64,000 nucleotides of DNA, taken from positions 6,974 through 70,973 of the forward strand of contig NYZA01000143.1 of assembly GCA_002686955.1 (NCBI GenBank), given 5' to 3'. This DNA is from Gemmatimonadota bacterium (GTDB taxonomy: Bacteria > GCA-2686955). The translations under genes were made by a program, and so were the position numbers. The notes beneath the pieces were generated by a model. That model had not been told where the DNA came from, made no database searches, and saw only the letters and a program-made list of their open reading frames with translations. Shown here one piece after another: positions 1 through 64,000 of the stretch; within the stretch, counting starts at the first letter, position 1, and every line of letters begins with the position of its first letter.

Positions 1-1
1 C

Positions 2-148
2 GATAACTTCTGGCAGGGGGTCGAATTGTACGTCGGGGCACGCTCCGGCGCCGAGTTCAGCCACGGAATCTGCCCGGAATGTCACACGACACACGTCAAG
101 CCGCAGCTGGAAAAGCTCATGCAGGCCAAGAAGGGCGACGGCGCGTAG
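2..148 (+). CDS. 3' end of upstream gene (partial; hypothetical, C-terminal ...SHGICPECHTTHVKPQLEKLMQAKKGDGA*)
   Basis: Open frame from the window edge to TAG at 146-148. No recognisable family. Window-truncated. Confidence 0.3.
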   Translation, partial: DNFWQGVELYVGARSGAEFSHGICPECHTTHVKPQLEKLMQAKKGDGA

Positions 149-177
149 CGACGAGCGCTCTGCCTCGGCGCTCGGGC

Positions 178-1149
178 TCAGCGCTCAGCGCTTGCTTCCA
201 CGAAAACCTCCAGAGCGGGCCAGGGATCCACGACCGTGCGGAGCAGGCGCATCGCCGGGACCGCGAAATGCGCGAAGTTCGGGCGGGCGCAATGTCGCGA
301 GAGGTAAGCGAAGGCGCCGAGCGCTTGGAAGAGGCGTTGCACCACGGTTGCCTTCAGAAGTCGCTCGTCCAGCGCCGTGCCCTTCCAGCCCGCGAGCAGC
401 GAGGCCCGCTCGGGCGCGCTCATCTCGACATAGGGATCCCATAGGAGCGAGGCGAGATCGTAGGCGGCGGGGCCGCGACGCATCCCGGCCCAATCCAGGA
501 TCGCGACGGCGTTGTCTCGCCCGATGTGTAGATTCGTGGACTGATAATCGCGGTGCATGGTGGTCTGTGGACCGTCGAAAAGTGTCGCCGACAGATCTTC
601 CAGCGCCTCGTCCACACCGGATCCCCGATTGCGGCGGCCGAGAACCCCGAAAAAATGATGCGTGATCCCGTACCATGTTTCCCATCTCAGATCGTCGCGC
701 GAGAAGGGCGGCAAAGCGGCGGATGGCAGCGTCACTTTTTGCAGTTCCGCGAGCGCGTCCAGCGCGGCCTCGTAGCCCACGAGCGCGCGCCGATCGAGCG
801 TCCCCCCCGGCAGCGGATCGGGCGGGGGAGCGGCGCCGGCCGGCCCCAGATGACCCCGGGCAACCGAGAGCAGAGAATCGTCGCCGACATCCTCGTGCAG
901 GGCGAGTCCCGCGCGTCGATCCCAGGCGATCAGCGCCGGCACCGGAACCCCGGCCTCGTGCAGCGCCCCGCCGATATCGATGATCCGCCGCAGCTCCGCG
1001 CCGTCGGGAGTGTGGCTGAGAACTCCCGCCTCCGTACGCCAGAAGCGCCGATTCGAGCCCGCGCCGTGCAGCGCGCGCATCCCTCCCTCGCAATGAGCGC
1101 GCAGAAAGCGATCGGCCCCGCCGGGAAGACCGCCCGGATCATTCATCGC
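178..1149 (-). CDS. APH-fold phosphotransferase, candidate anomeric MurNAc/GlcNAc kinase (AmgK-like)
   Basis: ORF 178..1230 holds the kinase Brenner-type motif HRDYQSTNLHI and the ILDW...AAYDLASLL region typical of the aminoglycoside/choline kinase fold. Start is probably ATG 1149 (MNDPGG), which overlaps the stop of the upstream NTP-transferase by 4 nt. Operon context is NamZ-like + NTP-transferase. Confidence 0.55.
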   Translation of the reverse strand, partial: AMNDPGGLPGGADRFLRAHCEGGMRALHGAGSNRRFWRTEAGVLSHTPDGAELRRIIDIGGALHEAGVPVPALIAWDRRAGLALHEDVGDDSLLSVARGHLGPAGAAPPPDPLPGGTLDRRALVGYEAALDALAELQKVTLPSAALPPFSRDDLRWETWYGITHHFFGVLGRRNRGSGVDEALEDLSATLFDGPQTTMHRDYQSTNLHIGRDNAVAILDWAGMRRGPAAYDLASLLWDPYVEMSAPERASLLAGWKGTALDERLLKATVVQRLFQALGAFAYLSRHCARPNFAHFAVPAMRLLRTVVDPWPALEVFVEASAER

Positions 1150-2122
1150 CGGCCCCCGCTCCGCCACCGCGCGCCACCCGCGCCCAAGGAGCAACAATCG
1201 CCCCCTCGAGCACCTCCCCCGCACCCACACTCGCCCCGTCGAACATAACCGTGTCGCTCAAGCGCGCCCCCTCCCCGATCTCGCACTCCCGCCCCGCGAC
1301 ACCCCACCCCGAAAGCCGCGCGCTCGCCGCCACCCGCGCCGAAGGAGCGATCCGCCACGAGGCGTTGCCGGCGGCCACCGGAAGGCCACCGCCCCATTCC
1401 GAAAGCGCCCCCCCCGCGATCGCCCCGTGCGCCGCGAGGTATCGCTCCGGCGTGCCCAGATCGTGCCAAGCAGCCCCCTCCGCCCGCCACCCCCGCACAA
1501 CCAGCCCGGCATCGATCGCCGCGGTCACCGAGGGCACGAAGGGAGCCGGACGCCCCGGTTCCAGACGATCGAGCCAGGGCCAGTCGAGAACCGCCACCCC
1601 CGAGTAGGTCCATGAGCCGGCCTCACCCGCCGCTCCGAAACCGAGCACATTCCCGCTACGATCCACCCGAACCGAATCGGTGGGCCGATGCGAGACCAGC
1701 GCCATCGTCATCGCCAGCCGCCCCGCCCTCAGCTCCTCCGACCTCGCGCGATGCGCCGCCAAGAGCGAGCCCAGATCGAGATCGGTCACCGCGTCGGCGT
1801 TGTGGAGCAGCACCGGCTCCCCCCTCACCCGCCGCCGGAGCCACGGAACAAAGCCCGCGATCCCCCCCGCCGGCCCCTGAATCGTCTCCTCCACGATGCA
1901 ATGCGCCCGCGGCTCCCCCTCGCGCCGATCGAGAAAACGCGTCAGAAGCGCTGCATGGTGGTGGGCATTGACGCCGACAACCCCAACCCCCGCCCGCCGC
2001 AATCGCGTCATCACATGGTCGATCGCCGGAGCTCCAGCGACCGGCACGAGCGCCTTGGGAAGTCGATCGGTGAGCGGCGCCAGACGGGTGCCGAGCCCGG
2101 CGGCCAGGATGATGGCGTGCAT
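1139..2122 (-). CDS. Sugar-1-phosphate nucleotidyltransferase (MurU/GCD1-like N-terminus plus C-terminal hexapeptide-repeat LbH domain)
   Basis: N-terminus MHAIILAAGLGTRLAPLTDRLPKALVPV is the classic NTP_transferase G-x-G-T-R motif. The C-terminus has left-handed beta-helix repeats (VGAGEVLEGAIVAP...). 327 aa. Confidence 0.65.
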   Translation of the reverse strand: MHAIILAAGLGTRLAPLTDRLPKALVPVAGAPAIDHVMTRLRRAGVGVVGVNAHHHAALLTRFLDRREGEPRAHCIVEETIQGPAGGIAGFVPWLRRRVRGEPVLLHNADAVTDLDLGSLLAAHRARSEELRAGRLAMTMALVSHRPTDSVRVDRSGNVLGFGAAGEAGSWTYSGVAVLDWPWLDRLEPGRPAPFVPSVTAAIDAGLVVRGWRAEGAAWHDLGTPERYLAAHGAIAGGALSEWGGGLPVAAGNASWRIAPSARVAASARLSGWGVAGRECEIGEGARLSDTVMFDGASVGAGEVLEGAIVAPWARVARGGGAGAGDE

Positions 2123-2140
2123 GAGAGCCTCGGAAAGAAA

Positions 2141-3340
2141 CTAGCCAGCGTCGTACAACAAATACTCCAACCGCTCCATCCTCCAGGCCTCCTCCAAGGG
2201 CTCCCACCCCTGGGCGACCTCTCGCCACCCCGCCCCCGCATCGATCGCTCCCCGCAGATCGCCGCCCCCCGACAGAAAATCGATCGGCATCTTCCCCTCC
2301 TCTCCCTCGAAAGGAGGATCGCACCAGAAGGCCTCGCCCGCCTGCGCCCGCGCCGCCGCCAACACCGCCACCCCCGCGCGCACGGGATGGAAACGCTCCC
2401 GATCGAGAACCTCGATCTGCGCCCCACCGCAGAGCTCCCCGGCGAAGCGATCGTGGCCCGGCGTGAAGCGACAGGGACGAAAACAGACACCCGGCAAATC
2501 GGCCTTCCTCAGATCGCTCACCAGGCGGCGCGCATCGATCCACGGCGCGCCGAAAACCTCGAAAGGCCGCGCCGTCCCCCTCCCCACCGACAACCGGGTC
2601 CCCTCGACCAGCCCCATTCCCGGAAACACCGCCACAGAGTCGCTCGTCGGCAGATCGGGCGCCGGCATCACCCACGGCAGCCCCGTGCGATCGAACCAAT
2701 GACGCGCCCCCCACCCGCGCATCTTCACCACCCGCACCCCCACACCGATCCGCTCCGCGATCCAGCGCAGCGCCTCCCCGATCGAAAAACCATGACGCAG
2801 CGGCAACGAATGCAGCCCCACCACACTTTCGAAACCTTCATCGACACCCGGCCCCTCCGCGTGTCGCCCCCCCAGCGGATTCGGACGATCCAGCACCACA
2901 GCCTCGACCCCCGCCCCGCGGCAAGCCTGCAGACAGAGCGTCGCCGTCCAAAGAAAAGTGTGGCAACGCGCCCCGACCTCCGGAAGATCGATCACCAGCG
3001 CATCGAGCCCCGCCAGACTCTCGGAGCTCGGCTTCCGTTCGGCGCCATAGAGACTCACCACCTCGAGCCCGCTCGCCGCATCGGAAAACCCCTCCCAGCG
3101 ATCCGCCATCTCCCCCCAGACCCCATGGCGCGGACCGAAAAGACGCACCACCTCGACATCGGGCGCCGCCCCCCGAAAACGATCGATCGCGTGCACGCGC
3201 TGGGAATCGATCGACGCCGCATTCACCAGCAGCCCCACCCGTCGCCCCTTGAGCTGACGAAATCGCTCGGCCACAAGAGAATCGAGCCCGGTCTGGATCG
3301 CTTTTCGGGAGGGAGAGCGGTGACGCTTCGGACGAGACAT
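2141..3340 (-). CDS. DUF1343 family protein (NamZ-like exo-beta-N-acetylmuramidase)
   Basis: 399 aa. N-terminal LKGRRVGLLVNAASID... matches the conserved DUF1343 start (LKGKRVGLITNQTG...). First gene of a three-gene minus-strand operon. Confidence 0.6.
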   Translation of the reverse strand: MSRPKRHRSPSRKAIQTGLDSLVAERFRQLKGRRVGLLVNAASIDSQRVHAIDRFRGAAPDVEVVRLFGPRHGVWGEMADRWEGFSDAASGLEVVSLYGAERKPSSESLAGLDALVIDLPEVGARCHTFLWTATLCLQACRGAGVEAVVLDRPNPLGGRHAEGPGVDEGFESVVGLHSLPLRHGFSIGEALRWIAERIGVGVRVVKMRGWGARHWFDRTGLPWVMPAPDLPTSDSVAVFPGMGLVEGTRLSVGRGTARPFEVFGAPWIDARRLVSDLRKADLPGVCFRPCRFTPGHDRFAGELCGGAQIEVLDRERFHPVRAGVAVLAAARAQAGEAFWCDPPFEGEEGKMPIDFLSGGGDLRGAIDAGAGWREVAQGWEPLEEAWRMERLEYLLYDAG

Positions 3341-3629
3341 TTCGGCACTTTCGACAGATTCGTGATTCGCCGCGATCCTACCTGCTCACGCCCCAAACTC
3401 TCCATCCGCGATCGACGGACATGTCGAAGTCAAGATCCCGGGGGGACCGAGCACTGAGGATCGGGCGGCCGTGACCACCTCGCCAGGCCCGCCCCGCGGC
3501 TCCGCGCCATCCGAAGCGGCCTCAGCGATTGGCCGTGGATCGATGAGGGCCAGGCGTGCATCAGAGTTGGTTGTCGGGATTCTTCCCTTTCGCGGCCTTT
3601 GCATCTCTCCACTCGAGCGTGAGCTGAAG

Positions 3630-3758
3630 GGAGGCGGGGATGGTGACAGAGCCTTGAAACCTACGGTGCAGGGTACGCCGCAAGGCGCACCACTCTCACC
3701 GCTGCTCGCACACTATTCTCGAAGCCACGCTTCTCTCTGCGGCGAATATATTAGATAG
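3630..3758 (+). pseudogene. Reverse-transcriptase remnant (RT motif ...KPTVQGTPQGAPLSPLLAHY only)
   Basis: End of ORF 3471..3758. GTPQGAPLSPLLA matches the G-x-PQG-x-x-SPLL-(A/S)-N block of group II intron and retron reverse transcriptases. The flanking sequence is collapsed (GDGDRALKPTV resembles PDGGxRPLGIPTV), and a stop follows immediately. Confidence 0.3.
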
Positions 3759-3859
3759 GGTAGGAGCTCTGGACTGCCGAAAACACGGAGAAGAGCGCTA
3801 AGGGTTCGCCGCGCAAACGTGACGACGAAACCGGAGAACATCCGAGAACATCAGGCAAC

Positions 3860-4276
3860 ATGGCGGCACTGATTTACTACCTTGGACTGGCGTGCCTCTT
3901 CACGCACGAACTCGACGCCGTCATCCACGCGGAGTGGCGGCTTCTGTTCATCCTTCGGAATATGCCGAACGATTCCGCCGCCTCGCTCTTCGTTGCCCTT
4001 CACATTCCACTTTTCTTCGGGGTTCTGTGGCTCAGCAACCACCGTCGAAAAAGTGTACGCAACCTCACTCGACTCTCGGTCGCCGCGTTTCTGACCGTGC
4101 ACGCGCTGCTTCACTTCAGCCTTTCCTCGAACCCGGCATACGAGTTCCACGGCACACTCTCGCTGATACTGATCCTATCGGCCGCGGTTTGTGGCATCGC
4201 GTATCTCTCGGCTCGAGGGCGCTCGTTCCTTCGCGCCCCCTCGCGATGGGAGCTGAGGAGAAGAGAGCAAGCCTGA
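3860..4276 (+). CDS. Small integral membrane protein (hypothetical, about 4 TM)
   Basis: 138 aa hydrophobic ORF. It lies in an AT-richer patch directly downstream of the RT remnant. Confidence 0.4.
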   Translation: MAALIYYLGLACLFTHELDAVIHAEWRLLFILRNMPNDSAASLFVALHIPLFFGVLWLSNHRRKSVRNLTRLSVAAFLTVHALLHFSLSSNPAYEFHGTLSLILILSAAVCGIAYLSARGRSFLRAPSRWELRRREQA

Positions 4277-4520
4277 TGCGCGGACGGCTCCCCGCGGATC
4301 CACGGCCAATCGCTGAGGCCGGTTCGGGCACGCGGAGCCATTGGGCGGACCTGGCTACGAATGGCGATGACCGGCATGTCAATGCTCGGTCATCCCCCCC
4401 TTCTTCCGCCTGGCCGAACGAATCCTTCCGACGCACCTCCCCGGCTCGATGTCAGGGGAGGCTCCGATCGTAGCGTCACTTTTTCTCGTTTCGCCCCGAG
4501 AGCTTCTTGCTCCGGTCGAG

Positions 4521-4844
4521 CTACCAGATCAGCGGTACTCCGAACGCGCTCAGCGCCGGATCGCGCGTGATCAGCGGCACTCCCTCGATTTCGGCTTGAG
4601 CGGCGAGCATGCGATCGAAGGGGTCTTTGTGGGGCAGAGGCCAGGCGCCGGCCCGCTGCGCGTGCGCGATTCCAACCGGTAACTCCCTGAACCCGGCTTT
4701 CAGGATCCACCCTCTCATGTCGGTCACGAAGGGGCCGATCGACGGCAGCTTGCCGAGGCGGTGTTTCGTGGCGACCTCCCAGGCGCTCGCACTCGAGACC
4801 AGGATCTCATTGGCCGGAGACGCCAGAATGCCGCGGGCGCGCAT
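4521..4844 (-). pseudogene. Truncated VapC-like PIN-domain toxin (N-terminal ~25 aa with the first catalytic Asp missing; no antitoxin)
   Basis: ...ILVSSASAWEVATKHRLGKLP...HKDPFDRMLAAQAEIEGVPLITRDPAL... is collinear with the VapC PIN core and C-terminus. The in-frame stop 2 codons upstream of the first Met (TAG at 4851-4853, minus strand) removes the LLDT(N/H)V segment. Confidence 0.55.
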
Positions 4845-4881
4845 CGAGAGCTATGGGTCGGCGAAGAAAAGCCTTGCGCCG

Positions 4882-4923
4882 ATCAAACGATCAAACGTAT
4901 GTTTGAATCAAACGAACGTTTGA
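4882..4923. promoter_or_regulatory. Tandem palindromic operators (TCAAACGTATGTTTGA / TCAAACGAACGTTTGA) upstream of tetR
   Basis: Seen directly: 4891-4906 TCAAACGTATGTTTGA and 4908-4923 TCAAACGAACGTTTGA (7-bp perfect inverted arms TCAAACG/CGTTTGA), plus a third half-site atcaaacga at 4882-4890. They sit 9-50 bp upstream of the TetR start at 4932. Confidence 0.55.
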
Positions 4924-4931
4924 AACCGAGC

Positions 4932-5609
4932 ATGCCCGACACTCCCCTCCCGACCGAAGAACGCCCCGACACCCGCGAGCGCTTGCTCGACGCGGCCGAG
5001 CAGCTTTTCGCCGAGCGGGGGGTGACGGCGACATCTCTGCGGGCGGTGACCAAGGCGGCCGACGCGAATCTGGCCGCGGTGCACTACCACTTCGGCAGCA
5101 AGGAGGAGCTGCTCTCCGCCGTGGTGGCCCGCCGTGTGCGGCCGATCAACGAAGAGCGGCTTCGGCTTCTGGATCGACTCCAGGCGGGTTCGGGCGATCG
5201 TGCCGCCGATCTCGACGAGATCTTGAGCGCTCTGCTACTGCCGATGATTCGGGAGACGGGGCGCAATCCGGAGAGAGTTCCGACCTTCACGCGGCTGATG
5301 GGGCGGGTGCTGACCGATATGGGGACCGGCACGCATGCCCTCGTCGTGCACCATTTCGCCGAAGTGCTGCAGCGCTTCGCCGCCGCTCTCTCGCGGGCCC
5401 TTCCCCACTTAACGCCGGAAGAGATCGCCTGGCGGCTGCATTTCTGCATCGGCACGATGGCGTTCACGCTCGTTCATTCCCCCCATCTCGCCGAGATGTC
5501 GCGCGGTCTTTGCCGCTCCCATGACGCGGATCGGGTCATGGAGCAGATGATCCCCTTCCTGGCCGCTGGATTCCAGGCGCCCAGCTCGATCGACGAGGAA
5601 GCATCGTGA
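4932..5609 (+). CDS. TetR/AcrR-family transcriptional repressor
   Basis: N-terminal HTH RERLLDAAEQLFAERGVTATSLRAVTKAADANLAAVHYHFGSKEEL is the TetR_N signature. The ATG at 4932 follows the operators. The gene overlaps the downstream OMF start (GTGA). Confidence 0.8.
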   Translation: MPDTPLPTEERPDTRERLLDAAEQLFAERGVTATSLRAVTKAADANLAAVHYHFGSKEELLSAVVARRVRPINEERLRLLDRLQAGSGDRAADLDEILSALLLPMIRETGRNPERVPTFTRLMGRVLTDMGTGTHALVVHHFAEVLQRFAAALSRALPHLTPEEIAWRLHFCIGTMAFTLVHSPHLAEMSRGLCRSHDADRVMEQMIPFLAAGFQAPSSIDEEAS

Positions 5610-7036
5610 CGCACCGGATCTGGCCCTTTCTCCTCTTGATTGCCGCGTCATGCGCCTCGCCACCACCGGTCCGGCCACCCGCGACGAGGGTCGAGATCCC
5701 CGGCGAGTGGCGGGCCGGGTCGACGGCCGCGGAGGACGAATCCGTCTCGTGGTGGAATCTGCTAGGGAGCGCGGCGTTGGACAGTCTCGTCGCCGAGGGG
5801 CTCGAGCGGAATCCGAGCCTCGATGGGGCGGCGGCGCGGATCGATGCGGCGGTGGCTCGGGCCAAGATCGCCGGCGCGGGGAGCTGGCCGCAGCTCGGGG
5901 TGGGCGGCAGCGGGAGTCGGTCGAAGAGGAGCTTCGTCGGCTTTCCGAGCTTCGGGCCGCCGGGCGGTGGGGACGAAGGTCCGATCTCGGTCGAGTCGAG
6001 CACATTCGGCGTGTCGCTCGACCTGAGCTGGGAGGTCGATCTTTGGGGACGGATCCGCAGCGGGCAATCGGCCGCTTTTGCGGATGCGCAGATGGCCGAA
6101 GCTCTTTGGCGGGGCGCACGTTCCAGCATCGCGGGGCAGATCTGCAAGGCGTTCTTCGGAGTCGTCGAGGCGGATCAGCAGGCGGAGCTGGCGGAGGCGA
6201 CGAGCGCCAACCGAGCCGAAATGCTGGAGAGGATCGAGGCCCGGTATGCGCGAGGGCTCCGCTCTTCGCTCGACGTGCATCGGGCGCGCGCCGAGCTCGA
6301 GTCGTCGAAAGCCCGGACGGCGCTGCGATGCGCCCAGCGCGACTCGGCTCGGCGGCAGCTGGAGATTCTGCTCGGCCGATACCCCTCCGCTTCGATCGAT
6401 GTCCGCTTGCTGCCCGATCCGCCCGAGAGGTTGCCGGCCGGACTGCCCGCCGATCTGATCGATCGCCGTCTCGATCTGGTGGCGGCGGAGCGGGCGGTGG
6501 CCGCCGCAGATCGACGCAGGGCCGAGGCGCGGCGCGCGCTCTACCCCCGCGTCATGCTGACCGGCAGCTCCGGAACCACATCCGATGAGCTCGGCGATCT
6601 GAGCGATGGAGATTTCGCGGTCTGGAGCATCGGCGCATCGATCTCTCAACCGCTCTTCCAGGGGGGGCGGATCGTCGCCGGAATCGACGCGGCCGACGCG
6701 GGGCTCCGCGAGGCGCTGGCGAACTTCGCGACGACCGCATTGCAGGCCTACGCCGAGGTCGAGAGCGCCCTCGACGCGGAGACGCGACTCGGGGAGCAGG
6801 TGCGGGCCCTCGCGAACGCGGTCGAGGCTTCGTCGCTGGCGCTACGGCTCGCCGAGACCCGATACTCCGGCGGGTTGGCCGATGTCTTGGTTCTCCTCGA
6901 CGCGCAGCGATCCGACCACGACGCACGGAGCCGCCTGATCGAAGCCACCCGCCAACGGCTCGACAACCGGGTCAATCTACACCTCTCTCTCGGAGGTGGA
7001 TTCCGCAGAGACGACGAATCGAGGAACCCTTCATGA
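5606..7036 (+). CDS. RND efflux outer-membrane factor lipoprotein (NodT/TolC family)
   Basis: Lipoprotein signal MTHRIWPFLLLIAASCAS. Two OEP repeats with the typical ...LDLSWEVDLWGRIRS... and ...SQPLFQGGR... motifs. Translationally coupled to tetR and to the MFP. Confidence 0.85.
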   Translation: MTHRIWPFLLLIAASCASPPPVRPPATRVEIPGEWRAGSTAAEDESVSWWNLLGSAALDSLVAEGLERNPSLDGAAARIDAAVARAKIAGAGSWPQLGVGGSGSRSKRSFVGFPSFGPPGGGDEGPISVESSTFGVSLDLSWEVDLWGRIRSGQSAAFADAQMAEALWRGARSSIAGQICKAFFGVVEADQQAELAEATSANRAEMLERIEARYARGLRSSLDVHRARAELESSKARTALRCAQRDSARRQLEILLGRYPSASIDVRLLPDPPERLPAGLPADLIDRRLDLVAAERAVAAADRRRAEARRALYPRVMLTGSSGTTSDELGDLSDGDFAVWSIGASISQPLFQGGRIVAGIDAADAGLREALANFATTALQAYAEVESALDAETRLGEQVRALANAVEASSLALRLAETRYSGGLADVLVLLDAQRSDHDARSRLIEATRQRLDNRVNLHLSLGGGFRRDDESRNPS

Positions 7037-8205
7037 CGCGCGTCAAACAGAGCCTGATCACCGTCGCTTTCGTCGCGGCGGGAGCCGTGGGCTACCACCT
7101 CTTGGTCGCGACCCGCCCGGCGGCATCGACACGGCCCACCGAACCGCTGGTTCCCCTGGTGCGTGTTCTCGCCGTCGAGCCGACCGAGGTGCGATTGAGC
7201 GTGTCGAGCCAGGGAACCGTGACGCCGAGCGCCGAGACTACTCTCGTGCCTCAGGTTTCGGGGCGGGTGGCCGCGCTCTCTCCCCGTCTCGCGGAGGGCG
7301 CCTTCTTCTCCGAAGGTGAGGTGCTGCTGGGAATCGATCCGACCGACTACGAGCTGGCGGCGGTTCAGGCCGAAGCGAGTATCGCCCGTGCTGAAGCCCG
7401 CGTGGCGATGGAAGAGGGAGAGGCCGAGCTCGCCCGCGCGGAATGGACGCGCATGGGAAAGGGTGGCGAGGCGAAACCGCTGGTCCTGCGGGAACCCCAG
7501 CTTCGCGACGCACGGGCCGCGCTGGCCGCGGCGCGGGCAAGCCTATCGCAGGCCCGCCTCGCGCTGAGTCGAACCGAGCTTCGCGCGCCCTACACTGGTC
7601 GGGTGCAGACCAAAATGGTCGACGTCGGGCAGCTCGTCGGTCCAGACACTCCGATCGCCCAGATCTACTCCGTCGACGCCGCCGAGGTGAGGCTGCCGAT
7701 TCCGGCCTCCGAGCTCGCCTTTCTCGATCTTCCGGCCGATCCGCTCGCATCGGGCGATGGGCCCGCCGTCCGCTTCAGCGCCGACTACGCGGGGCGCCCT
7801 TGCTCCTGGACGGGGCGGATCGTGCGCCGCTCGGGGCGGATCGATCCCCGCTCTCAAATGGTGCACTTGATCGCCCGGATCGAGCGCCCCTACGGGGACG
7901 CGCACGAAGTCCCCTTGGAGACCGGTCTCTTCGTGCGAGCCCAGATCACCGGCTGCGTCGAGGACGGGATCGTCGAGCTCCCTCGCGAGGCACTGAAATC
8001 GGGGGAACGGGTGCACCTGGTGAGCGAGGGCCGCTTGCTCTTCCGCTCGGTCGAGCTACTCCGCCTCGAGCCGGAGCGCGCCCTCGTGCGCGAGGGACTC
8101 GCGGCGGGTGACACCCTCTGCCTCTCCGATATCCAGGCCGCGGTGGAGGGGATGCGGGTCCGGGCTTCGACCCACGGTGCCGCCGGCGACGGGGGATCCT
8201 CATGA
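7033..8205 (+). CDS. RND efflux periplasmic adaptor (membrane fusion protein)
   Basis: N-terminal TM, coiled-coil hairpin, and lipoyl/beta-barrel segments (e.g. YTGRVQTKMVDVGQLV). ATGA overlaps on both sides. Confidence 0.85.
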   Translation: MTRVKQSLITVAFVAAGAVGYHLLVATRPAASTRPTEPLVPLVRVLAVEPTEVRLSVSSQGTVTPSAETTLVPQVSGRVAALSPRLAEGAFFSEGEVLLGIDPTDYELAAVQAEASIARAEARVAMEEGEAELARAEWTRMGKGGEAKPLVLREPQLRDARAALAAARASLSQARLALSRTELRAPYTGRVQTKMVDVGQLVGPDTPIAQIYSVDAAEVRLPIPASELAFLDLPADPLASGDGPAVRFSADYAGRPCSWTGRIVRRSGRIDPRSQMVHLIARIERPYGDAHEVPLETGLFVRAQITGCVEDGIVELPREALKSGERVHLVSEGRLLFRSVELLRLEPERALVREGLAAGDTLCLSDIQAAVEGMRVRASTHGAAGDGGSS

Positions 8206-11200
8206 ACCGGGCGATCGAGTGGTTCGCCCACAACGCCGTCGCGGCCAATCTGATGATGATCTTCATCCTGGCCGCCGGAGCACTCTCGATCTCCACCCTC
8301 AAGACCGAGGTCTTTCCGGAGATCTCCTCCGGCTTCGTTTCGGTCGGGGTTCCCTACCCCGGTGCCACGCCGGCGGAGGTCGAGGAGTCGATCTGCGTGC
8401 GGATCGGGGAGGCGGTTCAGGGGATCTCGGGCATCGATCGACTCACGTCGACCGCGGTCGAGAACGCGGGCTCCGTTTTGATCGAATTGATTCCCGGTTT
8501 GGAGGTGCGCGAGGTTCTCGACGATGTGAAATCGGCGGTCGACGGCATCACAACCTTCCCGGAGAACGCGGAGGCTCCGGTCGTGCAAGAAGTCCGGCGG
8601 CTCAACCAGGTCGTAAATGTCGCGATCTCGGGGCCGGCCGAGGAGCGGGCGCTCAAGCAACTCGGCGAGCGCGTGCGTGACGAAATCGCCGCGCTACCCG
8701 GCATCACCCTCGTCAAGCTGACCAATGTTCGTCCCTACGAGATCTCGATCGAAGTGTCGGAGGCTGCCTTGAGGCGATATGGCGCCACCTTCGACGAGGT
8801 CGCCGCCGCGGTGCGTCGTTCCTCTCTCGATCTTCCCGCCGGATCGGTAAAGACCGAGGGCGGCGAGGTATTGGTGCGCACGAAAGGGCAGGTCTACCAC
8901 GGTGAGCAGTTCGCCGAGCTGGTGGTGCGCACCCTGAGCGATGGTACTCGTCTGCGTGTCGCCGACTTGGCGAGGGTTGTGGACGCCTTCGCGGAAGGTG
9001 ATCTGAGCAGTCGCTTCGACGGAGAGCCGGCGGTCGTGATCGAAGTGTATCGGGTCGGCGATCAGAACGCGCTCGATGTGTCGAGTGCCGTGGAAACCTA
9101 TGTCGAGCAAGCGCGGGGCCGGATGCCCGAGGGCATCGACCTGACGACATGGATGGACATGGCCGTGGTGCTACGCGGCCGCCTCGGGCTGTTGCTGCGG
9201 AACGGTCGGTGGGGGATCGTGCTCGTGTTTCTGTCGCTGGCGCTCTTCCTAAGGCCGAGTCTCGCATTTTGGGTAACGATGGGTATTCCGATTTCGTTCA
9301 TGGGAGCGCTGTGGTTACTGCCATCGACGGGAGTATCGATCAATCTGCTCTCACTCTTCGCATTCATCGTCGTGCTCGGAATCGTCGTCGACGATACAAT
9401 CGTTGTGGGGGAGAACGTTTTCACCCACAGAGGACAGAACAAATCCGCTTTGCGCGCTGCGATCGACGGAACGCGCGAGGTCGCGACACCCGTCGTGTTC
9501 GCGGTGCTGACGTCGATCGCCGCGTTTTCACCGCTGCTCCGAATCGAGGGAACGATGGGACAGTTGATGCGGCAGATCCCGTCCGTCGTAGTCCTGACTC
9601 TCATTTTTTCACTGATCGAATCTCTGTTCATACTGCCGGCCCACCTCGCCCATCTCAAGAAACGCAAGCCCAACCCAACGTCCAAAGGCCCGATGCACAC
9701 TTGGCGGCGTGTGCAAGACTCTTTCCAACGCCTCATGGACAATTTGATCCAGAAAGCCTACGGACCCACACTCGAACGGGCTCTCGGTCTTCGTTACGCC
9801 GTCGTAGGATTGAGCCTCTTTCTGCTCTTCCTGACCGTCGGAACCATCGCCGGCGGACGAACCAAGTTCACCTTCTTCCCCAGCGTGGAAGCGGACAACG
9901 TCGTCGCCGGTCTCACGATGCCGCTGGGGACTTCGGTGGAGCGCACGTCCGATGCAGTGAAGAGACTCGAGGAGTCGGCGGAGCAGGTTCGTCGCGAGAT
10001 GGAGGCAGCGGAAGGCGGCGCGGTCTATTCACATGTCTTGGCTTCGATCGGCTCTCAGCCCTTCAAGGAACAACAGGGCCGGCACGCTCCGACCTCGCAA
10101 CGAACATCGGTCGACGATTCGCATCTCGGCGAAGTGAACATCCAGCTCGTTCCATCCGAGCGGCGCAACACCGATGCGATCGACGTCGTGGAGCGTTGGC
10201 GTGAGCGGACCGGCCCGATCGCCGATGCCGTGGAGCTGAGCTTCAGCTCGAGCCTCTTCTCGAGCGGCTCCCCGATCGACATCCAGCTCTCCAGCAGAGA
10301 TCTCGACGTGTTGACCGCGGCCGCAGGTGAGTTGAAGGCTCATCTGGCGACCTTCCCCGGGCTCTACGATATTTCCGATTCCTTCAGAGCAGGGAAAGAG
10401 GAGGTTCGGCTCTCGATCCGCCCCGAGGGTCAGACCCTCGGACTGAATCTCGTCGATCTCGCGCGGCAGGTGAGACAGGGTTTCTATGGCGAGGAGGCGC
10501 AGAGGATCCAGCGAGGCCGAGACGAAGTAAAAGTGATGGTGCGCTACCCGGAAAACGAGAGACAATCGATGGGTAGCCTCGAAGAGATGCGCATCCGTGT
10601 GCCGGGCGGGGGCGAAGTGCCCTTCGCTACTGTTGCCAGGGCGGAAATGAGCCGGGCGCCGGCCACGATCCGCAGGGTGAATCGTGCCCGTAGCGTTCAG
10701 GTGACCTCCGAAGCGAATCTCGATCTCGTCAATCCGAACGACGTCATCGAGAAGCTGGTATCGAGCTATCTCCCACAACTCGAGAGTCGCCATCCCGGGC
10801 TCCGCTACAGCCTCGAGGGTGAGCAGCGAGAGCAGGCGAGAACACTTGCAAGCCTGGGCCGCGGATTCGTCCTCGCGATCGTGATGATCTACGCGCTTCT
10901 GGCGATCCCTTTCCGTTCCTATATCCAACCCCTGGTCGTCATGACCGCCATCCCCTTCGGTCTGATGGGCGCGATTTGGGGGCATTGGATCATGAGGAGC
11001 GACCTGACTATCCTCTCACTCTTCGGAATGGTGGCGCTCACCGGCGTCGTCGTGAACGACAGCTTGGTGCTCGTCGACTTCATCAATCGAAAACGTCGCA
11101 CCGGTCTTCCACTCGGCATCGCGATTCGGGACGCGGGCAAGGCGCGTTTCCGCCCGATCGTCCTCACCTCGCTCACGACATTCCTCGGATTGACCCCGAT

Positions 11201-11411
11201 GCTTCTCGAAAGATCGCTCCAGGCCCGATTCCTGATTCCCATGGCCACCTCGCTGGCCTTCGGAGTGCTCTTCGCGACCTTCGTTACGATGATCGTAGTG
11301 CCGGTCACCTACCTCATCATCGAAGACATCAAGGGAATGGTTCGGACTTCTCGCGAGTCGGCGACTATGATCGGCGCCTCGACCGATCTTTCAGGAAAGG
11401 GCACGCGGTGA
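8202..11411 (+). CDS. RND efflux permease (AcrB/HAE1 family)
   Basis: 1069 aa, 12-TM architecture with two large periplasmic loops. Conserved motifs include ...AFIVVLGIVVDDTIVVGEN... and ...ALTGVVVNDSLVLVDFI... Confidence 0.9.
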   Translation: MNRAIEWFAHNAVAANLMMIFILAAGALSISTLKTEVFPEISSGFVSVGVPYPGATPAEVEESICVRIGEAVQGISGIDRLTSTAVENAGSVLIELIPGLEVREVLDDVKSAVDGITTFPENAEAPVVQEVRRLNQVVNVAISGPAEERALKQLGERVRDEIAALPGITLVKLTNVRPYEISIEVSEAALRRYGATFDEVAAAVRRSSLDLPAGSVKTEGGEVLVRTKGQVYHGEQFAELVVRTLSDGTRLRVADLARVVDAFAEGDLSSRFDGEPAVVIEVYRVGDQNALDVSSAVETYVEQARGRMPEGIDLTTWMDMAVVLRGRLGLLLRNGRWGIVLVFLSLALFLRPSLAFWVTMGIPISFMGALWLLPSTGVSINLLSLFAFIVVLGIVVDDTIVVGENVFTHRGQNKSALRAAIDGTREVATPVVFAVLTSIAAFSPLLRIEGTMGQLMRQIPSVVVLTLIFSLIESLFILPAHLAHLKKRKPNPTSKGPMHTWRRVQDSFQRLMDNLIQKAYGPTLERALGLRYAVVGLSLFLLFLTVGTIAGGRTKFTFFPSVEADNVVAGLTMPLGTSVERTSDAVKRLEESAEQVRREMEAAEGGAVYSHVLASIGSQPFKEQQGRHAPTSQRTSVDDSHLGEVNIQLVPSERRNTDAIDVVERWRERTGPIADAVELSFSSSLFSSGSPIDIQLSSRDLDVLTAAAGELKAHLATFPGLYDISDSFRAGKEEVRLSIRPEGQTLGLNLVDLARQVRQGFYGEEAQRIQRGRDEVKVMVRYPENERQSMGSLEEMRIRVPGGGEVPFATVARAEMSRAPATIRRVNRARSVQVTSEANLDLVNPNDVIEKLVSSYLPQLESRHPGLRYSLEGEQREQARTLASLGRGFVLAIVMIYALLAIPFRSYIQPLVVMTAIPFGLMGAIWGHWIMRSDLTILSLFGMVALTGVVVNDSLVLVDFINRKRRTGLPLGIAIRDAGKARFRPIVLTSLTTFLGLTPMLLERSLQARFLIPMATSLAFGVLFATFVTMIVVPVTYLIIEDIKGMVRTSRESATMIGASTDLSGKGTR

Positions 11412-11434
11412 CGAGATCCAAACTTCGATCGGCG

Positions 11435-12307
11435 ATGGTCGTGGGCGCCAGCGGCTATGTTGGTCGCAATCTGACCCCCGCGATCGCCGCGGCGGGCTAT
11501 CGAGTGCTGGGCACCGGGCTGAGGAACCTCGACTCGATCCCGCGCGGCCGGAGGATCAAGACTCGGGAGCTGGATGTGCGTGACCGATCGGCGGTTCAGG
11601 CCCTGGTCGAAGAGGTGCGACCCGAGATCCTGGTGGACTGCACAACGGTCAGCGATCCGGCTCAGCTGGCCGCGGTGATCGTCGACGGATCGCGCAACCT
11701 CGCGACGGCGTCGGCCTCCGTAGGGGCGATCCATATCCTTCTGTCGACCGACAACGTTTTCGACGGGGCGAGCGGGTGGTACGCCGAGGAGGACCCGGTC
11801 TGCCCGGCCAACCCCTACGGCCGGGCGAAGGCGGCCGCGGAAGAGATCGTGATGCGCCTCTCGACCCGGCCCGTCATCGTGCGCACTTCCTTGGTCAGCG
11901 GCCTCGACCCCCTTGATCCTCGTTCTCAGTGGGTGGCGAACGCCTTGCACCAGGGAACTCCGGTATCCCTCTTCACCGACGAGCTTCGATGCCCCATCTG
12001 GATCGACGATCTGGTGGCATCGGTCGTCGAGCTTCTCGACGGCCGCCATCTCGGAGTCCTGCACGTCGTGGGTCCGGAGAGGCTTTCGCGATACGAAATC
12101 GGCGCGCTGATCGCGGAGTGGCTCGATCTTCCCAAAGAAGCGCTGGTGCCCTCGCTGGCCAGTCGGTCCAGCATGGCTCGCACCCTCGATGGCTCGATGG
12201 CGACGGGACGGGCGCGGTCGGTCCTGACGACAGATCCTCGCGGTTTCGAATCGCGCATCCTCGCATTGATCGAGGAGCGCGGAGGGGAAGAAGAGGAGAG
12301 CGAGTGA
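11435..12307 (+). CDS. NAD(P)-dependent sugar-nucleotide reductase/epimerase (RmlD-like)
   Basis: Rossmann start MVVGASGYVGRNL. It resembles the dTDP-4-dehydrorhamnose reductase substrate-binding fold (short-chain, about 290 aa). An in-frame GTG at 11408 is an alternative start. Confidence 0.55.
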   Translation: MVVGASGYVGRNLTPAIAAAGYRVLGTGLRNLDSIPRGRRIKTRELDVRDRSAVQALVEEVRPEILVDCTTVSDPAQLAAVIVDGSRNLATASASVGAIHILLSTDNVFDGASGWYAEEDPVCPANPYGRAKAAAEEIVMRLSTRPVIVRTSLVSGLDPLDPRSQWVANALHQGTPVSLFTDELRCPIWIDDLVASVVELLDGRHLGVLHVVGPERLSRYEIGALIAEWLDLPKEALVPSLASRSSMARTLDGSMATGRARSVLTTDPRGFESRILALIEERGGEEEESE

Positions 12308-12314
12308 AGAGAGT

Positions 12315-14129
12315 CTAGTCCGCGTACCCGAGAGCTTTCAGCTCTTCGCGCAACCGAGGATTGGGATCGGGGGGACGGGGTGGGGTCCACCGAAGCTGCT
12401 CGAAGCGCGTCATGAGCGACCGATGGACCTTGGGATTGGACAGGAGCCCGCTCCTGACATCGGTGCGGTCATCGCCGGCGGGGGCGAGAACATTTGCTCC
12501 GGTCCGAGGATCTAACGTGAGGGTCCAACCGTCCGAACGGGTCGCGCAAATGGCGGGGTTCCGATCTCCGAGACGCGGCGAGCCGAGCGCCGGTGCTTCC
12601 GACCAGACGAGACGCGGGGAGCGATTGGAGGACCGATCCGCGAGCAGCGATCGCCCGTCGAGATCCACCATGCCGATCGCATCGCCCTCGACTCCGAAGA
12701 TATCGAGCAGAGTCGGCGCCAGATCGGCCAATGACACCAAGTTCCGGGCAACACCGGGCGCTTCCTCACCCCCCACGCGAACCGGAGCACCCACCGGCGG
12801 CTTGATGATCAGCGGTACCCGCAGCACCTCCCGGCGCAGCGACTTGCCGTGCTGAAAGACCCCATCTCTCCCAAACTGTTCGCCGTGGTCCGCCGCGATG
12901 ATGATCCAGCTTCGTTCCCACAGCCCCCGCGCCTCCAGCGCCCGCCAGAGGAGGCCGATCTGCGCGTCGAGCCAGGCCACTTCGCCCCGATACCGCGCCC
13001 GAAGAGCGTTCGCGATCTCCGCCGAAGGCTCGGAGCCCGCGGCGGCGAGCCCTTCCAGCTCCGCGAGCGTGCCCTCTAGCGCGAAGGGCGGTGCGTCGAA
13101 GAGAGAGCGGTACGGCTCGGGTGCGTCATAGGGCGCGTGCGGTGCGTCATCGTAGTAGTGGATCCAGAGCAGGAAGGGATCCTCGGCGGGCGCATCGAGA
13201 AGGAGCCAGCGGCGCGCGGCGAGCGTGGTCGGCACCGAGGAATCCGCCGTATCGAACCAGGCGCCGACAGTCTGCCACCGAGCGAGAAGCTGGCGCAGGG
13301 GCGGAAGATCCCAAACCGAGAGCTCGCGATGGAGTCGGCGCCGAAACCCCCGGTCGAGACCGATCGCGTCGGCGAGATCGAGGTCGGTGGCCGATACCAT
13401 CCGAAGATCCCGCGCGCTCAAGGCATCCCCCACCCGAACCAGGCCGGGATCGAGCGCATGGAGATTCGATCGCACTCCATGCCGGTGCACCCAGCGACCG
13501 GTCATCATCGACGTGAGACTTGGGATCGTAAAGGGCGCGGTGGCGACCGCGTTGTCGAAGCGGATCGATTGGCGAGCAAGCCGATCGATGCGCTCCGTGT
13601 GAGCGTCCGCGGCTCCGTACGCACCGAGAACATCGGCCCTCAGCGTGTCGATGGTGAGCAAGACGACGCGCGGGGCGTCGCCGCGGGCGGCTGGAGCCGG
13701 TAGCGGCCAAGGGACCGCGATCGCGCCGACCACCAGCGCACCCGCCCACGCCGCTCGACCGCCGCGCACCGCCCCCCAGTGAACGATCGGCACCAGCGCA
13801 AGTCCCACCGCGCTGATCGGCAACTCCAAGCCGGTATCTCGGCGGACCAACGCCGTCCACAGAATCAGGACCCCCACCCGCAAGACCGCCGACGCAATGA
13901 GGGAAGCCGGGGCTGGCGATTCTCGTCGTCCCCCCGAGGACAAATGCGTCATGCAGCCGAAGGCGGCACCCGCCAGTGCGTACGACGCGCCCGACGCAAC
14001 GATGAACTCCCAGCGCGCCACCGGCAAGAGGAGCCCCAGCCGAAGAAGCCGCACGCTCTCGACCAGGCCGAGCCCCCCCCAGATCGCGCCGTCCACCAGA
14101 GCGGCCCTGCGGCACCCGCGGATCGCCAC
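12315..14129 (-). CDS. Membrane-anchored AlkP/sulfatase-fold enzyme (N-terminal multi-TM domain plus periplasmic catalytic domain)
   Basis: ...VVLLTIDTLRADVLGAYG... metal-binding start of the sulfatase fold. The nucleophile region reads ATAPFTIPS (no C/S-x-P-x-R FGly motif). About 150 aa of TM helices at the N-terminus. The start codon is uncertain. Confidence 0.65.
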   Translation of the reverse strand: MAIRGCRRAALVDGAIWGGLGLVESVRLLRLGLLLPVARWEFIVASGASYALAGAAFGCMTHLSSGGRRESPAPASLIASAVLRVGVLILWTALVRRDTGLELPISAVGLALVPIVHWGAVRGGRAAWAGALVVGAIAVPWPLPAPAARGDAPRVVLLTIDTLRADVLGAYGAADAHTERIDRLARQSIRFDNAVATAPFTIPSLTSMMTGRWVHRHGVRSNLHALDPGLVRVGDALSARDLRMVSATDLDLADAIGLDRGFRRRLHRELSVWDLPPLRQLLARWQTVGAWFDTADSSVPTTLAARRWLLLDAPAEDPFLLWIHYYDDAPHAPYDAPEPYRSLFDAPPFALEGTLAELEGLAAAGSEPSAEIANALRARYRGEVAWLDAQIGLLWRALEARGLWERSWIIIAADHGEQFGRDGVFQHGKSLRREVLRVPLIIKPPVGAPVRVGGEEAPGVARNLVSLADLAPTLLDIFGVEGDAIGMVDLDGRSLLADRSSNRSPRLVWSEAPALGSPRLGDRNPAICATRSDGWTLTLDPRTGANVLAPAGDDRTDVRSGLLSNPKVHRSLMTRFEQLRWTPPRPPDPNPRLREELKALGYAD

Positions 14130-14144
14130 CTTCGTGACAGGCTC

Positions 14145-15326
14145 CTATCTCAGATCGTGGGCACGCCGCTCCACCACCAACATCCGGCCTTCCGCCCGCT
14201 GCTTTCGATACCCCAAGAGGTGGAAGAGATCGTAGACGTACCAGCGCGCCACCGACGGATTGACGCGCAGCCAGTTCCGATGGGCGGGGTGCCGATCCAC
14301 GCCCGGGAACCAATGGACGATGTTCGAGACCCGCAAGCGCCGGAGGATCCGCGAGATCCCTAGCCAGAAGGGCTCGACTTCACGCGCAAGGAAGAAACCG
14401 TCGTTTCCAACGGCCTGATAGAGGGGCAGCAAGACGCGGCATGGCTTGGGTGCCATGATCTGCCCGGAGCGATCGGTGGCCAGATGCTCCCCGGCCTCGA
14501 TCCTCTGGAAGTTGCGGAACCCGGGCTCCATCTTGAATTCGTCCTCCGACTGGATCGGATGGCGGCTGGTGAGCTCCAACACCGGCGGAACGTGGGCGCT
14601 CGCGGCGGCGAGCTTTTCGCGTAGTACGGCCACATCGTCCACCGCCCCTTCCGCAATGCAACCCGCGGTCTCGAGCGCGATCCAGATGGTCGCCGCCAGA
14701 TGATCGACCGACGAATCGGCGTCGTGCTGCCCCCCCTCGACCGCGATCGAGATATGTCCTTCTCGCGTCATCAGCTCGGAAAGCGCGCCGTCGATCGTCT
14801 CTTCGAGCCCCAATATGATCGGAGCGGGGAAATGGAAGGCGAACTCTCGATTGCGCAAGGTGTCGGCGAAGCAGATGAAGGGTTCGCCGGGAGCCGAGCT
14901 GGTGTGCAAATCGAGAAAGACCACGGGTCCGCGCGCCTGGGCGACGGCATCGTCGAGACTGGCGAGAAGGGCGAGCTGCTCGCGTTCTTCGGGGTCGTCG
15001 TGTGCGGTCCGGCGATCTCGCCGCATCGTCCGAACCCCTTCTTCCGTCCACAGCCTGTTGAGATCGGTGCGCAGATAGCGCTCCCCGGCCTCGATCGCCG
15101 CCAGGTTTCCGGCGAATCCGATCAGATCTCCCTTGAATTCGACACCATCGGAGCGGAGCCGCCGCACCACCCGATCGATCGCTCGGATCCCCGCCGATTC
15201 GTTTCCGTGCAATCCGCCGACGACGATGACGCAGGGGCCCGCCGCGCCCGAAAAACGCCCGACGAGCCTCGCGATGGTCATCTCCGCGCTCTCCTCGGCG
15301 CCAGCTTCGAATCGATCCCGCATCAT
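14145..15326 (-). CDS. Succinylglutamate desuccinylase/aspartoacylase (AstE/AspA) family zinc hydrolase
   Basis: ...CVIVVGGLHGNESAGI... is the family's Zn-binding H-x-x-E signature. 393 aa. It lies 7 bp downstream of the GCS2-CBS gene. Confidence 0.6.
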   Translation of the reverse strand: MMRDRFEAGAEESAEMTIARLVGRFSGAAGPCVIVVGGLHGNESAGIRAIDRVVRRLRSDGVEFKGDLIGFAGNLAAIEAGERYLRTDLNRLWTEEGVRTMRRDRRTAHDDPEEREQLALLASLDDAVAQARGPVVFLDLHTSSAPGEPFICFADTLRNREFAFHFPAPIILGLEETIDGALSELMTREGHISIAVEGGQHDADSSVDHLAATIWIALETAGCIAEGAVDDVAVLREKLAAASAHVPPVLELTSRHPIQSEDEFKMEPGFRNFQRIEAGEHLATDRSGQIMAPKPCRVLLPLYQAVGNDGFFLAREVEPFWLGISRILRRLRVSNIVHWFPGVDRHPAHRNWLRVNPSVARWYVYDLFHLLGYRKQRAEGRMLVVERRAHDLR

Positions 15327-15332
15327 CCGCTT

Positions 15333-17249
15333 TCAGCTCCGGAGCTGCTCCTCCAGAAGCACGCCCGCGATCGTCATGAAGTCCTTCTCCGTGACCAGGC
15401 CCACGAGGCGCTCGTTCTCGACCACGGGCAGACAGCCGACCCGGTGCTGCTTCATCAGCGCGATCGCCTCGAGTGTCGGCGTGCTCGGCGGCACCGACAT
15501 CGGGTGCATCTGCATGATCTCGGAAACCGGCACCGTCTTCGTATGGGCCTCGGCTAGGTTGCGCACCAGGAAGCGCAACAGAGATCGGTAGGTGACCAGG
15601 CCAACCAGGCGGTTCTCGTTGTCCTCGACCGGAACGAAACGGATGTGCTGCCAGTCCATGAGGTTGACGACCAGATCGACGAGGTCGCCTTCGTTCACCG
15701 TGTAGAGGTCCGTGGACATGTACTGCTCGACCCGGGCGTAGTTCGATCTCCAGTCGCCGGCGTCGTCGATCGTGGCGAGACTCCACTCGTGAACCGGCTT
15801 GAGGCTCAGCTCTCGGGTGACGCAGCAGGCGGTGAGGGCGCTCAGCCGTTCGGCCTTCGTGCCCTTGCCCTTCATATCGGCATGGGACTGGATCACCCAG
15901 CAGGCACCCGTTTGACCGCTCGTGACTCGCGCCTCGATCACACCAAGGTAACGCTCGATGTCGTCCGCGTTGATGCCCGCGGTGGCGAGCCCCTCGCGCG
16001 CCATCGGGAGAAGCCGTTCCAAAACCAGCGTCAAGACTGGCTCCGGACTGCTCTTGTGAATCCACGATAGTTGCGCGCCCAATCCGAATCGGGCCGCCGC
16101 CAAGAAGTTCGCACGCGTGTCATCGAAATCCATGACGCGCGTGATGTCGGCGTACTCCTCGGTCATCCCGGCCAGGAGCCCGAACCAGAATGCCGCATTC
16201 GCGACCTCGTCCACCGGTGTCGGTCCGGAGGGGATGTATCGGTTCTCGATTCGAAGATGTGGCTTGCCTTCGGAGATGCCGTAGCAGACGCGGTTCCAGC
16301 GGTATACGGTGCCGTTGTGGAAGCAAAGGGCGCGAAGCTGAGGCACACGACCGGCGGCGAGCTCCGCCAGCGCATCCTCCTCTTCCGCCGCGGCCATGAG
16401 CACGCGAAAACGGGCGATGTCCTCCTGGAAGATCTCCAGAACGGAGTCGTCCACCCACTTCGTCCCGAAACTGACTCGCGGCTGCACCGAGCGCTGGTGC
16501 GAACGGATGTTGCGGGTATCGATCGATTGCTCGAAAAGCGCGATTCGGGTCTCCCGCCACAGCCGTTTGCCGAAGAGAAGCGGAGAGTTGCAGCAGATCG
16601 CCAGCAGCGGAGCGGCCGCGGCCTGCGCCATATTGTAGAGGCGGGCGAACTCGTTCGGTCCCACCTGGAAGTGGGTCTGAAAACTGGTGTTGCACGCCTC
16701 CAACATCACGGTGGCGTGGCTGATCAGAAGCTCGTCTACACCCTTGATCCGGAATTCGTAGTCTTTTCCGCGCAACGCGGTGAGCGACTCGTTCAGAGCC
16801 AAGTAGCGTGGGTTCTCGGTCATGTTCTCGAGACCGAGATGGGGGACGTCGAGCGTCGGCAGGATGCCGGTCATCACAACATCACCCCCCAGATCCCTCG
16901 CGGCCCCGCGGATCTTGCCCACGTACTCGGTGACCTGACGCTCGAGCGTACTCAGACAGGTGCCACCGAAGGTCAGAGGCGGCAGATTGAACTCGATGTT
17001 GAACTTCGCGAGCTCGGTAACGACGGCCGGGTCCTCAATACGTTCCAAAACCTGCTGGACCATCGGCGCCGGGCGCCAGTCGCGGTCGACCAGGAAGAGC
17101 TCCTGCTCGACACCGATTCGCCTCACACCGGTCTCGAACGAGCCATCGATCAACATCCGTTCGAGCGCCCGCACATCGCTCAGGAGCTGCTTCATGAAGG
17201 TGCGGAGCTCCGAGGCTTCAAAACGGGCGGTCTGGGGGTGGTCACCCAT
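15333..17249 (-). CDS. Carboxylate-amine ligase (glutamate-cysteine ligase family 2, GCS2/YbdK-like) fused to a C-terminal CBS pair
   Basis: ...RRIGVEQELFLVDRDWRPAP... is the GCS2 N-terminal motif. The C-terminus has two CBS repeats (...LVGLVTYRSLLRFL..., ...LVGLVTEKDFM...). Likely start MGDHPQT at 17249, since the ORF track's earlier Met would run into ubiX. Confidence 0.6.
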   Translation of the reverse strand: MGDHPQTARFEASELRTFMKQLLSDVRALERMLIDGSFETGVRRIGVEQELFLVDRDWRPAPMVQQVLERIEDPAVVTELAKFNIEFNLPPLTFGGTCLSTLERQVTEYVGKIRGAARDLGGDVVMTGILPTLDVPHLGLENMTENPRYLALNESLTALRGKDYEFRIKGVDELLISHATVMLEACNTSFQTHFQVGPNEFARLYNMAQAAAAPLLAICCNSPLLFGKRLWRETRIALFEQSIDTRNIRSHQRSVQPRVSFGTKWVDDSVLEIFQEDIARFRVLMAAAEEEDALAELAAGRVPQLRALCFHNGTVYRWNRVCYGISEGKPHLRIENRYIPSGPTPVDEVANAAFWFGLLAGMTEEYADITRVMDFDDTRANFLAAARFGLGAQLSWIHKSSPEPVLTLVLERLLPMAREGLATAGINADDIERYLGVIEARVTSGQTGACWVIQSHADMKGKGTKAERLSALTACCVTRELSLKPVHEWSLATIDDAGDWRSNYARVEQYMSTDLYTVNEGDLVDLVVNLMDWQHIRFVPVEDNENRLVGLVTYRSLLRFLVRNLAEAHTKTVPVSEIMQMHPMSVPPSTPTLEAIALMKQHRVGCLPVVENERLVGLVTEKDFMTIAGVLLEEQLRS

Positions 17250-17423
17250 GCGGACTCCTCGGCGAGAGACGCGTTGGGACGGAACTGCGATTGCGGGCCA
17301 CTTGTGAAGTCTATCCGAATCGGGGCGCGGAGGATGGACCCTATGATGGGACGCAACCCGAGCTCGATGACGGGATCGGATCGGAAGCGCTACTCTCTTC
17401 ATGCGCGCCGACCGATCCGCCTC

Positions 17424-18017
17424 ATGAGAAAGAGCAGCATGACCCGAGCGAAATCAACCCGACCCAGAATCGCGGTCGGCCTCTGCGGAGCTTCAGGCGC
17501 CCAGTACGGAGTCGAGCTTCTGCGGGCGCTCGCCGAGCGCGAGGTCGAGACCCATCTGATCGTGAGCCGGTGGGCCGATGCGGTTATGCGGACCGAAACC
17601 GACACCACCCTCGCCGAGCTGGAAGATCTGGCGGAGGTGACCCACGACAATCACGACATGGCGGCTTCGCTTTCCAGCTCGAGCTTCCTCGTCGATGGAA
17701 TGGTCATCATTCCGGCCTCGGTGAAGACGGTCGCCGAAATCGCCGGTGGTTCGGCCGGCACTCTGATCGCGCGGGCCGCAGACAACATGTTGAAAACCCG
17801 CCGCAGGCTCATAGTTTGCATACGAGAAACCCCGATCAGTCTTCCTTGTATCGAAAACTTGCGCACCATCATGCTCGCCGGAGGCATCGTTGCTCCGCTC
17901 AGCCCGGGTTTCTACCATCGGCCGGCCGACCTCAGCGATCTCTACGCATTCATGGTTGGCAAAGTGCTCGATATGCTCTACATCGAGAACAGCCAGTTCC
18001 GCCGGTGGGGCGAGTAG
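17424..18017 (+). CDS. ubiX: UbiX/Pad1-family flavin prenyltransferase (prenylated-FMN synthase)
   Basis: ...RIAVGLCGASGAQYGVELLRAL...MVIIPASVKTVAEIAGGSAGTLIARAADNMLKTRRRLIVCIRETP... is the canonical UbiX sequence. It is the C-terminal part of ORF 16071..18017, whose upstream portion is an antisense artefact. Confidence 0.85.
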   Translation: MRKSSMTRAKSTRPRIAVGLCGASGAQYGVELLRALAEREVETHLIVSRWADAVMRTETDTTLAELEDLAEVTHDNHDMAASLSSSSFLVDGMVIIPASVKTVAEIAGGSAGTLIARAADNMLKTRRRLIVCIRETPISLPCIENLRTIMLAGGIVAPLSPGFYHRPADLSDLYAFMVGKVLDMLYIENSQFRRWGE

Positions 18018-18035
18018 GTCGGAGGGGAATCACAG

Positions 18036-19352
18036 GTGTCGCTCAGGTCATATCTCGATGAACTGGAACGTCTCAACGAGACCGAGGTTGTGACGACTAT
18101 CGCCGACACTCGATTCGAGATCGCCGGAGTGTTGAAAGCGCTGGAGAACCGACCCGTACACTTCAGAAATGTACCGGGTTGTGAATTCAGTGTCGCCGGT
18201 AACCTACTGGCCTCCAAGGAAGGGATCGCCCGGCACTTTGGAATCGAAGTCGATCGACTGATACAGTGGATCGCCAAGGGAATCGACCAGCCCTCTCCCC
18301 CTCGGCGGGTTCGAAGCGCCCCTTGCCAAGAGGTCGAAATGAACGAGATCGACCTCGATCGGCTCCCGATCCTTCTTCATGGCCACGACGACGGTGGTCG
18401 CTACATCACGTCCGGTGTATGTGTCGCTCGCCACCCCGACCTCGGCCAGAATCTCGACTTCCACCGCGCGATGCAGATCGGAAAGGATCGGCTGGCGCTG
18501 CGGATCGTGCGGCATCGGGACTTCGATCGTTTTCTCCGTGATCAGCAAGAGATGGATGTGGCCATCTGCATCGGCAACGGACCGAATGTGCTTCTCGCGG
18601 CGGCCACGAGTGTCGCTGGCGGCGGAGATGAGCTCGAGATCGCCAATACGCTCGAAGCGCTCGACGTGACGCGCGCCAAGAGCGCCGACCTGTGGATCCC
18701 CGCCGATTGCGAGATCGTTTTGGAAGGCAAGGTGCGCCTCGACGACCGCGCATCGGAGGGACCCTTCGTCGATCTGACCGAGACGCTCGATGTCGTGCGC
18801 ACCGAGCCGGTGATGACCGTCACGAGGATCACGCACCGTCGCGACGCGATCTGGCAGGCTCTGCTGCCCGGAGGGCTGGAGCACAAGCTTCTGATGGGCA
18901 TGCCGAGAGAGCCGACCATCTACAGGAATGTGCGAGAAGCCGGTGTCAATTGTCGCGATGTGAGCATCACTCCAGGTGGCTGTTCCTGGCTGCATGCGAT
19001 CATCAAGATTCGCAAGACCGGCGACGATGATGTCGCAAAAGCCCTCGATGCCGCGTTCGCGGGGCACCGCAGCTTGAAACACGCCTTCGTAGTCGACGAA
19101 GACATCGATATTCTCGATCCCATTGCCGTCGAATGGGCTTTCGCAACCCGGTTTCAGTTCGATCGGGACGTGTATCCACGAGAGATCGAAGCGGGATCCA
19201 GCCTCGATCCTTCGGCGGAGCCGGGTACGAAACGCACGGCGAAAGTGGGTTTCGATCTCACCGTCCCCTCCGGGACCGAAAGCGCACGCGAGAAGTTCGA
19301 GCATGCGCGCTTCCCCAGGGTTGATCTCAAGCGCTTCTTGGACAGGCAATGA
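18036..19352 (+). CDS. UbiD-family prFMN-dependent decarboxylase (candidate trans-anhydromevalonate-5-phosphate decarboxylase)
   Basis: 438 aa, UbiD-like throughout. It sits immediately between ubiX and the AcnX large subunit. The ATGA overlaps the next gene. Confidence 0.8.
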   Translation: MSLRSYLDELERLNETEVVTTIADTRFEIAGVLKALENRPVHFRNVPGCEFSVAGNLLASKEGIARHFGIEVDRLIQWIAKGIDQPSPPRRVRSAPCQEVEMNEIDLDRLPILLHGHDDGGRYITSGVCVARHPDLGQNLDFHRAMQIGKDRLALRIVRHRDFDRFLRDQQEMDVAICIGNGPNVLLAAATSVAGGGDELEIANTLEALDVTRAKSADLWIPADCEIVLEGKVRLDDRASEGPFVDLTETLDVVRTEPVMTVTRITHRRDAIWQALLPGGLEHKLLMGMPREPTIYRNVREAGVNCRDVSITPGGCSWLHAIIKIRKTGDDDVAKALDAAFAGHRSLKHAFVVDEDIDILDPIAVEWAFATRFQFDRDVYPREIEAGSSLDPSAEPGTKRTAKVGFDLTVPSGTESAREKFEHARFPRVDLKRFLDRQ

Positions 19353-20527
19353 AGCTGATCGGCCACGAAGAATCGATGCTCTCCGGCGCCGAAGGAAAGG
19401 CCGCACGAAAGTGCATGCAGATCCTGACCGCACTCGGCGAGATCTTCGGCGCGGAGAAGATGATCCCGGTCGAGACGGTTCAAATCTCGGGAGTTTCTTA
19501 CGACAATCTGGGCGACGCGGGGCTGGAGTTCTTGCGAGAGCTGGCCGCCGACGGCCGCGCGAAGGTGCCGACAACACTCAATCCCGCCGGCATGGATACA
19601 GAGGACTGGAGGGCGCTCGGCATCCCCGAGGATTTCGCCCGAAAGCAGACCGAGGTCATCGCGGCGTTCACCAAGATGGGTGTCGATGCGACCTGCTCCT
19701 GCACTCCCTACCTCATCGGCAATCTTCCGAAGCCTGGCGCCCATATCGCTTGGGGCGAAAGCTCCGCCGTCACCTTCGCGAATTCGGTCCTCGGCGCTCG
19801 AACGAACAAAGAGGGCGGTCCTAGCAGCGTCGCGGCGTCGCTAACGGGATGCACGCCGGCATACGGCCTGCACCTCGACGAGCATCGTCGTCCGAAGGTG
19901 CGTGTGATGCTGGAGACCGATCTCGAAACCAAGTTGGAGTTCGGAGCGTTCGGAAAGGCACTGGGGGAAGCGCTGGACGGCCGGATCCCCTTGATCGAAG
20001 GGATCTCGACGCGCCGCTGGGACCTTCTGAAAGCCCTCTGTGCCGCCTTCGCGACCTACGGAGGAGCCCCGATCTTCCATATCGCGGGGGGAACGAGTGA
20101 GCAGTGGAGCCCTCCGGCCGACGCGATTTCGATCGGCCGAGATGAGATCGTCCGGGCCGCGCGGGCGCTCGATGATGGGGCGGATCGGGTCGATTTCGTC
20201 TTCTTGGGCTGCCCTCATCTCTCGCTCGATGAGCTGCGAGAGATCGCGGAGCTGCTCCGCGGCAAGACCGTCACGAAGGAGCTCTGGCTCGGCGTGGCAC
20301 GGCGGATCAAAGAGCAGGCCGATGCGGCCGGAATCACCGAGATCTTGGTCGCCGCCGGAGCGAAGATGGCGTGTGATACCTGCCACGTCGTGGCGCCGCT
20401 GAGAGGTCGTTTCGATACCTTCGCGACCAACTCGGCCAAAGGGATCTACTACGGTCGCTCTAAGAACCGCTTCAAAAGTGTGTTTCGAACAACTGAAGAG
20501 TGCATTCGACTCGCGACGGAGAAGTAA
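19349..20527 (+). CDS. Aconitase-X catalytic (large) subunit, DUF521 (candidate phosphomevalonate dehydratase large subunit)
   Basis: ...IPVETVQISGVSYDNLGDAGLEFL...VPTTLNPAGMD...CSCTPYL...AWGESSAVTFANSVLGARTN... are DUF521/AcnX hallmark blocks. Confidence 0.8.
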   Translation: MKLIGHEESMLSGAEGKAARKCMQILTALGEIFGAEKMIPVETVQISGVSYDNLGDAGLEFLRELAADGRAKVPTTLNPAGMDTEDWRALGIPEDFARKQTEVIAAFTKMGVDATCSCTPYLIGNLPKPGAHIAWGESSAVTFANSVLGARTNKEGGPSSVAASLTGCTPAYGLHLDEHRRPKVRVMLETDLETKLEFGAFGKALGEALDGRIPLIEGISTRRWDLLKALCAAFATYGGAPIFHIAGGTSEQWSPPADAISIGRDEIVRAARALDDGADRVDFVFLGCPHLSLDELREIAELLRGKTVTKELWLGVARRIKEQADAAGITEILVAAGAKMACDTCHVVAPLRGRFDTFATNSAKGIYYGRSKNRFKSVFRTTEECIRLATEK

Positions 20528-20530
20528 AGG

Positions 20531-20920
20531 GTGCGAGGCAGAATCGTCTACGATGGTGTCGCGGAAGGGCCGGCGCTGGTGTCGACCGAAGCGATCGGTT
20601 TCTACGGCGGTGTCGATCCCGATACGGGACGAATCGTCGAGGCCGGGCACCCGCTCGAAGGATCGTCGGTGGCGGGAAAAGTCCTGGTCTTTCCGCAAGG
20701 CAAGGGCTCCACGGTAGGCTCCTACACACTCTATCGGCTCCGCAAGAATGGAGTCGCACCGAGCGCCATGATCAACGAGGAGTGTGAAACGGTCGTCGCC
20801 GTCGGTGCGATCATCTCCGAGATCCCCTGCGTCGACCAGATCTCCTTGGAACGGATCCGAAGCGGTGACCTGGTTCGGGTGAGGGGTAGTGAAGTCATGG
20901 TCGAAAGGAGAGAAGGGTGA
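20531..20920 (+). CDS. Aconitase-X swivel (small) subunit, DUF126
   Basis: 129 aa with a GTG start, 4 nt after the large-subunit stop. ...FYGGVDPDTGRIVEAGHPLEGSSVAGKVLVFPQGKGSTVGSY... is the DUF126 core. Confidence 0.75.
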   Translation: MRGRIVYDGVAEGPALVSTEAIGFYGGVDPDTGRIVEAGHPLEGSSVAGKVLVFPQGKGSTVGSYTLYRLRKNGVAPSAMINEECETVVAVGAIISEIPCVDQISLERIRSGDLVRVRGSEVMVERREG

Positions 20921-21735
20921 GCGCCTCCGTCGAAACGGTGATTCTGAAGATCGGCGGCAGCGTCATCACGAACAAGGACTCGAACCGATTCGAAATTCGT
21001 CGCGATGAAATCGGTCGCATCGCCTCCGAAATCGGTGCCGCGAGAGCCGCCAGGCCGATGCGCCTGGTCCTTGTACACGGTGCCGGCCCTTTCGGCCACA
21101 CGATGGTGACGAACTACGGAATCGCCGAAGGGGTTGGGGTCCCGAAAGGAATTGAAGGCTTCGTTAGAACCCACAATTCGATGCAAGATCTCAACTACGT
21201 ACTGATGTGTATCTTGCGCGACAAGGGGCTCCTGGGGTTTCCGATCCAACCCAGCGCCTGCATTCGCCAGAAGAGACGCGAGTTGATCTCGTTCGATACC
21301 GCGATCATCGCCGGTCTCCTCGACCTCGACGACGGAATCGTGCCGATTCTCTACGGCGACATGGTTCTCGACGAGTCGATCGGAGCAAGTGTCGTCTCGG
21401 GAGATGCGATCGTCGCTCATCTCGCGCCCGCTCTCCGAGCCGATCGAGTTCTTATGGGCACCGATGTCGAGGGCGTGTTCGAGGGCGATCCGAAGACCGA
21501 TCCCGCCGCCGCATCGATCCCCACGATCAGCGCCGAGAACCTCGATCGGGTGATGGAGTCGGTCCGCGGCGCGACGACGGTCGACGTCACCGGAGGGATG
21601 CAGAAGAAGCTGATCGAGATCCGCGACAAGCTCGGCGGAATCGGGGTCAAGATCTTCGACGCGCTCGCACCGGGCAACGTCGAAAGGGCACTCCTGGGTC
21701 GCCAGGTAGGAACGGAAATCAGTCTCCGTCGGTAG
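20917..21735 (+). CDS. Isopentenyl phosphate kinase (amino-acid-kinase fold)
   Basis: LKIGGSVIT, LVHGAGPFGH, SGDAIVAHLA, GTDVEGVF, DVTGGMQKKLIEI and ALLGRQVGTEI align block-for-block with archaeal IPK. GTG start with an AAGGAG RBS 7 nt upstream. Confidence 0.8.
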   Translation: MSASVETVILKIGGSVITNKDSNRFEIRRDEIGRIASEIGAARAARPMRLVLVHGAGPFGHTMVTNYGIAEGVGVPKGIEGFVRTHNSMQDLNYVLMCILRDKGLLGFPIQPSACIRQKRRELISFDTAIIAGLLDLDDGIVPILYGDMVLDESIGASVVSGDAIVAHLAPALRADRVLMGTDVEGVFEGDPKTDPAAASIPTISAENLDRVMESVRGATTVDVTGGMQKKLIEIRDKLGGIGVKIFDALAPGNVERALLGRQVGTEISLRR

Positions 21736-23656
21736 TGGGCCCCTCCGAGCGGCGCATCGTCCAGATCAGTGCTCTTTCGACGAGATCGGCCTCCTGCCTC
21801 CGCCCTTCTTCGGAGTAGGACGCACCGATTCGAGCCAGAAGTCTGTCGCGGGGTCCGCCCTTGCGGATCGCTTCGCGGTAGTCCCGGCGCGCTTCTGCTC
21901 TCTGACCGGAGATGGACAGAAGATTCGCACGCGTGGCGAGGAGCTCGTGCAGCGGTGCATGCGACAAGAAAGGGAGGACTCCGCCCGAATCGTCGGGCCA
22001 ACGCTCATGTAGATCGAGCATGCGGTCCACGATCGCCAGCGCTCTGGTCGTATCCCCCGCGTCGAGAACCGATTCGCCCCAGACACCCCATAGCTCGTCG
22101 TCGTAGCAGAGGGGCGCGGCGCCGGCGGCTACCATCCTCGCCTCGCCTGGGCGACCGGCGCGCAGTAGAGCGAATGATAGATGCAGCGGCAAGCGGGCGT
22201 AGAGAGGATCGAGGGAGTGGAGATCCTCGTAGGCCGACACCGCCTCGGTCCAGGCGCGAAGCCGCTCGTGCGCAATCCCGATTCGGTAGAGCAGGCGGGG
22301 ACTCCGGGGCTCCACGATGCGGGCCCGCTCGAGATGTGGGAGGGCTTCCGCCGGGCGGCCATGAATCAGGTGCCTTTCCGCGGCAAGCAGCTCCCCCTCC
22401 GTCCCCAGGGTGAAGCGCAGCTCTCGCGCACCGAGAAAGAGCGCCACCAGCCCGATCGGCGCCAGGATCGCGGCGCGCCCGATGCGGGTAGGGGTCCACG
22501 CGCGAGCGGATGGAGCGCCGAGCGCACCGAGGACGCCGACCATTCCCCAAAAAGGCAGCGCCACCGAGAACCAGCGCAGATTCGGACTCGCGAGCCCATC
22601 GACCGCGACGCCCGCGATCCCGGCGAGGAGCGCCGCGCGCCAGATCGCCTTCTCGTCCCCCTCGTCCCGATCTCGCATCGCCCGCCGGATGAGCAACAAG
22701 GCGAGCATCGCTAGGAGCCCGAGTCCGACGATCCCGAGCTCCGCGGCGACCTCCAACGCCTCGCAGTGCGCGTGGCCGGTGTTCGCCGTCAGATGGAGAA
22801 GGGGCGATTCCGGGGGACGCGCCGCCTGGATCGTTCTCGTGAAAGAGCCGAGGCCTTGGCCCAGCCTGGGTGCCTGCTCCACGAGCGAGAGAGCGCCGCG
22901 CCAGATCGTGCGCCGAACGAGCGCCGTTCCCGCGGGCCGAACGAAAAGCGCCCATGCCGCGGCGGCGGATCCGAACGCGGCCAGGGCCGCCAGGAGCGAG
23001 GTTCGCGGGTGGCGGGGATCCGCGAAGGCCTGCTGCACCAGAAGTGCCACCACCAGCCCCCCCAGCGCGGCCTCCGATCTTTGCGCGACGAGCACGATCA
23101 GCATGACTGCCAGAGCCCAATGGCCGATCCGCTTGCCGCGGGCACGGACCAGTGCGATCGGAATCCAGGGCAGGATCGAAGCGGCCAGCACATTCGGATT
23201 GCCCGCGGCGGCCCCCATAGATCGAATCCCGTCCCAGAAACGGGGAAAGGGAAGGGTCGCCAACACCGGAAGAACTACCAAAAAGGGGCGCAACATCGAC
23301 CGGGGCTCGATCCCGAGCAGCGCCACAAGAGCGAAAGCGATGCCGCTGTGGTGGAGAAGCAGGGCTTGCCGCACCCGCGGATCGACCGGCGCGCCAAAGG
23401 CGCGAATCCAGCCCCATGCGCCGCAAGCGAGCAGCATAAACGCGATGGCGCGCGATGCCCCCCGCGCTACATCTTTGCGCATCGCCGCTCCGAGGCAGAG
23501 AGCGCCGACACCCAAGGCCGCGATCGCACCTTTGATGCGAACCGGCTCGAGATGCTCCGGATGGTACGCGACCGCAACCGTCGCCATCAGCAACGCGGCG
23601 GCGAGGCCGAGGCGATCGGTGGCGCTCTTCGTACTCGATTCCTTCGATTTGAACAT
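21719..23656 (-). CDS. O-antigen ligase (Wzy_C) family membrane protein with C-terminal TPR repeats
   Basis: Polytopic N-terminus with a periplasmic loop ...TANTGHAHCEALEVAAELGIVG... (the O-antigen ligase H-motif). The last ~200 aa are TPR-like. 645 aa. Confidence 0.6.
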   Translation of the reverse strand: MFKSKESSTKSATDRLGLAAALLMATVAVAYHPEHLEPVRIKGAIAALGVGALCLGAAMRKDVARGASRAIAFMLLACGAWGWIRAFGAPVDPRVRQALLLHHSGIAFALVALLGIEPRSMLRPFLVVLPVLATLPFPRFWDGIRSMGAAAGNPNVLAASILPWIPIALVRARGKRIGHWALAVMLIVLVAQRSEAALGGLVVALLVQQAFADPRHPRTSLLAALAAFGSAAAAWALFVRPAGTALVRRTIWRGALSLVEQAPRLGQGLGSFTRTIQAARPPESPLLHLTANTGHAHCEALEVAAELGIVGLGLLAMLALLLIRRAMRDRDEGDEKAIWRAALLAGIAGVAVDGLASPNLRWFSVALPFWGMVGVLGALGAPSARAWTPTRIGRAAILAPIGLVALFLGARELRFTLGTEGELLAAERHLIHGRPAEALPHLERARIVEPRSPRLLYRIGIAHERLRAWTEAVSAYEDLHSLDPLYARLPLHLSFALLRAGRPGEARMVAAGAAPLCYDDELWGVWGESVLDAGDTTRALAIVDRMLDLHERWPDDSGGVLPFLSHAPLHELLATRANLLSISGQRAEARRDYREAIRKGGPRDRLLARIGASYSEEGRRQEADLVERALIWTMRRSEGPTTDGD

Positions 23657-23701
23657 CCGACGGGAATCCTACCCCGGAACCCTCCCCCCGACCGCGAGAT
23701 G

Positions 23702-25045
23702 TATGCTCCCCGCATGGCCCATGGACTCCTAGTCGAATCGCTCGATCCCTCCGGCAACGGCGCACGCTTCGGCATTCGCCCCGGCGATCGCCTCGTTTCG
23801 CTCAACGGCTCCGAAGTGAACGACGAAATCGACCTGCTCTTCCATTTCGAAAGCGACGAATCGAACGAGCTCGAATTCGCGAGAGAAGGCGATCGCAGAT
23901 CGGTGACGTTGCCGGCGGGTGATGCAGGCATCGAATGGCGGGAATCGGAGATCCGCCTTTGCAGCAATAAATGTGTCTTCTGCTACGTGCATCAGAATCG
24001 CAAGGGGATGCGCAAGGCGATCTATGTGATGGATGAAGACATCCGCCTCTCCTTCCTCTACGGCGGCTTCACCACACTCTCGAATCTGACCGACGCCGAC
24101 CGAAACCGAATCATCGCCCAACGTCTGTCCCCACTCTACGTATCGGTTCACGCCACCGACGAGCTGGTGCGCGCATCGATGCTCCGCGCACGGTCCCGCG
24201 CCAATCCGACCGCGATCCTCGACGATATCGACTTTTTCGTGGAAAAAGGCATCGAGCTTCACACGCAGGCGGTGATCTGCCCCGGCATCAACGACGGCGA
24301 AGTGCTCGAGCGCACGATCAACGACCTCGCGGCGCGGCGCCCGGTCCTGCGCAGCCTGGCCTGCGTACCGGTGGGGCTGACCGGTCATCGCAAGAACCTG
24401 CCCCTCATGCGCCCTTTCGACACCGAATCGGCGCGTGTCGAGATTGCCCGCATCGAACGACTCGCGCGGGAGCTCGACGAACCCTTCGTGTACGCGGCCG
24501 ATGAGTTCTACTGCATCGTCGGCATCGAACCACCGCCGCTCGAGCACTACGGCGATTGGGAGCAGCTCGACAACGGTGTCGGCCTGATCCGTTACTGGGA
24601 AGAGATCGTGCGCGAGGCGAACGAAGCTCTGATCGCGCCTCGGTCGCCGCGTCGCGTTCTCGCCCTCACGGGTGTGTCGGCTCGGTCTTTCGTCGGAGAC
24701 AACCTCGCACCGGCCATTTCCGACACTCTCGAAATCCGGGTCGCATCGGTGCGCAATACCCTCTTCGGTGAATCGGTTACTGTCGCGAATCTGCTGAGCG
24801 GCGAAGATCTGCTGCGAGGGATAGAAAGGAGCAGAGCAAGCGGCTTCGATCCCGACCTCGTTCTGCTGCCGCCGAAGATCTTGAACGAGGACCAGCTTTT
24901 TCTCGACGATCTGCCCTTCGGGGAGGCCCGTGCGCTAGCCGCTACCGAGCTACTTCCGGCGCCCGAAGATCCCTCGCTTCTCGCCGAGGCTCTCGGCTAT
25001 CGGGGTCCGGTATTCGACAAGGGAGAAAGCGAGAAAGGCCGGTAG
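23702..25045 (+). CDS. PDZ plus DUF512 radical-SAM-like protein
   Basis: N-terminal PDZ (...FGIRPGDRLVSLNGSEVND...) followed by CSNKCVFCYV (C-x3-C-x2-C). The overall layout is that of the DUF512 family. Start at 23702 or 23714. The 5' part of ORF 22766.. is antisense to the ligase. Confidence 0.6.
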   Translation, partial: YAPRMAHGLLVESLDPSGNGARFGIRPGDRLVSLNGSEVNDEIDLLFHFESDESNELEFAREGDRRSVTLPAGDAGIEWRESEIRLCSNKCVFCYVHQNRKGMRKAIYVMDEDIRLSFLYGGFTTLSNLTDADRNRIIAQRLSPLYVSVHATDELVRASMLRARSRANPTAILDDIDFFVEKGIELHTQAVICPGINDGEVLERTINDLAARRPVLRSLACVPVGLTGHRKNLPLMRPFDTESARVEIARIERLARELDEPFVYAADEFYCIVGIEPPPLEHYGDWEQLDNGVGLIRYWEEIVREANEALIAPRSPRRVLALTGVSARSFVGDNLAPAISDTLEIRVASVRNTLFGESVTVANLLSGEDLLRGIERSRASGFDPDLVLLPPKILNEDQLFLDDLPFGEARALAATELLPAPEDPSLLAEALGYRGPVFDKGESEKGR

Positions 25046-26283
25046 CGAACCGGCGCCAATGACGAGTTCATCCGATCGTCGTAGATCCGGGCCGGAACTC
25101 TGCCGGCATCCGCTGTGCCCCAGTAGTTTCCGACCGCGTCGATCGAATCCGGCCTGGCGTTTTTCGGCGTCGTGAGCGCGTGGTCGGAAGAGCTGGAAAA
25201 GTTGTTGCTACTGATGAGCGGGAAACAGTTCAACGCCAGACCGACATCGGTACCGAGCGTCGCCTGGAACTCGTTCCATTCCACTCGCATGCCGTTCGGG
25301 GCGACGGAGCAATGGGCTGCTTCGATGCCGGCACCATTGCCATCGAATAGATTGCGGACGATCACCGGCACCGAGTTGTAACTGATCTCGATGCCGATAC
25401 TGCAATCGAGAAAGCGGCTATCCGCCACGACGGTCTCGCTGTTCGATAGCACTACACCCGATTGCGCGCAATTGGAAATCACGCAGGAAGCGATCGAGCA
25501 GGGTGCGGCGTCGAAAAGCTCGACGCCATAGGTCGCGCCGGCGATCGTACAGTCGGTGAGCGTCACCGGCGACCCGCTCGAATAGACGGCAACGCGCCCC
25601 ATACCGGTGAAGCTGCAGGCATCGATCGTCGCATTCACGTTCTCGGCAAGCGACAGTCCTTCATAGAGATCGGAGAATCGCACGCCCCGAAATCGATGCG
25701 GCCCCGAGCCCGCTTCGAGGAGCACCGCACCGTCTCCGGACGGCGCCCCGGTGATCTCGATCGGCGCCTCGTCCGACTCCGCGCGGATCACCCCTTCCAC
25801 TCGAAGCTCCGCTTCGGTTCCAAGCACCAGACGGGTCCCGGCGGCCAAACTGAGCGTGCTGCCCGCGTCGATCGTGAGATCCCCGCCCAGGAAGTAGCTT
25901 CGGTCCGCGTCCAAATCGGCCCCTCCGACTCCCATGGCGCCCTGGAGCTCTCTCTCCTCCAGGAGCACGATTTCGCCCAGATCGGTCGGCTCCTGGTTTT
26001 CCACGACGACCTCGCGGCGGCGGGTCAGTCCGTGGCCCAAGAACTCCACCTCGATCTCATAGGTCCCATCGTCCAAGGGCCCCAGCTCGAAACGCCCGGC
26101 GCCATCGGAGGTAGTCGTTCGACCAGAGGTCGAGACCAGGGCTGATGCGGCGGCATCGCCGTCTTCCAGGCTCAAGAGTCCCTCGATCCCGCCCTGTGAA
26201 TCGGGCCCCGGTGGCTCGACGGAGCAGGCGGCGAGGAGCATCGCAATGATCGGCGCGATCGCGCGCGTGAGGTGGCGGCGCAT
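24997..26283 (-). CDS. Lipoprotein with carboxypeptidase-regulatory-like domain and right-handed parallel beta-helix repeats
   Basis: Lipobox ...IAMLLAACS at the Met encoded at 26283. GRFELGPLDDGTYEIEV is a CarbopepD_reg-like region. Repeats such as NATIDACSFTG...VTLTDCTIAG...CSIASCVISNC are PbH1-type. Confidence 0.5.
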   Translation of the reverse strand: MRRHLTRAIAPIIAMLLAACSVEPPGPDSQGGIEGLLSLEDGDAAASALVSTSGRTTTSDGAGRFELGPLDDGTYEIEVEFLGHGLTRRREVVVENQEPTDLGEIVLLEERELQGAMGVGGADLDADRSYFLGGDLTIDAGSTLSLAAGTRLVLGTEAELRVEGVIRAESDEAPIEITGAPSGDGAVLLEAGSGPHRFRGVRFSDLYEGLSLAENVNATIDACSFTGMGRVAVYSSGSPVTLTDCTIAGATYGVELFDAAPCSIASCVISNCAQSGVVLSNSETVVADSRFLDCSIGIEISYNSVPVIVRNLFDGNGAGIEAAHCSVAPNGMRVEWNEFQATLGTDVGLALNCFPLISSNNFSSSSDHALTTPKNARPDSIDAVGNYWGTADAGRVPARIYDDRMNSSLAPVRYRPFSLSPLSNTGPR

Positions 26284-26395
26284 GGCTGTTCTCCGTGACG
26301 GTTCATCGATCTCTTCGGCCCGATTCCAGGAAGCTCGATTCGACGGCACCCCCTTCGCGCTATGCTGCACGGAATCCCCTGAATCGAGGCCCCTC

Positions 26396-26809
26396 ATGAG
26401 CATCATGCCCTGCTCCGTCGATCAACGCGACGCGATGTTGCGCCACAACCTAAGGCTCGATCCCGATCTTCCCCGCGAGCTCCGGAACTTTCTCAGCTTT
26501 CGCGGGGCGGAGGTCGACATCGTCGATTCAAGCCGGGCGAAAGACCCCTCGCGCGCGGCGGAGGCGATCCGCGACAAACGCGTTCTTCTCAGCTTCGATT
26601 CATCCCTCGCGGAGATCGCCGAGCCACCGCGCAGGGGTAGGAGCGGCGGCATCGTCGTATTTCGCCTTCGCGACAAGCGCTGGGCGACTCTCGAGCCGGC
26701 GGTCCTGAGGCTCCTCGACCGATTCGAACCGGGCCTGCTCGAAGGCGCGGTGACGATTGTCGAAGATGCGGGGATCGAACGACGCGAGCTGAAGGCGAAG
26801 CGACACTAG
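26396..26809 (+). CDS. DUF5615 (Mut7-C/PIN-like) protein, solitary
   Basis: ...LDPDLPRELRNFLSFRGAEVDIV...VLLSFDSSLAEIAEP...GGIVVFRL... follows the DUF5615 pattern (DENLPxxL...GHDV...ILLTxDxDF...G.I.LR). No DUF433 partner is adjacent. Start at 26396 or 26435. Confidence 0.45.
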   Translation: MSIMPCSVDQRDAMLRHNLRLDPDLPRELRNFLSFRGAEVDIVDSSRAKDPSRAAEAIRDKRVLLSFDSSLAEIAEPPRRGRSGGIVVFRLRDKRWATLEPAVLRLLDRFEPGLLEGAVTIVEDAGIERRELKAKRH

Positions 26810-26829
26810 GACTCGTTCAATCCCAGCTA

Positions 26830-26918
26830 AGGGTTCGCGCAAGAGTAACTTGTCATTTGGCATCCCATCTGCCCCACATCTGGGCGCCAAGATGACAAGT
26901 TATTCTTGCGCGAACCCT
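26830..26918. repeat. 27-bp inverted repeat (1 mismatch) with 35-nt loop; AT-rich palindromic element between the DUF5615 gene and der
   Basis: Arm 1, 26830-26856: agggttcgcgcaagagtaacttgtcat. Arm 2, 26892-26918: atgacaagttattcttgcgcgaaccct, which is the reverse complement apart from c/t at one position. The 5' flank gctaagggttcgc also occurs at 3798-3810. Confidence 0.6.
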
Positions 26919-26942
26919 AACCGAGCAGCCGAGAACGCAAAT

Positions 26943-28373
26943 ATGTCAGACGACCAGCCGCGCCCAGAGATCGAAGCGGACGCCCCGCTCGATAACGCGG
27001 AGCCGTCCTCCAGCCCCATCGTCGCGGTCGTGGGACGCCCCAACGTCGGTAAATCGACCCTCTTCAACCGGATTCTCGGCCGCCGCCACGCCATCGTCGA
27101 CGACCAGCCCGGCATCACGCGCGATCGTCTCTTTTCCGATGCGGACTGGGCCGGGCATCGGTTCACCCTGGTCGACACGGGCGGAATCGTCCCCGACTCC
27201 CCGCTGCCGATGGAAAGGCTGATCAACTACCAGGTGGAGCAGGCGATCGACGCCGCCGATGTTCTGGTCTTTCTGATCGACGCCCAGGTCTCGCCCGGGG
27301 TCGATGATGAACGGGTGGCCCACATGCTGCGCGACACCGGCCGCCCGGTCGTGCTGGCGGCCAACAAGGCGGACAACGATGCTCTCGTGCTCGAGTCGAA
27401 CCGCTACTGGTCCCTCGGTCTGGGCGAGCCCCACGCGATCTCGGCGACGCACGGCCGCGGAATCGGTGACCTGCTCGATCGCGTGACCGAGCTGCTCCCG
27501 GCCGATCCCCGCGTGGGGAGAGATGTCCCCACCGGCGTGCCCCGCGTCGCGATCATCGGTCGCCCCAATGTCGGCAAGTCGTCGCTGGTCAACGCCCTCA
27601 CCGGTGAGGAGACCGCGATCGTCTCCGAGCTCCCCGGCACGACTCGTGACGCGGTCGACACCCTGGTCGAGATCGATGGCCGTCCCTATCTCTTCATCGA
27701 CACCGCCGGGCTGCGCCGCCGGAGCAAGGTCGCTCGAGGGGTGGAGCATTTCTCGACCCTGCGCACGATCGCGGCGATTCAGCGCGCTGAAGTCGTTCTG
27801 GCACTGGTCGATTCCGAGGCCGGCGTGACCGCCCAAGATGTGCGTGTGGCGGCGATGGCGGCCGATTCCGGCCGGGGCGTGGTCCTCGTCGCCAACAAAT
27901 GGGATCTCGTCTCGACCGAGCCCGGGTTCAGCAAGCTCTTCGAAGAGGAGCTTCGTCGGAAGCTGCGCTTTCTCGGTTACGCCGCGCTGGAGCGGATTTC
28001 GGCCCTCACCGGTCGCCGCGTCACGAAGTTGAACCACGCGATCGATCGCGTGCACGCGCAGTTCCACCGCCGCATCCCCACGGCCGAGCTGAATCGCGCC
28101 GTCGAAGTCACGACCCGTCGCAATCCCCCGCCGGCGGTGAAGGGGAAGCAGATCCGGGTGCTCTACGCCGCGCAAGTCGGTGTGGCGCCGCAGCGTTTCG
28201 TCTACTTCGTCAATTCGCGAATCCCCCTGCCCGAGTCGTATCACCGATTCCTGAACAACCGGCTGCGGGCCGAGTTCGGGTTCGAGGGGGTGCCGCTCAG
28301 GCTCGAGCTTCGCCACCGGTCGAACAAGAAGGGACCGGGGATGGAGGAAGGGACGGGCGCGCGGCGCAAGTAG
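26943..28373 (+). CDS. der: Ribosome-biogenesis GTPase Der (EngA), two GTPase domains plus KH-like C-terminus
   Basis: IVAVVGRPNVGKSTLFN...DTGG and a second VAIIGRPNVGKSSLVN...DTAG G-domain, then the KH-like tail. The start at 26943 (MSDDQ) avoids the inverted repeat. Confidence 0.9.
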   Translation: MSDDQPRPEIEADAPLDNAEPSSSPIVAVVGRPNVGKSTLFNRILGRRHAIVDDQPGITRDRLFSDADWAGHRFTLVDTGGIVPDSPLPMERLINYQVEQAIDAADVLVFLIDAQVSPGVDDERVAHMLRDTGRPVVLAANKADNDALVLESNRYWSLGLGEPHAISATHGRGIGDLLDRVTELLPADPRVGRDVPTGVPRVAIIGRPNVGKSSLVNALTGEETAIVSELPGTTRDAVDTLVEIDGRPYLFIDTAGLRRRSKVARGVEHFSTLRTIAAIQRAEVVLALVDSEAGVTAQDVRVAAMAADSGRGVVLVANKWDLVSTEPGFSKLFEEELRRKLRFLGYAALERISALTGRRVTKLNHAIDRVHAQFHRRIPTAELNRAVEVTTRRNPPPAVKGKQIRVLYAAQVGVAPQRFVYFVNSRIPLPESYHRFLNNRLRAEFGFEGVPLRLELRHRSNKKGPGMEEGTGARRK

Positions 28374-28491
28374 ACCGAAGAGATCTCCCGGGCGCCTCCC
28401 CGCTTCGCCGACCCCAAGCGTGCCCGGGCATCGCCGATCTTGACCTTGGCAACCCTCGAAAAAGCACGTATTCAGTGGCGAGTCTCGGGGC

Positions 28492-29778
28492 CTACCAGGT
28501 GCGGTTCTGCCCGGAATGGGCGGCGGCCCCGGTCGCCCGGCGCACCCGCCCCGCGATACGCCCCATATCGGCCGGCGTGAGCGTGGGATGGGTGGGCGCA
28601 TAGGCCACCTCCGCCGGAATCCGGCGCGCCTCGTCGATCGACGATACCCGGCACCGATCGCGCAGGATCGGCAGGTCGGGCCACGCCGAGCAGTAGTCCT
28701 TCTGAAGATCGACGCCGAGCGCCAGGGCGCGCCGCACCAGGCCGTCTCGATCGGCCGACCGAATCGTGAAATGGAGCATCGTATCGCCGGGATCCTCGGG
28801 GGGTAGCTCCAGCCCCGGCAGATCGGCCAGCGCCCTCCTCAAGATCTCGCCGTTCCGCCGCCGCTTGGCGATCAGCTCGTCGGCCCGCTTTAGCTGCACG
28901 AGCCCCGCGGCGGCCTGCGCCTCGGAGAGCCCCGGCACGCGCCCTTCCATCGGGCGCAGGTCGAGCTCGCTCCTGTCGTCGTCCAACGCCGTTTCGATCC
29001 GCTCGCTCCTGCCCAAGATCTGCGCCGAGCGCATCACCGCGAACGCGCTAGCCGTGAACGCCGGGGGCCAACAGAGCGCGGCCGAGACAAGCTCCGAAAC
29101 CAGCAATCGGGCCGTTCCTCCCGGCGCCGGGAGGGCATCGCGCAGCCGCCGCAGCCGATCCGCGAGCTCCGCGTCGTCGGTCGTGACCGCACCTCCACCC
29201 AGGGTCGAGATCCCCTTGCCCACTCCGAAGGCATGGCAGCCGATCCCGGTCGACCCCGCACGAACCCCGTCCCGTGTCGTCCCGAACGCCTGACAGGCAT
29301 CTTCGATCAACTTCAGATCGTGCTCCCTGGCCACCGCGAGAACCGGATCGAGCGAGAGCGCCCGCCCGTTCAGATGCGCGACCATGATCGCTCTGGTGCG
29401 CTCCCCGACCGCCGCCCGCAGCCGCTCGGGATCGAGCAGGAATGTGCGCGGGTCGACGTCGACCGCCACCGGCTTGAACCCCGCGGCGACCACCACGACC
29501 GGCACGATCCAGAAGGTGTAGGCCGGGAGAATCACCTCGTCTCTGTCGTCCCCTTCGCTCAGCGCCTTCAGCGTGAAATAGGTCGCGGCGCGCCCCGAGG
29601 GGAAAGCGATCGCGTGCTCCTGCCTCTGCGCGGCCGCCAATGCCCGCTCGAAGCGGTCGACCGAATGGCCGCTACCCGCGGCTCGATCACGAGCGGGGCG
29701 CAGCAGCGTTCCGATCGCCTGTGCCCATTCGCGGGCACCGTAAGAGAGGGATTGGCGCGGATAGGCGGGGAAGGGCAT
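28492..29778 (-). CDS. DegT/DnrJ/EryC1/StrS-family PLP-dependent sugar aminotransferase
   Basis: ...RAIMVAHLNGRALSLDPVLAVAREHDLKLIEDACQAFG... (the PLP Lys region) is typical of the family. Start at 29778 (MPFPAYP). The upstream 280 codons of the track ORF are antisense to the carbamoyltransferase. Confidence 0.8.
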   Translation of the reverse strand: MPFPAYPRQSLSYGAREWAQAIGTLLRPARDRAAGSGHSVDRFERALAAAQRQEHAIAFPSGRAATYFTLKALSEGDDRDEVILPAYTFWIVPVVVVAAGFKPVAVDVDPRTFLLDPERLRAAVGERTRAIMVAHLNGRALSLDPVLAVAREHDLKLIEDACQAFGTTRDGVRAGSTGIGCHAFGVGKGISTLGGGAVTTDDAELADRLRRLRDALPAPGGTARLLVSELVSAALCWPPAFTASAFAVMRSAQILGRSERIETALDDDRSELDLRPMEGRVPGLSEAQAAAGLVQLKRADELIAKRRRNGEILRRALADLPGLELPPEDPGDTMLHFTIRSADRDGLVRRALALGVDLQKDYCSAWPDLPILRDRCRVSSIDEARRIPAEVAYAPTHPTLTPADMGRIAGRVRRATGAAAHSGQNRTW

Positions 29779-29838
29779 GGCGGCGGATGATAACATCCGC
29801 AGTCCGTCTATCCGAAACCGCGGGGGATCCTCCGAACG

Positions 29839-31530
29839 ATGCACGACCATATCTTGGGAATCTGTTGCTACGGCACCAACGATACCGGCGTGGCGCTCCT
29901 CGACCCCGAGGGCAAGCTGCTCTACATGAGCGAAGAGGAGCGCTTCAGCCGTATCAAGAAGGACACCTCTTTCCCGGCCGCCGCGATCGACGATGCACTG
30001 CGACACACCGGCATTTCGATCGACGCCGTCTCCGATGTCGGCTTCTATTCCGATCTTTCCGGCGTGCGGCTCTCCGCGGCGCTCCACACGCTGCGCAATC
30101 TTCCTCTCTCTCTCCTCTTTCTCGGCGGTGGCGTCGACTCCTACCGTCGTCACCAGGGTTTCGCCCGCGTGCTTCGCGAGTTGACCGGCTTCTCGGGGAA
30201 GGTGCACCACTTCCCTCACCACCTCTGCCACGCGGCCTCCGCGTACTACCTCTCTCCTTTCGACAGCGCCGCCGTCCTCACCCTCGACGGCACGGGGGAG
30301 TTCACCACCGGCACCACGTGGCTCGGCGAAGGGATCGAGCTCCACCCTTTCGGCCGAGGCCAGTTCCCGCATTCGATCGGTCGGGTTTACGAAGCATTCA
30401 CCCAATACCTCGGCTTCAAGCCGAACCGGGACGAGGGCAAGGTGATGGGCCTCGCGGGCCACGGCGACCCTGCCCGGTTCCGTTCGGCGCTCGCCGATCT
30501 CATCCACCTGGAGCCCGGCGGCCGCTACCGCGTCAATCTCCGTTACTTCCTCTACCACCTCGGTAGCGACACTCTTTTCAGCCGCCGCCTGGTAGAGCGC
30601 TTCGGCCCGCCCCGTGTGCCGGAATCGAGTCTCGACGAACACTACCGTGACATCGCCGCCGCTGTCCAGGAGCGCCTCGAAGACGTAGGGCTACACTTGA
30701 GCCGCGCCCTCGCCGCCAAGACCCCGACGCGCGACATCTGCCTCGCGGGTGGCGTGACGCTGAATACACAGATGAACGCCCGAATCGAAAGCGACGGCAT
30801 TTTCGATCGGGTCTTCGTCCCTCCCCCGGCGGGCGACCCGGGAACCGCGCTCGGCGCGGCGAAGCTGGTCTACCACCGCGCGCACCGCGGCCGGTCGCGC
30901 GAAACGATGACACACGCCTACTGGGGGCCCTGCTACGACGACCAGGAATGCGAGCGCGCGGCGAAAGAAGCGGGCACGAGCTGGCGCCGAGTCGATGATC
31001 CGGGGGACGCCGCCGCCGAAGCGATCGCACGCGGCGAAATCGTCTCTTGGTTCCAGGGACGGATGGAGATCGGCCCTCGCGCACTGGGCAACCGCTCGAT
31101 CCTCGGCGACGCACGCCGCTCCGAAATGGCCGACGTCATGAACCGCCGGGTCAAGAAGCGCGAATCGTTCCGTCCCTTCGCCCCTGCCGTGCTGGCCGAA
31201 CGTTGTGGCGACTATTTCGATCGCCCCGGCCCGCAGCCTTTCATGCTCAGCGTCTTCGGAGTGCGTGAAGAGCGCCGCTCCGAGGTCCCTTCGATCACCC
31301 ATGTCGACGGCAGCGCCCGGGTCCAGACCGTGCATCGCGAGTCGAACCCCGCCTTCTACAACCTGATCAAATGTTTCGACCGGCGCACTGGAGTGCCGGT
31401 AGTGCTCAATACATCGTTCAATGTGCGGGGCGAACCGATCGTCTGCACCCCGGCCGACGCGGCGGCGTGCTTTCAGAGCACCGATATCGACCGTCTCTAC
31501 ATGGGGCATATCGAGGTGATCGCTCGATGA
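29839..31530 (+). CDS. Carbamoyltransferase (NodU/CmcH family)
   Basis: N-terminal MHDHILGICCYGTNDTGVALLD (Carbam_trans_N) and a C-terminal Carbam_trans_C region (...VVLNTSFNVRGEPIVCTPADAA...). 563 aa. Confidence 0.85.
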   Translation: MHDHILGICCYGTNDTGVALLDPEGKLLYMSEEERFSRIKKDTSFPAAAIDDALRHTGISIDAVSDVGFYSDLSGVRLSAALHTLRNLPLSLLFLGGGVDSYRRHQGFARVLRELTGFSGKVHHFPHHLCHAASAYYLSPFDSAAVLTLDGTGEFTTGTTWLGEGIELHPFGRGQFPHSIGRVYEAFTQYLGFKPNRDEGKVMGLAGHGDPARFRSALADLIHLEPGGRYRVNLRYFLYHLGSDTLFSRRLVERFGPPRVPESSLDEHYRDIAAAVQERLEDVGLHLSRALAAKTPTRDICLAGGVTLNTQMNARIESDGIFDRVFVPPPAGDPGTALGAAKLVYHRAHRGRSRETMTHAYWGPCYDDQECERAAKEAGTSWRRVDDPGDAAAEAIARGEIVSWFQGRMEIGPRALGNRSILGDARRSEMADVMNRRVKKRESFRPFAPAVLAERCGDYFDRPGPQPFMLSVFGVREERRSEVPSITHVDGSARVQTVHRESNPAFYNLIKCFDRRTGVPVVLNTSFNVRGEPIVCTPADAAACFQSTDIDRLYMGHIEVIAR

Positions 31531-33284
31531 CGCGGGTCCTCTGCGCCCTCCTCTTCTTCGCGGCCGCCGGCTGCGGTCTCGGCCCGTCTCCCCTCCCCTC
31601 GATCGTCCTGATCTCTATCGACACCCTGCGTGCCGACCACCTCTCCTGCTACGGCTACGATCGCCCCACCCCCTCGATCGACTCTCTCGCCGCCCTCGGC
31701 GTGCTCTACGAAAACGCCCACGCCTCAGCCCCCTGGACCCTGCCCTCCCACGTGAGCCTCTTCACCGGCCTCTATCCCTCATCGCACGGAGTCGTCGACA
31801 CCGACCGCAGCCTCCCCCCCGCCATCGCCCAGCTCCCCGAGGCCCTGAAACGCCATGGCTACCGGACCGCTGGCTTCGGCGCCCATATCTACCTCGGCCG
31901 CAATTTCGGATTCGGCCGCGGCTTCGACCATTACGAGATCACCCCCTATCGCAACGATCCTCAAGAGATCTCGCGCGGCGACCGAATCGTTACAAAGGGC
32001 CTTCAGTGGCTCGACTCGCGCAAGGCCGATCCGCGCCCCTTCTTCCTTTTCCTACACATTTTCGATCCCCATTGGGCATACGCCGCACCGGAGCCGTGGA
32101 TCGGCAAGTACTCCTCCAATTACGTCGACCGGATGGACGGCTCCCTTCCCGCTCTCACCCATTTCATCGACCGCCCCATGCCGGGCGAGCTTCGACAGCA
32201 CGCGATCGACCTCTACGACGAAGAGGTCGCGTGGACCGACGCCCTGATCGGCCGCCTGATGCTCGAACTCAAAGCTCGAAGTATGTCGCCCATGGTCGTC
32301 CTCGTCGCCGACCATGGAGAGGAGTTCAAAGAGCACGGCTCGATGGGCCATGCAGTGACACTCTACAAGGAACAGACCCACGTTCCCCTGATCATCGTCG
32401 ATCCCGAGGGCGAGCAAGGGCAACGGGTCGCGGCGCCGGTTCGCACCATCGATCTCGTTCCCACTTTGGCCGAACGAGTGGGTATTCCAAGCGATGATCC
32501 GATCTGGCAAGCGCTCGAGGGAGCATCGCTGGATCGGGTCGATCCCGAACGCCCGGTCGTGATCGAGACCACGCGCTGGGGCTCTTCCAGGAGCGCGGTG
32601 TTGCTCGGTGATCAAAAGGCGATCTCCCCTTCGAGCTATCACTGGCTGGGCCACTGGCGCCGTGACGGAGAAGTCGTGCGCGAGCCGGTGGCGCATTTCG
32701 AGCGCGAGGCGGCTCTCTACGATCTCGCCGCCGATCCGAATGAGGCCACCCCCCTTCCCTGGGATCCGCGGGCTCCGGCGGCACTCGCACTGGAAGACTG
32801 GCAGGAGCGAACTTGGAGAGGAATCCGAGTCGAAATGCGGATCGAGAAGGGGCTCGAAGCGTTCATCTGCCTGCACGGCGACATCGTTTGGCGCGACCAG
32901 GCGAAGCTCGATGATGGAATCCGCACGCTCCCCGTGCCGATCGAGGGCTCGCTGATCACGCTCTCGAACCTACCTGCCGGGCGGAACCTCCGTCTCGATC
33001 TGCCTCTGGAACCGACTCAGCTCGATTCCTTGGAAATAGAAGTGTCGGGGGACGTCTTGTGGATTCGAGCCGGGAAGGAAGAGGAGCGGAGGCTCACCGC
33101 GGGCGGCCGCTGGACAATCGCGGCTAGTGATCCCGGTGATCATCACCGAGGATTGCCCGAAGGCGAAGCCGCCGTGTCGCGAATCTCCGTACGCACCCGT
33201 TCCTTCGAGGCGGTGAGAGCCGCGAGTGAGCTCTCCGAGCACGACAGGGAAGTGTTGCGCTCGCTCGGCTATGTGGATGGGTAG
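31527..33284 (+). CDS. Secreted lipoprotein of the AlkP/sulfatase fold (paralog of 12315..14129)
   Basis: Lipobox LFFAAAGCG. SIVLISIDTLRADHLSCYGYD, and nucleophile region HASAPWTLPSH (no C-x-P-x-R). Start ATG 31527 overlaps the carbamoyltransferase stop. Confidence 0.75.
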   Translation: MTRVLCALLFFAAAGCGLGPSPLPSIVLISIDTLRADHLSCYGYDRPTPSIDSLAALGVLYENAHASAPWTLPSHVSLFTGLYPSSHGVVDTDRSLPPAIAQLPEALKRHGYRTAGFGAHIYLGRNFGFGRGFDHYEITPYRNDPQEISRGDRIVTKGLQWLDSRKADPRPFFLFLHIFDPHWAYAAPEPWIGKYSSNYVDRMDGSLPALTHFIDRPMPGELRQHAIDLYDEEVAWTDALIGRLMLELKARSMSPMVVLVADHGEEFKEHGSMGHAVTLYKEQTHVPLIIVDPEGEQGQRVAAPVRTIDLVPTLAERVGIPSDDPIWQALEGASLDRVDPERPVVIETTRWGSSRSAVLLGDQKAISPSSYHWLGHWRRDGEVVREPVAHFEREAALYDLAADPNEATPLPWDPRAPAALALEDWQERTWRGIRVEMRIEKGLEAFICLHGDIVWRDQAKLDDGIRTLPVPIEGSLITLSNLPAGRNLRLDLPLEPTQLDSLEIEVSGDVLWIRAGKEEERRLTAGGRWTIAASDPGDHHRGLPEGEAAVSRISVRTRSFEAVRAASELSEHDREVLRSLGYVDG

Positions 33285-34597
33285 AGCGTACGCATTTTCC
33301 GGCCCAGCACGGCGATCCGCCCGGGGTGCTTGATCAACTCCGCGAAGAGCAGCGCCAACCGCCTCGGATGCGAATAGCAGCGGATCATGCTGGAGCGCCG
33401 GATCGCCGCCAGTCGCGCCGGCAACAGCTCGGAATCGTCCGCCGGCGGAATCAGACTGCCCGGCACACGATCGAAAACCGATACCAGCACGCCGTCGAGA
33501 GGCAAGCGACGGGCTTCTCGCAACATCCTCCGAAGATCGGATTCGGTATTGCCGGGCAGACCGATGATGAAGTACGCCTCCGTCTTGATTCCGGCACGCT
33601 TGCACTTTCGGACCGCCGTTTCGACGCGTTCGATCCCTTCGCTCCACGGCGCGGCATCGGTCGCGCTCCCCGAGTGCATCGCCTCGACCGATAGCGTGAG
33701 AGCGACACATCCAGCGGAGGCCATCTGCTCGAGCAATGCCTCGTTCTGCGCATCCTCGACCCGGATCCCGTTAGGCAGCTCCCAGGCCACTGGCGCTCCC
33801 TGCTTCCTCAGAATCGAAGAGAACAGCGACACGCGGCCGGCGTCGGCCGCGAAACGATCGTCTTCGATATGGATCGACCGCACTCCATGGTCCCGGTGCA
33901 GTCTGAGCATCTCCTCCGCCACACTTCCCGCTGGTCGTCCCACGAATCGACCGGTAGGAGTGGAGGGAACCGGGCAGTAGGCGCAGCCCAGTCCGCAGCC
34001 ACGCGAGCTCAGCAAGGCCGTGTAGGGATAACCGTGCGCCAACATCCCGCCGCAATAGTCCTCTACGGGAAATAGTGTACGGTCCGCGACCAGCCTCGGC
34101 CAGAGCTCGATGTCGGGCGGGCGCAAACGCAGCTCGCCCTCGCCGCTGAATGCACCCGGAATCGCACTCGCATCGCCGTGGCTGGTCAGTGCATCCACCA
34201 GGTCGACCACGGTCGCCTCGCTCCAGATCGGCAGCGCACCCCAGGAGTGGATCGCGCCCTCCCCAACGATCGCCCAGCTCCTTGCGGGGGGTCGCGCCCA
34301 CGCCCGCGATCGGAGCACAACATCGGGACCGGAGACGGCGACCGGCACTCTGGCCTCGATCAACTCCCCCATCATGCGGCAGCCGAGCTCCTCGCACCCG
34401 CGCGGAATCGAGACGAGCGCAAGATCCACGGTGCCGGCCGCTGCCTGCGCGGCGATGATCCGCGGGGATGAGCGCGCCGTCTCGGCCACCAGCAGCTCGT
34501 GCCGGCGGGGAGCCAGCGCAGCGGCGACCAGGGCCAGACCGAGGGGATAGGGCGCCTCGACCGGCGGCGAGAGATGGATCAACAGGATCCGCATCAA
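33269..34597 (-). CDS. B12-binding-domain radical SAM protein
   Basis: N-terminal cobalamin-binding-like Rossmann region, then SSRGCGLGCAYCPV (C-x3-C-x2-C) and a TIM-barrel region. 442 aa. Confidence 0.7.
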   Translation of the reverse strand: MMRILLIHLSPPVEAPYPLGLALVAAALAPRRHELLVAETARSSPRIIAAQAAAGTVDLALVSIPRGCEELGCRMMGELIEARVPVAVSGPDVVLRSRAWARPPARSWAIVGEGAIHSWGALPIWSEATVVDLVDALTSHGDASAIPGAFSGEGELRLRPPDIELWPRLVADRTLFPVEDYCGGMLAHGYPYTALLSSRGCGLGCAYCPVPSTPTGRFVGRPAGSVAEEMLRLHRDHGVRSIHIEDDRFAADAGRVSLFSSILRKQGAPVAWELPNGIRVEDAQNEALLEQMASAGCVALTLSVEAMHSGSATDAAPWSEGIERVETAVRKCKRAGIKTEAYFIIGLPGNTESDLRRMLREARRLPLDGVLVSVFDRVPGSLIPPADDSELLPARLAAIRRSSMIRCYSHPRRLALLFAELIKHPGRIAVLGRKMRTLYPST

Positions 34598-34616
34598 CCT
34601 CTCCCGTTCATCGTTG

Positions 34617-37205
34617 TCAGCCCTCTCTCCCCAGCAGGCCCCTCGCCCTATCCGCTTCTGGGCTCTTCGGCGCCACCTCCAGAAGTCGCTCCCACCGCTC
34701 GGTCGCCCCCTTCGAATCGCCGGTGCGCAGATGCGCCTGACCCGAGAGAAAAAGAGCCTCGGCGGAGCCCGGATCGAGAGCCAAGACCGCGTCGGTTGCG
34801 TGCAGAGCCTCCCGGGTTCTGCCTTGGCGGAACGCCAGGCGCGCGTGCTGCAGATGGAGGGGCACCGATCCCGGCGCCGCCGCGATTCCCGCGGCGATCA
34901 CCGCGCGCGCGGCGCCGAACTCGGCGGAGGCGATAAGCTCGCCCGCGAGCAGATTCTGGGCTACGGCCAGATCGGGAGCGACGTTGACAGCCTTTCGAAA
35001 CGCGTCGATCGCAGCCCTGCGATCGTTCCTGGCCAGCGCCGAACCGGCATGGGCCAGGAAAGAGACCGCGGGCGCCAATCGATCCTCCGGCAGAGCGATT
35101 CCGCCCAGCACCGCTTCATCGATACGACGACGCAGCTCTGCCTCTCTCGGCATCGTACGCCCGAGCTCGATGCACCGATCGGCGAATGCGTCGAGTCGCG
35201 CCCGATTCGGGTCGCGAGCAGGTCTCGGTTCAGGCTGCCGGTGCCTTGGTGTCTTCACTTGTCGGGCAGTAGGTGTTCTAGGCTTCAGTTTCGCCACGGG
35301 CTCCAATCCGGACAGCTCCGGCAGATGCTCTCTCAGCGCTCCGTAGACCGCCTCCGCCATCAAGCTCGCGCCTCTTTCGCTCTGCTGCACGGCACCCCGA
35401 AAAAGCAGATCGTGCCGATGCCGGCGAAAGACCGCGAGCATGTCCACCAGTCCACGCTCGGTTTCCTTAGCGACATTTCTCGTCGCTTCGTGATAGGCCG
35501 AGCGCTCCGGCTTCGTGCTGTGGAAATCGTGCTGCGGCTCGACGACATAGAGAAGCTCGAAATCGAGGCTGTCCGCCAGGGAATCGAGTGCGAGCAGGTT
35601 GCTCTCGAATCGATCGAGCGGGACGCGGGCGTGTGTGCTGTCGGGCAGCGACGCTTTGGCGCCCAGCTCGATGCCTCGTCCAATCGCCCTCCATAGCTCA
35701 GAGCGTCTCACTCCGCGGGCGAACCGGTGGAGAATCGATCTCCACCGCGTGTCCAACCGGGCGGAAAGTTCGTGGTCCGGAAAGGACCTTGCGGGGCTGC
35801 CATCCTCTTGGGCATGGCTCACGACTACGAGGTCCGGCGATAGCTTCTCGAGCTCGGCGCGCATGCGCTTCAGCGTTTGGTACGATGTGTACCCGGGGAC
35901 TCCCGCGTTCAGCACCTCGAAATCGAACTCGTCATTGCGGCTCAGCAGCCTCTCCAGCTCCCCCGGATAGGTGGCGCTTGGCGCGTCGATCGCTTCACCG
36001 AAGCAGGACGATCCACCGACACAGACCACGCGGTAGCCATTACCCTCGGCTTCGACCTCGAGCTCTTCCCCACGACAGCCGAGAGTATTTATGTAACGGT
36101 TTCCTATCCCTGATCCCGGCACCAGCTTCCAGAGCGTGGCCGGATTCTCGATCGTCGCCCACCGATGGAAATCGAGCATTGTGGAGCTTGGGCCACGCGC
36201 ACGCATGACGCCTTCCGCCGCGGTCAGAACGAGAGCCAGATTCAACCCCATGACCAGAGACGCAAACCGGAGTCGCCCCCGCTCGAACAAGCAAAAGCCG
36301 GTGAGCAACACACTTGCCCCTACTAGCGCGATCTCGACAAAGATCGTGCCTGCCTCAAAAAAGGCGCCCACGAACCCGGCACCCGCGAGTGCGGCCGCGG
36401 CTGCAATCGCTACGTTCACCGCGCCTCGGACGACCTTCTCCCGACCGAGCCAAGTGATGCCCATGAACCAGACCAGAAGCAGCCCTCCAACAACAGAGGA
36501 TCGGCGCACGATTCGGCCGATCGACAGCGGCCCCCGAATCTCGGTCGGCAGTGGTACCACCGTCAAAGAGTGCACGAGCGCTCCACCGGAGATACATGAA
36601 ACGCCGGTTCCGCCCCATTCTATGTTGCTATCATCGAGTTGATCGATCTCCGCGTCGTCGATTGAAAGAGCATGGATGCCGTACCGGCTCTGAACCGTCA
36701 CTGCCGTCCGGACTCCGGGCGTCAAACTGACGCTCGTACCTCCGGCGCCCAGCTTGTCCTTGGCGACAAAGCCGTTCGCGACATGTCGATTTGCACTCAG
36801 TCGGACCGTGTGGCGCGGTCGCACCCCGTCGCCCGCGCTCAGAAGTCCGGCGAGCTCTCCGACTTCCCGCTCGCGCTCGTGAAAATACAGATCACACACA
36901 CTTCCCGGCTTCAGCGTCAAATCCAGATGGATCCGCTGGTTCGCGAAGACCGCTCCCCGCAAGCGGCGCTGCTCTCCCGACTCCAGTTTCCATGGCTCGG
37001 CGGTACTCAGTGGGTGGCTGGGCAGGTGAGCGCCCGAAGGTGGGGCACCGGGTATCAAACGATCGTGTCGCTCATCGAGAAGGAAGGCGACCGCCGGTAG
37101 CAGGATCATCCCGAGCATGGCCGCGACGACCGCGATCCGCCGGGGACGATCACGTTGATCGCGTTGCGCCGATGAAAGGGGCGGAGTGGATCGACCGGTG
37201 CTCAT
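34617..37205 (-). CDS. Membrane protein with SGNH/GDSL hydrolase domain and C-terminal TPR repeats
   Basis: VVCVGGSSCFGEAIDA...GVPGYTSYQ resembles the SGNH block I/III arrangement. Multiple TM helices in the middle. TPR-like C-terminus (...ALDPGSAEALFLSGQAHLRTGD...). 862 aa. Confidence 0.5.
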   Translation of the reverse strand: MSTGRSTPPLSSAQRDQRDRPRRIAVVAAMLGMILLPAVAFLLDERHDRLIPGAPPSGAHLPSHPLSTAEPWKLESGEQRRLRGAVFANQRIHLDLTLKPGSVCDLYFHEREREVGELAGLLSAGDGVRPRHTVRLSANRHVANGFVAKDKLGAGGTSVSLTPGVRTAVTVQSRYGIHALSIDDAEIDQLDDSNIEWGGTGVSCISGGALVHSLTVVPLPTEIRGPLSIGRIVRRSSVVGGLLLVWFMGITWLGREKVVRGAVNVAIAAAAALAGAGFVGAFFEAGTIFVEIALVGASVLLTGFCLFERGRLRFASLVMGLNLALVLTAAEGVMRARGPSSTMLDFHRWATIENPATLWKLVPGSGIGNRYINTLGCRGEELEVEAEGNGYRVVCVGGSSCFGEAIDAPSATYPGELERLLSRNDEFDFEVLNAGVPGYTSYQTLKRMRAELEKLSPDLVVVSHAQEDGSPARSFPDHELSARLDTRWRSILHRFARGVRRSELWRAIGRGIELGAKASLPDSTHARVPLDRFESNLLALDSLADSLDFELLYVVEPQHDFHSTKPERSAYHEATRNVAKETERGLVDMLAVFRRHRHDLLFRGAVQQSERGASLMAEAVYGALREHLPELSGLEPVAKLKPRTPTARQVKTPRHRQPEPRPARDPNRARLDAFADRCIELGRTMPREAELRRRIDEAVLGGIALPEDRLAPAVSFLAHAGSALARNDRRAAIDAFRKAVNVAPDLAVAQNLLAGELIASAEFGAARAVIAAGIAAAPGSVPLHLQHARLAFRQGRTREALHATDAVLALDPGSAEALFLSGQAHLRTGDSKGATERWERLLEVAPKSPEADRARGLLGREG

Positions 37206-37211
37206 GATCGT

Positions 37212-39182
37212 CTACCAGAGACTCAGAAACACGAGGGGCGGCGTCGCGGTGTTGTCCAACCGCTCGACGACGATCTGAAGACGCCGTATGCGAACGCCCG
37301 GTTCGAATCCGGATCGGAATCCAACGTTTCCACTCCTTTCGGTCAACACTGGACGCTCGAGGATCGGCGCCCCGTTCACGAGCCCCGTCAGTCGCCCGTG
37401 GTCGTTTCGAAGAGCTAAACGTGTCCACTGCCCCTCCCGCAAACGCCAAGAGCTCGAGCTGACTCCGACCGCCTCGCTACCGCGATAGTGGAGCAAGGCG
37501 CTCGAGAGGGAGTCGGTGCTGCTGACCCTGAAGGCGTGATGCGATTCGACGGTTCTTCGCGAGATGAGATCGATGCCGCCTCCCGGGCCCAAAGCTTGGA
37601 TCTCGGCGCTGATTTCGGTGATCGCGAGCTCATTCGATTCGGGCATCGCAAAAAGAAGTTCATCGAAGTGAGAAAGCGTGACGGTGGAATCCCGCCCGAG
37701 GCCGACGGGGTTCGGAGGGCGGGTGGAATCGGGGAATGCCGGCAACCAGATCCACTGGCTCGGATCGAGCACTTCGGAATGATACAGCGCGGGGTCACCG
37801 GGCAACTGGGCCCGAGAGGGTGCACCCGTTACAGTCAGCACCGTGTCGGTCATTGGAAGCGACGGCACGATTCCCGGTCGATTGTGGTACCGCCTCCCCC
37901 GCAAAGTATCGATCGCTGCGGAACCGCTTTCTGATCGCCGGCCAGGCAAGGTCACCGCGGTGCGGTCCCCCGACCGACCAAGCCGCGAGGCCACTACGAG
38001 CGTGTCGACCGTCACCATCGACGCTTCGGTTTCCTCGGACGGTCGCATCAAGACGACCAAGGTGTCGGCGGAGACCAGCTTCGTCTCCATCTCCTGGCCC
38101 AGCTCGATACGACGGGTCAAATACGGGTTGTTTTGGCCAAGCCCGCCCCCTTTTCCGCCTCTTGGCCGCAAGGGCAAATGCTGAGCCCAGATCACCGCTA
38201 CCGCCAAAAGGGGCAGGTGGAGAAGACCAACTGCGCTTTTTCGAACCGACCTGGACCGAGAGAGCCAGTGATAACGCAAACAGACGAAGCAGGCCAACCC
38301 AATGCCAGCCATACCCGCCATACCGTAACCTCCCGAAACAATCCCACCCCACATCGATCCGGCCACGATGGCGACCGCCCAGGCTGCCTGGTTGAGCGTC
38401 CTTCTGATCGCGACGACGAGACCGACTCCCGCCTCGGCCCAAACCGAAAGCGCAATCCAAAGCAGGACCACGACCGACAGATTCCTCGCCACTCGTAATA
38501 TGCGATCCAGGCGAAGGGGAGGCTTCGTCCCGGTCGGAAGAGAGGTTGCCTTGAGCTCTCTCATCCTCACTATTCCGGATAACGACTCCACGCCGATCTC
38601 ACCCCAGCCGTGACAGAGGTGAACCCAGCTTCCGTGGTCCACGCCGTTGACGTAGAGCCAATGCGTGCCCGCCCGACTCTTGATCCGAATGGAGTGCCAG
38701 GCTCCGGCCTCGAACCGGGGGATTGCCGGGACCGCCGATTGCCCGGATCGCCGGCGCGGCCCATAGACAGCTCCAGGAAGCGTTCCCAAGACCACCTCAT
38801 GACCGACGGCCGGACCAGACCCCAGAGAATCGAGTGTCCGCCGTGCGGCGCCCATTCCGACCGGCACCGCGTGAAAGCTGACGCCACACTCCCCTCCGGT
38901 GGGGAGCATCAGCTCGACCCGCAGATCGAGATCGCGAAGGAGCTCCCGCTCCAGCCGCAGCTCATCACCAGGAAAGACGACCCGCTCGCCGGCCAAACCC
39001 ACGGCGGCATCCGCCTCCACCCACCTCAGGTCGGGCGAGGGGGGACGGTAACCCGCCAGCTTCTCGTCTCCCACCGACGCCGCCATCAGCCCCGCGAGGA
39101 GCACGCAGAGCACGATCGCGAATTGGGCTATCCGTCTGAGCATGAAAAGGGCTGAGTCCTCGCCGATCGTCTTGCCTGACAC
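37212..39182 (-). CDS. Hypothetical polytopic membrane protein with beta-sandwich (lectin/LamG-like) regions
   Basis: 656 aa, first gene of the minus-strand operon with the SGNH-TPR and B12-rSAM genes. No confident family. The start may be the internal Met at 39143. Confidence 0.4.
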   Translation of the reverse strand: MSGKTIGEDSALFMLRRIAQFAIVLCVLLAGLMAASVGDEKLAGYRPPSPDLRWVEADAAVGLAGERVVFPGDELRLERELLRDLDLRVELMLPTGGECGVSFHAVPVGMGAARRTLDSLGSGPAVGHEVVLGTLPGAVYGPRRRSGQSAVPAIPRFEAGAWHSIRIKSRAGTHWLYVNGVDHGSWVHLCHGWGEIGVESLSGIVRMRELKATSLPTGTKPPLRLDRILRVARNLSVVVLLWIALSVWAEAGVGLVVAIRRTLNQAAWAVAIVAGSMWGGIVSGGYGMAGMAGIGLACFVCLRYHWLSRSRSVRKSAVGLLHLPLLAVAVIWAQHLPLRPRGGKGGGLGQNNPYLTRRIELGQEMETKLVSADTLVVLMRPSEETEASMVTVDTLVVASRLGRSGDRTAVTLPGRRSESGSAAIDTLRGRRYHNRPGIVPSLPMTDTVLTVTGAPSRAQLPGDPALYHSEVLDPSQWIWLPAFPDSTRPPNPVGLGRDSTVTLSHFDELLFAMPESNELAITEISAEIQALGPGGGIDLISRRTVESHHAFRVSSTDSLSSALLHYRGSEAVGVSSSSWRLREGQWTRLALRNDHGRLTGLVNGAPILERPVLTERSGNVGFRSGFEPGVRIRRLQIVVERLDNTATPPLVFLSLW

Positions 39183-41070
39183 CGGTTCTACCGCTGATAC
39201 TACAGCGCCTCGTCAATCCACTACTCCCCAAAGCGACCACGCAAAGAGGCTTCGCATCGTCACACCGAAGCGCAAGGAACGGAGTGAAAGCGGGCGTATT
39301 TCACGCTCGCTGGCGATCATCGTGATCGTGGGGGCGTTGCTCCGGCTTCGAGGAATCGGGTTCAGCATGATGCTGCCGGAGGGCTTCATCGGCCATTGGC
39401 ACCCCGACGAGTTCGGAGTGGTGGGCTGGGGGGGAAATCTGTGGCCCGATCTCGATCCCCACTACTGGGGCTACCCCGCGCTCCACCTTTATGCGATCGG
39501 CGCGCTCAATGGACTGGGCTATCAGATCGCGCGGCTGCTGGGGCTGGAGAGCGGGCTCGACTATCGTGCATTCATCGATGCCGTCTTCGGCCTGCGCTAT
39601 TTGATCGCGCGCCTCGTCTCGGTCGTTGCCGGATGTGCGACCATCTATCTGATCGGGCGCCATGGTGCGGTCATCGCCGGGGGCAGGGGATGGCTCGGGG
39701 CGCTCGGGGGCGCGGTTCTCCTCGCCCTGAGCCCACTGCACATTCAGCACTCCCACTACGGAACACTTGATGCCCTCTTCACGCTGCTGTGCACCGCATC
39801 GCTCTTCGCCTTCATGCGCCTCCGGTCGCGCGGTGACATCGGCGCGCATCTATTGGCGGGGCTTCTCCTCGGGCTGACGGTTTCGGAGAAGTACAACGCC
39901 GTTGTGCTCCTGGCGCCCTACGTGGTCGCCCTACTCCTCCTCGCTCGGCACGATTCGCGCCGCAGCTGGATCAAGGGATCGCTCGCGGGCTTGAGCGTGG
40001 CGCTGGTGGTGGCGCTGACGATCAATATCTATCTCTTCTTGCACTGGACGACATCCTCGGCGGAGCTCGCGCGGAATATTCAAAAGGTCGTGTTCTACGA
40101 GGCCCGCTACCCGGACGATCTCTGGGTGAAGTACCTCGATCTGCTGCGGCTCCATGTGGGACACAGCCTGATCGCACTCGCGATCATCGGGTGTGTTGCG
40201 TGGATCTGGAAGCGAGATGCGGCCGCCGCGATCGGTGCAACCTACCTGTTGAGCTTCTACGCCCTCCTGACGGTATTCACGCTGCAAACACCGCGCTACG
40301 CCCTGCCGCTCGTCCCCGTTCTATTGCTCCTGACGATGCGCGGATCGTGGACGACCGCAAGAGGTCTATGCGCGCTCCCGATTCTCTATGGGAAGCGGCG
40401 ATTCGATTTCATCACGAGGGTGGTCGCGGTGGTTTTGCTGGTAGTCTCGGTGACTGAGACCGCTCCCGCTCTCGGCGCGCTCGGGCCGCTCTTCACCTCG
40501 CCGGACACCCGCCTGCGGGCATCGAGGTGGATCGAGGCGAATGTCCCGGCGGGCACCCGAATCGCCCTCGAATCGTCCGGCCACTACGGCCCGACACTCG
40601 ACGACCGAAGTTTCGATCTGATCGAGCTCAATTTCCTCGAGGGCCACGTTGGGTACGGCAAATTCATTCGGGAGGTGCCCTATCTCCTCGTGGGCCACGA
40701 TGAGATCTACTCACCGGACGATATCGCCGTCGGGTGGACGACCTACTCACGCGTGATCGACGCCACGCATCCGATCGAGGCTCGCGCGAAGGCCGAGGCC
40801 TTGGCCAGATCGTTGGACCTCAATGTTTGGGAACTGCGCGAGAACGCCCGCACCGCCGATTTCGAGGCATTGCTTCGACTTCGTCCCGGCTACATCGTTG
40901 TCACGGAGTTGATGTATCAAAACTCCGAGACCCTCGCCTTCCGATCGTTCTACGAGAAGCTCGACGAAGATCCTCGCTGTCGACTCGTGCGACAATTCCC
41001 GGGGCTGCTCCACGAGTACTCCTTCCACCACCCCGAGATCCTCGTGTACGAGGTGAACTCGAAGTTCTGA
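39142..41070 (+). CDS. GT39/ArnT/PMT-like membrane glycosyltransferase (start uncertain)
   Basis: N-terminal TM core with ...HPDEFGVVGWGGNLW... and later ...HSHYGTLDALFTLLCTASL..., then a large C-terminal soluble domain. The GT-C fold is inferred. The track ATG at 39142 overlaps the divergent gene, and an in-frame GTG at 39322 is plausible. Confidence 0.45.
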   Translation: MKRAESSPIVLPDTGSTADTTAPRQSTTPQSDHAKRLRIVTPKRKERSESGRISRSLAIIVIVGALLRLRGIGFSMMLPEGFIGHWHPDEFGVVGWGGNLWPDLDPHYWGYPALHLYAIGALNGLGYQIARLLGLESGLDYRAFIDAVFGLRYLIARLVSVVAGCATIYLIGRHGAVIAGGRGWLGALGGAVLLALSPLHIQHSHYGTLDALFTLLCTASLFAFMRLRSRGDIGAHLLAGLLLGLTVSEKYNAVVLLAPYVVALLLLARHDSRRSWIKGSLAGLSVALVVALTINIYLFLHWTTSSAELARNIQKVVFYEARYPDDLWVKYLDLLRLHVGHSLIALAIIGCVAWIWKRDAAAAIGATYLLSFYALLTVFTLQTPRYALPLVPVLLLLTMRGSWTTARGLCALPILYGKRRFDFITRVVAVVLLVVSVTETAPALGALGPLFTSPDTRLRASRWIEANVPAGTRIALESSGHYGPTLDDRSFDLIELNFLEGHVGYGKFIREVPYLLVGHDEIYSPDDIAVGWTTYSRVIDATHPIEARAKAEALARSLDLNVWELRENARTADFEALLRLRPGYIVVTELMYQNSETLAFRSFYEKLDEDPRCRLVRQFPGLLHEYSFHHPEILVYEVNSKF

Positions 41071-41177
41071 CCCGGGGCTTGTTCAAGCGCTGAGCAGGCC
41101 TGAGCGCCCCATGAACAGGGTGTTCTTCATTCGAACAGATCACGCCTTTTCCCGCCCCACAAACAAGCAACTTACGT

Positions 41178-41193
41178 TGGCACGCACGTTGCT
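41178..41193 (+). promoter_or_regulatory. Sigma-54 (RpoN) -24/-12 promoter TGGCAC-N5-TTGCT
   Basis: Seen directly: ttggcacgcacgttgcttg. It lies about 30 nt upstream of a GGAG-type RBS and the ATG at 41226. Confidence 0.5.
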
Positions 41194-41225
41194 TGATGTC
41201 CTGGCGTGGAGCAGAGGAGAGGGTC

Positions 41226-42029
41226 ATGAAGCCACTGGAATCGGTGGGCGGAACCCGCCCCCCAACACATATTTGGAGCCCCGAGCGCCCGCGCGAAGCA
41301 CAACGCGAACCCGCAACCGGCGGCGCTGACGCGCAGCCCGAACTCCGCCCAGTTTCGTTCGAGACACAACTGACGGACCAACAGCTCAACCGTCGAACCG
41401 ATGCGAGAGAGCTTCGTAGCGGAGCCACCGATCTCGCTCGACTCAGCCGTGCGGCGGGAAAGATGTCGGGATCGCTTCGCGAGCTTCGCTCCTTGGCGTC
41501 GCGATCGAGCGAGATCAGCGTGAAGGACGAATGGAGTCGCGCCGAGATTCAAGGGCGTGTACAGGAGCTGATGCGCTATATGCGCAACGTCGCGGCCGAT
41601 TCGAGGCCGGAGCCGCCCAGGTTCTCGATCGAGACATCGAGGGGATCGATCGAGTTTCCACCCAGCGATCTCAGCCAGACCGCCCGGCAGATGGAGCGAG
41701 AGATCGATCTGAACAGCGTTTCCAGCGCCCGAACGAGCGTTGCGGCCGCGGGCCGGGCGCTTCAGGCGATACGCGAAATGCGCGCCGAGCTTTCCGAGTT
41801 CTCGAGGCAACAGCTCGCGCCGGCCCGGAACGCTGCCGATGTCGCGCGCGCCAATGCCGAGGCAGCCGAATCGACCCTGATGTGGGACGAATCCGCTCTC
41901 GAAGACGCGCACGCCGCGCAGGAAGCGGCGGACTCGGTGGCCGCCGTTCTCAAGGAGCAACTGGCCGAGACCCTCCGCGCGCACGAGACCCTCGACGGAG
42001 CCAGAATCGGCGCGCTCCTCACTGCCTGA
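41226..42029 (+). CDS. Hypothetical coiled-coil protein (Ala/Glu/Arg-rich), sigma-54-dependent candidate
   Basis: 267 aa from MKPLESVGG, with a good RBS. No family assigned. A flagellin-like call was considered and rejected. Confidence 0.4.
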   Translation: MKPLESVGGTRPPTHIWSPERPREAQREPATGGADAQPELRPVSFETQLTDQQLNRRTDARELRSGATDLARLSRAAGKMSGSLRELRSLASRSSEISVKDEWSRAEIQGRVQELMRYMRNVAADSRPEPPRFSIETSRGSIEFPPSDLSQTARQMEREIDLNSVSSARTSVAAAGRALQAIREMRAELSEFSRQQLAPARNAADVARANAEAAESTLMWDESALEDAHAAQEAADSVAAVLKEQLAETLRAHETLDGARIGALLTA

Positions 42030-42245
42030 TCAGTGCCACTCCCAGTCGATGAAGCCGGGCTGGACCTCTTCCATTGCGTTGACCATCAGCTCGACCAGTC
42101 CGCTGTAATAGATCCCCGCCTTCTCCCACGCATCGTAATAGTTGATGATATCTCGGAGCTGGCCCTTGCAGTTGCTGCATGGAGCGCATAGGTACTTCAG
42201 CGCGAGCGCTGCGCGAGCCGCACTCCGGAGCCGCCGGTCGTATGG

Positions 42246-43541
42246 CTACTTCTTGACGTCGCCGGTGGCGGCGCCGTGCATCTTGATCTCCACCTTCTCT
42301 TCCAGATTGTCGTAGTAGTTCTTCAAGATCGCGACGACCTCGGGCTTCGAGAACTCCTTCGGCACCGGCTTTCCTTCGCTCATCAGCTTGCGAAGCATCG
42401 TGCCCGACAGAAGCAGGCGAGATCCGCCCTGATACTGGCCCTCGTCGTCGATGACCGCCTTGCTATCGTGCGGGCAGGTCTTCATCGAAGCCATGGTGCC
42501 GCAGTCGTAGCAGTAGAAAGTCCAATCGAGGGGCAACGGCTGCAGATCGAGCGCGCCCTTCGGAATCTCATGGAAGATCTGCTGCGCGTCGAATGGGCCG
42601 TAGTAGTCGCCGACACCGGCGTGATCCCGGCCCACGATCAGGTGGCTGCAACCGTAGTTTTGCCGGAAGACCGCGTGGAGCAGGGCCTCACGCGGACCGG
42701 CGTAGCGCATCTCCATCGGATAACCACCCTGGATGATCCGCTCTTCACGGAAGTAGTTCTTCACGAGGGCGTCGATGGCGGAAACCCGGACATCCGCGGG
42801 GATGTCGCCTGGCTTCAGCTTGCCGACGAGCTGGTGGATGTAAACGCCATCGCAAATCTCATTGGCGATCCACGCGAGATAGGCGTGCGAATTGTGCATC
42901 GGATTGCGAAGCTGCAAGGCCGCGACCGTGCTCCAACCACGCTCCTCGAACATAGCCCGCGCCTCCGCCGGACGCTGGTAGATCTCCTTGAACATCTCGG
43001 GGTAGTAAGACTCGGAGAGCACCTTGACCGGGCCGGCGAGATTCACGTCGGCCTGCTCCATCACCTTCGCAACGCCGGGGTGCTCCGGGTCGGTAGTGGT
43101 GAAGATCTGTTTGCACTCGAAGGCCTTGTCGATCGTGTACTTCTCGGTGACCTTCATGGTCCCCATGATCGCGCCGGTTTCGGTGTCGACCAGCGCCACC
43201 TCCTCACCCAGTCCGATCGAGTCCGACAGACCTTGCTCGGCCGAGAGGGTGATCGGGATCGGCCAGAAAAGACCGTTCAGTGATGGCAGCGTGAATTCAG
43301 CGCAGCATCCTTTCCAGTCGTCCTTGTTCATGAATCCCGTCAACGGGGTGAACGCACCGATTCCCATCATGATGAGATCTGAGGTCTCCCTCGTCGTCAT
43401 CGGGACCTTCTTGAGGCCTTCGGTTTTCGCCAGCTCCGCATCCCTCTCCTGCCCGTCGAGCAGAAGCGGCTTGAGATCTTGCCCGCCATGGGGCTTGACC
43501 AACATGCTCATATTCTCTTTCTCCAGTGTGTTTCTACTCAC
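42246..43541 (-). CDS. sat: Sulfate adenylyltransferase (ATP sulfurylase, homo-oligomeric Sat type)
   Basis: ...[13 protein letters not shown]...[20 protein letters not shown]... are the canonical HxxH and GRD motifs. 431 aa. The start overlaps the upstream gene's stop (ATGA). Confidence 0.9.
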
Positions 43542-44884
43542 GAGGGCGCGAATGCCATGCGTTCATGAACCATGGCCAGCGTTCTGTAGAGCAAATGCGC
43601 GGATTTCGAGTAGGGAGTTGTCAGGAAAAGACAGAGCACGGCACCCAGGTGAACCACGTAGAGCGCGCAGTTGAGAGCGGTGGGCAGAAAGAACCGCCCG
43701 GCTTCAACGAACACACCCGAGAAGATCACCAGAGCTACGATGCTCAAGAAAAAACTGTCGAACGCCGTGGACGCACCAGATTCGGATTCCTTCGCGAGTC
43801 GATTGCGCACCAGCATGATACCATCGACGACCAGGAAGATCGCCGAGAGGTTGCCGAGTAGCTTGAAGGGGTGCTCCAGCGGCAAGGGCATGATCTCCCC
43901 CATGCCGTATATCTCTACGATCAGCAGGCCGGAGGTCACGGCGGCACCGATGAACCCCCACACCAGCGCCAGGTGACCTGTCTTTCGATTGTGGGCCGTT
44001 CCACAGTCGCCGAATCGCCGGTGCGTACCGATCTCAACCAAGACCGGCCAGAGACTCGCCAGAAACGAGCCCTGTCGCGATCCGGCGCCATCGAGCCCCG
44101 TCCAGAATCGCCACCCGCTCCGCCAGAGCGCCGCCGCCACAAGACCCGCGGTAGGGAAGAACACGGCATAGATCAAACTGTGCGGAACGAAGAGCTCGTA
44201 TGCGAAATCGCCATGCGGAAAAGGAGCCCGCGGCACGGCGAGGTGTCCGGTGATCGCCAGTGATGCCACGAAGAAAAGGATCGGTACGCTCAAGAGAACC
44301 GGCCAAGTCACGTTGGCCTTGGCCACGAGACGGCCCAGCACCGCCGGCACGGCCAATCTCTCGATTACCTTGGCTCTCACCGCCTGAAGCACATCCCCCG
44401 GGCGCGCGTTCTTGGGACACCTGGAAGTGCAGTCGTTGCATTGGTGACAAAGCCATATCGCCGGATCGGCTGCGAGCTCATCCATCAGTCCCCAACGAGC
44501 GAGCTGTACTTGCCGTCTGGGAGAGGCGATCTCCGCGGTCGTCAGATCGCAGACCGCCGTGCAGGTACCACACTGGCAACACTTCGTGATCGACTCGCCC
44601 CCTCCGGAGCGAATCGCCTTCCGATTCGCGGCGATCACTTCCGTCTCGGTCATCAAGCGAATGCGCGGGTTCCGTTCGATGCGCCCAACATTGATCTCCA
44701 TCCCACAAAGAGGTGGACAGAGTTTGGGGAAGTAGTTGTGATTCCGCAGGACGCGCCCCCCGATCGAGGGCTCGCGTTCGATGAGGACAACATCGTGGCC
44801 GGCGTCGGCGGCCTCCAGGGCCGTCGTTACTCCTGCGATCCCTGCTCCGATCGTAAGGATGGATCTCGATGCCGGTGTGGTCAC
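43538..44884 (-). CDS. Chimeric protein: HdrA/QmoA-like FAD-binding N-terminal fragment, 2x[4Fe-4S] ferredoxin, and QmoC/HdrE/NarI-like di-heme membrane domain
   Basis: N-terminal [36 protein letters not shown]...[13 protein letters not shown] is the HdrA/QmoA start. [12 protein letters not shown] and [12 protein letters not shown] are two ferredoxin motifs. The C-terminal ~230 aa are polytopic with His residues, NarI-like. Confidence 0.6.
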
Positions 44885-44889
44885 GGAGA

Positions 44890-46180
44890 ACTCCCTAGCT
44901 GAAGTTTCCCGGATCCGTCATGCAGCCATCTTGACCAGGATAGATAGAAACGAGTTTTTGTGCCGAATGCGTTCATCAGGGCAAAGTGTTCGTAAATCAG
45001 ATGGTTTCACGGCGTCGGTAAACTGTCTTCTGGCGTCAAAGAATGCGTAGAACCGTCGCGTTGTTGCGTTGTGCAGCCGTGCGGGAGTTTGCGCCGTTTG
45101 ATCGGTGTGGATCCAGGTTAGAGTGGCTGCCATCATGCAGAAGTGGAGGTGATTGGTCACCGCCACGGGGTTCCTGGTTTGGCTTCTTGCGCTGCCGATC
45201 TCCTGCTTCAGCTCCTTGAAGGCGGCCTCGATCTTCCAACGGGCAGCATAGTATTCGATGACTTGCTCCACCGTCAGGTTGAGGTCGGTGGTGAAGAGCG
45301 CAACCCAGGAGGTTTTGCGGTAGATCCATTCGGTGACGGCGAGGATAGTGCCTTGGTCGAAGGCGCGCGCAACGGCAATGAGCATCTCCCGTGCCTGTTC
45401 GATCTTGGTCTGAAACGTCACCGGGGTACGGCCAACTGTCATCTTCGCCGCGGCAATGGCCTTCTTGGAGTGATAGAAGCGGAAGGCAAGGGGCAGGCAT
45501 GCCCAGCCTCCCTTGATAGGCTTCAAGAGACCGATGGTCACGATGAGCTGCGCCCAGGCGTACCGCGTTTGGTTAGCTTTGGCAGCGTGGTCAAAGAACC
45601 ACTCGCAGCCGAAGATCTTCCTGCCGGTCTTGGGGTTGATGCTGTCATCAATGGCGACAAGCAACCGCTCATCAACGTATGGAGATGGGATCATCATCCA
45701 TACCGTGCTCCAGAGCTCCGCCCAGCGCAGCTTCGGTGGGGCCATAAACGTGTAGTAGCGGCGGAGGCTCACGCTCTCACCGAAGACCCAATGCAGAGCT
45801 CGAAGGAGATTTGAGGTACGTGCTGTCGAGAAGGGCATGATGATGGCCAGCATCGTCGAAACGAACCAGCGCGCCCTTTCACTACCGTTACGAGATGCTG
45901 GGAAAACCATACTCAAAGGACGAAGCAGATCGGCTACACTGGCCATGGAACGGGGCATCTCTTATGGTGTTGGCTGTCTTTTGTTCTCACGTAAGACATC
46001 ACCACATACGAGGTTCCCGTTCCACACCCCTGTCCGCTGTGACGGCGCCGACGCAGCGTGCCGATCGTAGCGCCGTGCCGCGCCACACACCAAACACGTG
46101 GCCGCTAAATAGGACGCAAAAGCCTGGCGACACTATATGCGTTCACAAGTGCCGCGATCTGCAACTGCGTCAATTATATT
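44890..46180 (-). mobile_element. IS4-superfamily insertion sequence (boundaries approximate)
   Basis: Contains the transposase 44918..45958. GC content is visibly lower than the flanks. It is inserted between the qmo-like gene start and a truncated cbiA. Terminal inverted repeats could not be located by eye. Confidence 0.4.
44918..45958 (-). CDS. DDE transposase, IS4/IS701-like
   Basis: C-terminal YAARWKIEAAFKELK is the Y-(2)-R-(3)-E-(6)-K signature of IS4-family transposases. 346 aa. Confidence 0.75.
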   Translation of the reverse strand: MPRSMASVADLLRPLSMVFPASRNGSERARWFVSTMLAIIMPFSTARTSNLLRALHWVFGESVSLRRYYTFMAPPKLRWAELWSTVWMMIPSPYVDERLLVAIDDSINPKTGRKIFGCEWFFDHAAKANQTRYAWAQLIVTIGLLKPIKGGWACLPLAFRFYHSKKAIAAAKMTVGRTPVTFQTKIEQAREMLIAVARAFDQGTILAVTEWIYRKTSWVALFTTDLNLTVEQVIEYYAARWKIEAAFKELKQEIGSARSQTRNPVAVTNHLHFCMMAATLTWIHTDQTAQTPARLHNATTRRFYAFFDARRQFTDAVKPSDLRTLCPDERIRHKNSFLSILVKMAA

Positions 46181-46800
46181 GTGTCGCTACACGGCCACGG
46201 AACCGTGAAACTTCAATCAAGAGGATCGCACTCGACGGCCCATCTCGCGAGATTGACCGACACATCGGTCGTGCTGGTCGTCGACGTATCGAAGTCGACA
46301 CGTACGGTTGCCGCCCAAGTGCTCGGCTGCCGAGAGCTGGAACCGGATTTGCAGCTCCGGGGCGTCATCCTCAATCGTGTCGGCACCAGTCGTCAGGAGA
46401 AGGTGATTCGAGAGGCGATCGCCATCGAGACCGGATTGCCAGTCCTCGGCGCGATTCCCCGACTCGAAAGAGAGCTGCTACCCAGCAGATATCTCGGTTT
46501 GGTCACCGCGTTCGAGCACCCGAGAATGACGGAGGTTCTCGGTAAACTGGCCACGCTTGCCGAAGAGCGGATCGATCTCTCGCAACTGCTCGAAGTCGCG
46601 CGCTCCGCGCCAACTCTTGCGCGGCTGGCGCCGCATCGTTCACACACCAGTGTTTCCAAGCCGGTCAACATCGGCGTCCTCAGAGATCGTGCGTTCTCCT
46701 TTTACTATCCGGAGAATCTCGAAGCGATCGCGGGGAGCGGCGCGGAGCTGATCGAGATCTCGCCGCTCCGGGACTCCACGCTGCCCGCGATCGATGCACT
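46181..46800 (+). pseudogene. cbiA: Cobyrinate a,c-diamide synthase (CbiA/CobB) internal fragment
   Basis: ...VVLVVDVSKSTRTVAAQVLGCRELEPDLQLRGVILNRVGTSRQEKVIREAI...LPVLGAIPR...NIGVLRDRAFSFYYPENLEAI...ISPLRD... is collinear with the CbiA middle region. The N-terminal P-loop part is absent (it begins at the IS edge), and the GATase part is lost after IDALYAI. Confidence 0.55.
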
Positions 46801-47115
46801 CTACGCTATCTGCACGCGCTCGGAACCCCGGAATGGGCTCCAAGCATGGCGCGAGCCGCCGCGGGAGGCTGGCGATGAACGACGAATCGGGCACCAACGC
46901 TCTCACCGCACCCGCGGTCGTGCTGGCCGTGGCGGAAGAGAATCCCACGCTTCTGGTTCCGGTGATCCCGGACCTTGTGCGCCTCAGCGCGGATGAGGAT
47001 CTGCGTCCGGATCTCGCGTCCGCCCTGTCCATCGTCGTCGATCGATGTCCGGGCGAGCTTGGTCGCTCTCTGACCGATGCAGTGAACACGGAACTCAGGA
47101 GGAGAGGTCGACGTC

Positions 47116-47700
47116 ATGCCTAGTGGACGAACCGGGAAGATCCCCGGCCTCGAGCAAGCCGTCCGGGCGCGACCGGAATCCGCGCAAGCTCATTTCAAGC
47201 TCGGAACCGCGTTCAAGGAACTGGGGCAGCTCACGAAAGCCGAGGAGGCCTTGCGCAAGGCGACGGAACTGGATCCATCGATGTACGAGGCGTGGGTGAA
47301 TCTGGGGGGCGTGCTCTTCGCACGGTGGGATTTCGCGGGTAGCGTCGAGGCCAACCGCAAGGCCGTCGAGTGCGATCCGGAATGCGTCCGGGGACACTAC
47401 AACTTGGGGCTCGGGCATCTGTACCTCAACCGCCCCGAGGAGATGGTCGAGAGCTTCAAGCGAGTTGTGGAGTTGGACAAGGAGAATGCCGGAGGTCACC
47501 ACCACCTGGCGATCGTCCAAAACGCGCTTGGCGATCTGAACCAAGCGATCATCAGTCTGGAAAGAGCCAAATCGCTCGGATTCTCTCCAGACCCTTCATT
47601 CATCAAAGAGATCGAGAAAGCTCTGTCCCGTCGCGAAAGCGAAGGCGGAGTCGTCTCGTTCGAAATAGACAACCACCCCAGAGAAGACAGCTCGGATTGA
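47116..47700 (+). CDS. TPR-repeat protein
   Basis: Four to five TPR-like repeats (AHFKLGTAFKELGQLTKAEEALRKATELDP..., YNLGLGHLYLNRPEEMVESFKRVVELD...). 194 aa. Confidence 0.55.
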   Translation: MPSGRTGKIPGLEQAVRARPESAQAHFKLGTAFKELGQLTKAEEALRKATELDPSMYEAWVNLGGVLFARWDFAGSVEANRKAVECDPECVRGHYNLGLGHLYLNRPEEMVESFKRVVELDKENAGGHHHLAIVQNALGDLNQAIISLERAKSLGFSPDPSFIKEIEKALSRRESEGGVVSFEIDNHPREDSSD

Positions 47701-47716
47701 GCAAAGGAGATCACTC

Positions 47717-48034
47717 GTGGCGGATTTTCAAGTTGGCGACTACACCATCGAGATCGACGAAGACGGTTTCATTCAGGAACCGGACCGTTGGGACGAGGCC
47801 GTGGCCCTGGCGCTGGCGGGAACGGAAGGAGTATCCGACCTCACGGACGACCACTGGAAGGTCGTCAATTTCCTGCGTGAGTACTACATCGAGTTCGGCG
47901 TGGCTCCGATGATTCGCAAACTCTGCAAGGCCACCGGCTTCAAGCTGAAGGAGATCTACGATCTCTTCCCCTCGGGCCCCGCCAAGGGTGCCTGCAAGGT
48001 CGCGGGTCTGCCCAAACCGACGGGCTGCGTCTAA
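47717..48034 (+). CDS. dsrC: DsrC (TusE/DsrC/DsvC family), intact C-terminal arm with both cysteines
   Basis: C-terminus ...EIYDLFPSGPAKGACKVAGLPKPTGCV matches the DsrC signature (CysB...PKPTGCV-end). 105 aa. DEDGF, HW(K)VV..LREYY and GxAPMxR blocks are present. Confidence 0.85.
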   Translation: MADFQVGDYTIEIDEDGFIQEPDRWDEAVALALAGTEGVSDLTDDHWKVVNFLREYYIEFGVAPMIRKLCKATGFKLKEIYDLFPSGPAKGACKVAGLPKPTGCV

Positions 48035-48328
48035 CGCGAGTGCGCGCGCCCCGGCAATCCGGTGTTGGTGGAGCGAGCCGCCCACCAAACGATTCCGGGC
48101 GTAGCGTCCCGCCGGCGGACGGAAACCGAGCTTTGATCGCCATGGCCGAGGAACATCCAACAGCTCACGCTGCCGTGGATCAAGCCAAATTCCGTCGACA
48201 ACCCACACGGCAGCGGCGGTGTTTGGGCGCGCCTGGCTCTTGAGGTGTTGCTTTTCCGATCGCTTTTTCGCAACACGAGTACGACGGTGCGCCCCGACGG
48301 CACGGTTCTTCACACTCCCTCCAAATAG

Positions 48329-48949
48329 TTGTGGGCGGCTTCCCTCGGCTTCCATTGGTGTTTCCTCGTAGTGGTGATCAGGCACATGGGCTTCTTCACC
48401 GACCCGGTTCCCCGAGTAGTCAGTTCTCTTTCCGGACTGGACGGATTCCTCGATATCGGCGTACCGGGTCTGCTCTTATCCGGTGCCTTCCTCTTCGCCG
48501 CCACGCTCTTTCTCCTCGGACGAAGGCTCTTCTCCGCGCAGCTTCGTTACATCTCCCTTCCGGCGGACTACTTCCCTCTCTTCTTGATCGTATCGATCGC
48601 CGCCACCGGTCTCGCCCTGCGGCATCTCGCAAAGACCGATATCGCTTCGGCGAAGGCGATGATCATGGGACTCGTCACATTCGCGCCGGCTTCGGGCGCG
48701 GAGCTCCACTGGCTCCTATATGCGCATCTGTTCCTCGTTTGCGTGCTCTTCGCCTATTTCCCATTCAGCAAGCTCATGCACGCCGGAGGAGTGTTCCTGA
48801 GCCCCACTCGGAACCTCGCCAACGACAACCGGGCGACGCGCCACATCAATCCATGGAATCCGCCATTCGAGGTCTACAGCTACGAGCAGTACGAAGACCA
48901 GTTCCGAGACAAGATGAAGGCGGCCGGAATCCCGGTAGAGAAGGAGTAG
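48329..48949 (+). CDS. dsrM: DsrM-like (NarI/HdrE family) di-heme membrane subunit, possibly N-terminally short
   Basis: 206 aa from a TTG start, 4-5 TM helices with conserved His, and a C-terminal cytoplasmic tail (NPWNPPFEVYSYEQYEDQFRDKMK). A stop lies immediately upstream, and no N-terminal extension is found in other frames. Confidence 0.55.
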   Translation: MWAASLGFHWCFLVVVIRHMGFFTDPVPRVVSSLSGLDGFLDIGVPGLLLSGAFLFAATLFLLGRRLFSAQLRYISLPADYFPLFLIVSIAATGLALRHLAKTDIASAKAMIMGLVTFAPASGAELHWLLYAHLFLVCVLFAYFPFSKLMHAGGVFLSPTRNLANDNRATRHINPWNPPFEVYSYEQYEDQFRDKMKAAGIPVEKE

Positions 48950-48952
48950 GCG

Positions 48953-49330
48953 ATGGCACACGAACCACAACCCGACGAGATGGTCTACTACGACCGAGAC
49001 GAGCTCTCGAACGTGCGAATCGCCCTTCCCGAAACGGGATGGATGGATACCCCGGTGGATCTGCGGCCCGGGAGCTTCATCTATCCCGCGAAGGGCAAGC
49101 ACCTCGAATACCTCGGGATGGCGAATCCCAGGCAATGGGCGCCGGCCGATCAAGACTGGAAGCTGCCCAGCAACTGGAAGGAGATCATCATAGACGGTAT
49201 CCGTGAGCGCCTGGACAAGTACCGTTCATTCCAAGTGTTCATGGATATCTGCGTTCGTTGCGGCGCCTGCTCCGACAAGTGTCACTTCTACATCGGAGGC
49301 GGCGATCCAAAGAACATGCCTATTCGGGAG
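48953..49330 (+). pseudogene. dsrK: dsrK N-terminal fragment (HdrD-like; about 125 aa incl. CVRCGACSDKCHFYIGGGDPKNMP)
   Basis: The first ~125 codons of ORF 48953..49534 match the DsrK N-terminal ferredoxin region. The frame then diverges, and the remaining ~400 aa (CCG domains) are absent. Confidence 0.6.
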
Positions 49331-49811
49331 TCGCAGCTACTGGACATTGCTTGGTGTCCTGGCTCTCATGGTTCTCGCCGGATTGTCCTGCTACCTCTAC
49401 CAGTTGAAGATCGGGCTGACGATTACCGGCTTGTGCCGGGACGTGCCCTGGGGCTTCTACATCTCGCAGTTCACCTTTCTCGTCGGCATCGCTGCGTCGG
49501 CGGTGGTGCTGATGTTGCCGTACTACCTACATGATTTCAAGGCGTTCGGGAAGATCGTGATCCTGGGCGAGTTTCTGGCGATCTCAGCGGTGATCATGTG
49601 CATGCTCTTCATATTCGTGGACATGGGACAGCCGACCCGTGTGCTCAATGTTGCTCTCTTCCCGACTCCGAATTCGCTCATGTTTTGGGACATGACGGTT
49701 CTCTTCGGCTATCTGGTGCTCAATGTCGTCATCTCCATGGTGACGTTTCGGGCTGAAATGCAGGGGGTTCAACCGCCAAGATGGATCCGCCCGAAGCTAC
49801 AGCCGGAATAG
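49331..49811 (+). pseudogene. dsrP: dsrP (NrfD/PsrC family) N-terminal fragment joined out of frame to dsrK; C-terminally truncated
   Basis: The alternate frame from about 49330 reads RSYWTLLGVLALMVLAGLSCYLYQLKIGLTITGLCRDVPWGFYISQFTFLVGIAASAVVLMLPYYL..., the N-terminal NrfD-family pattern. Only about 160 aa remain before the stop at 49811. dsrJ and dsrO are absent. Confidence 0.55.
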
Positions 49812-51107
49812 GTGGGGGGACCTGACGCCACGAAGTGCGTTGCGTGTATCTACCACAACAGGGCCATCGGGCGAGCGCAGCAATGTGTAGTCAAAAGCCT
49901 CGTGATCGGTAATCACTACGATACAATCCCTGGCGGCGATCTCTTGCCCATCGAAGGCGACGGATTCCAGTTCGACGCTTCCCGCGGCGTAGGTAGGAAT
50001 CATCGGATCGCTATAGGCAACGTTCGCCCCCCACTTGGTGAGCTGCTCTATCACATCGAGCGCGGGTGATTCTCGAGAATCGTCCACGTTCGGCTTGTAG
50101 GCAACCCCGGCGATCAAGACGCTCGCGCCGCGCACCGCCTGAGAACGGGAGTTCAGTGCCTCCGCCACTTTAGTAGCGACATAATGAGGCATGCTCGTGT
50201 TCACATGTCCCGCCAATTCGATGAATCGCGCTTCGAACCCATGCTGTCGAGCTTTCCAGGAAAGGTAGAAAGGATCGATAGGAATGCAATGACCACCGAG
50301 CCCCGGACCGGGATAGAAAGGGGTGAATCCGAATGGTTTTGTAGCCGCCGCCTCGATGACCTCCCAAACATCGATGCCCATCTCGTTGCACATTAGCGCC
50401 AATTCGTTTACCAATCCGATGTTGACACTTCGAAAAGTGTTTTCGTGTAGCTTCACCATCTCGGCGACTCTCGTCGATGAGACGGGCACGACATGGTCGA
50501 CCGTCTTGCGATAGAGGGACTGGGCTACGTTGGTGCATGTCGTCGAGTGACCACCAACCACCTTCGGGATGTTGCGTGTGTGAAAACGTGCATTACCGGG
50601 GTCCACACGTTCCGGAGAAAACGCCAGGAAGAAATCCTCAGCGACTCGCAAACCGGTGCTCTCGAGCCTTGGTAGGATCAGCTCGTCGGTCGTACCCGGA
50701 TAGGTCGTGCTCTCAAGGATCACGAGCTGACCGGTACGCAGGTGCTTCGCGATCTCCGTGACCGCAGCGGCGATGTACGAGACATCCGGGTCTTTCGTCT
50801 TACGGAGCGGTGTCGGCACACATATATTTATCGTATCGACGCTTGCGAGCAGCGAGAAGTCCGTGGTTGCGGTCAATCGACCCTCTTCGACCTGGGCGGC
50901 GAGGTCCTCGGATGACACATCGCCAACGTACGATTCTCCTCTGTTGATCCGCGCACACTTCGTCTCGTCCACATCGAAGCCGAGGACCGACATGCCCGAG
51001 CGAGCGAACTCGCATGAGAGCGGAAGTCCGACGTAACCCAAGCCGATCACTCCACAACGTACTGTTCCGGATTCGATCTTTTCGGTCAGTTCCTGTGCGC
51101 GGCTCAT
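49797..51107 (-). CDS. Nucleotide-sugar dehydrogenase (UDP-glucose/UDP-ManNAc 6-dehydrogenase family)
   Basis: N-terminal VIGLGYVGLPLSCEFA (NAD Rossmann), catalytic Cys region, and a UDPG_MGDP_dh C-terminus. 436 aa. Its start overlaps the upstream response-regulator stop. Confidence 0.85.
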   Translation of the reverse strand: MSRAQELTEKIESGTVRCGVIGLGYVGLPLSCEFARSGMSVLGFDVDETKCARINRGESYVGDVSSEDLAAQVEEGRLTATTDFSLLASVDTINICVPTPLRKTKDPDVSYIAAAVTEIAKHLRTGQLVILESTTYPGTTDELILPRLESTGLRVAEDFFLAFSPERVDPGNARFHTRNIPKVVGGHSTTCTNVAQSLYRKTVDHVVPVSSTRVAEMVKLHENTFRSVNIGLVNELALMCNEMGIDVWEVIEAAATKPFGFTPFYPGPGLGGHCIPIDPFYLSWKARQHGFEARFIELAGHVNTSMPHYVATKVAEALNSRSQAVRGASVLIAGVAYKPNVDDSRESPALDVIEQLTKWGANVAYSDPMIPTYAAGSVELESVAFDGQEIAARDCIVVITDHEAFDYTLLRSPDGPVVVDTRNALRGVRSPHLFRL

Positions 51108-52318
51108 GGGGCGTTCTCTTTTGATTGTTTCGGTGGTTTCTCGTGGTCGGTCCGCTCAAACGAGAGTGAGCGATGGATATCGATCATTTGGACTCCGCCA
51201 GCGTACTGGGTCGTGACGACATTGGCCAAGCCGGCGAGCTTCTTGGTAATCTCTCTGATGCGAAGGCTCTCGCGCTCGATGCTCTGAAGCTTGCGGATGA
51301 TATCCGCATTTGCATCTGGGTGTTTGCGGAGAAGTAGATCGGCATTACCCATGATCGAGCAGAGCGGGTTGTTGATCTCATGGTTGATACTAACCGCGGC
51401 TTCCGTAACGGCCGCAAGCCGCTGAACCCGAACGAGCTCATCTTGCTTCTCTCGCAATGCGCGCATCGCGGCGGAGGTGGCCTTGTACTGCCGCAGCAAC
51501 TCCTTGTTCGACAACCAGAGACGTGCCATCAGTTGCCGATTCTCGCTCTTGAGACGGTTTCTCACCCAAGCCTCTTCGAGAAAAGCCTCCAGCTTTCGGT
51601 GCTCCAACGGCTTGGTCAGATACTCGTCGGCGCCGATCTTCATCGCCTCGACCGCGACCTTCTCCGACCCGAACGCCGTCATCATGACGACGAGAGCGTC
51701 CGGATCGTCCCTTCTGATCGCCTTTAGAACCTCGAGTCCGTTGGGGGCCGGGATCTGTATGTCGAGCAAGACGACGTCGGGTCGAAACGATCGGAAAAGC
51801 TCGAGGGCGCTTGCACCGTCCGCGGCGTGAGAGACGGTGTACATTTCATGTCCAAGCCGAAGGCGAACCAGCTCGGCATTGTATTCGTTGTCCTCGACCA
51901 AGAGCAGTTTCCGCCTCTTCGATTCGTCCGAATCCACATCACCCGGGCGGAGAAGGGACCGGGCGACTCGCTCGAGCTCTCTGAGATCGACGGGCTTCGG
52001 CAGCGAGGCATCTACCGCGAGCTCCTCCTCACTCACGAGCGTGTCATCGATCAAGAGGGGAGAAACGACCATGATCGGCACCCGCTGGTTTCGCCCCTTC
52101 TTGCGAGCCCTCTCGATCACCTCGAATCCGGACAGGCCATCGAGCATCAGGTCGAGAACGAGGAGGTCGAAGGGGTCGCTCATCAGCGCGGCCAGGCCCG
52201 CCTGACCGTCGACGAAGGGGATCACGTCGGCAGGGAGCCGCTTCAGAACCGCCGCCGTAGCCCCCACGGACTCTCCATCTCCGTCGATCAGACAGATCCG
52301 GAATCTTCTACTCTCCAT
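51104..52318 (-). CDS. Tandem receiver (REC-REC) protein with C-terminal HisKA/DHp domain but no HATPase_c domain
   Basis: Two CheY-like REC domains (...LLVLDLMLDGLSG..., ...VVLLDIQIPAPNGLEVLK...TAFGSEK...). H-box VSINHEINNPLCSIMGNADLL. Only ~95 aa follow, lacking N/G1/G2 boxes. Confidence 0.7.
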   Translation of the reverse strand: MESRRFRICLIDGDGESVGATAAVLKRLPADVIPFVDGQAGLAALMSDPFDLLVLDLMLDGLSGFEVIERARKKGRNQRVPIMVVSPLLIDDTLVSEEELAVDASLPKPVDLRELERVARSLLRPGDVDSDESKRRKLLLVEDNEYNAELVRLRLGHEMYTVSHAADGASALELFRSFRPDVVLLDIQIPAPNGLEVLKAIRRDDPDALVVMMTAFGSEKVAVEAMKIGADEYLTKPLEHRKLEAFLEEAWVRNRLKSENRQLMARLWLSNKELLRQYKATSAAMRALREKQDELVRVQRLAAVTEAAVSINHEINNPLCSIMGNADLLLRKHPDANADIIRKLQSIERESLRIREITKKLAGLANVVTTQYAGGVQMIDIHRSLSFERTDHEKPPKQSKENAP

Positions 52319-52546
52319 CTGGACTCCGATCCCGTCGCACTCCTATTGCGAAAAGGGAAGCTGATTTCGGCCGATGTTTCAACCATGGCCGGCCACCCGC
52401 GCCGGGCTTCCGGTTCCGATCTCTACCACCCACAAGCGCTTCCTCTTGTCGATGGACCCAAGACTCCAGTTTAGCATGACCCGCGGAACCCGGCGCCGCG
52501 ATCCCGGGCAAGTGTGGCGGCAGCCTGCAGTCGAGGGAAGCTGGGC

Positions 52547-55369
52547 ATGAGCGACTCCAATCACGCGAAACGAAAACCCGGCAGTCGGCAACCGACATTC
52601 AGGATCGCGATCGCCGACGATGATCGCACGGCCAAGCTCACGAGACGCGGCTGTCCCCACGGCCCGGCTCCTCGGGAGGAGGAACTGAGAGAAGCGGCTC
52701 TGAGCGCTGGAGTCAAGATCCCTCTCCCGAAGGGGATCAGCGAGAAAGTCTCGAAGCTCTGGGACAAGCTCCGCGGCGGAGGGGCGTCACTCGTGATCGC
52801 GCGGGCCCTCGCGCCGGTTCCCCCGACTCCCGGCACCTGGGAGCTACGCGATAATCCGCCCCTGCCCGTCCGCCGGGGCGAACCGTTGGCCCGCTGGTTG
52901 GAAGGTGAGGCCGGAAGAGACGGTGTATCGATACGCAGAAAACGAATTCGCGCGCCCGAGCTGAAAACAGGCGTGAGACCCTGTTCGGCCCGGATCCGAG
53001 TCATGGAGGGAAGTGCGGCGGCGGTCGCGAGGCTATTCGGCGTCCCCACTCTCGAAAAGGGATTCCTGGATCTAGTGCCGTTGATCGCGCTCTCGCCCGA
53101 CCGTCTAGAGGCCACGGCGACAATCCCCCCGATGCTTGCCTGCAAGGCCGAAGTCACGGGGAAGATGATCATCACAGCGGTTCGTGCGTGCGGCGTTGTT
53201 CACGGAGTGGATGAGGAGGGAATCACCGCGGCTGTAAAGGTGGCGAGGGCGAGCCAGAAGCCGGTCGCCGCGGTCCCAATCGCCTCCGGAACCAAGCCCA
53301 CCGCGGGCGAGGTCTCCCGTTACGACTTTTTCGCTGCGGAGGACGCCGCCCTCACGCCCGGCTCGATCATCGCTTCTCGAAAGGTACGAGCAACCGGTCG
53401 AGACGGCCAAGATGTCACGGGCCGCAGGATTCGCTTCGATTCCGCGGAAAGACCGGAGCTCCGCGCAGGCGTTGGCGTGGAGCTCGACGAGGAGTGTGGT
53501 GAGCTCGTCGCGACCAGATACGGCCAGCTTCGCTTCTTGGGGGAGGAGATCGCGCTTCGGCCACTCATCAAGATCTCGGCGGACCGTCTCTCGGCCGCGA
53601 TGGAGGCTTTTGCGACTGTCGCGGTGATCCGACGCAACGACAGGGGTGCAATTGAGAGCGACGAAATCGAAACCTCGGAGGAGATCCTGATCCAGGCTCT
53701 CCTTCACGATGGAATCTCGGAAGCGCGGATCCTGCCCGAGGAGGTGGGCGCTCTGGCCCGAGACTGTCGCGAATTGGGCCCGGACGCCGAGCGCGGCGCC
53801 CGCCGACTCGTCGCCAGAGGAATCCCCGCGCGCAAGGGCGAAGACGCCACAATCGATTTCGAATTCATGATCGATGGGGACGACCCGATCCGCACCTTCG
53901 GCGATCCTGGGGCTCATTTGGGCGATCGGTGGATCGATGTTGGCCAGATACTCGCCACCAAAACCGCACGGGAAGAGGGAGATGATGGAGTGGGAGTCGA
54001 CGGCGAAGCGATCGAGGCGGAGTCGGGGCGCGATCTGATGATCGAGGCGGGGGAAGGCGTCGAGGTCGATCGATCCGGGCTCGTGTTCGTCTCGCATGGC
54101 CCAGAGACAACTCTGCCTGCCCTGTGTGGAAGCACCCTCACCTGTGAGAGCATGGTGGGGGTCTCGGAGGATCTCCTGCTGGCGCATTTCCCGAGAGACG
54201 GTGCGCGGAAAGGACTGACGATCCCGGACCGTGCGGGAATCGTGGCGGCGCTCCGGCGGGCAGGTGTCGAGCACGGTATCGTCGACGCAGAGGTGGACTC
54301 TCTGGCCGAGAAGGCGGGAAAGACCTGGACTCCGGGAACGCCTCGGATCGAGCTCGCGGTCGGAACCCACCCGGCTCACGGCGAGCCCGCTCGCTTCGTC
54401 TGCCACATCGATACACAGAACAAGTTCGTAGGCGCGGAGGGGGACGAACGGGTGGACTTCAGAGAGATGATCCACTCTCGCGCGGTCGAAGAGGGCCACC
54501 ACCTGGCCTCGCGCGTGCCACCCACCAAGGGCGCAGCACCGGGCAAGAGCGTGCTCGGCACGGAACTGGCCTGTAGGGATGGCTTCGACCGTACTCCGCG
54601 CCCCGGACGGGGCGTCAGGCTCTCGGAAGACGGCCGCGAGTACTACGCGACACGCGAAGGCGTCTACAATCAGCGGAAGAACTCGATCGAGGTCTTGGAG
54701 AACTACGTCGTCGATGGCGATGTCGATTTCTCCGTGGGCCATGTAGACACCAAATGCATGGTCACCGTCGAAGGAACGGTCGCCGCGGGTTTCGATGTCC
54801 GCGCCGATGGCCCGGTCTTCGTGGGTCGCTCAGTCGAAGACGCTGTCATTCGAACGACCGCGTCGGTCTATGTCGGAGAAGGCATCTACTTTGCCAGCCG
54901 AGCCGAGGTGTACGCGGGGGAAGAGGTCGATGTGGCCGTCGTCGATCGGGCTTTGATCGTTGCTGAAGGGGACGTAATGGTGCGCCGAGAAGCGATCAAC
55001 GCAGACATCCGAACGCTTGGAACCCTACGCTTCGGTCGGGTGAAGAGCAGAGCTGTGGGTGGAGCATTGAGAGCCGCGAAGAGGATCGAGGCAGAGACGA
55101 TCGGCAGTGAGTTGGGCACCACGACTCTCGTGGAGGTCGGTGCCACCGTGGGCCTCAGCGACGATGCCCCCCCCGAGCCACCGGAAACGGGCTGGGCCAA
55201 TCTAATCCCCCGAAACGGAGGGTACGGGGCCACGGTTCGCGTGAGAGGAAAAGTGCATCCAGGCACGATCATCAGAATTCTCGCTTGGTCTCGAGAGTTG
55301 CACGAGACGATGGCGGGCGTAGAGTTCTACCTCGATCCGGACTGGACTATCCGAACCAGGAACCTGTAA
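52547..55369 (+). CDS. Giant FapA/DUF342-family protein (flagellar-assembly-protein-A-like beta-solenoid C-terminus, extended N-terminal region)
   Basis: The C-terminal 250 aa show the DUF342 repetitive V-x-V-x-G-D-V solenoid (...VVDGDVDFSVGHVDTKCMVTVEGTVAAGFDVRADGPVFVGRSVEDAVIRTTASVYVGEGIY...). Three upstream segments each resemble the FapA pre-solenoid region. Start at 52547 or 52514. Confidence 0.55.
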   Translation: MSDSNHAKRKPGSRQPTFRIAIADDDRTAKLTRRGCPHGPAPREEELREAALSAGVKIPLPKGISEKVSKLWDKLRGGGASLVIARALAPVPPTPGTWELRDNPPLPVRRGEPLARWLEGEAGRDGVSIRRKRIRAPELKTGVRPCSARIRVMEGSAAAVARLFGVPTLEKGFLDLVPLIALSPDRLEATATIPPMLACKAEVTGKMIITAVRACGVVHGVDEEGITAAVKVARASQKPVAAVPIASGTKPTAGEVSRYDFFAAEDAALTPGSIIASRKVRATGRDGQDVTGRRIRFDSAERPELRAGVGVELDEECGELVATRYGQLRFLGEEIALRPLIKISADRLSAAMEAFATVAVIRRNDRGAIESDEIETSEEILIQALLHDGISEARILPEEVGALARDCRELGPDAERGARRLVARGIPARKGEDATIDFEFMIDGDDPIRTFGDPGAHLGDRWIDVGQILATKTAREEGDDGVGVDGEAIEAESGRDLMIEAGEGVEVDRSGLVFVSHGPETTLPALCGSTLTCESMVGVSEDLLLAHFPRDGARKGLTIPDRAGIVAALRRAGVEHGIVDAEVDSLAEKAGKTWTPGTPRIELAVGTHPAHGEPARFVCHIDTQNKFVGAEGDERVDFREMIHSRAVEEGHHLASRVPPTKGAAPGKSVLGTELACRDGFDRTPRPGRGVRLSEDGREYYATREGVYNQRKNSIEVLENYVVDGDVDFSVGHVDTKCMVTVEGTVAAGFDVRADGPVFVGRSVEDAVIRTTASVYVGEGIYFASRAEVYAGEEVDVAVVDRALIVAEGDVMVRREAINADIRTLGTLRFGRVKSRAVGGALRAAKRIEAETIGSELGTTTLVEVGATVGLSDDAPPEPPETGWANLIPRNGGYGATVRVRGKVHPGTIIRILAWSRELHETMAGVEFYLDPDWTIRTRNL

Positions 55370-55475
55370 TGCGACGCTCGGCGCTCAAGCTGATTCGAAA
55401 TCCGTCGATCGGATGGAAGGAATCCCGTCCGCCCGAAGCCGAGCAACGCGGCGGAAAGACGAAAGGAACGGGGAC

Positions 55476-56213
55476 ATGACAGATTCGATCGCCCTGACAG
55501 TGGGCGCGGAGCGTACCGAGCGTTGGGCCCAGGCGCTGATCCTGGCCGGTTTCAACATCGTGAGCGGCGAGCAGACCGGAGAGGCCAATCTAGCGATCGT
55601 CGACGGAACCGTCGGGTCGGGACCAGCCGATGTTCCAACCCTGCGAATCCCCGCTGGCGAGGATCCGCCACCGGAGCGAGTGATCGCGCTGGTTGCGGGA
55701 AAGCTCGAGGAGATCCGCCGAGAGTGGTTCGCGGCGGGAGTCGATCCTGTCACCGGGATGCCGGGGCGTGAGAGTCTATTTGCCCGCGTGGAGAACGAGG
55801 TGGAGCTCTCCGCGCGCATCATGAAGCCATTCGCTGCCGCGATCCTGGATCCGGACGGCATCGATTCGCTTGCCGCTGGCCTGGGCCAAGAGGCCGCGAA
55901 TCGAGCACTGTCCGAGTTCGCCCAATTCGTTCGACAACGCCTGCGTCGCGTCGACGGTCTGGGTCGCTGGGGAAGCGAGGAGATCGCGCTCATCATGCCC
56001 GCCACCTACCCAACACAGGCGATGACCGTTATCGCCCGACTCCAGGACCATCTCGCTGGAAGCGATCTTGCCCCGGGACGAATCCGTTCCTTCACCGCCG
56101 CCGTTGCGGCCTATCCGATCGACGCGGATTCAGCCGGCCGTCTCATGGAGCTGGCGGAACAACGACTGGCCGATGCCCGCCGCAAGGGCGATGGCCGAAT
56201 CGTGATGGTGTAG
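55476..56213 (+). CDS. Degenerate GGDEF-domain protein (G-S-E-E-I active-site motif, RxxD I-site retained) with degenerate N-terminal REC-like domain
   Basis: DPVTGMPGRESL (DxLTGLxNR-like), RRVDGLGRWGSEEIALIM (I-site RRVD 5 aa before GSEEI instead of GG(D/E)EF). RBS AAGGAA upstream of the ATG at 55476. Confidence 0.6.
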   Translation: MTDSIALTVGAERTERWAQALILAGFNIVSGEQTGEANLAIVDGTVGSGPADVPTLRIPAGEDPPPERVIALVAGKLEEIRREWFAAGVDPVTGMPGRESLFARVENEVELSARIMKPFAAAILDPDGIDSLAAGLGQEAANRALSEFAQFVRQRLRRVDGLGRWGSEEIALIMPATYPTQAMTVIARLQDHLAGSDLAPGRIRSFTAAVAAYPIDADSAGRLMELAEQRLADARRKGDGRIVMV

Positions 56214-56428
56214 ATCGCCCGGCGGAGGCTCGTCGCTGCACCGATGGGTCCGAGGCGGTGTACGCCGGCGCACATGTCGGGCGATTCGTTTCGCGCTACG
56301 CCGCGATCTCGATCGGTCAACTAGTTGGTACGTAGCGCCAAATATCGATACACGCCTCTTTGGCACGTCTCTTGAGAGATAGGCGGTCCGGAGCTCGTTA
56401 CTCTTCACCGCTTTCAGGAGAACCCTCA

Positions 56429-57415
56429 ATGAGACGCACGCTCACCGTTCTGACAACGCTTTCCGCCGCCACCTGGGCGATCACCGGTTGCGCGGACACT
56501 CCCCTCGGCAGCCTCGGATCCGACGATGCCAATCTGGAAAGCTCGATGGATTCCAGCTATGGCGATTTCACCGACACGCACCAAGAATCGATGGAAGGCG
56601 CGGTCTACGCCGGAGACGACCGCGACGGCGACGGCGCCCTCGATCTCGCGCCCTTGGAAGGAAATGCATCGCTCCCGGTGGCCTGGGGGCGCAGGCCCAG
56701 TGGACCGATGCGACGCGTCGTCGAGACCTTCTATCCCGATCCCCGTCACGCCGAGAGCACGATTCGGCGCACGATGCACGGTCGGCTCTATGTGGACCGA
56801 AGCGACGACGGGATTCGAAACCCCGGCGTGAAGGGATTCGCCGATGATTGGAAACGATCGACTCGCTTCGTTCGCCTGGATGATGATGAGTGGCGCATGA
56901 CGTCGATCACACCAGCCCAGATCCGTCTCGCGAATCGAGACGCCCAGACCGTGTTCATCGAGAACGTCACGATCTGGGTCGATGGCGCAGAGGCCGTGTC
57001 GATCGATGATCCGAACGCCTTCCTCGAGTTCCCGGCCGATCTCCCCGTCGCGGCGCCAGGCCAGATACTTCGCGTCGAGGCCGCCGTGGGGAACACCGAC
57101 CAAGAGTGGACACCATCCCAGTGGGTCTACTTGCACACTCAGGGGCGCCGGATCCGAGATTGGGACGACGACGGCGCACCGCAAGATCGACCGCTTTGCC
57201 ACCGCTTCCGCATGTCGGACAACGGCGAACGGGGCGACCGGGTGCCGGGTGACGGGATCTACACCATCGAGATGGAGTTGAAAGGAGATCGCCCATTGGC
57301 CCGCGCCGTGATCGATGTCATCGCGTCCGAGACACTGATGTCGGAATTCGGTGACGACTACAACAGCACGGCCTGGGGCATCCCCTTCCTGGTTCGCCCT
57401 CCCGAGGGCGAGTAG
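56429..57415 (+). CDS. Lipoprotein, hypothetical (Asp-rich N-terminal region)
   Basis: Lipobox LSAATWAITGCAD. RBS AGGAG 8 nt upstream of the ATG at 56429. 328 aa, no family recognised. Confidence 0.5.
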   Translation: MRRTLTVLTTLSAATWAITGCADTPLGSLGSDDANLESSMDSSYGDFTDTHQESMEGAVYAGDDRDGDGALDLAPLEGNASLPVAWGRRPSGPMRRVVETFYPDPRHAESTIRRTMHGRLYVDRSDDGIRNPGVKGFADDWKRSTRFVRLDDDEWRMTSITPAQIRLANRDAQTVFIENVTIWVDGAEAVSIDDPNAFLEFPADLPVAAPGQILRVEAAVGNTDQEWTPSQWVYLHTQGRRIRDWDDDGAPQDRPLCHRFRMSDNGERGDRVPGDGIYTIEMELKGDRPLARAVIDVIASETLMSEFGDDYNSTAWGIPFLVRPPEGE

Positions 57416-57479
57416 GGATCTTCGTGCCCGCTCCGACGTACTAGGGACGACGCAAGAGTTGCGTCAAACCCCAGCAGCA

Positions 57480-57513
57480 GGGGCCGCCGAATGGCGGCCC
57501 CTCTCATTTTGTC
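57480..57513 (+). terminator. Rho-independent terminator (GGGGCCGCC-GAAT-GGCGGCCCC then TCTCATTTTGTC)
   Basis: 9-bp GC stem with 4-nt loop followed by a T-rich run, about 65 nt after the lipoprotein stop. Confidence 0.5.
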
Positions 57514-57516
57514 GCT

Positions 57517-58050
57517 GTGCTGGCACCGTCATACCTGGGCCGCTACCATGTCCGGATGTCATCCGAGAGCGCCTTCTGCCCGAGCTGTGACGGTCAGATT
57601 CCACCGTGGCGTGTCACCGCGGACGCGATCGTGGAATTGAGAGACAAGCACGGCTCCAATCTAGGAATCGTGCTGATCGAGAGACTCAACCCTCCACCGG
57701 GCTGGGCGATTCCGGGAGGGTTCCTCGACCCTGGAGAGGATCTGGAAGACTGCGCAAGACGGGAGGCTCTGGAGGAGACCGGATTGAGCGTAGAGCTCAG
57801 TGGCCTGCTCGGAGTCTACTCCGCACCGGGAAGGGATCCTCGCGGGCTCACGGTGACCGCGGTCTATGTTGCAACCGCGACTGGTGAACCGGTGGCGATG
57901 GACGATGCAAAATCGGTGATGATCGTCGACCCGGCGAAGCCGCCGACTCCGATGGCCTTCGACCACGATCTCATTCTCGAACACTACAGATCGTGGAAGC
58001 GTGGGCAGCGGGATCTCGGCGATTTGGTAGGAGCCAAGTCGGCACCGTGA
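57517..58050 (+). CDS. NUDIX hydrolase with N-terminal C-x2-C zinc-ribbon-like motif
   Basis: Nudix box GGFLDPGEDLEDCARREALEETGL (G-x5-E-x7-REuxEExGu). CPSCDG near the N-terminus. Start at 57517 or 57556. Confidence 0.75.
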   Translation: MLAPSYLGRYHVRMSSESAFCPSCDGQIPPWRVTADAIVELRDKHGSNLGIVLIERLNPPPGWAIPGGFLDPGEDLEDCARREALEETGLSVELSGLLGVYSAPGRDPRGLTVTAVYVATATGEPVAMDDAKSVMIVDPAKPPTPMAFDHDLILEHYRSWKRGQRDLGDLVGAKSAP

Positions 58051-58745
58051 GCTCGTGGCTTTGGATCGCGGCGATCTACCTTGGACTCCGTTACTTTGGG
58101 TTTTTCGGGCTCGGTGTGCTCCTGGCGGTGGTTCTGCTCGGGCAATGGACCGCCCGTCTCGTGGCGCTGGCGGCTCAGCGGTCCCGATTCCTGGCGCAAC
58201 GGAGAGCGGAGCTCGCCAATCCCGCGGACTATGGGGCTCGCCACCAGCTCGGAACGATCTATCTGCGGGCACGACGCTATGCGAAGGCCGCTCACTATCT
58301 CGAGGACGCCCTCGAGCTCATGCGAAAGAGCCCGCACGCGGAACCCGATCCGCAGTTGATCATGGACTGTGCGCGCGTTCGCTTCGCCCGGAGGGATTTC
58401 GCCGGCACGGCGATCTTGGCGGATGAGGTTGCACAGCGGCATGCGGCGCATCGAGTGGGTGACGCCAATCTCCTCGCCGGGCGCGCCCATGCCGCCACCG
58501 GCGCGTCCAACGAGGCTCTCGTCCATTTCGAGCAAGCGGCTGAACGAGCCCCTTCCTCGGCGGAAGCCGCCTTCCGGTGGGCGCGCGCACTTGCCGCGCG
58601 AGGAGAGGGAAGAAGGGCGTCGGCCGTGCTGCGTGGTTTTCAGACCGCTTCCGCCGGCGCGCCGGCATTCGTACGCCGCCGCGACCGCTGGTGGCGCCTC
58701 GCGATCGTCCTCTTTCCGGCGCTTCGTTTCTTGCCCCTCCGCTGA
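58047..58745 (+). CDS. Membrane-anchored helical-repeat (TPR-like) protein, hypothetical
   Basis: GTG start overlapping the NUDIX stop (GTGA). Two N-terminal TM helices (WLWIAAIYLGLRYFGFFGLGVLLAVVLLGQW), then Ala/Arg-rich helical repeats. Confidence 0.4.
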   Translation: MSSWLWIAAIYLGLRYFGFFGLGVLLAVVLLGQWTARLVALAAQRSRFLAQRRAELANPADYGARHQLGTIYLRARRYAKAAHYLEDALELMRKSPHAEPDPQLIMDCARVRFARRDFAGTAILADEVAQRHAAHRVGDANLLAGRAHAATGASNEALVHFEQAAERAPSSAEAAFRWARALAARGEGRRASAVLRGFQTASAGAPAFVRRRDRWWRLAIVLFPALRFLPLR

Positions 58746-61700
58746 TGCTCTCGTAGCGCGGATGCGGTATGGGTGCCCGCCTCCATCACCTCCTCCGGAG
58801 TGCCGGACGCGACGATCTCACCCCCTTCGTCCCCCGCCTCAGGCCCCATGTCGACCACGTAGTCGGCGGACAGCATCACATCGGGGTGGTGCTCTATCGC
58901 GATGACCGTGTTGCCACTGTCCACAAGACTTTGAATCACTTCGAGCAGCTTCTTTACGTCAGCCAAGTGCAACCCTGTCGTAGGTTCATCCAGCAGGTAT
59001 AGAGTATCGCCCGTCTGAACCCGGGCCAACTCTGAAGCCAGCTTCACGCGCTGAGCCTCTCCGCCGGACAGAGTCGTCGCGCTCTGGCCCATGCGCATGT
59101 ACCCCAAACCTACACGCCCCAAAGTATCGAGCACGCGGTGAATGCGACGGTGATTCTGAAAGAATATCGTTGCTTCATCGATGTGCATCTCCAGAACATC
59201 CGCGATCGTCTTGTCGCGGTAGCGGACTTCCAGCGTCTCGTCGTTGTATCGTCGACCTTTACAAGTGTCGCATCGAACCCACACATCGGACAAGAAGTGC
59301 ATTTCGACCAAGGTCGCTCCGGCACCTTCGCAAATCGGGCAACGTCCGTCCGCTCTGTTGAAACTGAAGCGTCGCGCGGAATAGCCACGTTGACGGGCAA
59401 GGCGAGTTCTAGCGAAAAGCTCCCGAATCGGAGCAATCGCGCCGCAATAGGTCGCTGGATTCGATTTTGGAGTGCGACCGATTGGAGCCTGGTCGATGAC
59501 CGCCAGCTTCGCCACCGGTTTGGCGTTCCCCGCGGGTTGATCGATCGATACCGTTCCGTCACCTGTACCTCCGCCCAGCAGCTCCGCAATGGCTGGTCGT
59601 ATGGTCTCCATCACCAGTGAAGATTTGCCGCTTCCTGAAACGCCGGAAACAACGGTAAAGGCTCCGATCGGAAGGTCGGCATCGACATTCCGCAGGTTGT
59701 GGGTCTCGCAGCCGCGAACTTCGATCTTTCCTCCTATTCCTGGCCGCGTGCCCGAGGGGGGTGCGAGAATCTCCCGACCTGAAAGGTAGGCTCCGGTGAG
59801 TGACTGGGAATCCCGGGCCAACTCGGCGGGTGAACCGGCCGAAACCACATATCCGCCGGTCTCGCCCGCACCAGGGCCAAGATCGATGACATGATCCGCC
59901 CGCTCAATCGTGTCGCGATCGTGCTCGACTACGAGAACGGTATTTCCGAGGTCGCGAAGATCCTCGAGTGTATCGAGCAACCGTTCGGTATCACGTGGAT
60001 GCAGCCCAACCGTCGGCTCGTCGAGTACATAGATGACCCCCGCCAACTTGTTGCCGATCTGAGATGCGAGCCGGATCCGCTGTGCCTCTCCACCCGATAG
60101 TGTGCTCGACGCTCGATCCAATGCCAAATAGCCTACGCCCACGTCCTCCAAGAACCCGAGCCGAGAAATGCACTCCAGAATCGCGTCCCGAGCGATCTCG
60201 CTCTCGATTGCACTCAGATCGCCTTCTAGGTGATTGAACCAATCGCCACACTGCGCGACCGTCATGGCTCCGACCTCCATGATGCTTCGACCGGCGATCG
60301 TAACCGCCAGCATTTCGCGCTTCAGCCTCTGCCCCCCACACCCGGTACACACCCGTTCCTTCATGACGCGCTCGAGCGATTTGGTCCAAGGACCTCCGGT
60401 GGAGGCGGAATGCCAGCGCTTCACTAGAGAGACCAACCCCTCCCACTTCATCTCATAGGTGTAGTCCCTAGAAGCCCGCCTTCGACGTCGCTTTCTTCGG
60501 ATCCTGTGGACCCGACCATCGTCGCCGTTCAGCAACACCGCTCTCTGATCTTCGCTCAGCTTGCGCCATGGCGTTCGCATGGTCGCACCGAGTTGCTCAA
60601 CCACCGATCGCAGCAGTGGACCGTAGGCGCTGTTGCTGTGGCGCAGCACAAACGCCGGAGCCTTGTCGAGAGCCGCCAGGATCGGTTTGCCGGGTTCCGC
60701 GATCAACTTTCCGACATCCGGCTCCCTTGAAATCCCAAGCCCCGCGCAGTCGGGGCAGGCACCCTGGTGACTATTGAAGCTGAACATACGAGGGGTCAGC
60801 TCCGATTCCAAATAGCGATCACATTCAACGCATCCCGGGCGGGTCGAAAGCTCTACTCGAAGATCCTCGCCTTCACGATCCGAAAAGGCCCGGGCGGTGG
60901 CGATTCCGCCGGTGATCCGATAGGCACGATCGAATGCTTCGGCGATCCGCCGTCGATTCCGGTCGATGGCTCGCACCCGGTCAACGACTGCGTCCACCCG
61001 GGAGATCGTTCGTGGATCGACTCCTATCTCCTCATCGAGGCGCAGATCTTCATTTCCGACCAGCACCCGCAGAAAGCCCTCCCCCATGAGGCGTTCTCTC
61101 GCATCGACCAATTCCTCGGCGCTTCCCAGCTCGAAACGTGTCGGTCGGCTCGCATCGAAAAGCGGCACGGTGATGTAGAGACGGCGAGCGGGCGCGACCT
61201 GAAGCACTTCGTCCGCGGCTCCCGTTGGGAAGTAAGCCTTCATCTCTCGCCCACATTCCGGACAGTGCGGCCGTCCGATTCTCGCCCACAGCAAGCGGAG
61301 GTAATCGTGTAGTTCTGTGGTTGTCGCGACGGTCGATCTCGGACTTCGCGACGCTCTTCCTTGATCGATGGCGATTGCCGGCGCAAGGCCCTCGATCGAA
61401 TCGACGGGTGGTTTGTCCATCCGCCCCAAGAAGCGTCGCGCGTAGGTCGACAGCGATTCGACGAAACGACGCTGCCCTTCAGCGAAGATCGTCTCGAATG
61501 CCAAAGATGACTTCCCTGAGCCCGACAAGCCGGTGATAACCGTCATCTTTCCATGGGGAATAGTGACGTCGATGCCCTTCAGATTGTGGGTTCGCGCCCC
61601 TTTGACCTCGACCGATCCACCCGCGACCAATCTCTCCCGCTTCTGTTTGCGAATCGGCGAGGTCTTCGGAGAACCATCGAACACACTCCTCAGGAGAGCG

Positions 61701-64000
61701 GATGTCGGTCCGGCCCCGGACTCGGCGACCGCCTCCGGAGTGCCGGCGGCGACGATCCTCCCCCCTCCCTCTCCTCCCTCCGGACCCAGGTCCACGATCC
61801 AGTCCGCCACCTTGATCACGTCACTATTGTGCTCGATGACGAGCACGGTGTTTCCCGAGGTTACCAGACGTTGCAGAGCCGCAATCAACCTGTCCACATC
61901 CGCGAAGTGCAGCCCCGTTGTCGGCTCATCCAAAATGTACAGAGTTCTTCCGGTATCGGGGCGCCTGAGCTCGGACGCCAATTTGACGCGCTGTGCCTCC
62001 CCTCCCGACAAGGTCGTCGATCGCTGCCCGAGCTGCATGTAGCCCAATCCCACATCCGCGAGTGTTCCGAGTGTGCGAGCGATCTTGGGAATGTCCGCGT
62101 AGAAGGCGTTTGCTTCATCGATCGTCATGCCCAATACATCGTGAATCGTGCGCCCCTTGTACCGGATCTCGAGTGTTTCACGGTTGAAGCGCAATCCATC
62201 ACACTCTTCACATGGTACTTGAACCGAGGCCAGGAACTGCATCTCTACTTCACGAACACCCGCTCCTTTACAGTACTCACACCGTCCACCGCTCACGTTG
62301 AAGGAGAATCGTCCTGGTTCGTAGCCACGGGCTCGCGATTCCGGAACTTTCGCGAAAAGCGAGCGGATCTCCGTGAACACTTTTGTGTAGGTCGCGGGGT
62401 TGGAGCGCGGTGTGCGACCTATCGGAGACTGATCGATCTCGATGACCTTGTCGACAGCGTCGATGTTGTCGATTCTGTCATGGTCGCCAGCTTCTTCATG
62501 AGCTCCGTGCAGGTGGCGCCTTAGCGCGCGATAGAGGATTTGATCTACCAGAGTGGATTTTCCACTTCCCGACACGCCAGTGACGGCGATCAAGCAGCTG
62601 AGGGGCAGCTCGACATCGATGTTCTTCAGATTGAATTGGCGTGCACCTCTAATCGTTATGGTGCCCTGTTCAGGCGGTCTTCGCGTCTCGGGCACTTGGA
62701 TAGATCGGCGTCCCAGGAGATAGTCCGCCGTTTGAGAACGTTTGGCCTGACGAATCTTGGAGTAGCTCCCACTCGCGACGATGTGGCCGCCATGGACCCC
62801 CGCTCCGGGTCCAACATCGATAATGTGATCCGACGATCGCATTGTCTCTTCATCGTGCTCGACGACTACGATTGTATTGCCGAGATCTCGGAGAGTCCCC
62901 AATGTGTCGAGCAACTTACGGTTGTCTCGCGCGTGCAATCCGATCGATGGTTCGTCCAGAACATAGAGCACGCCGCGCAGGCCTGATCCCACCTGTCGAG
63001 CCAATCGAATGCGCTGTGCTTCCCCGCCGGACAAACTGCCGGTCGCTCGATCCAATGTGATGTAACCGAGGCCGACGTCGATCAGGAATCGTAGTCTTGT
63101 TCGGATCTCCTTTACGATCTCCGTGCCGATGCTCCGCTCGCGATCGGCCTCGAATCCGAGCTGCTCGAACCATCGATCCGCTTCCGTGACGGTCATGCGA
63201 TTCATGTCGCTTATCACGCGATCCCTGAATCGAACGGCCCTGGCCTCCGGGCGCAACCGTGTCCCATCGCAGTTGTTGCAGGCTCCCTCGGCCAAGAAAC
63301 GCGACACTTTGGACCATTCTCCTCCTCCGGCCCAGAGAAGAAAGTGCTCCATGCCTCCCACAATGCCCCGAAACGCTCGACTGATCTTCCCGGAGACCTT
63401 TCGTCCTCGTCCCTCCCAAGCGACATCGAACTCGAGCTCGATCTTCCCCGTGCCCTTGAGCATGACCTGTCGAGCCTTGGCGGGCAGCTTTCGCCAGGGT
63501 GAATCGAGCGAGATCTCGAGATGATCGGCGACTACTTGCAGATCGGAAAGCCGGTATGGCGTATAGAGCAGCTTGCCGGTGCGGTCCAGATTGGCGAAGG
63601 CGCCGCCCGCGATGCTCTTGTCGCCGTCGGGAACGAGTAGCTTCGGATCGACACGCCGTTTCCAGCCGAGGCCCCTGCAATCCGGGCAGGCTCCGCGAGG
63701 CGAGTTGAAACTGAATAGACGGGGTTCGATCTCGGGCAATTCCACGTCGTGCCGCGGACAGGAGCGAAGAGCACTGAAGGTCGTGAGTCGATTCTCGAGG
63801 AGCACCCGAACCTGGCCGCCCGCCCGATCGAGAGCCAAACCGACGCTTTCCACGAGACGGGTGCGTCGATCCGGCGCGAGGGGAACGCGGTCGATGATGA
63901 TCTCGATCGTGTGGCGCTTGTATCGGTCGAGAACAATCTCATCTTCGAGGCGACGAATCTCGCCGTCGATCCGCGCGCGAACGAATCCCTCCGTCGCGAG
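58640..64000 (-). CDS. Fused double UvrA-like ABC ATPase (two complete UvrA modules in one reading frame; 5' end beyond window)
   Basis: In-window 1737 aa plus ~49 codons that are open to the edge (...GFVRARIDGEIRRLEDEIVLDRYKRHTIEIIIDRVP...). Four Walker A and four ABC signature LSGGE motifs. The second module begins VEVKGARTHNLKGIDVTIPHGKMTVITGLSGSGKSS with the CPECG zinc module but no UvrB-binding domain insert. Confidence 0.85.
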   Translation of the reverse strand, partial: LATEGFVRARIDGEIRRLEDEIVLDRYKRHTIEIIIDRVPLAPDRRTRLVESVGLALDRAGGQVRVLLENRLTTFSALRSCPRHDVELPEIEPRLFSFNSPRGACPDCRGLGWKRRVDPKLLVPDGDKSIAGGAFANLDRTGKLLYTPYRLSDLQVVADHLEISLDSPWRKLPAKARQVMLKGTGKIELEFDVAWEGRGRKVSGKISRAFRGIVGGMEHFLLWAGGGEWSKVSRFLAEGACNNCDGTRLRPEARAVRFRDRVISDMNRMTVTEADRWFEQLGFEADRERSIGTEIVKEIRTRLRFLIDVGLGYITLDRATGSLSGGEAQRIRLARQVGSGLRGVLYVLDEPSIGLHARDNRKLLDTLGTLRDLGNTIVVVEHDEETMRSSDHIIDVGPGAGVHGGHIVASGSYSKIRQAKRSQTADYLLGRRSIQVPETRRPPEQGTITIRGARQFNLKNIDVELPLSCLIAVTGVSGSGKSTLVDQILYRALRRHLHGAHEEAGDHDRIDNIDAVDKVIEIDQSPIGRTPRSNPATYTKVFTEIRSLFAKVPESRARGYEPGRFSFNVSGGRCEYCKGAGVREVEMQFLASVQVPCEECDGLRFNRETLEIRYKGRTIHDVLGMTIDEANAFYADIPKIARTLGTLADVGLGYMQLGQRSTTLSGGEAQRVKLASELRRPDTGRTLYILDEPTTGLHFADVDRLIAALQRLVTSGNTVLVIEHNSDVIKVADWIVDLGPEGGEGGGRIVAAGTPEAVAESGAGPTSALLRSVFDGSPKTSPIRKQKRERLVAGGSVEVKGARTHNLKGIDVTIPHGKMTVITGLSGSGKSSLAFETIFAEGQRRFVESLSTYARRFLGRMDKPPVDSIEGLAPAIAIDQGRASRSPRSTVATTTELHDYLRLLWARIGRPHCPECGREMKAYFPTGAADEVLQVAPARRLYITVPLFDASRPTRFELGSAEELVDARERLMGEGFLRVLVGNEDLRLDEEIGVDPRTISRVDAVVDRVRAIDRNRRRIAEAFDRAYRITGGIATARAFSDREGEDLRVELSTRPGCVECDRYLESELTPRMFSFNSHQGACPDCAGLGISREPDVGKLIAEPGKPILAALDKAPAFVLRHSNSAYGPLLRSVVEQLGATMRTPWRKLSEDQRAVLLNGDDGRVHRIRRKRRRRRASRDYTYEMKWEGLVSLVKRWHSASTGGPWTKSLERVMKERVCTGCGGQRLKREMLAVTIAGRSIMEVGAMTVAQCGDWFNHLEGDLSAIESEIARDAILECISRLGFLEDVGVGYLALDRASSTLSGGEAQRIRLASQIGNKLAGVIYVLDEPTVGLHPRDTERLLDTLEDLRDLGNTVLVVEHDRDTIERADHVIDLGPGAGETGGYVVSAGSPAELARDSQSLTGAYLSGREILAPPSGTRPGIGGKIEVRGCETHNLRNVDADLPIGAFTVVSGVSGSGKSSLVMETIRPAIAELLGGGTGDGTVSIDQPAGNAKPVAKLAVIDQAPIGRTPKSNPATYCGAIAPIRELFARTRLARQRGYSARRFSFNRADGRCPICEGAGATLVEMHFLSDVWVRCDTCKGRRYNDETLEVRYRDKTIADVLEMHIDEATIFFQNHRRIHRVLDTLGRVGLGYMRMGQSATTLSGGEAQRVKLASELARVQTGDTLYLLDEPTTGLHLADVKKLLEVIQSLVDSGNTVIAIEHHPDVMLSADYVVDMGPEAGDEGGEIVASGTPEEVMEAGTHTASALREHQRRGKKRSAGKRTIARRHQRSRRRTNAGAPAEAV

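Follow-up and report, generated by a model that had tools for sequence, protein, structure and literature searches.

The archaeal mevalonate pathway, as described in Aeropyrum pernix and Methanosarcina mazei, relies on phosphomevalonate dehydratase (PMDh), trans-anhydromevalonate 5-phosphate decarboxylase (AMPD), a prenylated-FMN (prFMN) synthase and isopentenyl phosphate kinase (IPK), and its anhydromevalonate route has been regarded as almost confined to Archaea, with one paper calling it 'unique to archaea' (PMC10040528). A bacterial instance, in Candidatus Promineifilum breve of the Chloroflexota, was described by Kanno et al. 2024 (doi 10.1128/aem.01106-24), as cited in PMC13001223. We analysed a 64-kb stretch of DNA (the window) from a marine bacterium labelled Gemmatimonadota in which five adjacent genes encode the same families, with the same predicted functions, as the archaeal enzymes. 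These genes probably constitute an operon for the half of the 'archaeal' mevalonate pathway that is specific to archaea, and this operon was most likely taken over as a block from a DPANN-like archaeon.

The host is a bacterium. The window comes from a Tara Oceans contig, and its flanking genes are bacterial: TetR, an OMF, an HlyD-type adaptor (PF13437) and an AcrB-type RND pump, together with NamZ and AmgK/MurU-like genes, Der/EngA, an O-antigen ligase with TPR repeats, GGDEF, FapA and UvrA. An NCBI protein titled 'MAG ... [Gemmatimonadetes bacterium]' matches the window's Der at 100% identity. The original prediction of a bacterial chromosome carrying an archaeal-type module thus stands. Since the nearest relatives of all five genes outside their own clade are archaeal, such a locus could also arise if an archaeal fragment had been joined to a bacterial contig during assembly or binning. 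That explanation is effectively refuted by the identical junctions found on both sides of the operon in four assemblies (ERZ17293991, ERZ908359, ERZ27286803 and Logan ERR868353), although at least two of these were built from the same Tara Oceans run, ERR868353. It is further contradicted by a syntenic locus (L007) from a different project, by a GC content of the operon genes (61–62%) that matches the flanking genes, by relative synonymous codon usage that correlates with that of the other window genes at r=0.97, and by the last 17 nt of the IPK gene, which overlap the convergent bacterial O-antigen-ligase/TPR gene (21719–23656, − strand).

The five tightly packed ORFs lie on the + strand at 17424–21735, as originally predicted (Table 1), with intergene distances of 18, −4, +3 and −4 nt and Shine-Dalgarno-like motifs at the junctions. 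The ubiX stop at 18017 is separated by 18 nt from the start of the UbiD gene at 18036, with GGAGGGG upstream; the UbiD and AcnX-large genes overlap by 4 nt (ATGA); the AcnX-large and AcnX-small genes are 3 nt apart, with GGAGAAG upstream; and the AcnX-small and IPK genes overlap by 4 nt (GTGA), with AGGAGAG upstream. We infer from this arrangement that the genes are co-transcribed and translationally coupled as one operon. The ubiX start is ambiguous between ATG 17424 and ATG 17439, the latter (192 aa) being chosen by most gene callers on identical contigs. The divergent GCS2-CBS gene on the − strand probably starts at 17249, not 17402, with a product of 638 aa called on identical contigs, and this start leaves about 175–190 bp of intergenic DNA before ubiX. 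Scanning for the sigma-70 consensus revealed nothing resembling a promoter, so that the promoter is placed there only presumptively; a terminator consensus was likewise not found.

Table 1. Features of the operon and its upstream region (window positions).
Feature	Coordinates	Strand	Evidence
Intergenic region, presumed operon promoter region	17250..17423		Between divergent GCS2-CBS gene and ubiX; sequence read
UbiX-type flavin prenyltransferase (prenylated-FMN synthase), predicted cofactor supplier for decarboxylase	17424..18017	+	PF02441, NF004685
UbiD-family prFMN-dependent decarboxylase, candidate trans-anhydromevalonate 5-phosphate decarboxylase (AMPD)	18036..19352	+	Three UbiD domains, TIGR00148
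Aconitase X large subunit (type IIb), predicted phosphomevalonate dehydratase catalytic subunit	19349..20527	+	PF04412, 7CNR
Aconitase X small (swivel, DUF126) subunit, predicted phosphomevalonate dehydratase	20531..20920	+	PF01989, NF003046, 7CNR_B
Isopentenyl phosphate kinase (IP + ATP -> IPP), predicted	20917..21735	+	NF040647, 3LL9

The original assignment of the five-gene set (UbiX, a UbiD-like protein, AcnX large and small, and IPK) held in HMM, PDB and residue-level tests. Aconitase X is encoded as two adjacent subunits, a DUF521 large subunit matching PF04412 over its full length (3e-140) and a DUF126 small subunit matching PF01989 (4e-34) and the equivalog NF003046 (166 against a cut-off of 163). 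The large subunit scored 320 bits against the Thermococcus kodakarensis type IIb protein TkAcnX-L (7CNR), compared with 194–199 bits against type I proteins, and the small subunit 127 bits against TkAcnX-S (7CNR_B). The [4Fe–4S] cysteine ligands at sites A, 1 and B, which are C110, C283 and C342 in T. kodakarensis and C122, C297 and C356 in A. pernix (PMC10040528, PMC8184944), are present as C118, C288 and C345; these and the catalytic Glu E137 are invariant in 70 of 70 aligned homologs. We took ligand and mevalonate 5-phosphate (MVA5P) contact roles from TkAcnX, where MVA5P is bound by the phosphate site G48-V49-S50, N53 and N79 and by S62-T63 of the small subunit (PMC8184944). In the window protein G48, V49, S50, N53, N78, E137, S138, S139, K364 and Y368 are kept, as is the small-subunit catalytic triplet Ser60-Thr61-Val62 (S62-T63-V64 in T. 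kodakarensis). One tested contact of the large subunit has changed (Ala47 to Ser), and Leu27 of the T. kodakarensis small subunit is replaced by Tyr, the family majority (53 of 64 sequences), to which T. kodakarensis is the exception.

The hydroxyproline dehydratases, which the window pair matches far less well than it does the T. kodakarensis type IIb enzyme, share the aconitase X fold and the residues recognizing the carboxylate and C3-OH. The window AcnX differs from them in its type IIb cysteine set, in which the site-1 Cys288 replaces the site-C cysteine, and in having phosphate-binding residues in place of those that bind the pyrrolidine ring; it was rejected by the NCBI hydroxyproline dehydratase equivalog (276 against a cut-off of 700). 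These data support assignment of the pair to type IIb and, as originally proposed, its prediction as a phosphomevalonate dehydratase.

UbiX matched the flavoprotein domain PF02441 (1e-37), the subfamily model NF004685 (201.8 against a cut-off of 188) and TIGR00421 (192.5 against 108.9). It aligned with Aspergillus niger PAD1 (6QLG, 158 bits) through the GASGA, ETHL, RAAD..K..R..RE and PGFY motifs, and also with Escherichia coli O157 Pad1, the FMN- and DMAP-binding motifs being present. Individual residues presumably play the roles that they have in Pseudomonas aeruginosa UbiX. The UbiD homolog contains all three domains (UbiD_N, UbiD and UbiD_C) and scored 332 with TIGR00148. Equivalog models for UbiD (129 against a cut-off of 788), MqnL-type proteins (143 against 496), VdcC (192 against 650) and phenylphosphate carboxylase (77 and 62 against 469 and 565) all rejected it, and the ubiquinone and menaquinone decarboxylase scores in particular bear out the view that this UbiD/UbiX pair is unlikely to be ubiquinone-related. 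Among solved structures, the furandicarboxylate decarboxylase HmfF is nearest (240 bits); N139..R144, E199 and EGPFVD241–246 align with its active-site motifs, implying a Glu-Arg-Asp network; N139, R144, E199, E241 and D246 are invariant in a 14-sequence alignment. The Glu-Arg-Glu network of the UbiD family allows Glu/Asp alternatives (PMC5818171). In the sampled loci, the archaeal and Chloroflexota proteins to which the UbiD homolog is 54–61% identical are almost always encoded directly upstream of the AcnX-L/S genes, which indirectly supports its candidate assignment as an AMPD.

The kinase has an AA_kinase domain and passed the archaeal IPK equivalog NF040647 (IPPK_Arch; 216 against a cut-off of 120). 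It scored 165 bits against Methanothermobacter thermautotrophicus IPK (3LL9) compared with 44 bits against FomA, whose equivalog rejected it (42 against a cut-off of 550), FosC being likewise far lower. It thus groups with IPK and not with FomA, in agreement with the original prediction, whose motifs LKIGGS, LVHGAGPFGH and DVTGGM all occur in the translation and align with 3LL9. K11, G13-G14-S15, H54 and H61 are present, HGxGxFGH is conserved and the motifs also align with 8U0K.

The substrates and activities of the encoded enzymes are predictions from sequence. The AcnX subunits would form a [4Fe–4S] phosphomevalonate dehydratase converting (R)-mevalonate 5-phosphate to trans-anhydromevalonate 5-phosphate, an alpha,beta-unsaturated acid that the UbiD homolog, using prFMN made by the co-encoded UbiX, would decarboxylate to isopentenyl phosphate for phosphorylation to IPP by IPK. 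Alternatively, AcnX, UbiD/UbiX and the kinase could act on a substrate other than mevalonate, in a pathway for another hydroxy acid, hydroxyproline or an aromatic acid: the UbiD family is functionally diverse, its nearest solved structure here acts on furandicarboxylate, and AcnX types IIc–f are of unknown function (PMC10040528). We regard this as very unlikely, given that every tested MVA5P contact save Ala47 is kept, including the type IIb-specific N78, that the kinase passes the IPK cut-off, that the hydroxyproline, UbiD, MqnL-type and VdcC models fail by wide margins, and that the archaeal operons to which the window's is most closely related have a mevalonate kinase (MVK) gene next to them.

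The origin of the operon was probed with neighbour-joining (NJ) trees built from the 80 loci in the database that resemble the window most closely. In a concatenated UbiD, AcnX-L and AcnX-S tree the bacterial clade was sister to the Aenigmatarchaeota locus L009 in 200 of 200 bootstraps, whereas the Chloroflexota were separately monophyletic (200 of 200) and never sister to the window's clade. Single-gene trees of AcnX-L (100/100) and IPK (99/100) also grouped the clade with DPANN-like archaea, and those of AcnX-S and UbiX mostly agreed; UbiD alone did not settle its sister group. The presence of TFIIB shows locus L009 to be truly archaeal, and MVK lies directly upstream of its operon. The archaeal partner loci have a GC content of 37–50%, compared with 62–68% in the related bacterial loci, so that the grouping is not accounted for by compositional attraction. 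The nearest sequence relatives of the window operon are accordingly Aenigmatarchaeota-like (DPANN) operons (L009/L087, L018, L027 and L017), with identities of 54–60% for UbiX, 54–60% for UbiD, 55–61% for AcnX-L and 44–51% for IPK. Among the loci examined, the order UbiX-UbiD-AcnXL-AcnXS occurs outside the bacterial clade only in the archaeal L009, L017, L018 and L027, and the shared gene order together with the NJ grouping favours the lateral transfer raised as a possibility in the original prediction. Most likely the whole operon was taken up at once from a DPANN-like (Aenigmatarchaeota-related) archaeon, in an event separate from the one in Chloroflexota, and has since been inherited vertically under purifying selection.

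The operon recurs in four more contig sets, two being Gemmatimonadota-labelled MAGs (L007 and L008) and two unlabelled contig lineages. The five genes have identical order in the syntenic L007 and in L008/L001, L004 and L090, the last three with different flanks. Synteny with L007 extends from the RND pump through IPK at 73–95% amino-acid identity (83% for UbiX), and dN/dS between the two was 0.09–0.17 for four genes, the IPK gene being cut off in L007 and excluded. The operon is under strong purifying selection.

How MVA5P is supplied bears on whether the pathway is 'complete', as first claimed. The three archaea-specific steps and their cofactor supplier are present. No MVK, HMG-CoA synthase, HMG-CoA reductase, thiolase or IDI was found in the 64-kb window by a Pfam survey of larger ORFs and an MVK (GHMP-fold) query, nor did any of them turn up in the approximately 7 kb by which the contig continues beyond the window's left end or around the related bacterial operons, so that 'complete' covers just those three steps and the cofactor supplier. 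The same survey yielded no PMK or MVD, leaving no classical PMK+MVD pair in the larger window ORFs to compete with the prediction. These absences hold for the locus and do not extend to the whole organism, and on our favoured reading MVK and the upper pathway would be encoded elsewhere in the genome. A different reading is that the enzymes are as assigned but serve an auxiliary or salvage role, for example in the use of exogenous mevalonate or mevalonate phosphate, in re-phosphorylation of isopentenyl phosphate or under low-oxygen conditions, while the host makes IPP by the MEP pathway, the predominant bacterial route (PMC13001223). MVK is absent from every bacterial locus examined and from the window operon, whereas about 50 archaeal loci, the closest archaeal relative included, have it beside the cluster. 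In the Chloroflexota loci, however, MVK is not adjacent either, yet some Chloroflexota are reported to have the archaeal-type pathway (PMC13001223), which makes non-adjacency weak evidence of absence. Moreover, strong purifying selection and retention across lineages sharing 61–87% UbiD amino-acid identity with the window point to a regularly used function, and we consider a salvage role unlikely. PMDh is oxygen-sensitive in archaea (PMC10040528), which we count against our main explanation, that of an operon for the archaea-specific half of the mevalonate pathway.

A bolder version, which we offer only tentatively and think rather doubtful, is that a marine Gemmatimonadota-labelled clade acquired an entire DPANN-type operon through a second, independent transfer from archaea to bacteria and now makes all its isoprenoids through it, drawing on an MVK and an upper pathway of unrelated origin and having replaced the MEP pathway. 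If so, this would be the first bacterium with outer-membrane genes to make IPP via an oxygen-sensitive archaeal Fe–S dehydratase and a prFMN decarboxylase. Apart from this bolder version, a compact, selectively maintained five-gene cassette acquired separately by a second bacterial phylum indicates that the pathway passes from one domain to another as a whole, and it points to DPANN-like archaea as donors. It also offers metabolic engineers, who are working to introduce the ATP-saving mevalonate route into bacteria (PMC12547664, PMC13198327), a mesophilic, ready-made operon with bacterial codon usage. Any bearing on how isoprenoid synthesis originated and on the 'lipid divide' depends on full genomes showing how the module is fed and its product used.

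Compared with known systems, the window shares the UbiD-AcnXL-AcnXS triad with nearly all archaeal loci examined, but it belongs to a bacterium that has genes for outer-membrane efflux (OMF/RND). All five genes form one tight operon in the window and, among the archaeal loci examined, in only a few DPANN-like ones: IPK follows AcnX-S in L018 and L027 alone, the corresponding gene in L009 not being IPK. Unlike the window, the DPANN-like operons have MVK directly upstream and a markedly lower GC content. Like the window's host, Ca. P. breve is a bacterium with archaeal-type PMDh and AMPD homologs, explained by horizontal transfer (PMC13001223). Rarity in bacteria, also part of the original prediction, therefore survives only in weaker form: bacteria were already known to have this type of pathway, and the operon is rarer than ordinary but not unprecedented. 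Gemmatimonadota would be the second bacterial phylum, Chloroflexota being the only one we found reported in the searchable literature. Many Chloroflexota loci carry the triad, with UbiD 54–61% identical to that of the window, but they lack the full five-gene order, have no IPK within 10 kb and, where UbiX is present, place it after AcnX-S with only 36–42% identity to the window UbiX.

The five ORFs that make up the operon follow one another on the same strand. The first and third junctions are gaps of 18 and 3 nt, the second and fourth 4-nt overlaps (ATGA and GTGA, respectively), and Shine-Dalgarno-like purine-rich motifs lie upstream of three of the four internal starts. By Pfam, the products belong in turn to the Flavoprotein/UbiX family, UbiD with its three domains complete, AcnX over its whole length (3e-140), the AcnX swivel family and the amino-acid kinases, and three of the five (UbiX, the DUF126 small subunit and the archaeal isopentenyl phosphate kinase, IPK) exceeded curated NCBIfam cut-offs. 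The five-gene arrangement of the original prediction was thus confirmed in its reading frames, tight junctions and protein families. UbiX may start at 17439 instead of 17424, and about 175-190 bp separate it from the probable start of the divergent GCS2-CBS gene. This neighbour, whose product joins a CBS-domain pair to a glutamate-cysteine-ligase family 2 domain, is the most conserved one of the operon (95% identity in L007, a contig of a Gemmatimonadota MAG). A promoter scan found no sigma-70-like site, and a terminator scan gave terminator-like matches no better than chance.

Coordinates of the operon and of other features in the window and in related database loci
Feature	Locus	Coordinates	Strand	Context
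UbiX, UbiD homolog, AcnX large, AcnX small, IPK	window	17424-21735	+	five consecutive ORFs
GCS2-CBS gene	window	15333-17249	-	divergent from operon; 17249 is the probable start
AmgK-like kinase (APH), MurU-like nucleotidyltransferase, exo-muramidase NamZ	window	178-3340	-	three genes in a row
Sulfatases, sulfotransferase	window	12315-14129, 31371-33284
Sulfatases, sulfotransferase	L097	16304-16921
Sulfur-metabolism cluster	window	42246-49811
ATP sulfurylase	window	42246-43541	-	sulfur cluster
FAD/4Fe-4S oxidoreductase	window	43538-44884	-	sulfur cluster
DDE transposase (DDE_Tnp_1 / DDE_5)	window	44918-45958	-	within sulfur cluster, between oxidoreductase and DsrC-like gene
DsrC-like protein	window	47669-48034	+	sulfur cluster
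DsrM-like protein, nitrate-reductase-gamma fold	window	48329-48949	+	sulfur cluster
NrfD/DsrP-like membrane protein	window	49203-49811	+	sulfur cluster
Response-regulator/HisKA protein and FapA protein	window	51104-55369		divergent pair
UvrA-like protein	window	58640-64000	-	open to window end
ABC1/UbiB-type kinase gene	L001	13706-15019		convergent, after operon; not beside operon in window
ABC1/UbiB-type kinase gene	L004	13709-15046		convergent, after operon; not beside operon in window
cNMP-binding regulator gene	L004	8438-9376		before operon; not beside operon in window
cNMP-binding regulator gene	L090	566-1492		before operon; not beside operon in window

A Pfam survey of the window returned bacterial genes throughout, including those for TetR-OMF-adaptor-RND efflux, NamZ with AmgK/MurU-like peptidoglycan recycling, Der/EngA, O-antigen ligase, GGDEF, FapA and UvrA. 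The window's Der is 100% identical to the NCBI entry 'MAG: ribosome biogenesis GTPase Der [Gemmatimonadetes bacterium]', and in a scan of genome collections the UbiD homolog had its nearest relatives in two Gemmatimonadota MAGs (87% and 68% identity). These observations bear out the bacterial host that had been proposed; neither tRNAs nor Rfam families were found in the window, which therefore offers no RNA marker for taxonomy. That the operon was joined to bacterial DNA by chimeric assembly is excluded. The exact window sequence is present in four assemblies with identical junctions in all (two or more were built from Tara Oceans run ERR868353, PRJEB4352); in L007, from the first of the two MAGs, synteny with the window extends from the RND pump across the operon, with proteins 73-95% identical; and the operon matches the rest of the window in GC content and in codon usage (r = 0.97).

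Several other gene groups in the window deserve mention. The sulfur-metabolism cluster is unusual for a Gemmatimonadota genome, and its region has a GC content of 0.57-0.61, below the rest of the window. The very large UvrA-like protein, in which the ABC and UvrA DNA-binding/interaction domains are duplicated, exceeds 1737 aa. The AmgK/MurU-like/NamZ row forms a cassette for peptidoglycan recycling, which clearly marks the DNA as bacterial. The response-regulator/HisKA gene diverges from one whose 951-aa product combines three FapA_N repeats with a FapA beta-solenoid. Genes for several sulfatases and a sulfotransferase occur alongside DegT aminotransferase, carbamoyltransferase, RmlD-like and UDP-glucose dehydrogenase genes, a set that suggests sulfated glycan or cell-envelope metabolism.

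The AcnX large subunit scored 320 bits against the type IIb enzyme of T. kodakarensis (7CNR) and 194-199 bits against type I; for the small subunit the corresponding scores were 127 and 72 bits, and it also passes its DUF126 NCBIfam cut-off (166 versus 163). We took residue roles from the TkAcnX-MVA5P (mevalonate 5-phosphate) complex (PMC8184944) and from A. pernix phosphomevalonate dehydratase (PMC10040528). The cluster ligands C118, C288 and C345 and the catalytic E137 are all kept in the window's proteins, as are the carboxylate/hydroxyl contacts S138, S139, K364 and Y368, the phosphate site G48-V49-S50, N53 and N78, and S60-T61-V62 of the small subunit. Ala47 to Ser is the sole change among the large-subunit contacts, and the residues that are kept vary little or not at all across ∼70 homologs. 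Hydroxyproline dehydratase, the alternative identity weighed in the original prediction, was rejected, the NCBI equivalog scoring 276 against a cut-off of 700.

Fosfomycin or aspartate kinase, the corresponding alternative for the last gene, was likewise rejected, since its product scored 165 bits against M. thermautotrophicus IPK versus 44 bits against FomA. It passes the NCBIfam model for archaeal isopentenyl phosphate kinase (216 versus a cut-off of 120) and carries the Lys/GGS, HGAGPFGH and DVTGGM motifs. UbiX exceeds its NCBIfam cut-off (201.8 versus 188) and its alignment with PAD1/UbiX structures runs over the full length. The UbiD homolog scores far under the cut-offs for ubiquinone, menaquinone and VdcC decarboxylases, so the ubiquinone and menaquinone identities were rejected; its nearest solved structure is HmfF (240 bits). 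The EGPF(V/I)DLTE motif, invariant in the alignment, indicates a Glu-Arg-Asp network, a recognised variant in the UbiD family (PMC5818171). We regard the protein as a candidate anhydromevalonate phosphate decarboxylase, an assignment resting on strong gene context: in nearly all sampled Asgard, Thermoproteota, DPANN and Chloroflexota loci, the gene immediately before AcnX-L/S encodes a protein with which the UbiD homolog shares 54-61% identity.

Mevalonate kinase (MVK) adjoins the UbiD-AcnX cluster in ∼50 archaeal loci; tblastn (E 1e-3) gave no MVK match in the window or in any bacterial locus, whether of the window's clade or of Chloroflexota. A search with MVK from the closest archaeal operon returned named top matches that were all archaeal, none with high-GC amino-acid composition, a result that says little for or against an MVK in Gemmatimonadota. 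Among the ORFs surveyed by Pfam (most of those of at least 200 aa, several shorter ones and ∼7 kb of contig beside the window's left end) there was no HMG-CoA synthase or reductase, thiolase, IDI or MEP gene, nor PMK or MVD, the pair whose presence had been named as weakening the archaeal-type reading. The pathway described as complete in the original prediction is therefore so for the three archaea-specific steps and the cofactor synthase, and not beyond them, with no MVK or upper-pathway gene at the locus. MVA5P would have to be supplied from elsewhere in the genome, which is the main presumed step of the pathway. For this reason we retain as the main rival explanation that the operon may serve as an accessory or salvage route beside MEP.

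The same five genes occur in the same order in four more contig sets (L007, L008/L001, L004 and L090), with flanks unlike those of the window in all but the syntenic L007. Together with dN/dS values of 0.09-0.17 between the window and L007 (four genes compared), this indicates that the operon is old in the clade and has been kept by selection. For its origin we used distance-based trees sampling the 80 database loci most similar to the window. In a concatenated neighbour-joining tree of UbiD, AcnX-L and AcnX-S (65 taxa, 951 columns), the bacterial five-gene clade was monophyletic, with the Aenigmatarchaeota locus L009 as its sister (200/200 bootstraps); Chloroflexota formed a separate monophyletic group (200/200) that never joined it. 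Single-gene trees gave a DPANN-like affinity for AcnX-L (100/100) and IPK (99/100), with which AcnX-S (75-82) and UbiX (54 strictly, higher when two Hodarchaeota may be included) agreed for the most part. In the UbiD-only neighbour-joining tree, once the high-GC L090 was added, a DPANN-like sister was recovered in 34/100 replicates, the rest being scattered among long Chloroflexota branches. The claim of origin therefore draws on the concatenated tree and on the four genes other than UbiD.

Gene order was compared across the same loci. L009, a genuine archaeal contig that carries TFIIB, has the order MVK, histidine phosphatase, UbiX, UbiD, AcnX-L, AcnX-S, and L018 has MVK, UbiX, UbiD, a ∼780 bp intervening stretch, AcnX-L, AcnX-S, IPK. 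Outside the bacterial clade, the UbiX-UbiD-AcnXL-AcnXS order was found among the sampled loci only in DPANN-like L009, L017, L018 and L027, and IPK after AcnXS only in L018 and L027. Since GC content is 37-50% in the archaeal partners and 62-68% in the bacterial clade, composition works against their grouping, not for it. These trees and gene orders are best read as transfer of the whole block from a DPANN-like archaeon, in an event separate from that in Chloroflexota. Separately, L036 (DATKTW010000113.1), labelled 'Candidatus Nanopelagicaceae bacterium', has an MVK-UbiD-AcnX cluster nesting among Asgard sequences and is probably a misbinned archaeal contig.

The archaeal mevalonate pathway was defined through A. 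pernix and M. mazei, and among Archaea no other mevalonate variant is as widespread (PMC11052028, PMC10040528). According to a 2026 review, which cites Kanno et al. 2024 on Ca. Promineifilum breve, some Chloroflexota encode the archaeal-type pathway (PMC13001223); Gemmatimonadota are not mentioned there. Our full-text literature search, incomplete in coverage and hence giving absence of evidence only, found no report of the anhydromevalonate pathway in Gemmatimonadota. The original prediction is supported as a whole, none of the alternatives named in advance having been found; its claim of rarity is tempered by the Chloroflexota precedent, the module being uncommon in bacteria but not unprecedented. 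The operon should interest specialists in isoprenoid evolution and pathway engineering, and does not overturn current understanding. Its enzymes and predicted chemistry are those of the known archaeal-type pathway; compared with the Chloroflexota case, the bacterial phylum is new and the origin apparently independent, and compared with other known cases the five-gene layout is unusually complete.

Follow-up and report, generated by a model that had tools for sequence, protein, structure and literature searches.

A probable relic of an inherited supercluster for dissimilatory sulfur metabolism in a marine lineage of Gemmatimonadota

The 64-kb stretch of DNA analysed here (the window), from a marine host labelled, like its relatives, as Gemmatimonadota, very probably contains a non-functional relic, the remains of a supercluster for dissimilatory sulfur metabolism that was vertically inherited and then eroded in this lineage. 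Family models and tblastn comparisons with an intact relative delimited the relic to positions 42030–49796, which hold intact sat, TPR and dsrC genes, a fusion of the N-terminus of QmoA to QmoC and an IS701-family element, together with fragments of dsrN, a DVU0298-like gene, dsrM, dsrK, dsrP and a dsrK paralog. The intact cluster is found in two related lineages, designated R (loci L010 and L177) and R2 (locus L184), where it spans around 35.5 kb and 32 genes in a common order; in the window it would have shrunk to some 6.5 kb through at least eight deletions, together with a single nonsense mutation and an IS701 element. Since DsrAB, AprBA, QmoB and DsrJO are gone, sulfur respiration or oxidation by this pathway is impossible and, as judged from the gene content of the window, the pathway is dead in this organism, although a second, divergent dsr/apr set might conceivably lie elsewhere in its genome.

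The original prediction had described an ancestral Dsr/Qmo locus in reductive decay, with an insertion sequence inside it and a broken gene set retaining sat, dsrC and a QmoA-N::QmoC chimera, and the family models, the tblastn searches, the intact clusters of R and R2 and the mapped breakpoints bear this out. It had overlooked two remnants, the C-terminus of the dsrK paralog (42030–42197, minus strand) and the DVU0298-like fragment (46857–47102, plus strand), and had extended the sulfur island to 52318; this extent stands up to 49796, whereas 49797–52318 contains native flank genes, including a response-regulator/HisKA gene, and none for sulfur metabolism. The features of the region are as follows:

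42030–42197, minus: remnant of a dsrK paralog (dsrK2/HmeD-like), last 55 codons plus stop; left edge of the relic
42198–42245, minus: deletion junction J1; about 7.44 kb of the relative's DNA missing
42246–43541, minus: sat, ATP sulfurylase, intact (NF003166, 473 bits; PF01747; PF14306)
43538–44884, minus: in-frame QmoA::QmoC fusion ORF, 448 aa (NCBIfam qmoC and HdrA-like matches)
44900–46215, minus: IS701-family insertion sequence, 1316 bp (terminal inverted repeats and transposase)
46211–46866, plus: remnant of dsrN, siroheme amidase, CobB homolog (tblastn, NCBIfam CobB)
46857–47102, plus: remnant of a DVU0298-family-like gene, residues 68–149 of 155 aa (tblastn, 67% identity)
47116–47700, plus: TPR protein, intact ORF, directly upstream of dsrC (Pfam TPR families)
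47717–48034, plus: dsrC, intact (PF04358, 130 bits)
48035–48157, plus: deletion junction J6; about 0.8 kb missing
48158–48949, plus: dsrM pseudogene, residues 68–330 of the ortholog (tblastn, 69% identity)
48953–49342, plus: dsrK pseudogene, N-terminal 125–130 of 542 residues (tblastn, NF045796)
49311–49796, plus: dsrP pseudogene, residues 3–163 of 389 (tblastn, 82% identity)
49797–51107, minus: UDP-glucose/GDP-mannose dehydrogenase, native right-flank gene (Pfam annotation)

Gene content and breakpoints of the relic

At the left edge, residues 479–533 of the 533-aa DsrK-like protein of the relative matched 42030–42197 with 91% identity (tblastn), and DNA alignment paired window positions 42198–42030 with R 19927–20095. 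Alignments to L010 stop at 42216 (R 12485) and restart at 42198 (R 19927); lost at this junction, J1, are genes for a Macro protein, HmcE-like and HmcF-like-REC proteins, a PAS kinase, a response regulator and dsrM2, as well as residues 1–478 of dsrK2. The adjacent Sat aligned with residues 1–419 of the relative's protein without gaps and with 93% identity (tblastn), and gene callers start it at 43511, for a product of 421 aa. The start codon of sat abuts or overlaps the stop of the fusion ORF, and sat is the tail of that operon. The fusion is composed of QmoA residues 1 to ca. 86 followed by QmoC from about residue 12 to its end: residues 3–85 gave HdrA-like matches, residues 89–440 corresponded to positions 7–360 of the 360 of the NCBIfam qmoC model (356 bits), and residues 1–124 of QmoA and 12–374 of QmoC from the relative matched the ORF in tblastn. 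The fusion junction lies within 44618–44649 by DNA alignment and accounts for about 3.3 kb lost, the remainder of qmoA plus the whole of qmoB. Among 775 hits, no protein cluster other than that of the window showed this architecture. With qmoA reduced to ca. 86 codons fused to qmoC, there is no complete QmoABC plus AprBA; aprA, aprB and qmoB were absent from the window, bar one weak paralogous match.

The transposase gene in the middle of the region, previously considered of IS4 type, is indeed present, and its score of 228 bits against NF049999 (cutoff 170) places it in the IS701 family. As in other elements of this family, the transposase exceeds the NCBIfam cutoff and the element is bounded by 19-nt terminal inverted repeats (44900–44918 and 46197–46215, 89% complementarity); it differs from them in its split transposase match and in having no target-site duplication (flanking bases CTAGC vs. 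ATCAA), so it shows neither the full-length transposase nor the duplication of an intact mobile copy. The ORF (44918–45958, minus strand) encodes 346 aa, compared with models of 363–449 positions, and matches NF049999 in two stretches, positions 2–189 of 412 and then a C-terminal motif, with around 90 model positions missing; the element thus appears internally deleted and is probably inactive. One of its edges lies at the start codon of qmoA and the other at codon 127 of dsrN, and about 10 kb are missing at the site, comprising, as read from gene order in the intact relatives, a CxxCxxCC gene, aprBA, lysR, dsrAB, a small ORF, dsrL and dsrN residues 1–126. That the element caused this 10-kb deletion we infer only from the absent target-site duplication. 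DsrA and DsrB of the relative had no match within the window (tblastn).

To the right of the element, the ORF at 46181–46996 (plus strand) is a cobB/cbiA-like fragment, as originally noticed, and tblastn with the relative's DsrN identified it as the dsrN ortholog instead of cbiA. The remnant retains residues 127–325 in one frame and 441–483 in another (66 and 47% identity to the 486-aa DsrN of the relative; tblastn), and the NCBIfam CobB model covers it over positions 98–282 of 420. The DVU0298 assignment of the next gene derives from a sub-threshold NCBIfam hint for its intact ortholog (37.7 bits, cutoff 75). The TPR gene is a conserved cluster member, with orthologs at the equivalent position in both intact relatives and 62% identity to the relative (tblastn). 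DsrC retains both C-terminal cysteines (...GACKVAGLPKPTGCV) and ends in ...GAC...PTGCV, its C-terminal arm being unchanged; the locus therefore includes a full-length Sat and a two-cysteine DsrC, as a functional one would. The NCBI name for this DsrC is "TusE".

Junction J6, where window positions 48032 and 48157 equal R 10316 and 11248, removed the RsbRD_N-domain gene and residues 1–67 of dsrM. The original prediction took dsrM as intact; instead, it aligns only from residue 68 on, having lost 67 codons, and carries an in-frame TAG at 48326–48328, the longest ORF (48329–48949) covering positions 116–320 of the 320 of NF038037. By contrast, models and tblastn confirmed that the N-terminus of dsrK runs out of frame into a dsrP fragment, with dsrJ and dsrO missing, as had been proposed. 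The dsrK remnant matches residues 1–130 at 75% identity (tblastn; NF045796 positions 9–82 of 453), and the dsrP fragment, at 49311–49793, is in another frame (NF045798 positions 4–147 of 346). The junction between them, J7, falls within 49320–49348 (DNA alignment) and eliminated about 2.45 kb, with the rest of dsrK, dsrJ, dsrO and at least the first two codons of dsrP. Neither family models nor tblastn found dsrJ or dsrO in the window, and no complete DsrMK membrane complex, with or without JOP, is encoded. Finally, 4,235 bp were lost at J8, at 49794/49801 (R 15328 and 19564), including the remainder of dsrP and the siroheme-synthase-like and CoA-disulfide-reductase-like genes. The UDP-glucose dehydrogenase beyond it is likewise convergent on the end of the cluster in L177, with a C-terminal part 83% identical in protein sequence.

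Reproducibility and origin of the locus

Chimeric joins or collapsed strain variants could yield broken junctions of this kind, given that the window was assembled from short metagenomic reads and that 94 nt at one end of a related contig are artefactual. However, five marine assemblies, obtained independently from different samples with different assemblers, contain the locus with 99.96–99.99% identity, no gaps and at most six mismatches over 7.5–20 kb, and span all or most of the junctions; part of the region is also covered by a sixth contig. The eight deletion junctions and the TAG stop are identical in the five assemblies, none of these interrupts the ORFs of sat, dsrC, the TPR gene or the fusion, and the same fusion protein and DsrC are present in the NCBI MAG. 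The junction at 49.3 kb, initially flagged as a possible assembly error, is covered by all five, which excludes this error, and an assembly or binning artefact as the source of the broken junctions is hardly conceivable. Of the 11 SNP sites in the population, eight fall within 46420–46916, across the remnants of dsrN and of the DVU0298-like gene, and none in those of dsrM, dsrK or dsrP.

In R and R2 the intact order includes aprBA-lysR-dsrAB-(small ORF)-dsrL-dsrN-x-TPR-dsrC-RsbRD_N gene-dsrMKJOP-siroheme synthase. Proteins from the window are 62–93% identical to those of R and orthologous to them, with conserved order and flank; these comparisons covered the 64-kb window and loci of around 20 kb, with synteny to R established for the right flank, where both carry the UDP-glucose dehydrogenase gene. 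Likewise, the closest homologs of Sat, QmoC, DsrC, DsrK and DsrP are from Gemmatimonadota relatives carrying the intact cluster. The occurrence of the intact cluster in two related lineages, one with a common right flank, indicates that the locus was inherited and is not a recent import.

Lateral acquisition of a genomic island with Dsr/Qmo genes, followed by decay in the recipient, had been the other origin contemplated, and the predicted drop in base composition over 42–52 kb is real: 42030–52318 is the lowest-GC 10-kb stretch of the window, 5 points below the remainder (0.592 vs. 0.642; Mann-Whitney on 1-kb bins, which are not independent, p = 1.3e-5). The IS element within the region, and the confinement of established synteny to the right flank, would also suit an island. 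Nevertheless, GC3 inside the region (0.69–0.83) equals that of flanking genes (0.66–0.83), so that codon-level composition is not atypical and the GC deficit lies at first and second codon positions and in remnants that are non-coding; total GC of the intact orthologs in R equals that of the window copies, and the lowest-GC kilobase bins (49–52 kb, 0.57–0.58) lie almost entirely within native flank genes. Additionally, there are no tRNA genes within the 64-kb window and no integrase among the window ORFs examined, the internal IS701 provides the only mobility gene found in the region, and horizontal acquisition of DsrAB in Gemmatimonadota has been argued against (PMC11316326). Together with the closest homologs being those of Gemmatimonadota relatives, one with a common right flank, these data largely refute the island already, and we consider it very unlikely.

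A sister lineage, S, shows a different set of deletions, with dsrM and residues 1–79 of dsrK gone, as well as a Cys-to-Arg change in an Fe-S motif of QmoC; S assemblies also differ among themselves, in a nonsense mutation of dsrJ and in an indel of 1 nt within dsrK. These distinct deletions and still variable disabling mutations indicate that erosion is recent and parallel. With the DsrA of R as query, no DsrA from the lineage of the window or from S was found among 5.8 billion proteins, the next best match being R2, at 85%. Decay would have started from an ancestral cluster with sat, qmoABC, aprBA, dsrAB, dsrL, dsrN, dsrC, dsrMKJOP, siroheme-synthesis genes and a dsrM2K2/redox-sensor module, once the sulfur pathway became dispensable in the window's lineage, and would have continued by recent deletions occurring independently in this and the sister lineage.

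Selection on the surviving genes

On the branch leading to the window, synonymous and nonsynonymous changes number 42 and 5 in sat, 16 and 1 in dsrC, and 32 and 20 in the qmoC part of the fusion, while in the dsrP fragment they are 23 and 13, vs. 23 and 6 on the S branch; these branch counts are approximate, as dS to R is near saturation (1.2–1.8). Judging from them, purifying selection on sat and dsrC remained strong along this branch, and qmoC and the dsrP fragment look relaxed. Low dN/dS by itself is no proof of present-day selection on sat or dsrC, because the pairwise values of the broken fragments are still low (0.05–0.25; 0.045 for the dsrP fragment between the window and S).

We propose that sat was preserved, probably for sulfate assimilation, through an additional role in assimilatory sulfate activation, and that the qmoA'::qmoC ORF would remain open mainly because sat ends that operon. 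Expression of sat would then depend on transcription and translation read-through from the IS side; no promoter-like site was found. In turn, dsrC and the upstream TPR gene might still be selected for some role, or might merely not have been hit yet.

The original prediction that sat, dsrC and dsrM may have been co-opted fails for dsrM, which is truncated and has a stop codon; for sat and dsrC, retention by selection is the plausible part. In its broader form, co-option would mean that the surviving genes form a reduced system and today serve some function other than sulfate assimilation. Candidate pairs are QmoA'::QmoC plus Sat, and the TPR protein plus DsrC; for instance, DsrC might relay sulfur or regulate on its own, and QmoC might serve as a redox module in the membrane. 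The ORFs left open in every assembly, the two cysteines and unchanged arm of DsrC, the strong purifying selection on sat and dsrC, and their integrity also in the independently eroding sister lineage are in agreement with such a function. Conversely, the nonsynonymous/synonymous ratio of qmoC is about five-fold above that of sat on both branches, QmoC from the sister lineage lacks one Fe-S cysteine ligand, and the QmoA part, ca. 86 of 418 residues, is incapable of forming a flavoprotein. Moreover, of the partners of DsrC, DsrAB is missing and DsrK is broken, and fragments that are certainly dead have equally low pairwise dN/dS, so intactness may reflect only a short time. On balance, a co-opted system is improbable. 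There is a small chance that, in these two lineages, which would have lost DsrAB independently, selection keeps a two-cysteine DsrC with its conserved TPR partner, and sat as the last gene of an operon that the IS now precedes. In that case DsrC would work without DsrAB, for example in sulfur relay or redox regulation, and the fusion would be preserved either for the sake of sat expression or because it functions as a new redox protein of the membrane.

Comparison with known systems

As a relic of inherited origin, the locus exemplifies pathway loss cleanly, if in an ordinary way, and it records with unusual legibility the dismantling of a large respiratory cluster, with many independent deletions, one IS and parallel erosion in a sister lineage. 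It documents, in a Gemmatimonadota population that marine metagenomes have yielded repeatedly, the loss of a supposedly ancient sulfite/sulfate-reduction trait, and provides a natural test of which components (sat, dsrC) are useful beyond the pathway itself. Marker-based annotation would score sat, qmoC, dsrC, dsrM and dsrP in the MAG and could misassign dissimilatory sulfur metabolism to it; leftover matches to sat, dsrC or dsrM thus call for caution before inferring sulfur respiration.

The window shares gene families, reconstructed order and closest homologs with the clusters of marine Gemmatimonadota Groups 2 and 3, whose DsrAB/Sat/AprAB/QmoABC clusters are regarded as ancient in the phylum (PMC11316326). 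It likewise shares gene families and the order reconstructed from fragments with the clusters of peatland Acidobacteria, which comprise sat, aprBA, qmoABC, dsrABCLN, dsrT, dsrMKJOP, dsrM2K2 and dsrV/Wa; sulfate-reduction capability that goes unused has been described as rapidly lost (PMC6018796). Unlike these intact clusters, it lacks 21 of the 32 genes and has seven as fragments, and cannot be a functional member. Partial loss of an ancestral sulfate-respiration set with retention of some components also occurred elsewhere, and non-sulfate-reducing Pelotomaculum retain dsrAB. Similarly, Taurinivorans muris has AprAB and DsrAB-DsrC and lacks Sat and QmoAB (PMC10507020). These two organisms, however, keep and use the sulfite-reducing core (DsrAB-DsrC), whereas in the window this core is deleted and sat, dsrC and debris remain; the window further differs from them in its many breakpoints that can still be read and in the parallel erosion of a sister lineage.

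Remnants of a sulfur gene cluster and their reproducibility

The window holds a fragmentary Dsr/Apr/Qmo sulfur cluster at 42030–49796 (hereafter the relic; fragments are marked with a prime), whose contents and right-hand neighbors are as follows.

Gene content of the relic and its right flank
42246–43541 (-): sat, full length (family search)
43538–44884 (-): 448-aa fusion ORF, complete QmoC (model positions 7–360 of 360) behind a short FAD-type N-terminus
44918–45958 (-): transposase, IS701 family
46181–46996 (+): CobB/CbiA-like fragment (family search)
47116–47700 (+): TPR protein (family search)
47717–48034 (+): DsrC (family search)
DsrM piece: model positions 116–320 of 320 (family search)
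DsrK piece: model positions 9–82 of 453 (family search)
DsrP piece, in a different frame: model positions 4–147 of 346 (family search)
49797–52318: two genes, a nucleotide-sugar dehydrogenase and a response-regulator/HisKA protein, with no tie to sulfur metabolism

Nearly all the gene calls of the original prediction were upheld by family searches, DsrC keeps both cysteines, and the IS701 transposase matches its model in two separate stretches. The cbiA fragment was ruled out as a cobalamin gene, being an ortholog of dsrN, which lies between dsrL and dsrC in relatives. Next to the relic, the gene of a large FapA-domain protein (940–951 aa) precedes one of the GGDEF diguanylate-cyclase type (52514–56213, + strand) and a two-receiver HisKA protein is found at 51104–52318, which suggests an adjoining signaling neighborhood.

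Contigs of six different marine metagenome assemblies, several of them from Tara Oceans samples, contain the identical DsrC sequence and align to the window with 99.66–99.99% identity and zero gaps (five of the six at ≥99.96%). These five cover the junction between dsrK and dsrP, excluding the assembly error that had been raised as a possibility for this site, and three of them span from sat to past the right flank. Additionally, an NCBI MAG of the window's population (W) encodes an identical fusion protein and an identical DsrC. Positions 1–94 of L002, a Tara contig of this population, do not continue the window but match 37955–38052 at 98%, an overlapping stretch a few bases onward; this is probably a contig-end assembly artifact, without effect on the relic.

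The intact reference cluster and the map of deletions

The deposited entries for DsrC and the fusion protein come from Gemmatimonadetes/Gemmatimonadota MAGs and, among species-representative genomes, the nearest Sat loci are from two Gemmatimonadota MAGs (97 and 93% identity). Close relatives were reached through homolog searches with QmoC and DsrC followed by contig look-ups; when metagenome contigs were scanned with the DsrM fragment, the relatives retrieved were at most 63% identical and did not include the close Gemmatimonadota ones. The 93% relative (R; loci L010, L011, and L177) contains an intact supercluster with the order dsrK2, dsrM2, response regulator, PAS kinase, HmcF-like-REC, HmcE-like, Macro, sat, qmoC, qmoB, qmoA, CxxCxxCC protein, small ORF, aprA, aprB, and lysR; divergently from the lysR side there follow dsrA, dsrB, small ORF, dsrL, dsrN, 155-aa protein, TPR protein, dsrC, RsbRD_N-domain protein, dsrM, dsrK, dsrJ, dsrO, dsrP, a siroheme-synthase-like gene, and a CoA-disulfide-reductase-like gene, and at its end the cluster meets a convergent UDP-glucose dehydrogenase gene. 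From aprBA to the siroheme synthase, the genes are ordered identically in a second relative, R2 (L184). Neither Pfam nor NCBIfam recognized the relatives' small ORF downstream of dsrB as DsrD, and we therefore do not claim that the ancestral pathway was reductive.

Beside sat, R carries at L010 13092–20973 an HmcE-like membrane protein and an HmcF/TmcB/DsrK-like Fe-S protein fused to a receiver domain, together with a PAS histidine kinase, a response regulator, the dsrM2K2 pair, and a further response regulator, forming a redox-sensing module whose sole survivor in the window is the last 55 codons of dsrK2.

Fragments were placed by tblastn of R proteins against the window and by DNA alignments. 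All the surviving pieces are in the order of R and the right flank is the same dehydrogenase; the cluster spans 35,478 bp in R vs. 7,767 bp in the window, including 1,316 bp of IS.

Deletions and other lesions of the relic relative to R (J, numbered deletion junctions)
42198/42216 (J1): 7.44 kb missing; the dsrK2 end remains
About 44618–44649 (J2): 3.3 kb missing; QmoA residue ~86 joined in frame to QmoC residue ~12
44900–46215: IS, in place of about 10 kb (CxxCxxCC gene through dsrN residue 126)
Within 46211–46866: dsrN internal deletion, residues 326–440 missing
46857–47102: 155-aa gene, residues 1–67 missing
48032/48157 (J6): RsbRD_N gene and dsrM residues 1–67 missing
48326: nonsense mutation, TAG within dsrM
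49320–49348 (J7): remainder of dsrK, dsrJ, and dsrO missing
49794/49801 (J8): 4,235 bp missing, remainder of dsrP and two further genes

Thus dsrM, originally called intact, is both truncated and interrupted. Out of 32 ancestral genes, 21 are gone from the window, seven are fragments, and the reading frames of four remain open: sat, the TPR gene, dsrC, and, as part of the fusion, qmoC. Inverted repeats of 19 nt bound the IS, whose flanks show no target-site duplication, a pattern compatible with a possible IS-associated deletion.

Inheritance of the relic and timing of its decay

The original prediction left open whether the locus was laterally acquired or ancestral, and had noted a lower GC content from 42 to 52 kb. 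Sliding-window analysis confirmed that no other 10-kb stretch of the window has so low a GC content (0.592 vs. 0.642 elsewhere). Nevertheless, the GC3 of the sulfur genes (0.69–0.83; sat, 0.83) is inside the range of the flanking genes (0.66–0.83), the total GC of the R orthologs (about 0.59–0.63) equals that of these sulfur genes, and the kilobase bins with the lowest GC, at 49–52 kb, are almost wholly within two native flank genes; therefore, the dip reflects conserved-protein composition plus decaying non-coding DNA. No tRNA genes were found in the window and no integrase among the ORFs examined. Gene order shared with R, the common right flank and GC3 all favor ancestry over lateral acquisition, and the relic is inherited, not imported. 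Another lower-GC stretch (0.598) contains a 1737-aa ORF (58640–63853, - strand) in which the UvrA DNA-binding and interaction domains occur twice, alongside ABC ATPase domains; since it is approximately twice the normal length of UvrA, it may represent a UvrA paralog that arose by duplication or fusion.

Sat and DsrC from W are 97% identical to those from a sister lineage, S (loci L014–L016 and L180–L183), which keeps qmoB (C-terminal part seen), qmoC, sat, Macro, dsrJ, dsrO, dsrP, and the siroheme synthase, and has lost the whole of dsrM, dsrK residues 1–79, and half of the RsbRD_N gene. A Cys-to-Arg change in the first CxxCxxCxxxC motif of its QmoC removes one Fe-S cysteine ligand. Two S assemblies (L180 and L181, 99.9% identical) differ in a dsrJ nonsense mutation (Arg to stop) and in one 1-nt indel, which probably explains their differing dsrK frame disruptions, so that pseudogenization appears to be still segregating in this population. 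None of the comparable breakpoints is common to W and S, indicating that erosion, at least in its visible part, proceeds independently in the two and is still under way.

Pairwise dN/dS was low even in dead fragments (0.045 for dsrP' between W and S), which indicates that most of the W–S divergence time elapsed under constraint and that decay is recent; since certainly dead fragments also gave low values, we dropped this ratio as an uninformative test of co-option and used branch-wise counts instead. Synonymous/nonsynonymous changes on the W branch were 42/5 for sat, 16/1 for dsrC, 32/20 for qmoC, and 23/13 for dsrP', and 23/6 for the intact dsrP on the S branch. Sat and dsrC have stayed tightly constrained, and qmoC looks relaxed in both lineages. 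The QmoC/Sat divergence ratio was not comparable with that of distant functional lineages, owing to saturation.

In the 20 kb shared by the six W assemblies there are 11 SNP sites, all within 43931–46916; eight lie within 500 bp (46420–46916, the dsrN' and 155-aa-gene remnants) and the others include 43931–43932 and 45739. No SNPs were found in ~6 kb of left flank, 8 kb of right flank, dsrM', dsrK', or dsrP'. Either neutral drift in dead DNA or a small tract of recombination could account for this pattern of SNPs.

Residual function and comparison with known clusters

The requirement of the Dsr/Apr/Qmo system for DsrAB, AprBA, QmoB, DsrJO, and DsrMKP is established (e.g., PMC6018796). The dissimilatory pathway is inoperable in the relic because DsrAB, AprBA, QmoB, and DsrJO are absent and DsrMKP is not intact. 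A search of 5.8 billion proteins with DsrA from R retrieved R itself, then R2 (85%), and then more distant lineages, with no DsrA attributable to the W or S populations, though W has been repeatedly assembled; this argues against a second pathway copy, albeit short of whole-genome proof.

The survival of sat is most likely due to assimilatory sulfate activation. The stop codon of the fusion ORF abuts or overlaps the start of sat, as does that of qmoC in R, and the IS ends 16 nt upstream of the fusion start codon; from this arrangement, sat may be kept expressed by an in-frame upstream ORF that would still be translated. A promoter scan found no sigma-70-like site; the IS may drive sat expression. 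DsrC may have a role that does not depend on DsrAB, or it may merely have escaped disruption so far.

Elsewhere in the window, co-directional overlapping genes (17439–21735, + strand) encode a UbiX-like flavoprotein, a UbiD-like decarboxylase, the AcnX large and swivel subunits, and an amino-acid-kinase-family protein. The set matches the genes of the modified mevalonate pathway of archaeal type (phosphomevalonate dehydratase, anhydromevalonate-phosphate decarboxylase, and isopentenyl-phosphate kinase), which would be unusual in a Gemmatimonadota bacterium.

The relic offers a clean evolutionary snapshot with parallel erosion, as well as a caution for metabolic inference from marker genes. The architecture of R and R2 agrees with published clusters from peatland Acidobacteria (PMC6018796) and from marine Gemmatimonadota, in which intact clusters of this type have been described (PMC11316326), and other lineages are known to have lost sulfate respiration while retaining some of its genes (PMC10507020). 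We found no description of this relic; it is a new, well-resolved case of a process already known rather than a novel type of system.

Follow-up and report, generated by a model that had tools for sequence, protein, structure and literature searches.

Does a single gene that begins as an HdrA/QmoA flavoprotein and ends as a QmoC-type membrane protein represent a new kind of enzyme, or is it what remains of a damaged operon? The question is raised by an open reading frame in a 64 000-nucleotide stretch of Gemmatimonadota DNA (the window), which a preliminary description had read as either a deletion-derived qmoA'-qmoC fusion, lacking qmoB entirely and the greater part of qmoA, or an undescribed compact Qmo-like module. 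QmoC is the membrane subunit of QmoABC, a quinone-interacting membrane-bound oxidoreductase (Pires et al. 2003; Ramos et al. 2012, PMC3333476). Here we compare the reading frame and the locus around it with those of close relatives.

Extent and make-up of the chimeric gene

The chimeric reading frame, qmoA'-'qmoC, is present as it was described: it occupies positions 43538–44884 on the minus strand and encodes 448 amino acids from a GTG start. This GTG and the AGGGAG ribosome-binding site are those of qmoA. The qmoA-derived part (44629–44884, minus strand) comprises amino acids 1 to ~85, corresponds to residues 1 to ~85 of the 418 residues of QmoA (~20% of the protein), and carries the GxGxxG beta-alpha-beta unit with which the FAD domain begins. 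The preliminary description had assigned the first ~100 residues to HdrA/QmoA; the kinship stands, and the length is ~85. In a profile search, residues 3–85 matched HdrA2 positions 136–218 (E 1e-15), and protein alignment of residues 19–118 with QmoA gave an E-value of 9e-40. Residues 1–78 have 85% amino acid identity to the syntenic QmoA of the relative over 78 codons, with a dN/dS of 0.09. Judged by these alignments, the N-terminal part is the start of a QmoA/HdrA protein and not a generic Rossmann fold. It is like QmoA and HdrA in being orthologous to the QmoA N-terminus with the same start codon and motif, and unlike them in that the inserted ferredoxin domain and the remaining FAD/NAD fold (residues ~86–418) have been deleted; the complete FAD domain with its inserted ferredoxin domain (~418 residues in the relative) is absent from the fusion, in which only residues 1 to ~85 are QmoA-derived.

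The qmoC-derived part (43538–44628, minus strand; residues ~86–448) consists of an HdrC-like 2x[4Fe-4S] domain and a multi-helix haem-b membrane domain. The NCBIfam qmoC equivalog NF038018 matches residues 89–440 over profile positions 7–360 of 360 with 356 bits (cut-off 300), which bears out the QmoC-like haem-b C-terminus originally proposed. Amino acid identity to the QmoC of relatives is 72% (residues 86–448) and 89%. Like QmoC, this part is near full-length, with an HdrE/NarI-like haem-b domain and two CxxCxxCxxxC motifs; both motifs had been given as ending in CP, and this is true of just one. All eight cluster cysteines (C102/105/108/112 and C146/149/152/156) are kept, as are the conserved histidines H235, H288, H304, H338, H412, H430 and H440. 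Unlike QmoC, the fusion has 85 QmoA residues in place of the first ~14.

The junction and the ancestral operon

An intact relative (L001/L040) has the gene order LysR-aprB-aprA-x-CxxCxxCC-qmoA(418 aa)-qmoB(750)-qmoC(395)-sat, plus dsrABL-N-C-MKJOP, and aligns on both sides of the junction. By blastn, positions 6471–6718 of L001 (the 5' end of qmoA) align to window positions 44896–44649, and positions 10061–12453 (qmoC and sat) to 44602–42243. In the sister lineage (L005-7; 89% nucleotide identity), which has the order qmoB-qmoC-sat-Macro, the alignment spans 44628 to 42199. Separate alignment to QmoA and QmoC, and DNA alignment to the relatives, place the in-frame junction at 44621–44649 (minus strand; codons ~79–88), with the nucleotides GCCGCGAATCGG at 44632–44621. 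The position is resolved to only ~10–30 nt, too coarsely to define any microhomology, because the intact relatives are too divergent on the qmoA side (78% nucleotide identity). QmoA breaks off where its first Rossmann segment closes, immediately ahead of the inserted ferredoxin domain; QmoC resumes immediately ahead of its HdrC-like ferredoxin domain.

Missing at the junction, and present in the relatives, are ~3.3 kb comprising qmoA codons ~86–418, qmoB, and qmoC codons 1 to ~14. By this comparison the reading frame is the scar of one in-frame deletion of this size in an ancestral qmoA-qmoB-qmoC operon, as the first of the two earlier readings had it, and it is very probably a chimeric relic. 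The deletion fused qmoA codon ~85 to qmoC codon ~15, and the frame would be open because one-third of deletions are in frame and the event is presumably recent.

The collapsed dsr-apr-qmo-sat island

The fusion is not the only damage to the locus. Seven clean deletions, ~29 kb together, have reduced the dsr-apr-qmo-sat island from 35.5 to 7.8 kb, and one of them adjoins an insertion sequence. The genes aprBA, dsrAB, dsrL, dsrJ, dsrO and qmoB have been lost from the locus; dsrN, dsrM, dsrK and dsrP persist as stumps, and no gene is whole except sat, dsrC and one for a TPR protein. When the QmoB, AprA, AprB and DsrA of the relative were used as tblastn queries, no match was found in the 64-kb window, and its QmoA was matched at the N-terminal end only. 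The best candidate for an AprA elsewhere in the organism (P0242/L043) comes from a lineage at greater distance; AprA matches could not be assigned to the organism, because AprA is 84–87% conserved among many lineages.

Downstream of the fusion lies an intact sat gene for ATP sulfurylase (42246–43511, minus strand; 421 aa; Pfam and NCBIfam), so that the fusion, like qmoC in the relatives, is directly upstream of sat. The two genes had been described as coupled through an ATGA overlap. It turns out that the fusion stop, TGA at 43538–43540, overlaps a GTG, and that the true sat start, as read from the sequence, is almost certainly the ATG at 43511, 26 nt further downstream and preceded by GGAG; the 421-aa start is supported by gene callers in five assemblies and by orthologues. 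Beyond sat, a deletion of ~7.5 kb (D1) joins its 3' flank directly to a 55-codon 3' stump of a CCG-domain (DsrK/HdrD-like) gene (42030–42198, minus strand).

Upstream, as had been noted, the fusion is bordered by an insertion sequence. This is a 1316-bp element of the IS701 family (44900–46215, minus strand; NF049999, 228 bits versus 170) with 19-nt terminal inverted repeats at 44900–44918 and 46197–46215 and a transposase gene (44918–45958) co-directional with the fusion. A gap of 15 nt separates it from the fusion GTG downstream; it abuts the qmoA ribosome-binding site at one edge and the middle of dsrN at the opposite edge. At the element, a deletion of ~10.2 kb (D3) has removed the CxxCxxCC gene, aprA, aprB, LysR, dsrA, dsrB, orf80, dsrL and the 5' end of dsrN. 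No direct repeat (target-site duplication) flanks the element, as is expected if the adjacent deletion came after the insertion. The window contains no second copy, and no other context was found for the element.

The remainder of the island is on the plus strand. The dsrN (cobyrinic acid a,c-diamide synthase-like) stump at 46211–46807 retains residues 127–325 of 486, and a deletion of ~0.6 kb (D4) joins the dsrN 3' region to the stump (residues 68–149) of a 155-aa hypothetical gene at 46857–47102. There follow the intact genes for a TPR protein (47116–47700; 194 aa; syntenic with the relative) and for DsrC (47717–48034; 105 aa), in which both C-terminal cysteines are present. Deletion D5 took dsrM codons 1–67 and the RsbRD_N gene that preceded dsrM, leaving a dsrM stump (48158–48949; residues 68–330 of 330) that has an internal stop at 48326–48328. 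Deletion D6 took the 3' end of dsrK, dsrJ and dsrO. The resulting junction between the stumps of dsrK (48953–49342; residues 1–130 of 542) and dsrP (49311–49796; residues 3–163 of 389) is out of frame; besides the fusion junction, it is the only clearly mapped one that joins coding sequences. Finally, the 4.2-kb deletion D7 removed a CysG-like gene and a gene for a pyridine-nucleotide oxidoreductase together with the 3' end of dsrP. The collapsed island ends at an intact UDP-glucose/GDP-mannose dehydrogenase gene (49797–51107, minus strand) in the syntenic flank.

Constraint on the QmoC part and possible function

The fusion departs from QmoC at otherwise invariant positions. F121S and G354D fall in columns invariant in 114 of 114 QmoCs and F428S in a column conserved in 113 of the 114, and in six of seven assemblies S318F replaces a serine invariant in all 114. 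In a leave-one-out null among the 114 QmoCs, 104 had no such departure and just one had two. The sister lineage, whose qmoB-qmoC is intact, departs at just as many invariant sites (G95R and C112R), so that the count is not specific to the fusion. Two polymorphisms lie inside the reading frame, both non-synonymous (S318F and F243I), and the population, at 4 SNPs per 20 kb, is not diverse enough for a polymorphism test of selection. Between the qmoC part and the sister lineage the pairwise dN/dS is 0.146, a value that cannot tell recent deletion from continued constraint, against a background of 0.13 between intact lineages, and branch substitution counts (16 versus 12) do not differ significantly. 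As neither measure is raised, lapsed constraint is not demonstrable, and a very recent deletion and residual selection both fit. From the replacements, early signs of relaxed constraint on the fusion nevertheless appear to be already visible.

Qmo canonically links the menaquinone pool and APS reductase, with electrons passing via QmoC, QmoB/QmoA and AprBA. Unlike the QmoABC system, the fusion locus has no qmoB, complete qmoA or aprBA, and canonical Qmo electron transfer would not be possible there. If the fusion is translated, the membrane QmoC body of the product should still be able to bind two haems b and two [4Fe-4S] clusters, the 85-residue cytoplasmic QmoA fragment would be unable to form an FAD site, and the protein would be an electron-transfer dead end. 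An AF2 model gives pLDDT values of 85–97 in the membrane body and of 31–64 at residues 1–78, where the N-terminus is without alignment depth. A scan of 42000–46400 found no sigma-70-like promoters, and terminator-like sites were at chance level. Transcription of the fusion would have to come from the insertion sequence, because this has replaced the native upstream region, and may occur only as read-through from the co-directional transposase gene. On these sequence grounds the fusion is probably non-functional, a recent chimeric relic.

The best-surviving alternative is that the fusion has been selected, as a stand-alone QmoC-type quinol:acceptor oxidoreductase or an anchor for another partner, or that its frame is kept because the expression of sat needs transcription or translation to run through it. 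The reading frame is in frame with a native start and ribosome-binding site, every cofactor ligand is kept, and the gene is co-directional with, and tightly spaced from, a strongly constrained sat (98.3% amino acid identity to that of the sister lineage; dN/dS 0.016). The dN/dS of the qmoC part itself is low, but mostly reflects history before the deletion, and although the IS-fusion-sat arrangement is fixed across all assemblies of the population, the architecture is found in no second lineage. The replacements at invariant positions are radical and the polymorphisms all non-synonymous, the QmoA fragment makes up ~20% of an FAD domain and AF2 predicts no fold for it, and the six neighbouring deletions and the nonsense codon point to a locus dismantled, not remodelled. 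We consider selection of the fusion unlikely.

Distribution and assembly support

The IS-fusion-sat arrangement occurs in independent assemblies from at least five marine samples at 99.66–99.99% identity. The Tara samples with this population are SAMEA2620113, SAMEA2620043 and ERR868353. Among 776 homologues in 5.8 billion proteins, the FAD start was found only in the fusion-bearing population (P0001). Four longer QmoCs (P0055, P0066, P0089 and P0095) have unrelated N-terminal extensions, and the apparently long matches in L025 and L011 proved to be QmoCs of the ordinary kind.

This distribution bears on the second earlier reading, an ancestral or independently evolved single-gene alternative to QmoABC. 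The local order, a Rossmann start followed by a ferredoxin domain, mimics HdrA/QmoA topology, which is why HdrA alignments cross the junction (residues 7–116 match residues 144–260 of the solved HdrA chain 5odc_A). However, both halves are colinear with the separate qmoA and qmoC of close relatives in the same position with the same flanks, the sister lineage at 89% nucleotide identity retains qmoB-qmoC, and the architecture is missing from all other homologues; occurring in a single near-clonal population, beside six further deletions and with invariant QmoC residues replaced, the gene is very improbable as such a module. The fusion does not amount to a new enzyme architecture.

Equally improbable is an assembly or binning artefact, a contig chimera of qmoA and qmoC reads: beyond the general risk of metagenome-derived sequence nothing suggests one, and the same junction and flanks recur, with few SNPs, across these samples in assemblies by several assemblers (NODE_, k127_ and k119_ contigs, TARA scaffolds and Logan).

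Relation to known systems and significance

The composition of Qmo varies among sulfur-metabolising lineages: some Gram-positive sulfate reducers have qmoAB without qmoC, and Caldivirga has no qmo (PMC3333476). In these reduced variants the flavoproteins are kept and QmoC is lost or replaced, whereas the fusion locus keeps QmoC and loses the flavoproteins, AprBA and DsrAB. Marine Gemmatimonadota sulfate-reduction clusters encode DsrAB, Sat, AprAB and QmoABC (PMC11316326). The genomes nearest to the fusion population are Gemmatimonadota metagenome-assembled genomes, and the intact relative has exactly such a cluster; in contrast, that of the fusion population consists of stumps plus sat and dsrC.

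The relic carries a risk for annotation. The fusion scores as a bona fide QmoC, and together with sat and dsrC it would lead pipelines to credit a marine Gemmatimonadota population with dissimilatory sulfur metabolism, although aprBA, dsrAB, qmoB and most of dsrMKJOP are gone from the locus. The locus also offers a clean and datable case of pathway loss, with seven sharp deletions and one insertion sequence in a near-clonal population seen in several ocean metagenomes, in contrast to a sister species that retains qmoB-qmoC-sat. There is only a slim chance that cells express the fusion and retain it as a functioning membrane redox module, with a new partner recruited by the QmoC body, or that its frame is needed for sat expression; if so, this pelagic Gemmatimonadota lineage, caught just after the rapid loss of dissimilatory sulfate reduction through seven deletions, would be a natural experiment in respiratory-complex salvage.

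Domain composition of the fusion gene

The qmoA'-'qmoC open reading frame (43538..44884, minus strand, GTG start) encodes 448 amino acids. The NCBIfam qmoC equivalog covers residues 89–440 (profile positions 7–360 of 360, 356 bits against a curated cut-off of 300, E 2.8e-106), and residues 3–85 match HdrA2 positions 136–218 in the same collection (E 1e-15). Pfam places a Rossmann start at residues 9–49 and a 4Fe-4S dicluster domain at residues 99–160. Among solved structures, HdrC is matched by residues 89–175, and residues 144–260 of the HdrA chain 5odc_A by residues 7–116. These matches bear out the preliminary description, in which a start of QmoA/HdrA type leads into a QmoC body; that start was however put at about 100 residues, and the QmoA-derived part comprises about 85. 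Two cysteine motifs are indeed present, only one of them with the CP ending ascribed to both. The supposed ATGA overlap with sat was mistaken: the stop codon overlaps a GTG, but the start codon of sat is the ATG at 43511, which lies 26 nt downstream of that stop and behind GGAG, as shown by the orthologues and by gene calling in five assemblies.

None of the eight cluster cysteines or conserved histidines of QmoC has been lost. The body qualifies as QmoC by score and ligands, but departs from it at some invariant positions and at the level of the whole system; the head amounts to no more than a fragment of QmoA. An AlphaFold2 model built with a 52-sequence QmoC alignment gave pLDDT values of 85–97 for the membrane body and of 31–64 for residues 1–78, where the N-terminus lacks alignment depth, a pattern hinting that the N-terminus may be an unfolded appendage.

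Origin by deletion

Among 5.8 billion proteins searched, 776 proved homologous. Apart from the same fusion protein on a Tara Oceans scaffold, every one is an ordinary QmoC of roughly 370 amino acids, and a GxGxxG N-terminus was found in none of the longer hits among the 776. The nearest long contig, L001, carries the gene order LysR-aprB-aprA-x-CxxCxxCC-qmoA-qmoB-qmoC-sat, and its QmoC is 72% identical to that of the fusion. At the DNA level, L001 6471–6718 (12 nt of leader and the first 236 nt of qmoA) aligns with window positions 44896–44649, and L001 10061–12453 (qmoC from codon 21, and sat) with 44602–42243. The closer sister lineage (L005–L007, 89% nucleotide identity) has the QmoB C-terminus and, after it, qmoC, sat and a Macro-domain gene; its alignment with the window begins only at 44628. 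Since the qmoA side ends at 44649 and the sister match starts at 44628, the junction lies within 44621–44649, where the QmoA of the relative reads ..EVTSAERIDEGW... The joint is in frame, and approximately 3.3 kb is absent. QmoA is broken directly before its inserted ferredoxin domain (Fer4, residues ~101–171 in the 418-residue relative) and QmoC directly before its HdrC-like ferredoxin domain, which explains why HdrA alignments run smoothly across the junction. With qmoA and qmoC of relatives aligning on either side, the deletion-derived fusion offered earlier as one alternative is upheld, and these alignments leave very little doubt that an in-frame deletion within qmoABC produced the gene.

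The collapsed sulfur island

The intact reference, a single 82.8-kb contig (L040 plus L001), has an island of 35.5 kb from UDP-glucose dehydrogenase to the end of a CCG-domain gene. It contains, in order, a pyridine-nucleotide oxidoreductase, a CysG-like gene, dsrP-O-J-K-M, an RsbRD_N gene, dsrC, a TPR gene, a 155-aa gene, dsrN, dsrL, an 80-aa ORF, dsrB, dsrA, LysR, aprBA, two small genes, qmoABC, sat, a Macro-domain gene and a two-component/NarI/CCG cluster. Its counterpart in the window (42030–49796) is 7.8 kb long, including a 1.3-kb insertion sequence, and mapping with blastn and tblastn revealed seven deletions (D1–D7). D1 (~7.5 kb, past sat) left a 55-codon 3' stump of the CCG-domain (DsrK/HdrD-like) gene at 42030–42198, immediately behind the 3' flank of sat, and D2 (3.3 kb) is the qmoA'-'qmoC deletion. 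D3 (~10.2 kb) removed the CxxCxxCC gene, aprAB, LysR, dsrAB, orf80, dsrL and the 5' end of dsrN. It adjoins the IS701-family element (44900–46215; 19-nt inverted repeats, no flanking target duplication), which, as first described, borders the fusion on its 5' side, ending 15 nt before the start codon. D4 (~0.6 kb) lies between dsrN and the 155-aa gene; D5 (~0.8 kb) took the RsbRD_N gene and dsrM codons 1–67; D6 (~2.4 kb) took the dsrK 3' end, dsrJ and dsrO; and D7 (4.2 kb) took the dsrP 3' end and two further genes.

Thus the dsr cluster (46211–49796) consists of dsrN, dsrM, dsrK and dsrP stumps around a whole dsrC and TPR gene, lacks dsrAB, dsrL, dsrJ and dsrO, and has a nonsense codon in the dsrM stump (48326–48328). 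The island's only whole genes are sat, dsrC and the TPR gene. Genes outside it, such as those for an RND permease, UvrA and UDP-glucose dehydrogenase, look intact, so the decay is confined to the island. A UvrA-like ORF (58640–63853, minus strand, 1737 aa) has a complete UvrA at residues 747–1702 and, ahead of it, a second ABC half of UvrA type; residues 7–970 of the ORF match the long PRK00635 type.

Selection and probable fate of the fusion

Compared with the sister lineage, Sat is 98.3% identical (dN/dS 0.016) and the QmoC part 89% identical (dN/dS 0.146), the latter ratio being close to the 0.13 between two lineages with separate qmoC genes. When L001 serves as outgroup, the window branch receives 16 substitutions and the sister branch 12. 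The divergence therefore accumulated mostly under constraint, implying either a recent deletion or some remaining constraint. Other observations point in the opposite direction. Among 114 QmoCs, the fusion carries F121S and G354D at columns invariant in all 114 and F428S at a column conserved in 113; in a leave-one-out control, 104 of the 114 had no private departure at otherwise invariant columns and one had two. Polymorphisms inside the ORF (43931–43932 and 44158) are all non-synonymous: S318F, at a serine invariant in all 114, is Phe (TTT) in six other assemblies and the ancestral Ser (TCC) in the window, and F243I occurs in one assembly. The sister QmoC has G95R and C112R, the latter at an Fe-S cluster ligand, at 114/114-invariant positions and identically in three assemblies. 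These changes suggest that relaxation in the clade may have begun before the deletion, and the Qmo of the sister lineage may also be decaying.

QmoC is a quinol-reducible dihaem-b/Fe-S anchor feeding QmoAB, which interact with AprBA (PMC3333476). The locus no longer has QmoB, AprBA or most of QmoA, and without them the product would be unable to do QmoC's canonical job. The 85-residue head is about one fifth of an FAD domain and would not form a flavin site. Transcription, if the protein is made, would come from the IS side, given the short distance to the start codon, and the product would be a redox dead end. An open frame is expected by chance from one deletion in three; dsrK'-'dsrP, the other coding-to-coding joint that could be mapped clearly, is out of frame. 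The fusion is thus very probably a deletion scar and functionally a relic. That it is kept for a new function, or its frame for sat expression, is unlikely. An ancestral compact module, a reading akin to the preliminary description's other alternative, is contradicted by the aligned qmoA and qmoC of relatives and is highly improbable. An assembly artefact, equally improbable, is excluded by the recurrence of the arrangement in several independent contigs.

Distribution and significance

The IS-fusion-sat order and the same degraded dsr region recur, at 99.66–99.99% identity, in ERZ17293991 (79.9 kb), ERR868353/ERZ908359 (36.8 kb), ERZ27286803 (14.1 kb), the Tara co-assemblies SAMEA2620043 and SAMEA2620113, and Logan contigs. 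The organism is one near-clonal marine population, its nearest named genomes being uncultured Gemmatimonadota MAGs. Assemblies L030, L036 and L037 have a tandem extra copy of ~100 nt at 37947–38052, a length polymorphism inside a 656-aa gene (37212–39182, minus strand) for a large secreted/membrane protein.

DsrAB/Sat/AprAB/QmoABC clusters have been described in marine Gemmatimonadota (PMC11316326). In known reduced Qmo systems QmoC is lost and the flavoproteins are kept (PMC3333476), whereas the window presents the reverse, reached through decay. The fusion is a chimeric ORF left by operon decay, known in kind and new as an instance, and its main value is twofold, as a warning for annotation and as a neat example of a pathway recently lost from an ocean Gemmatimonadota population. 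Two sulfatase-family genes are present in the window (12315–14129, minus strand; 31371–33284, plus strand), and organosulfate use beside the retained sat might bear on the remaining sulfur metabolism.
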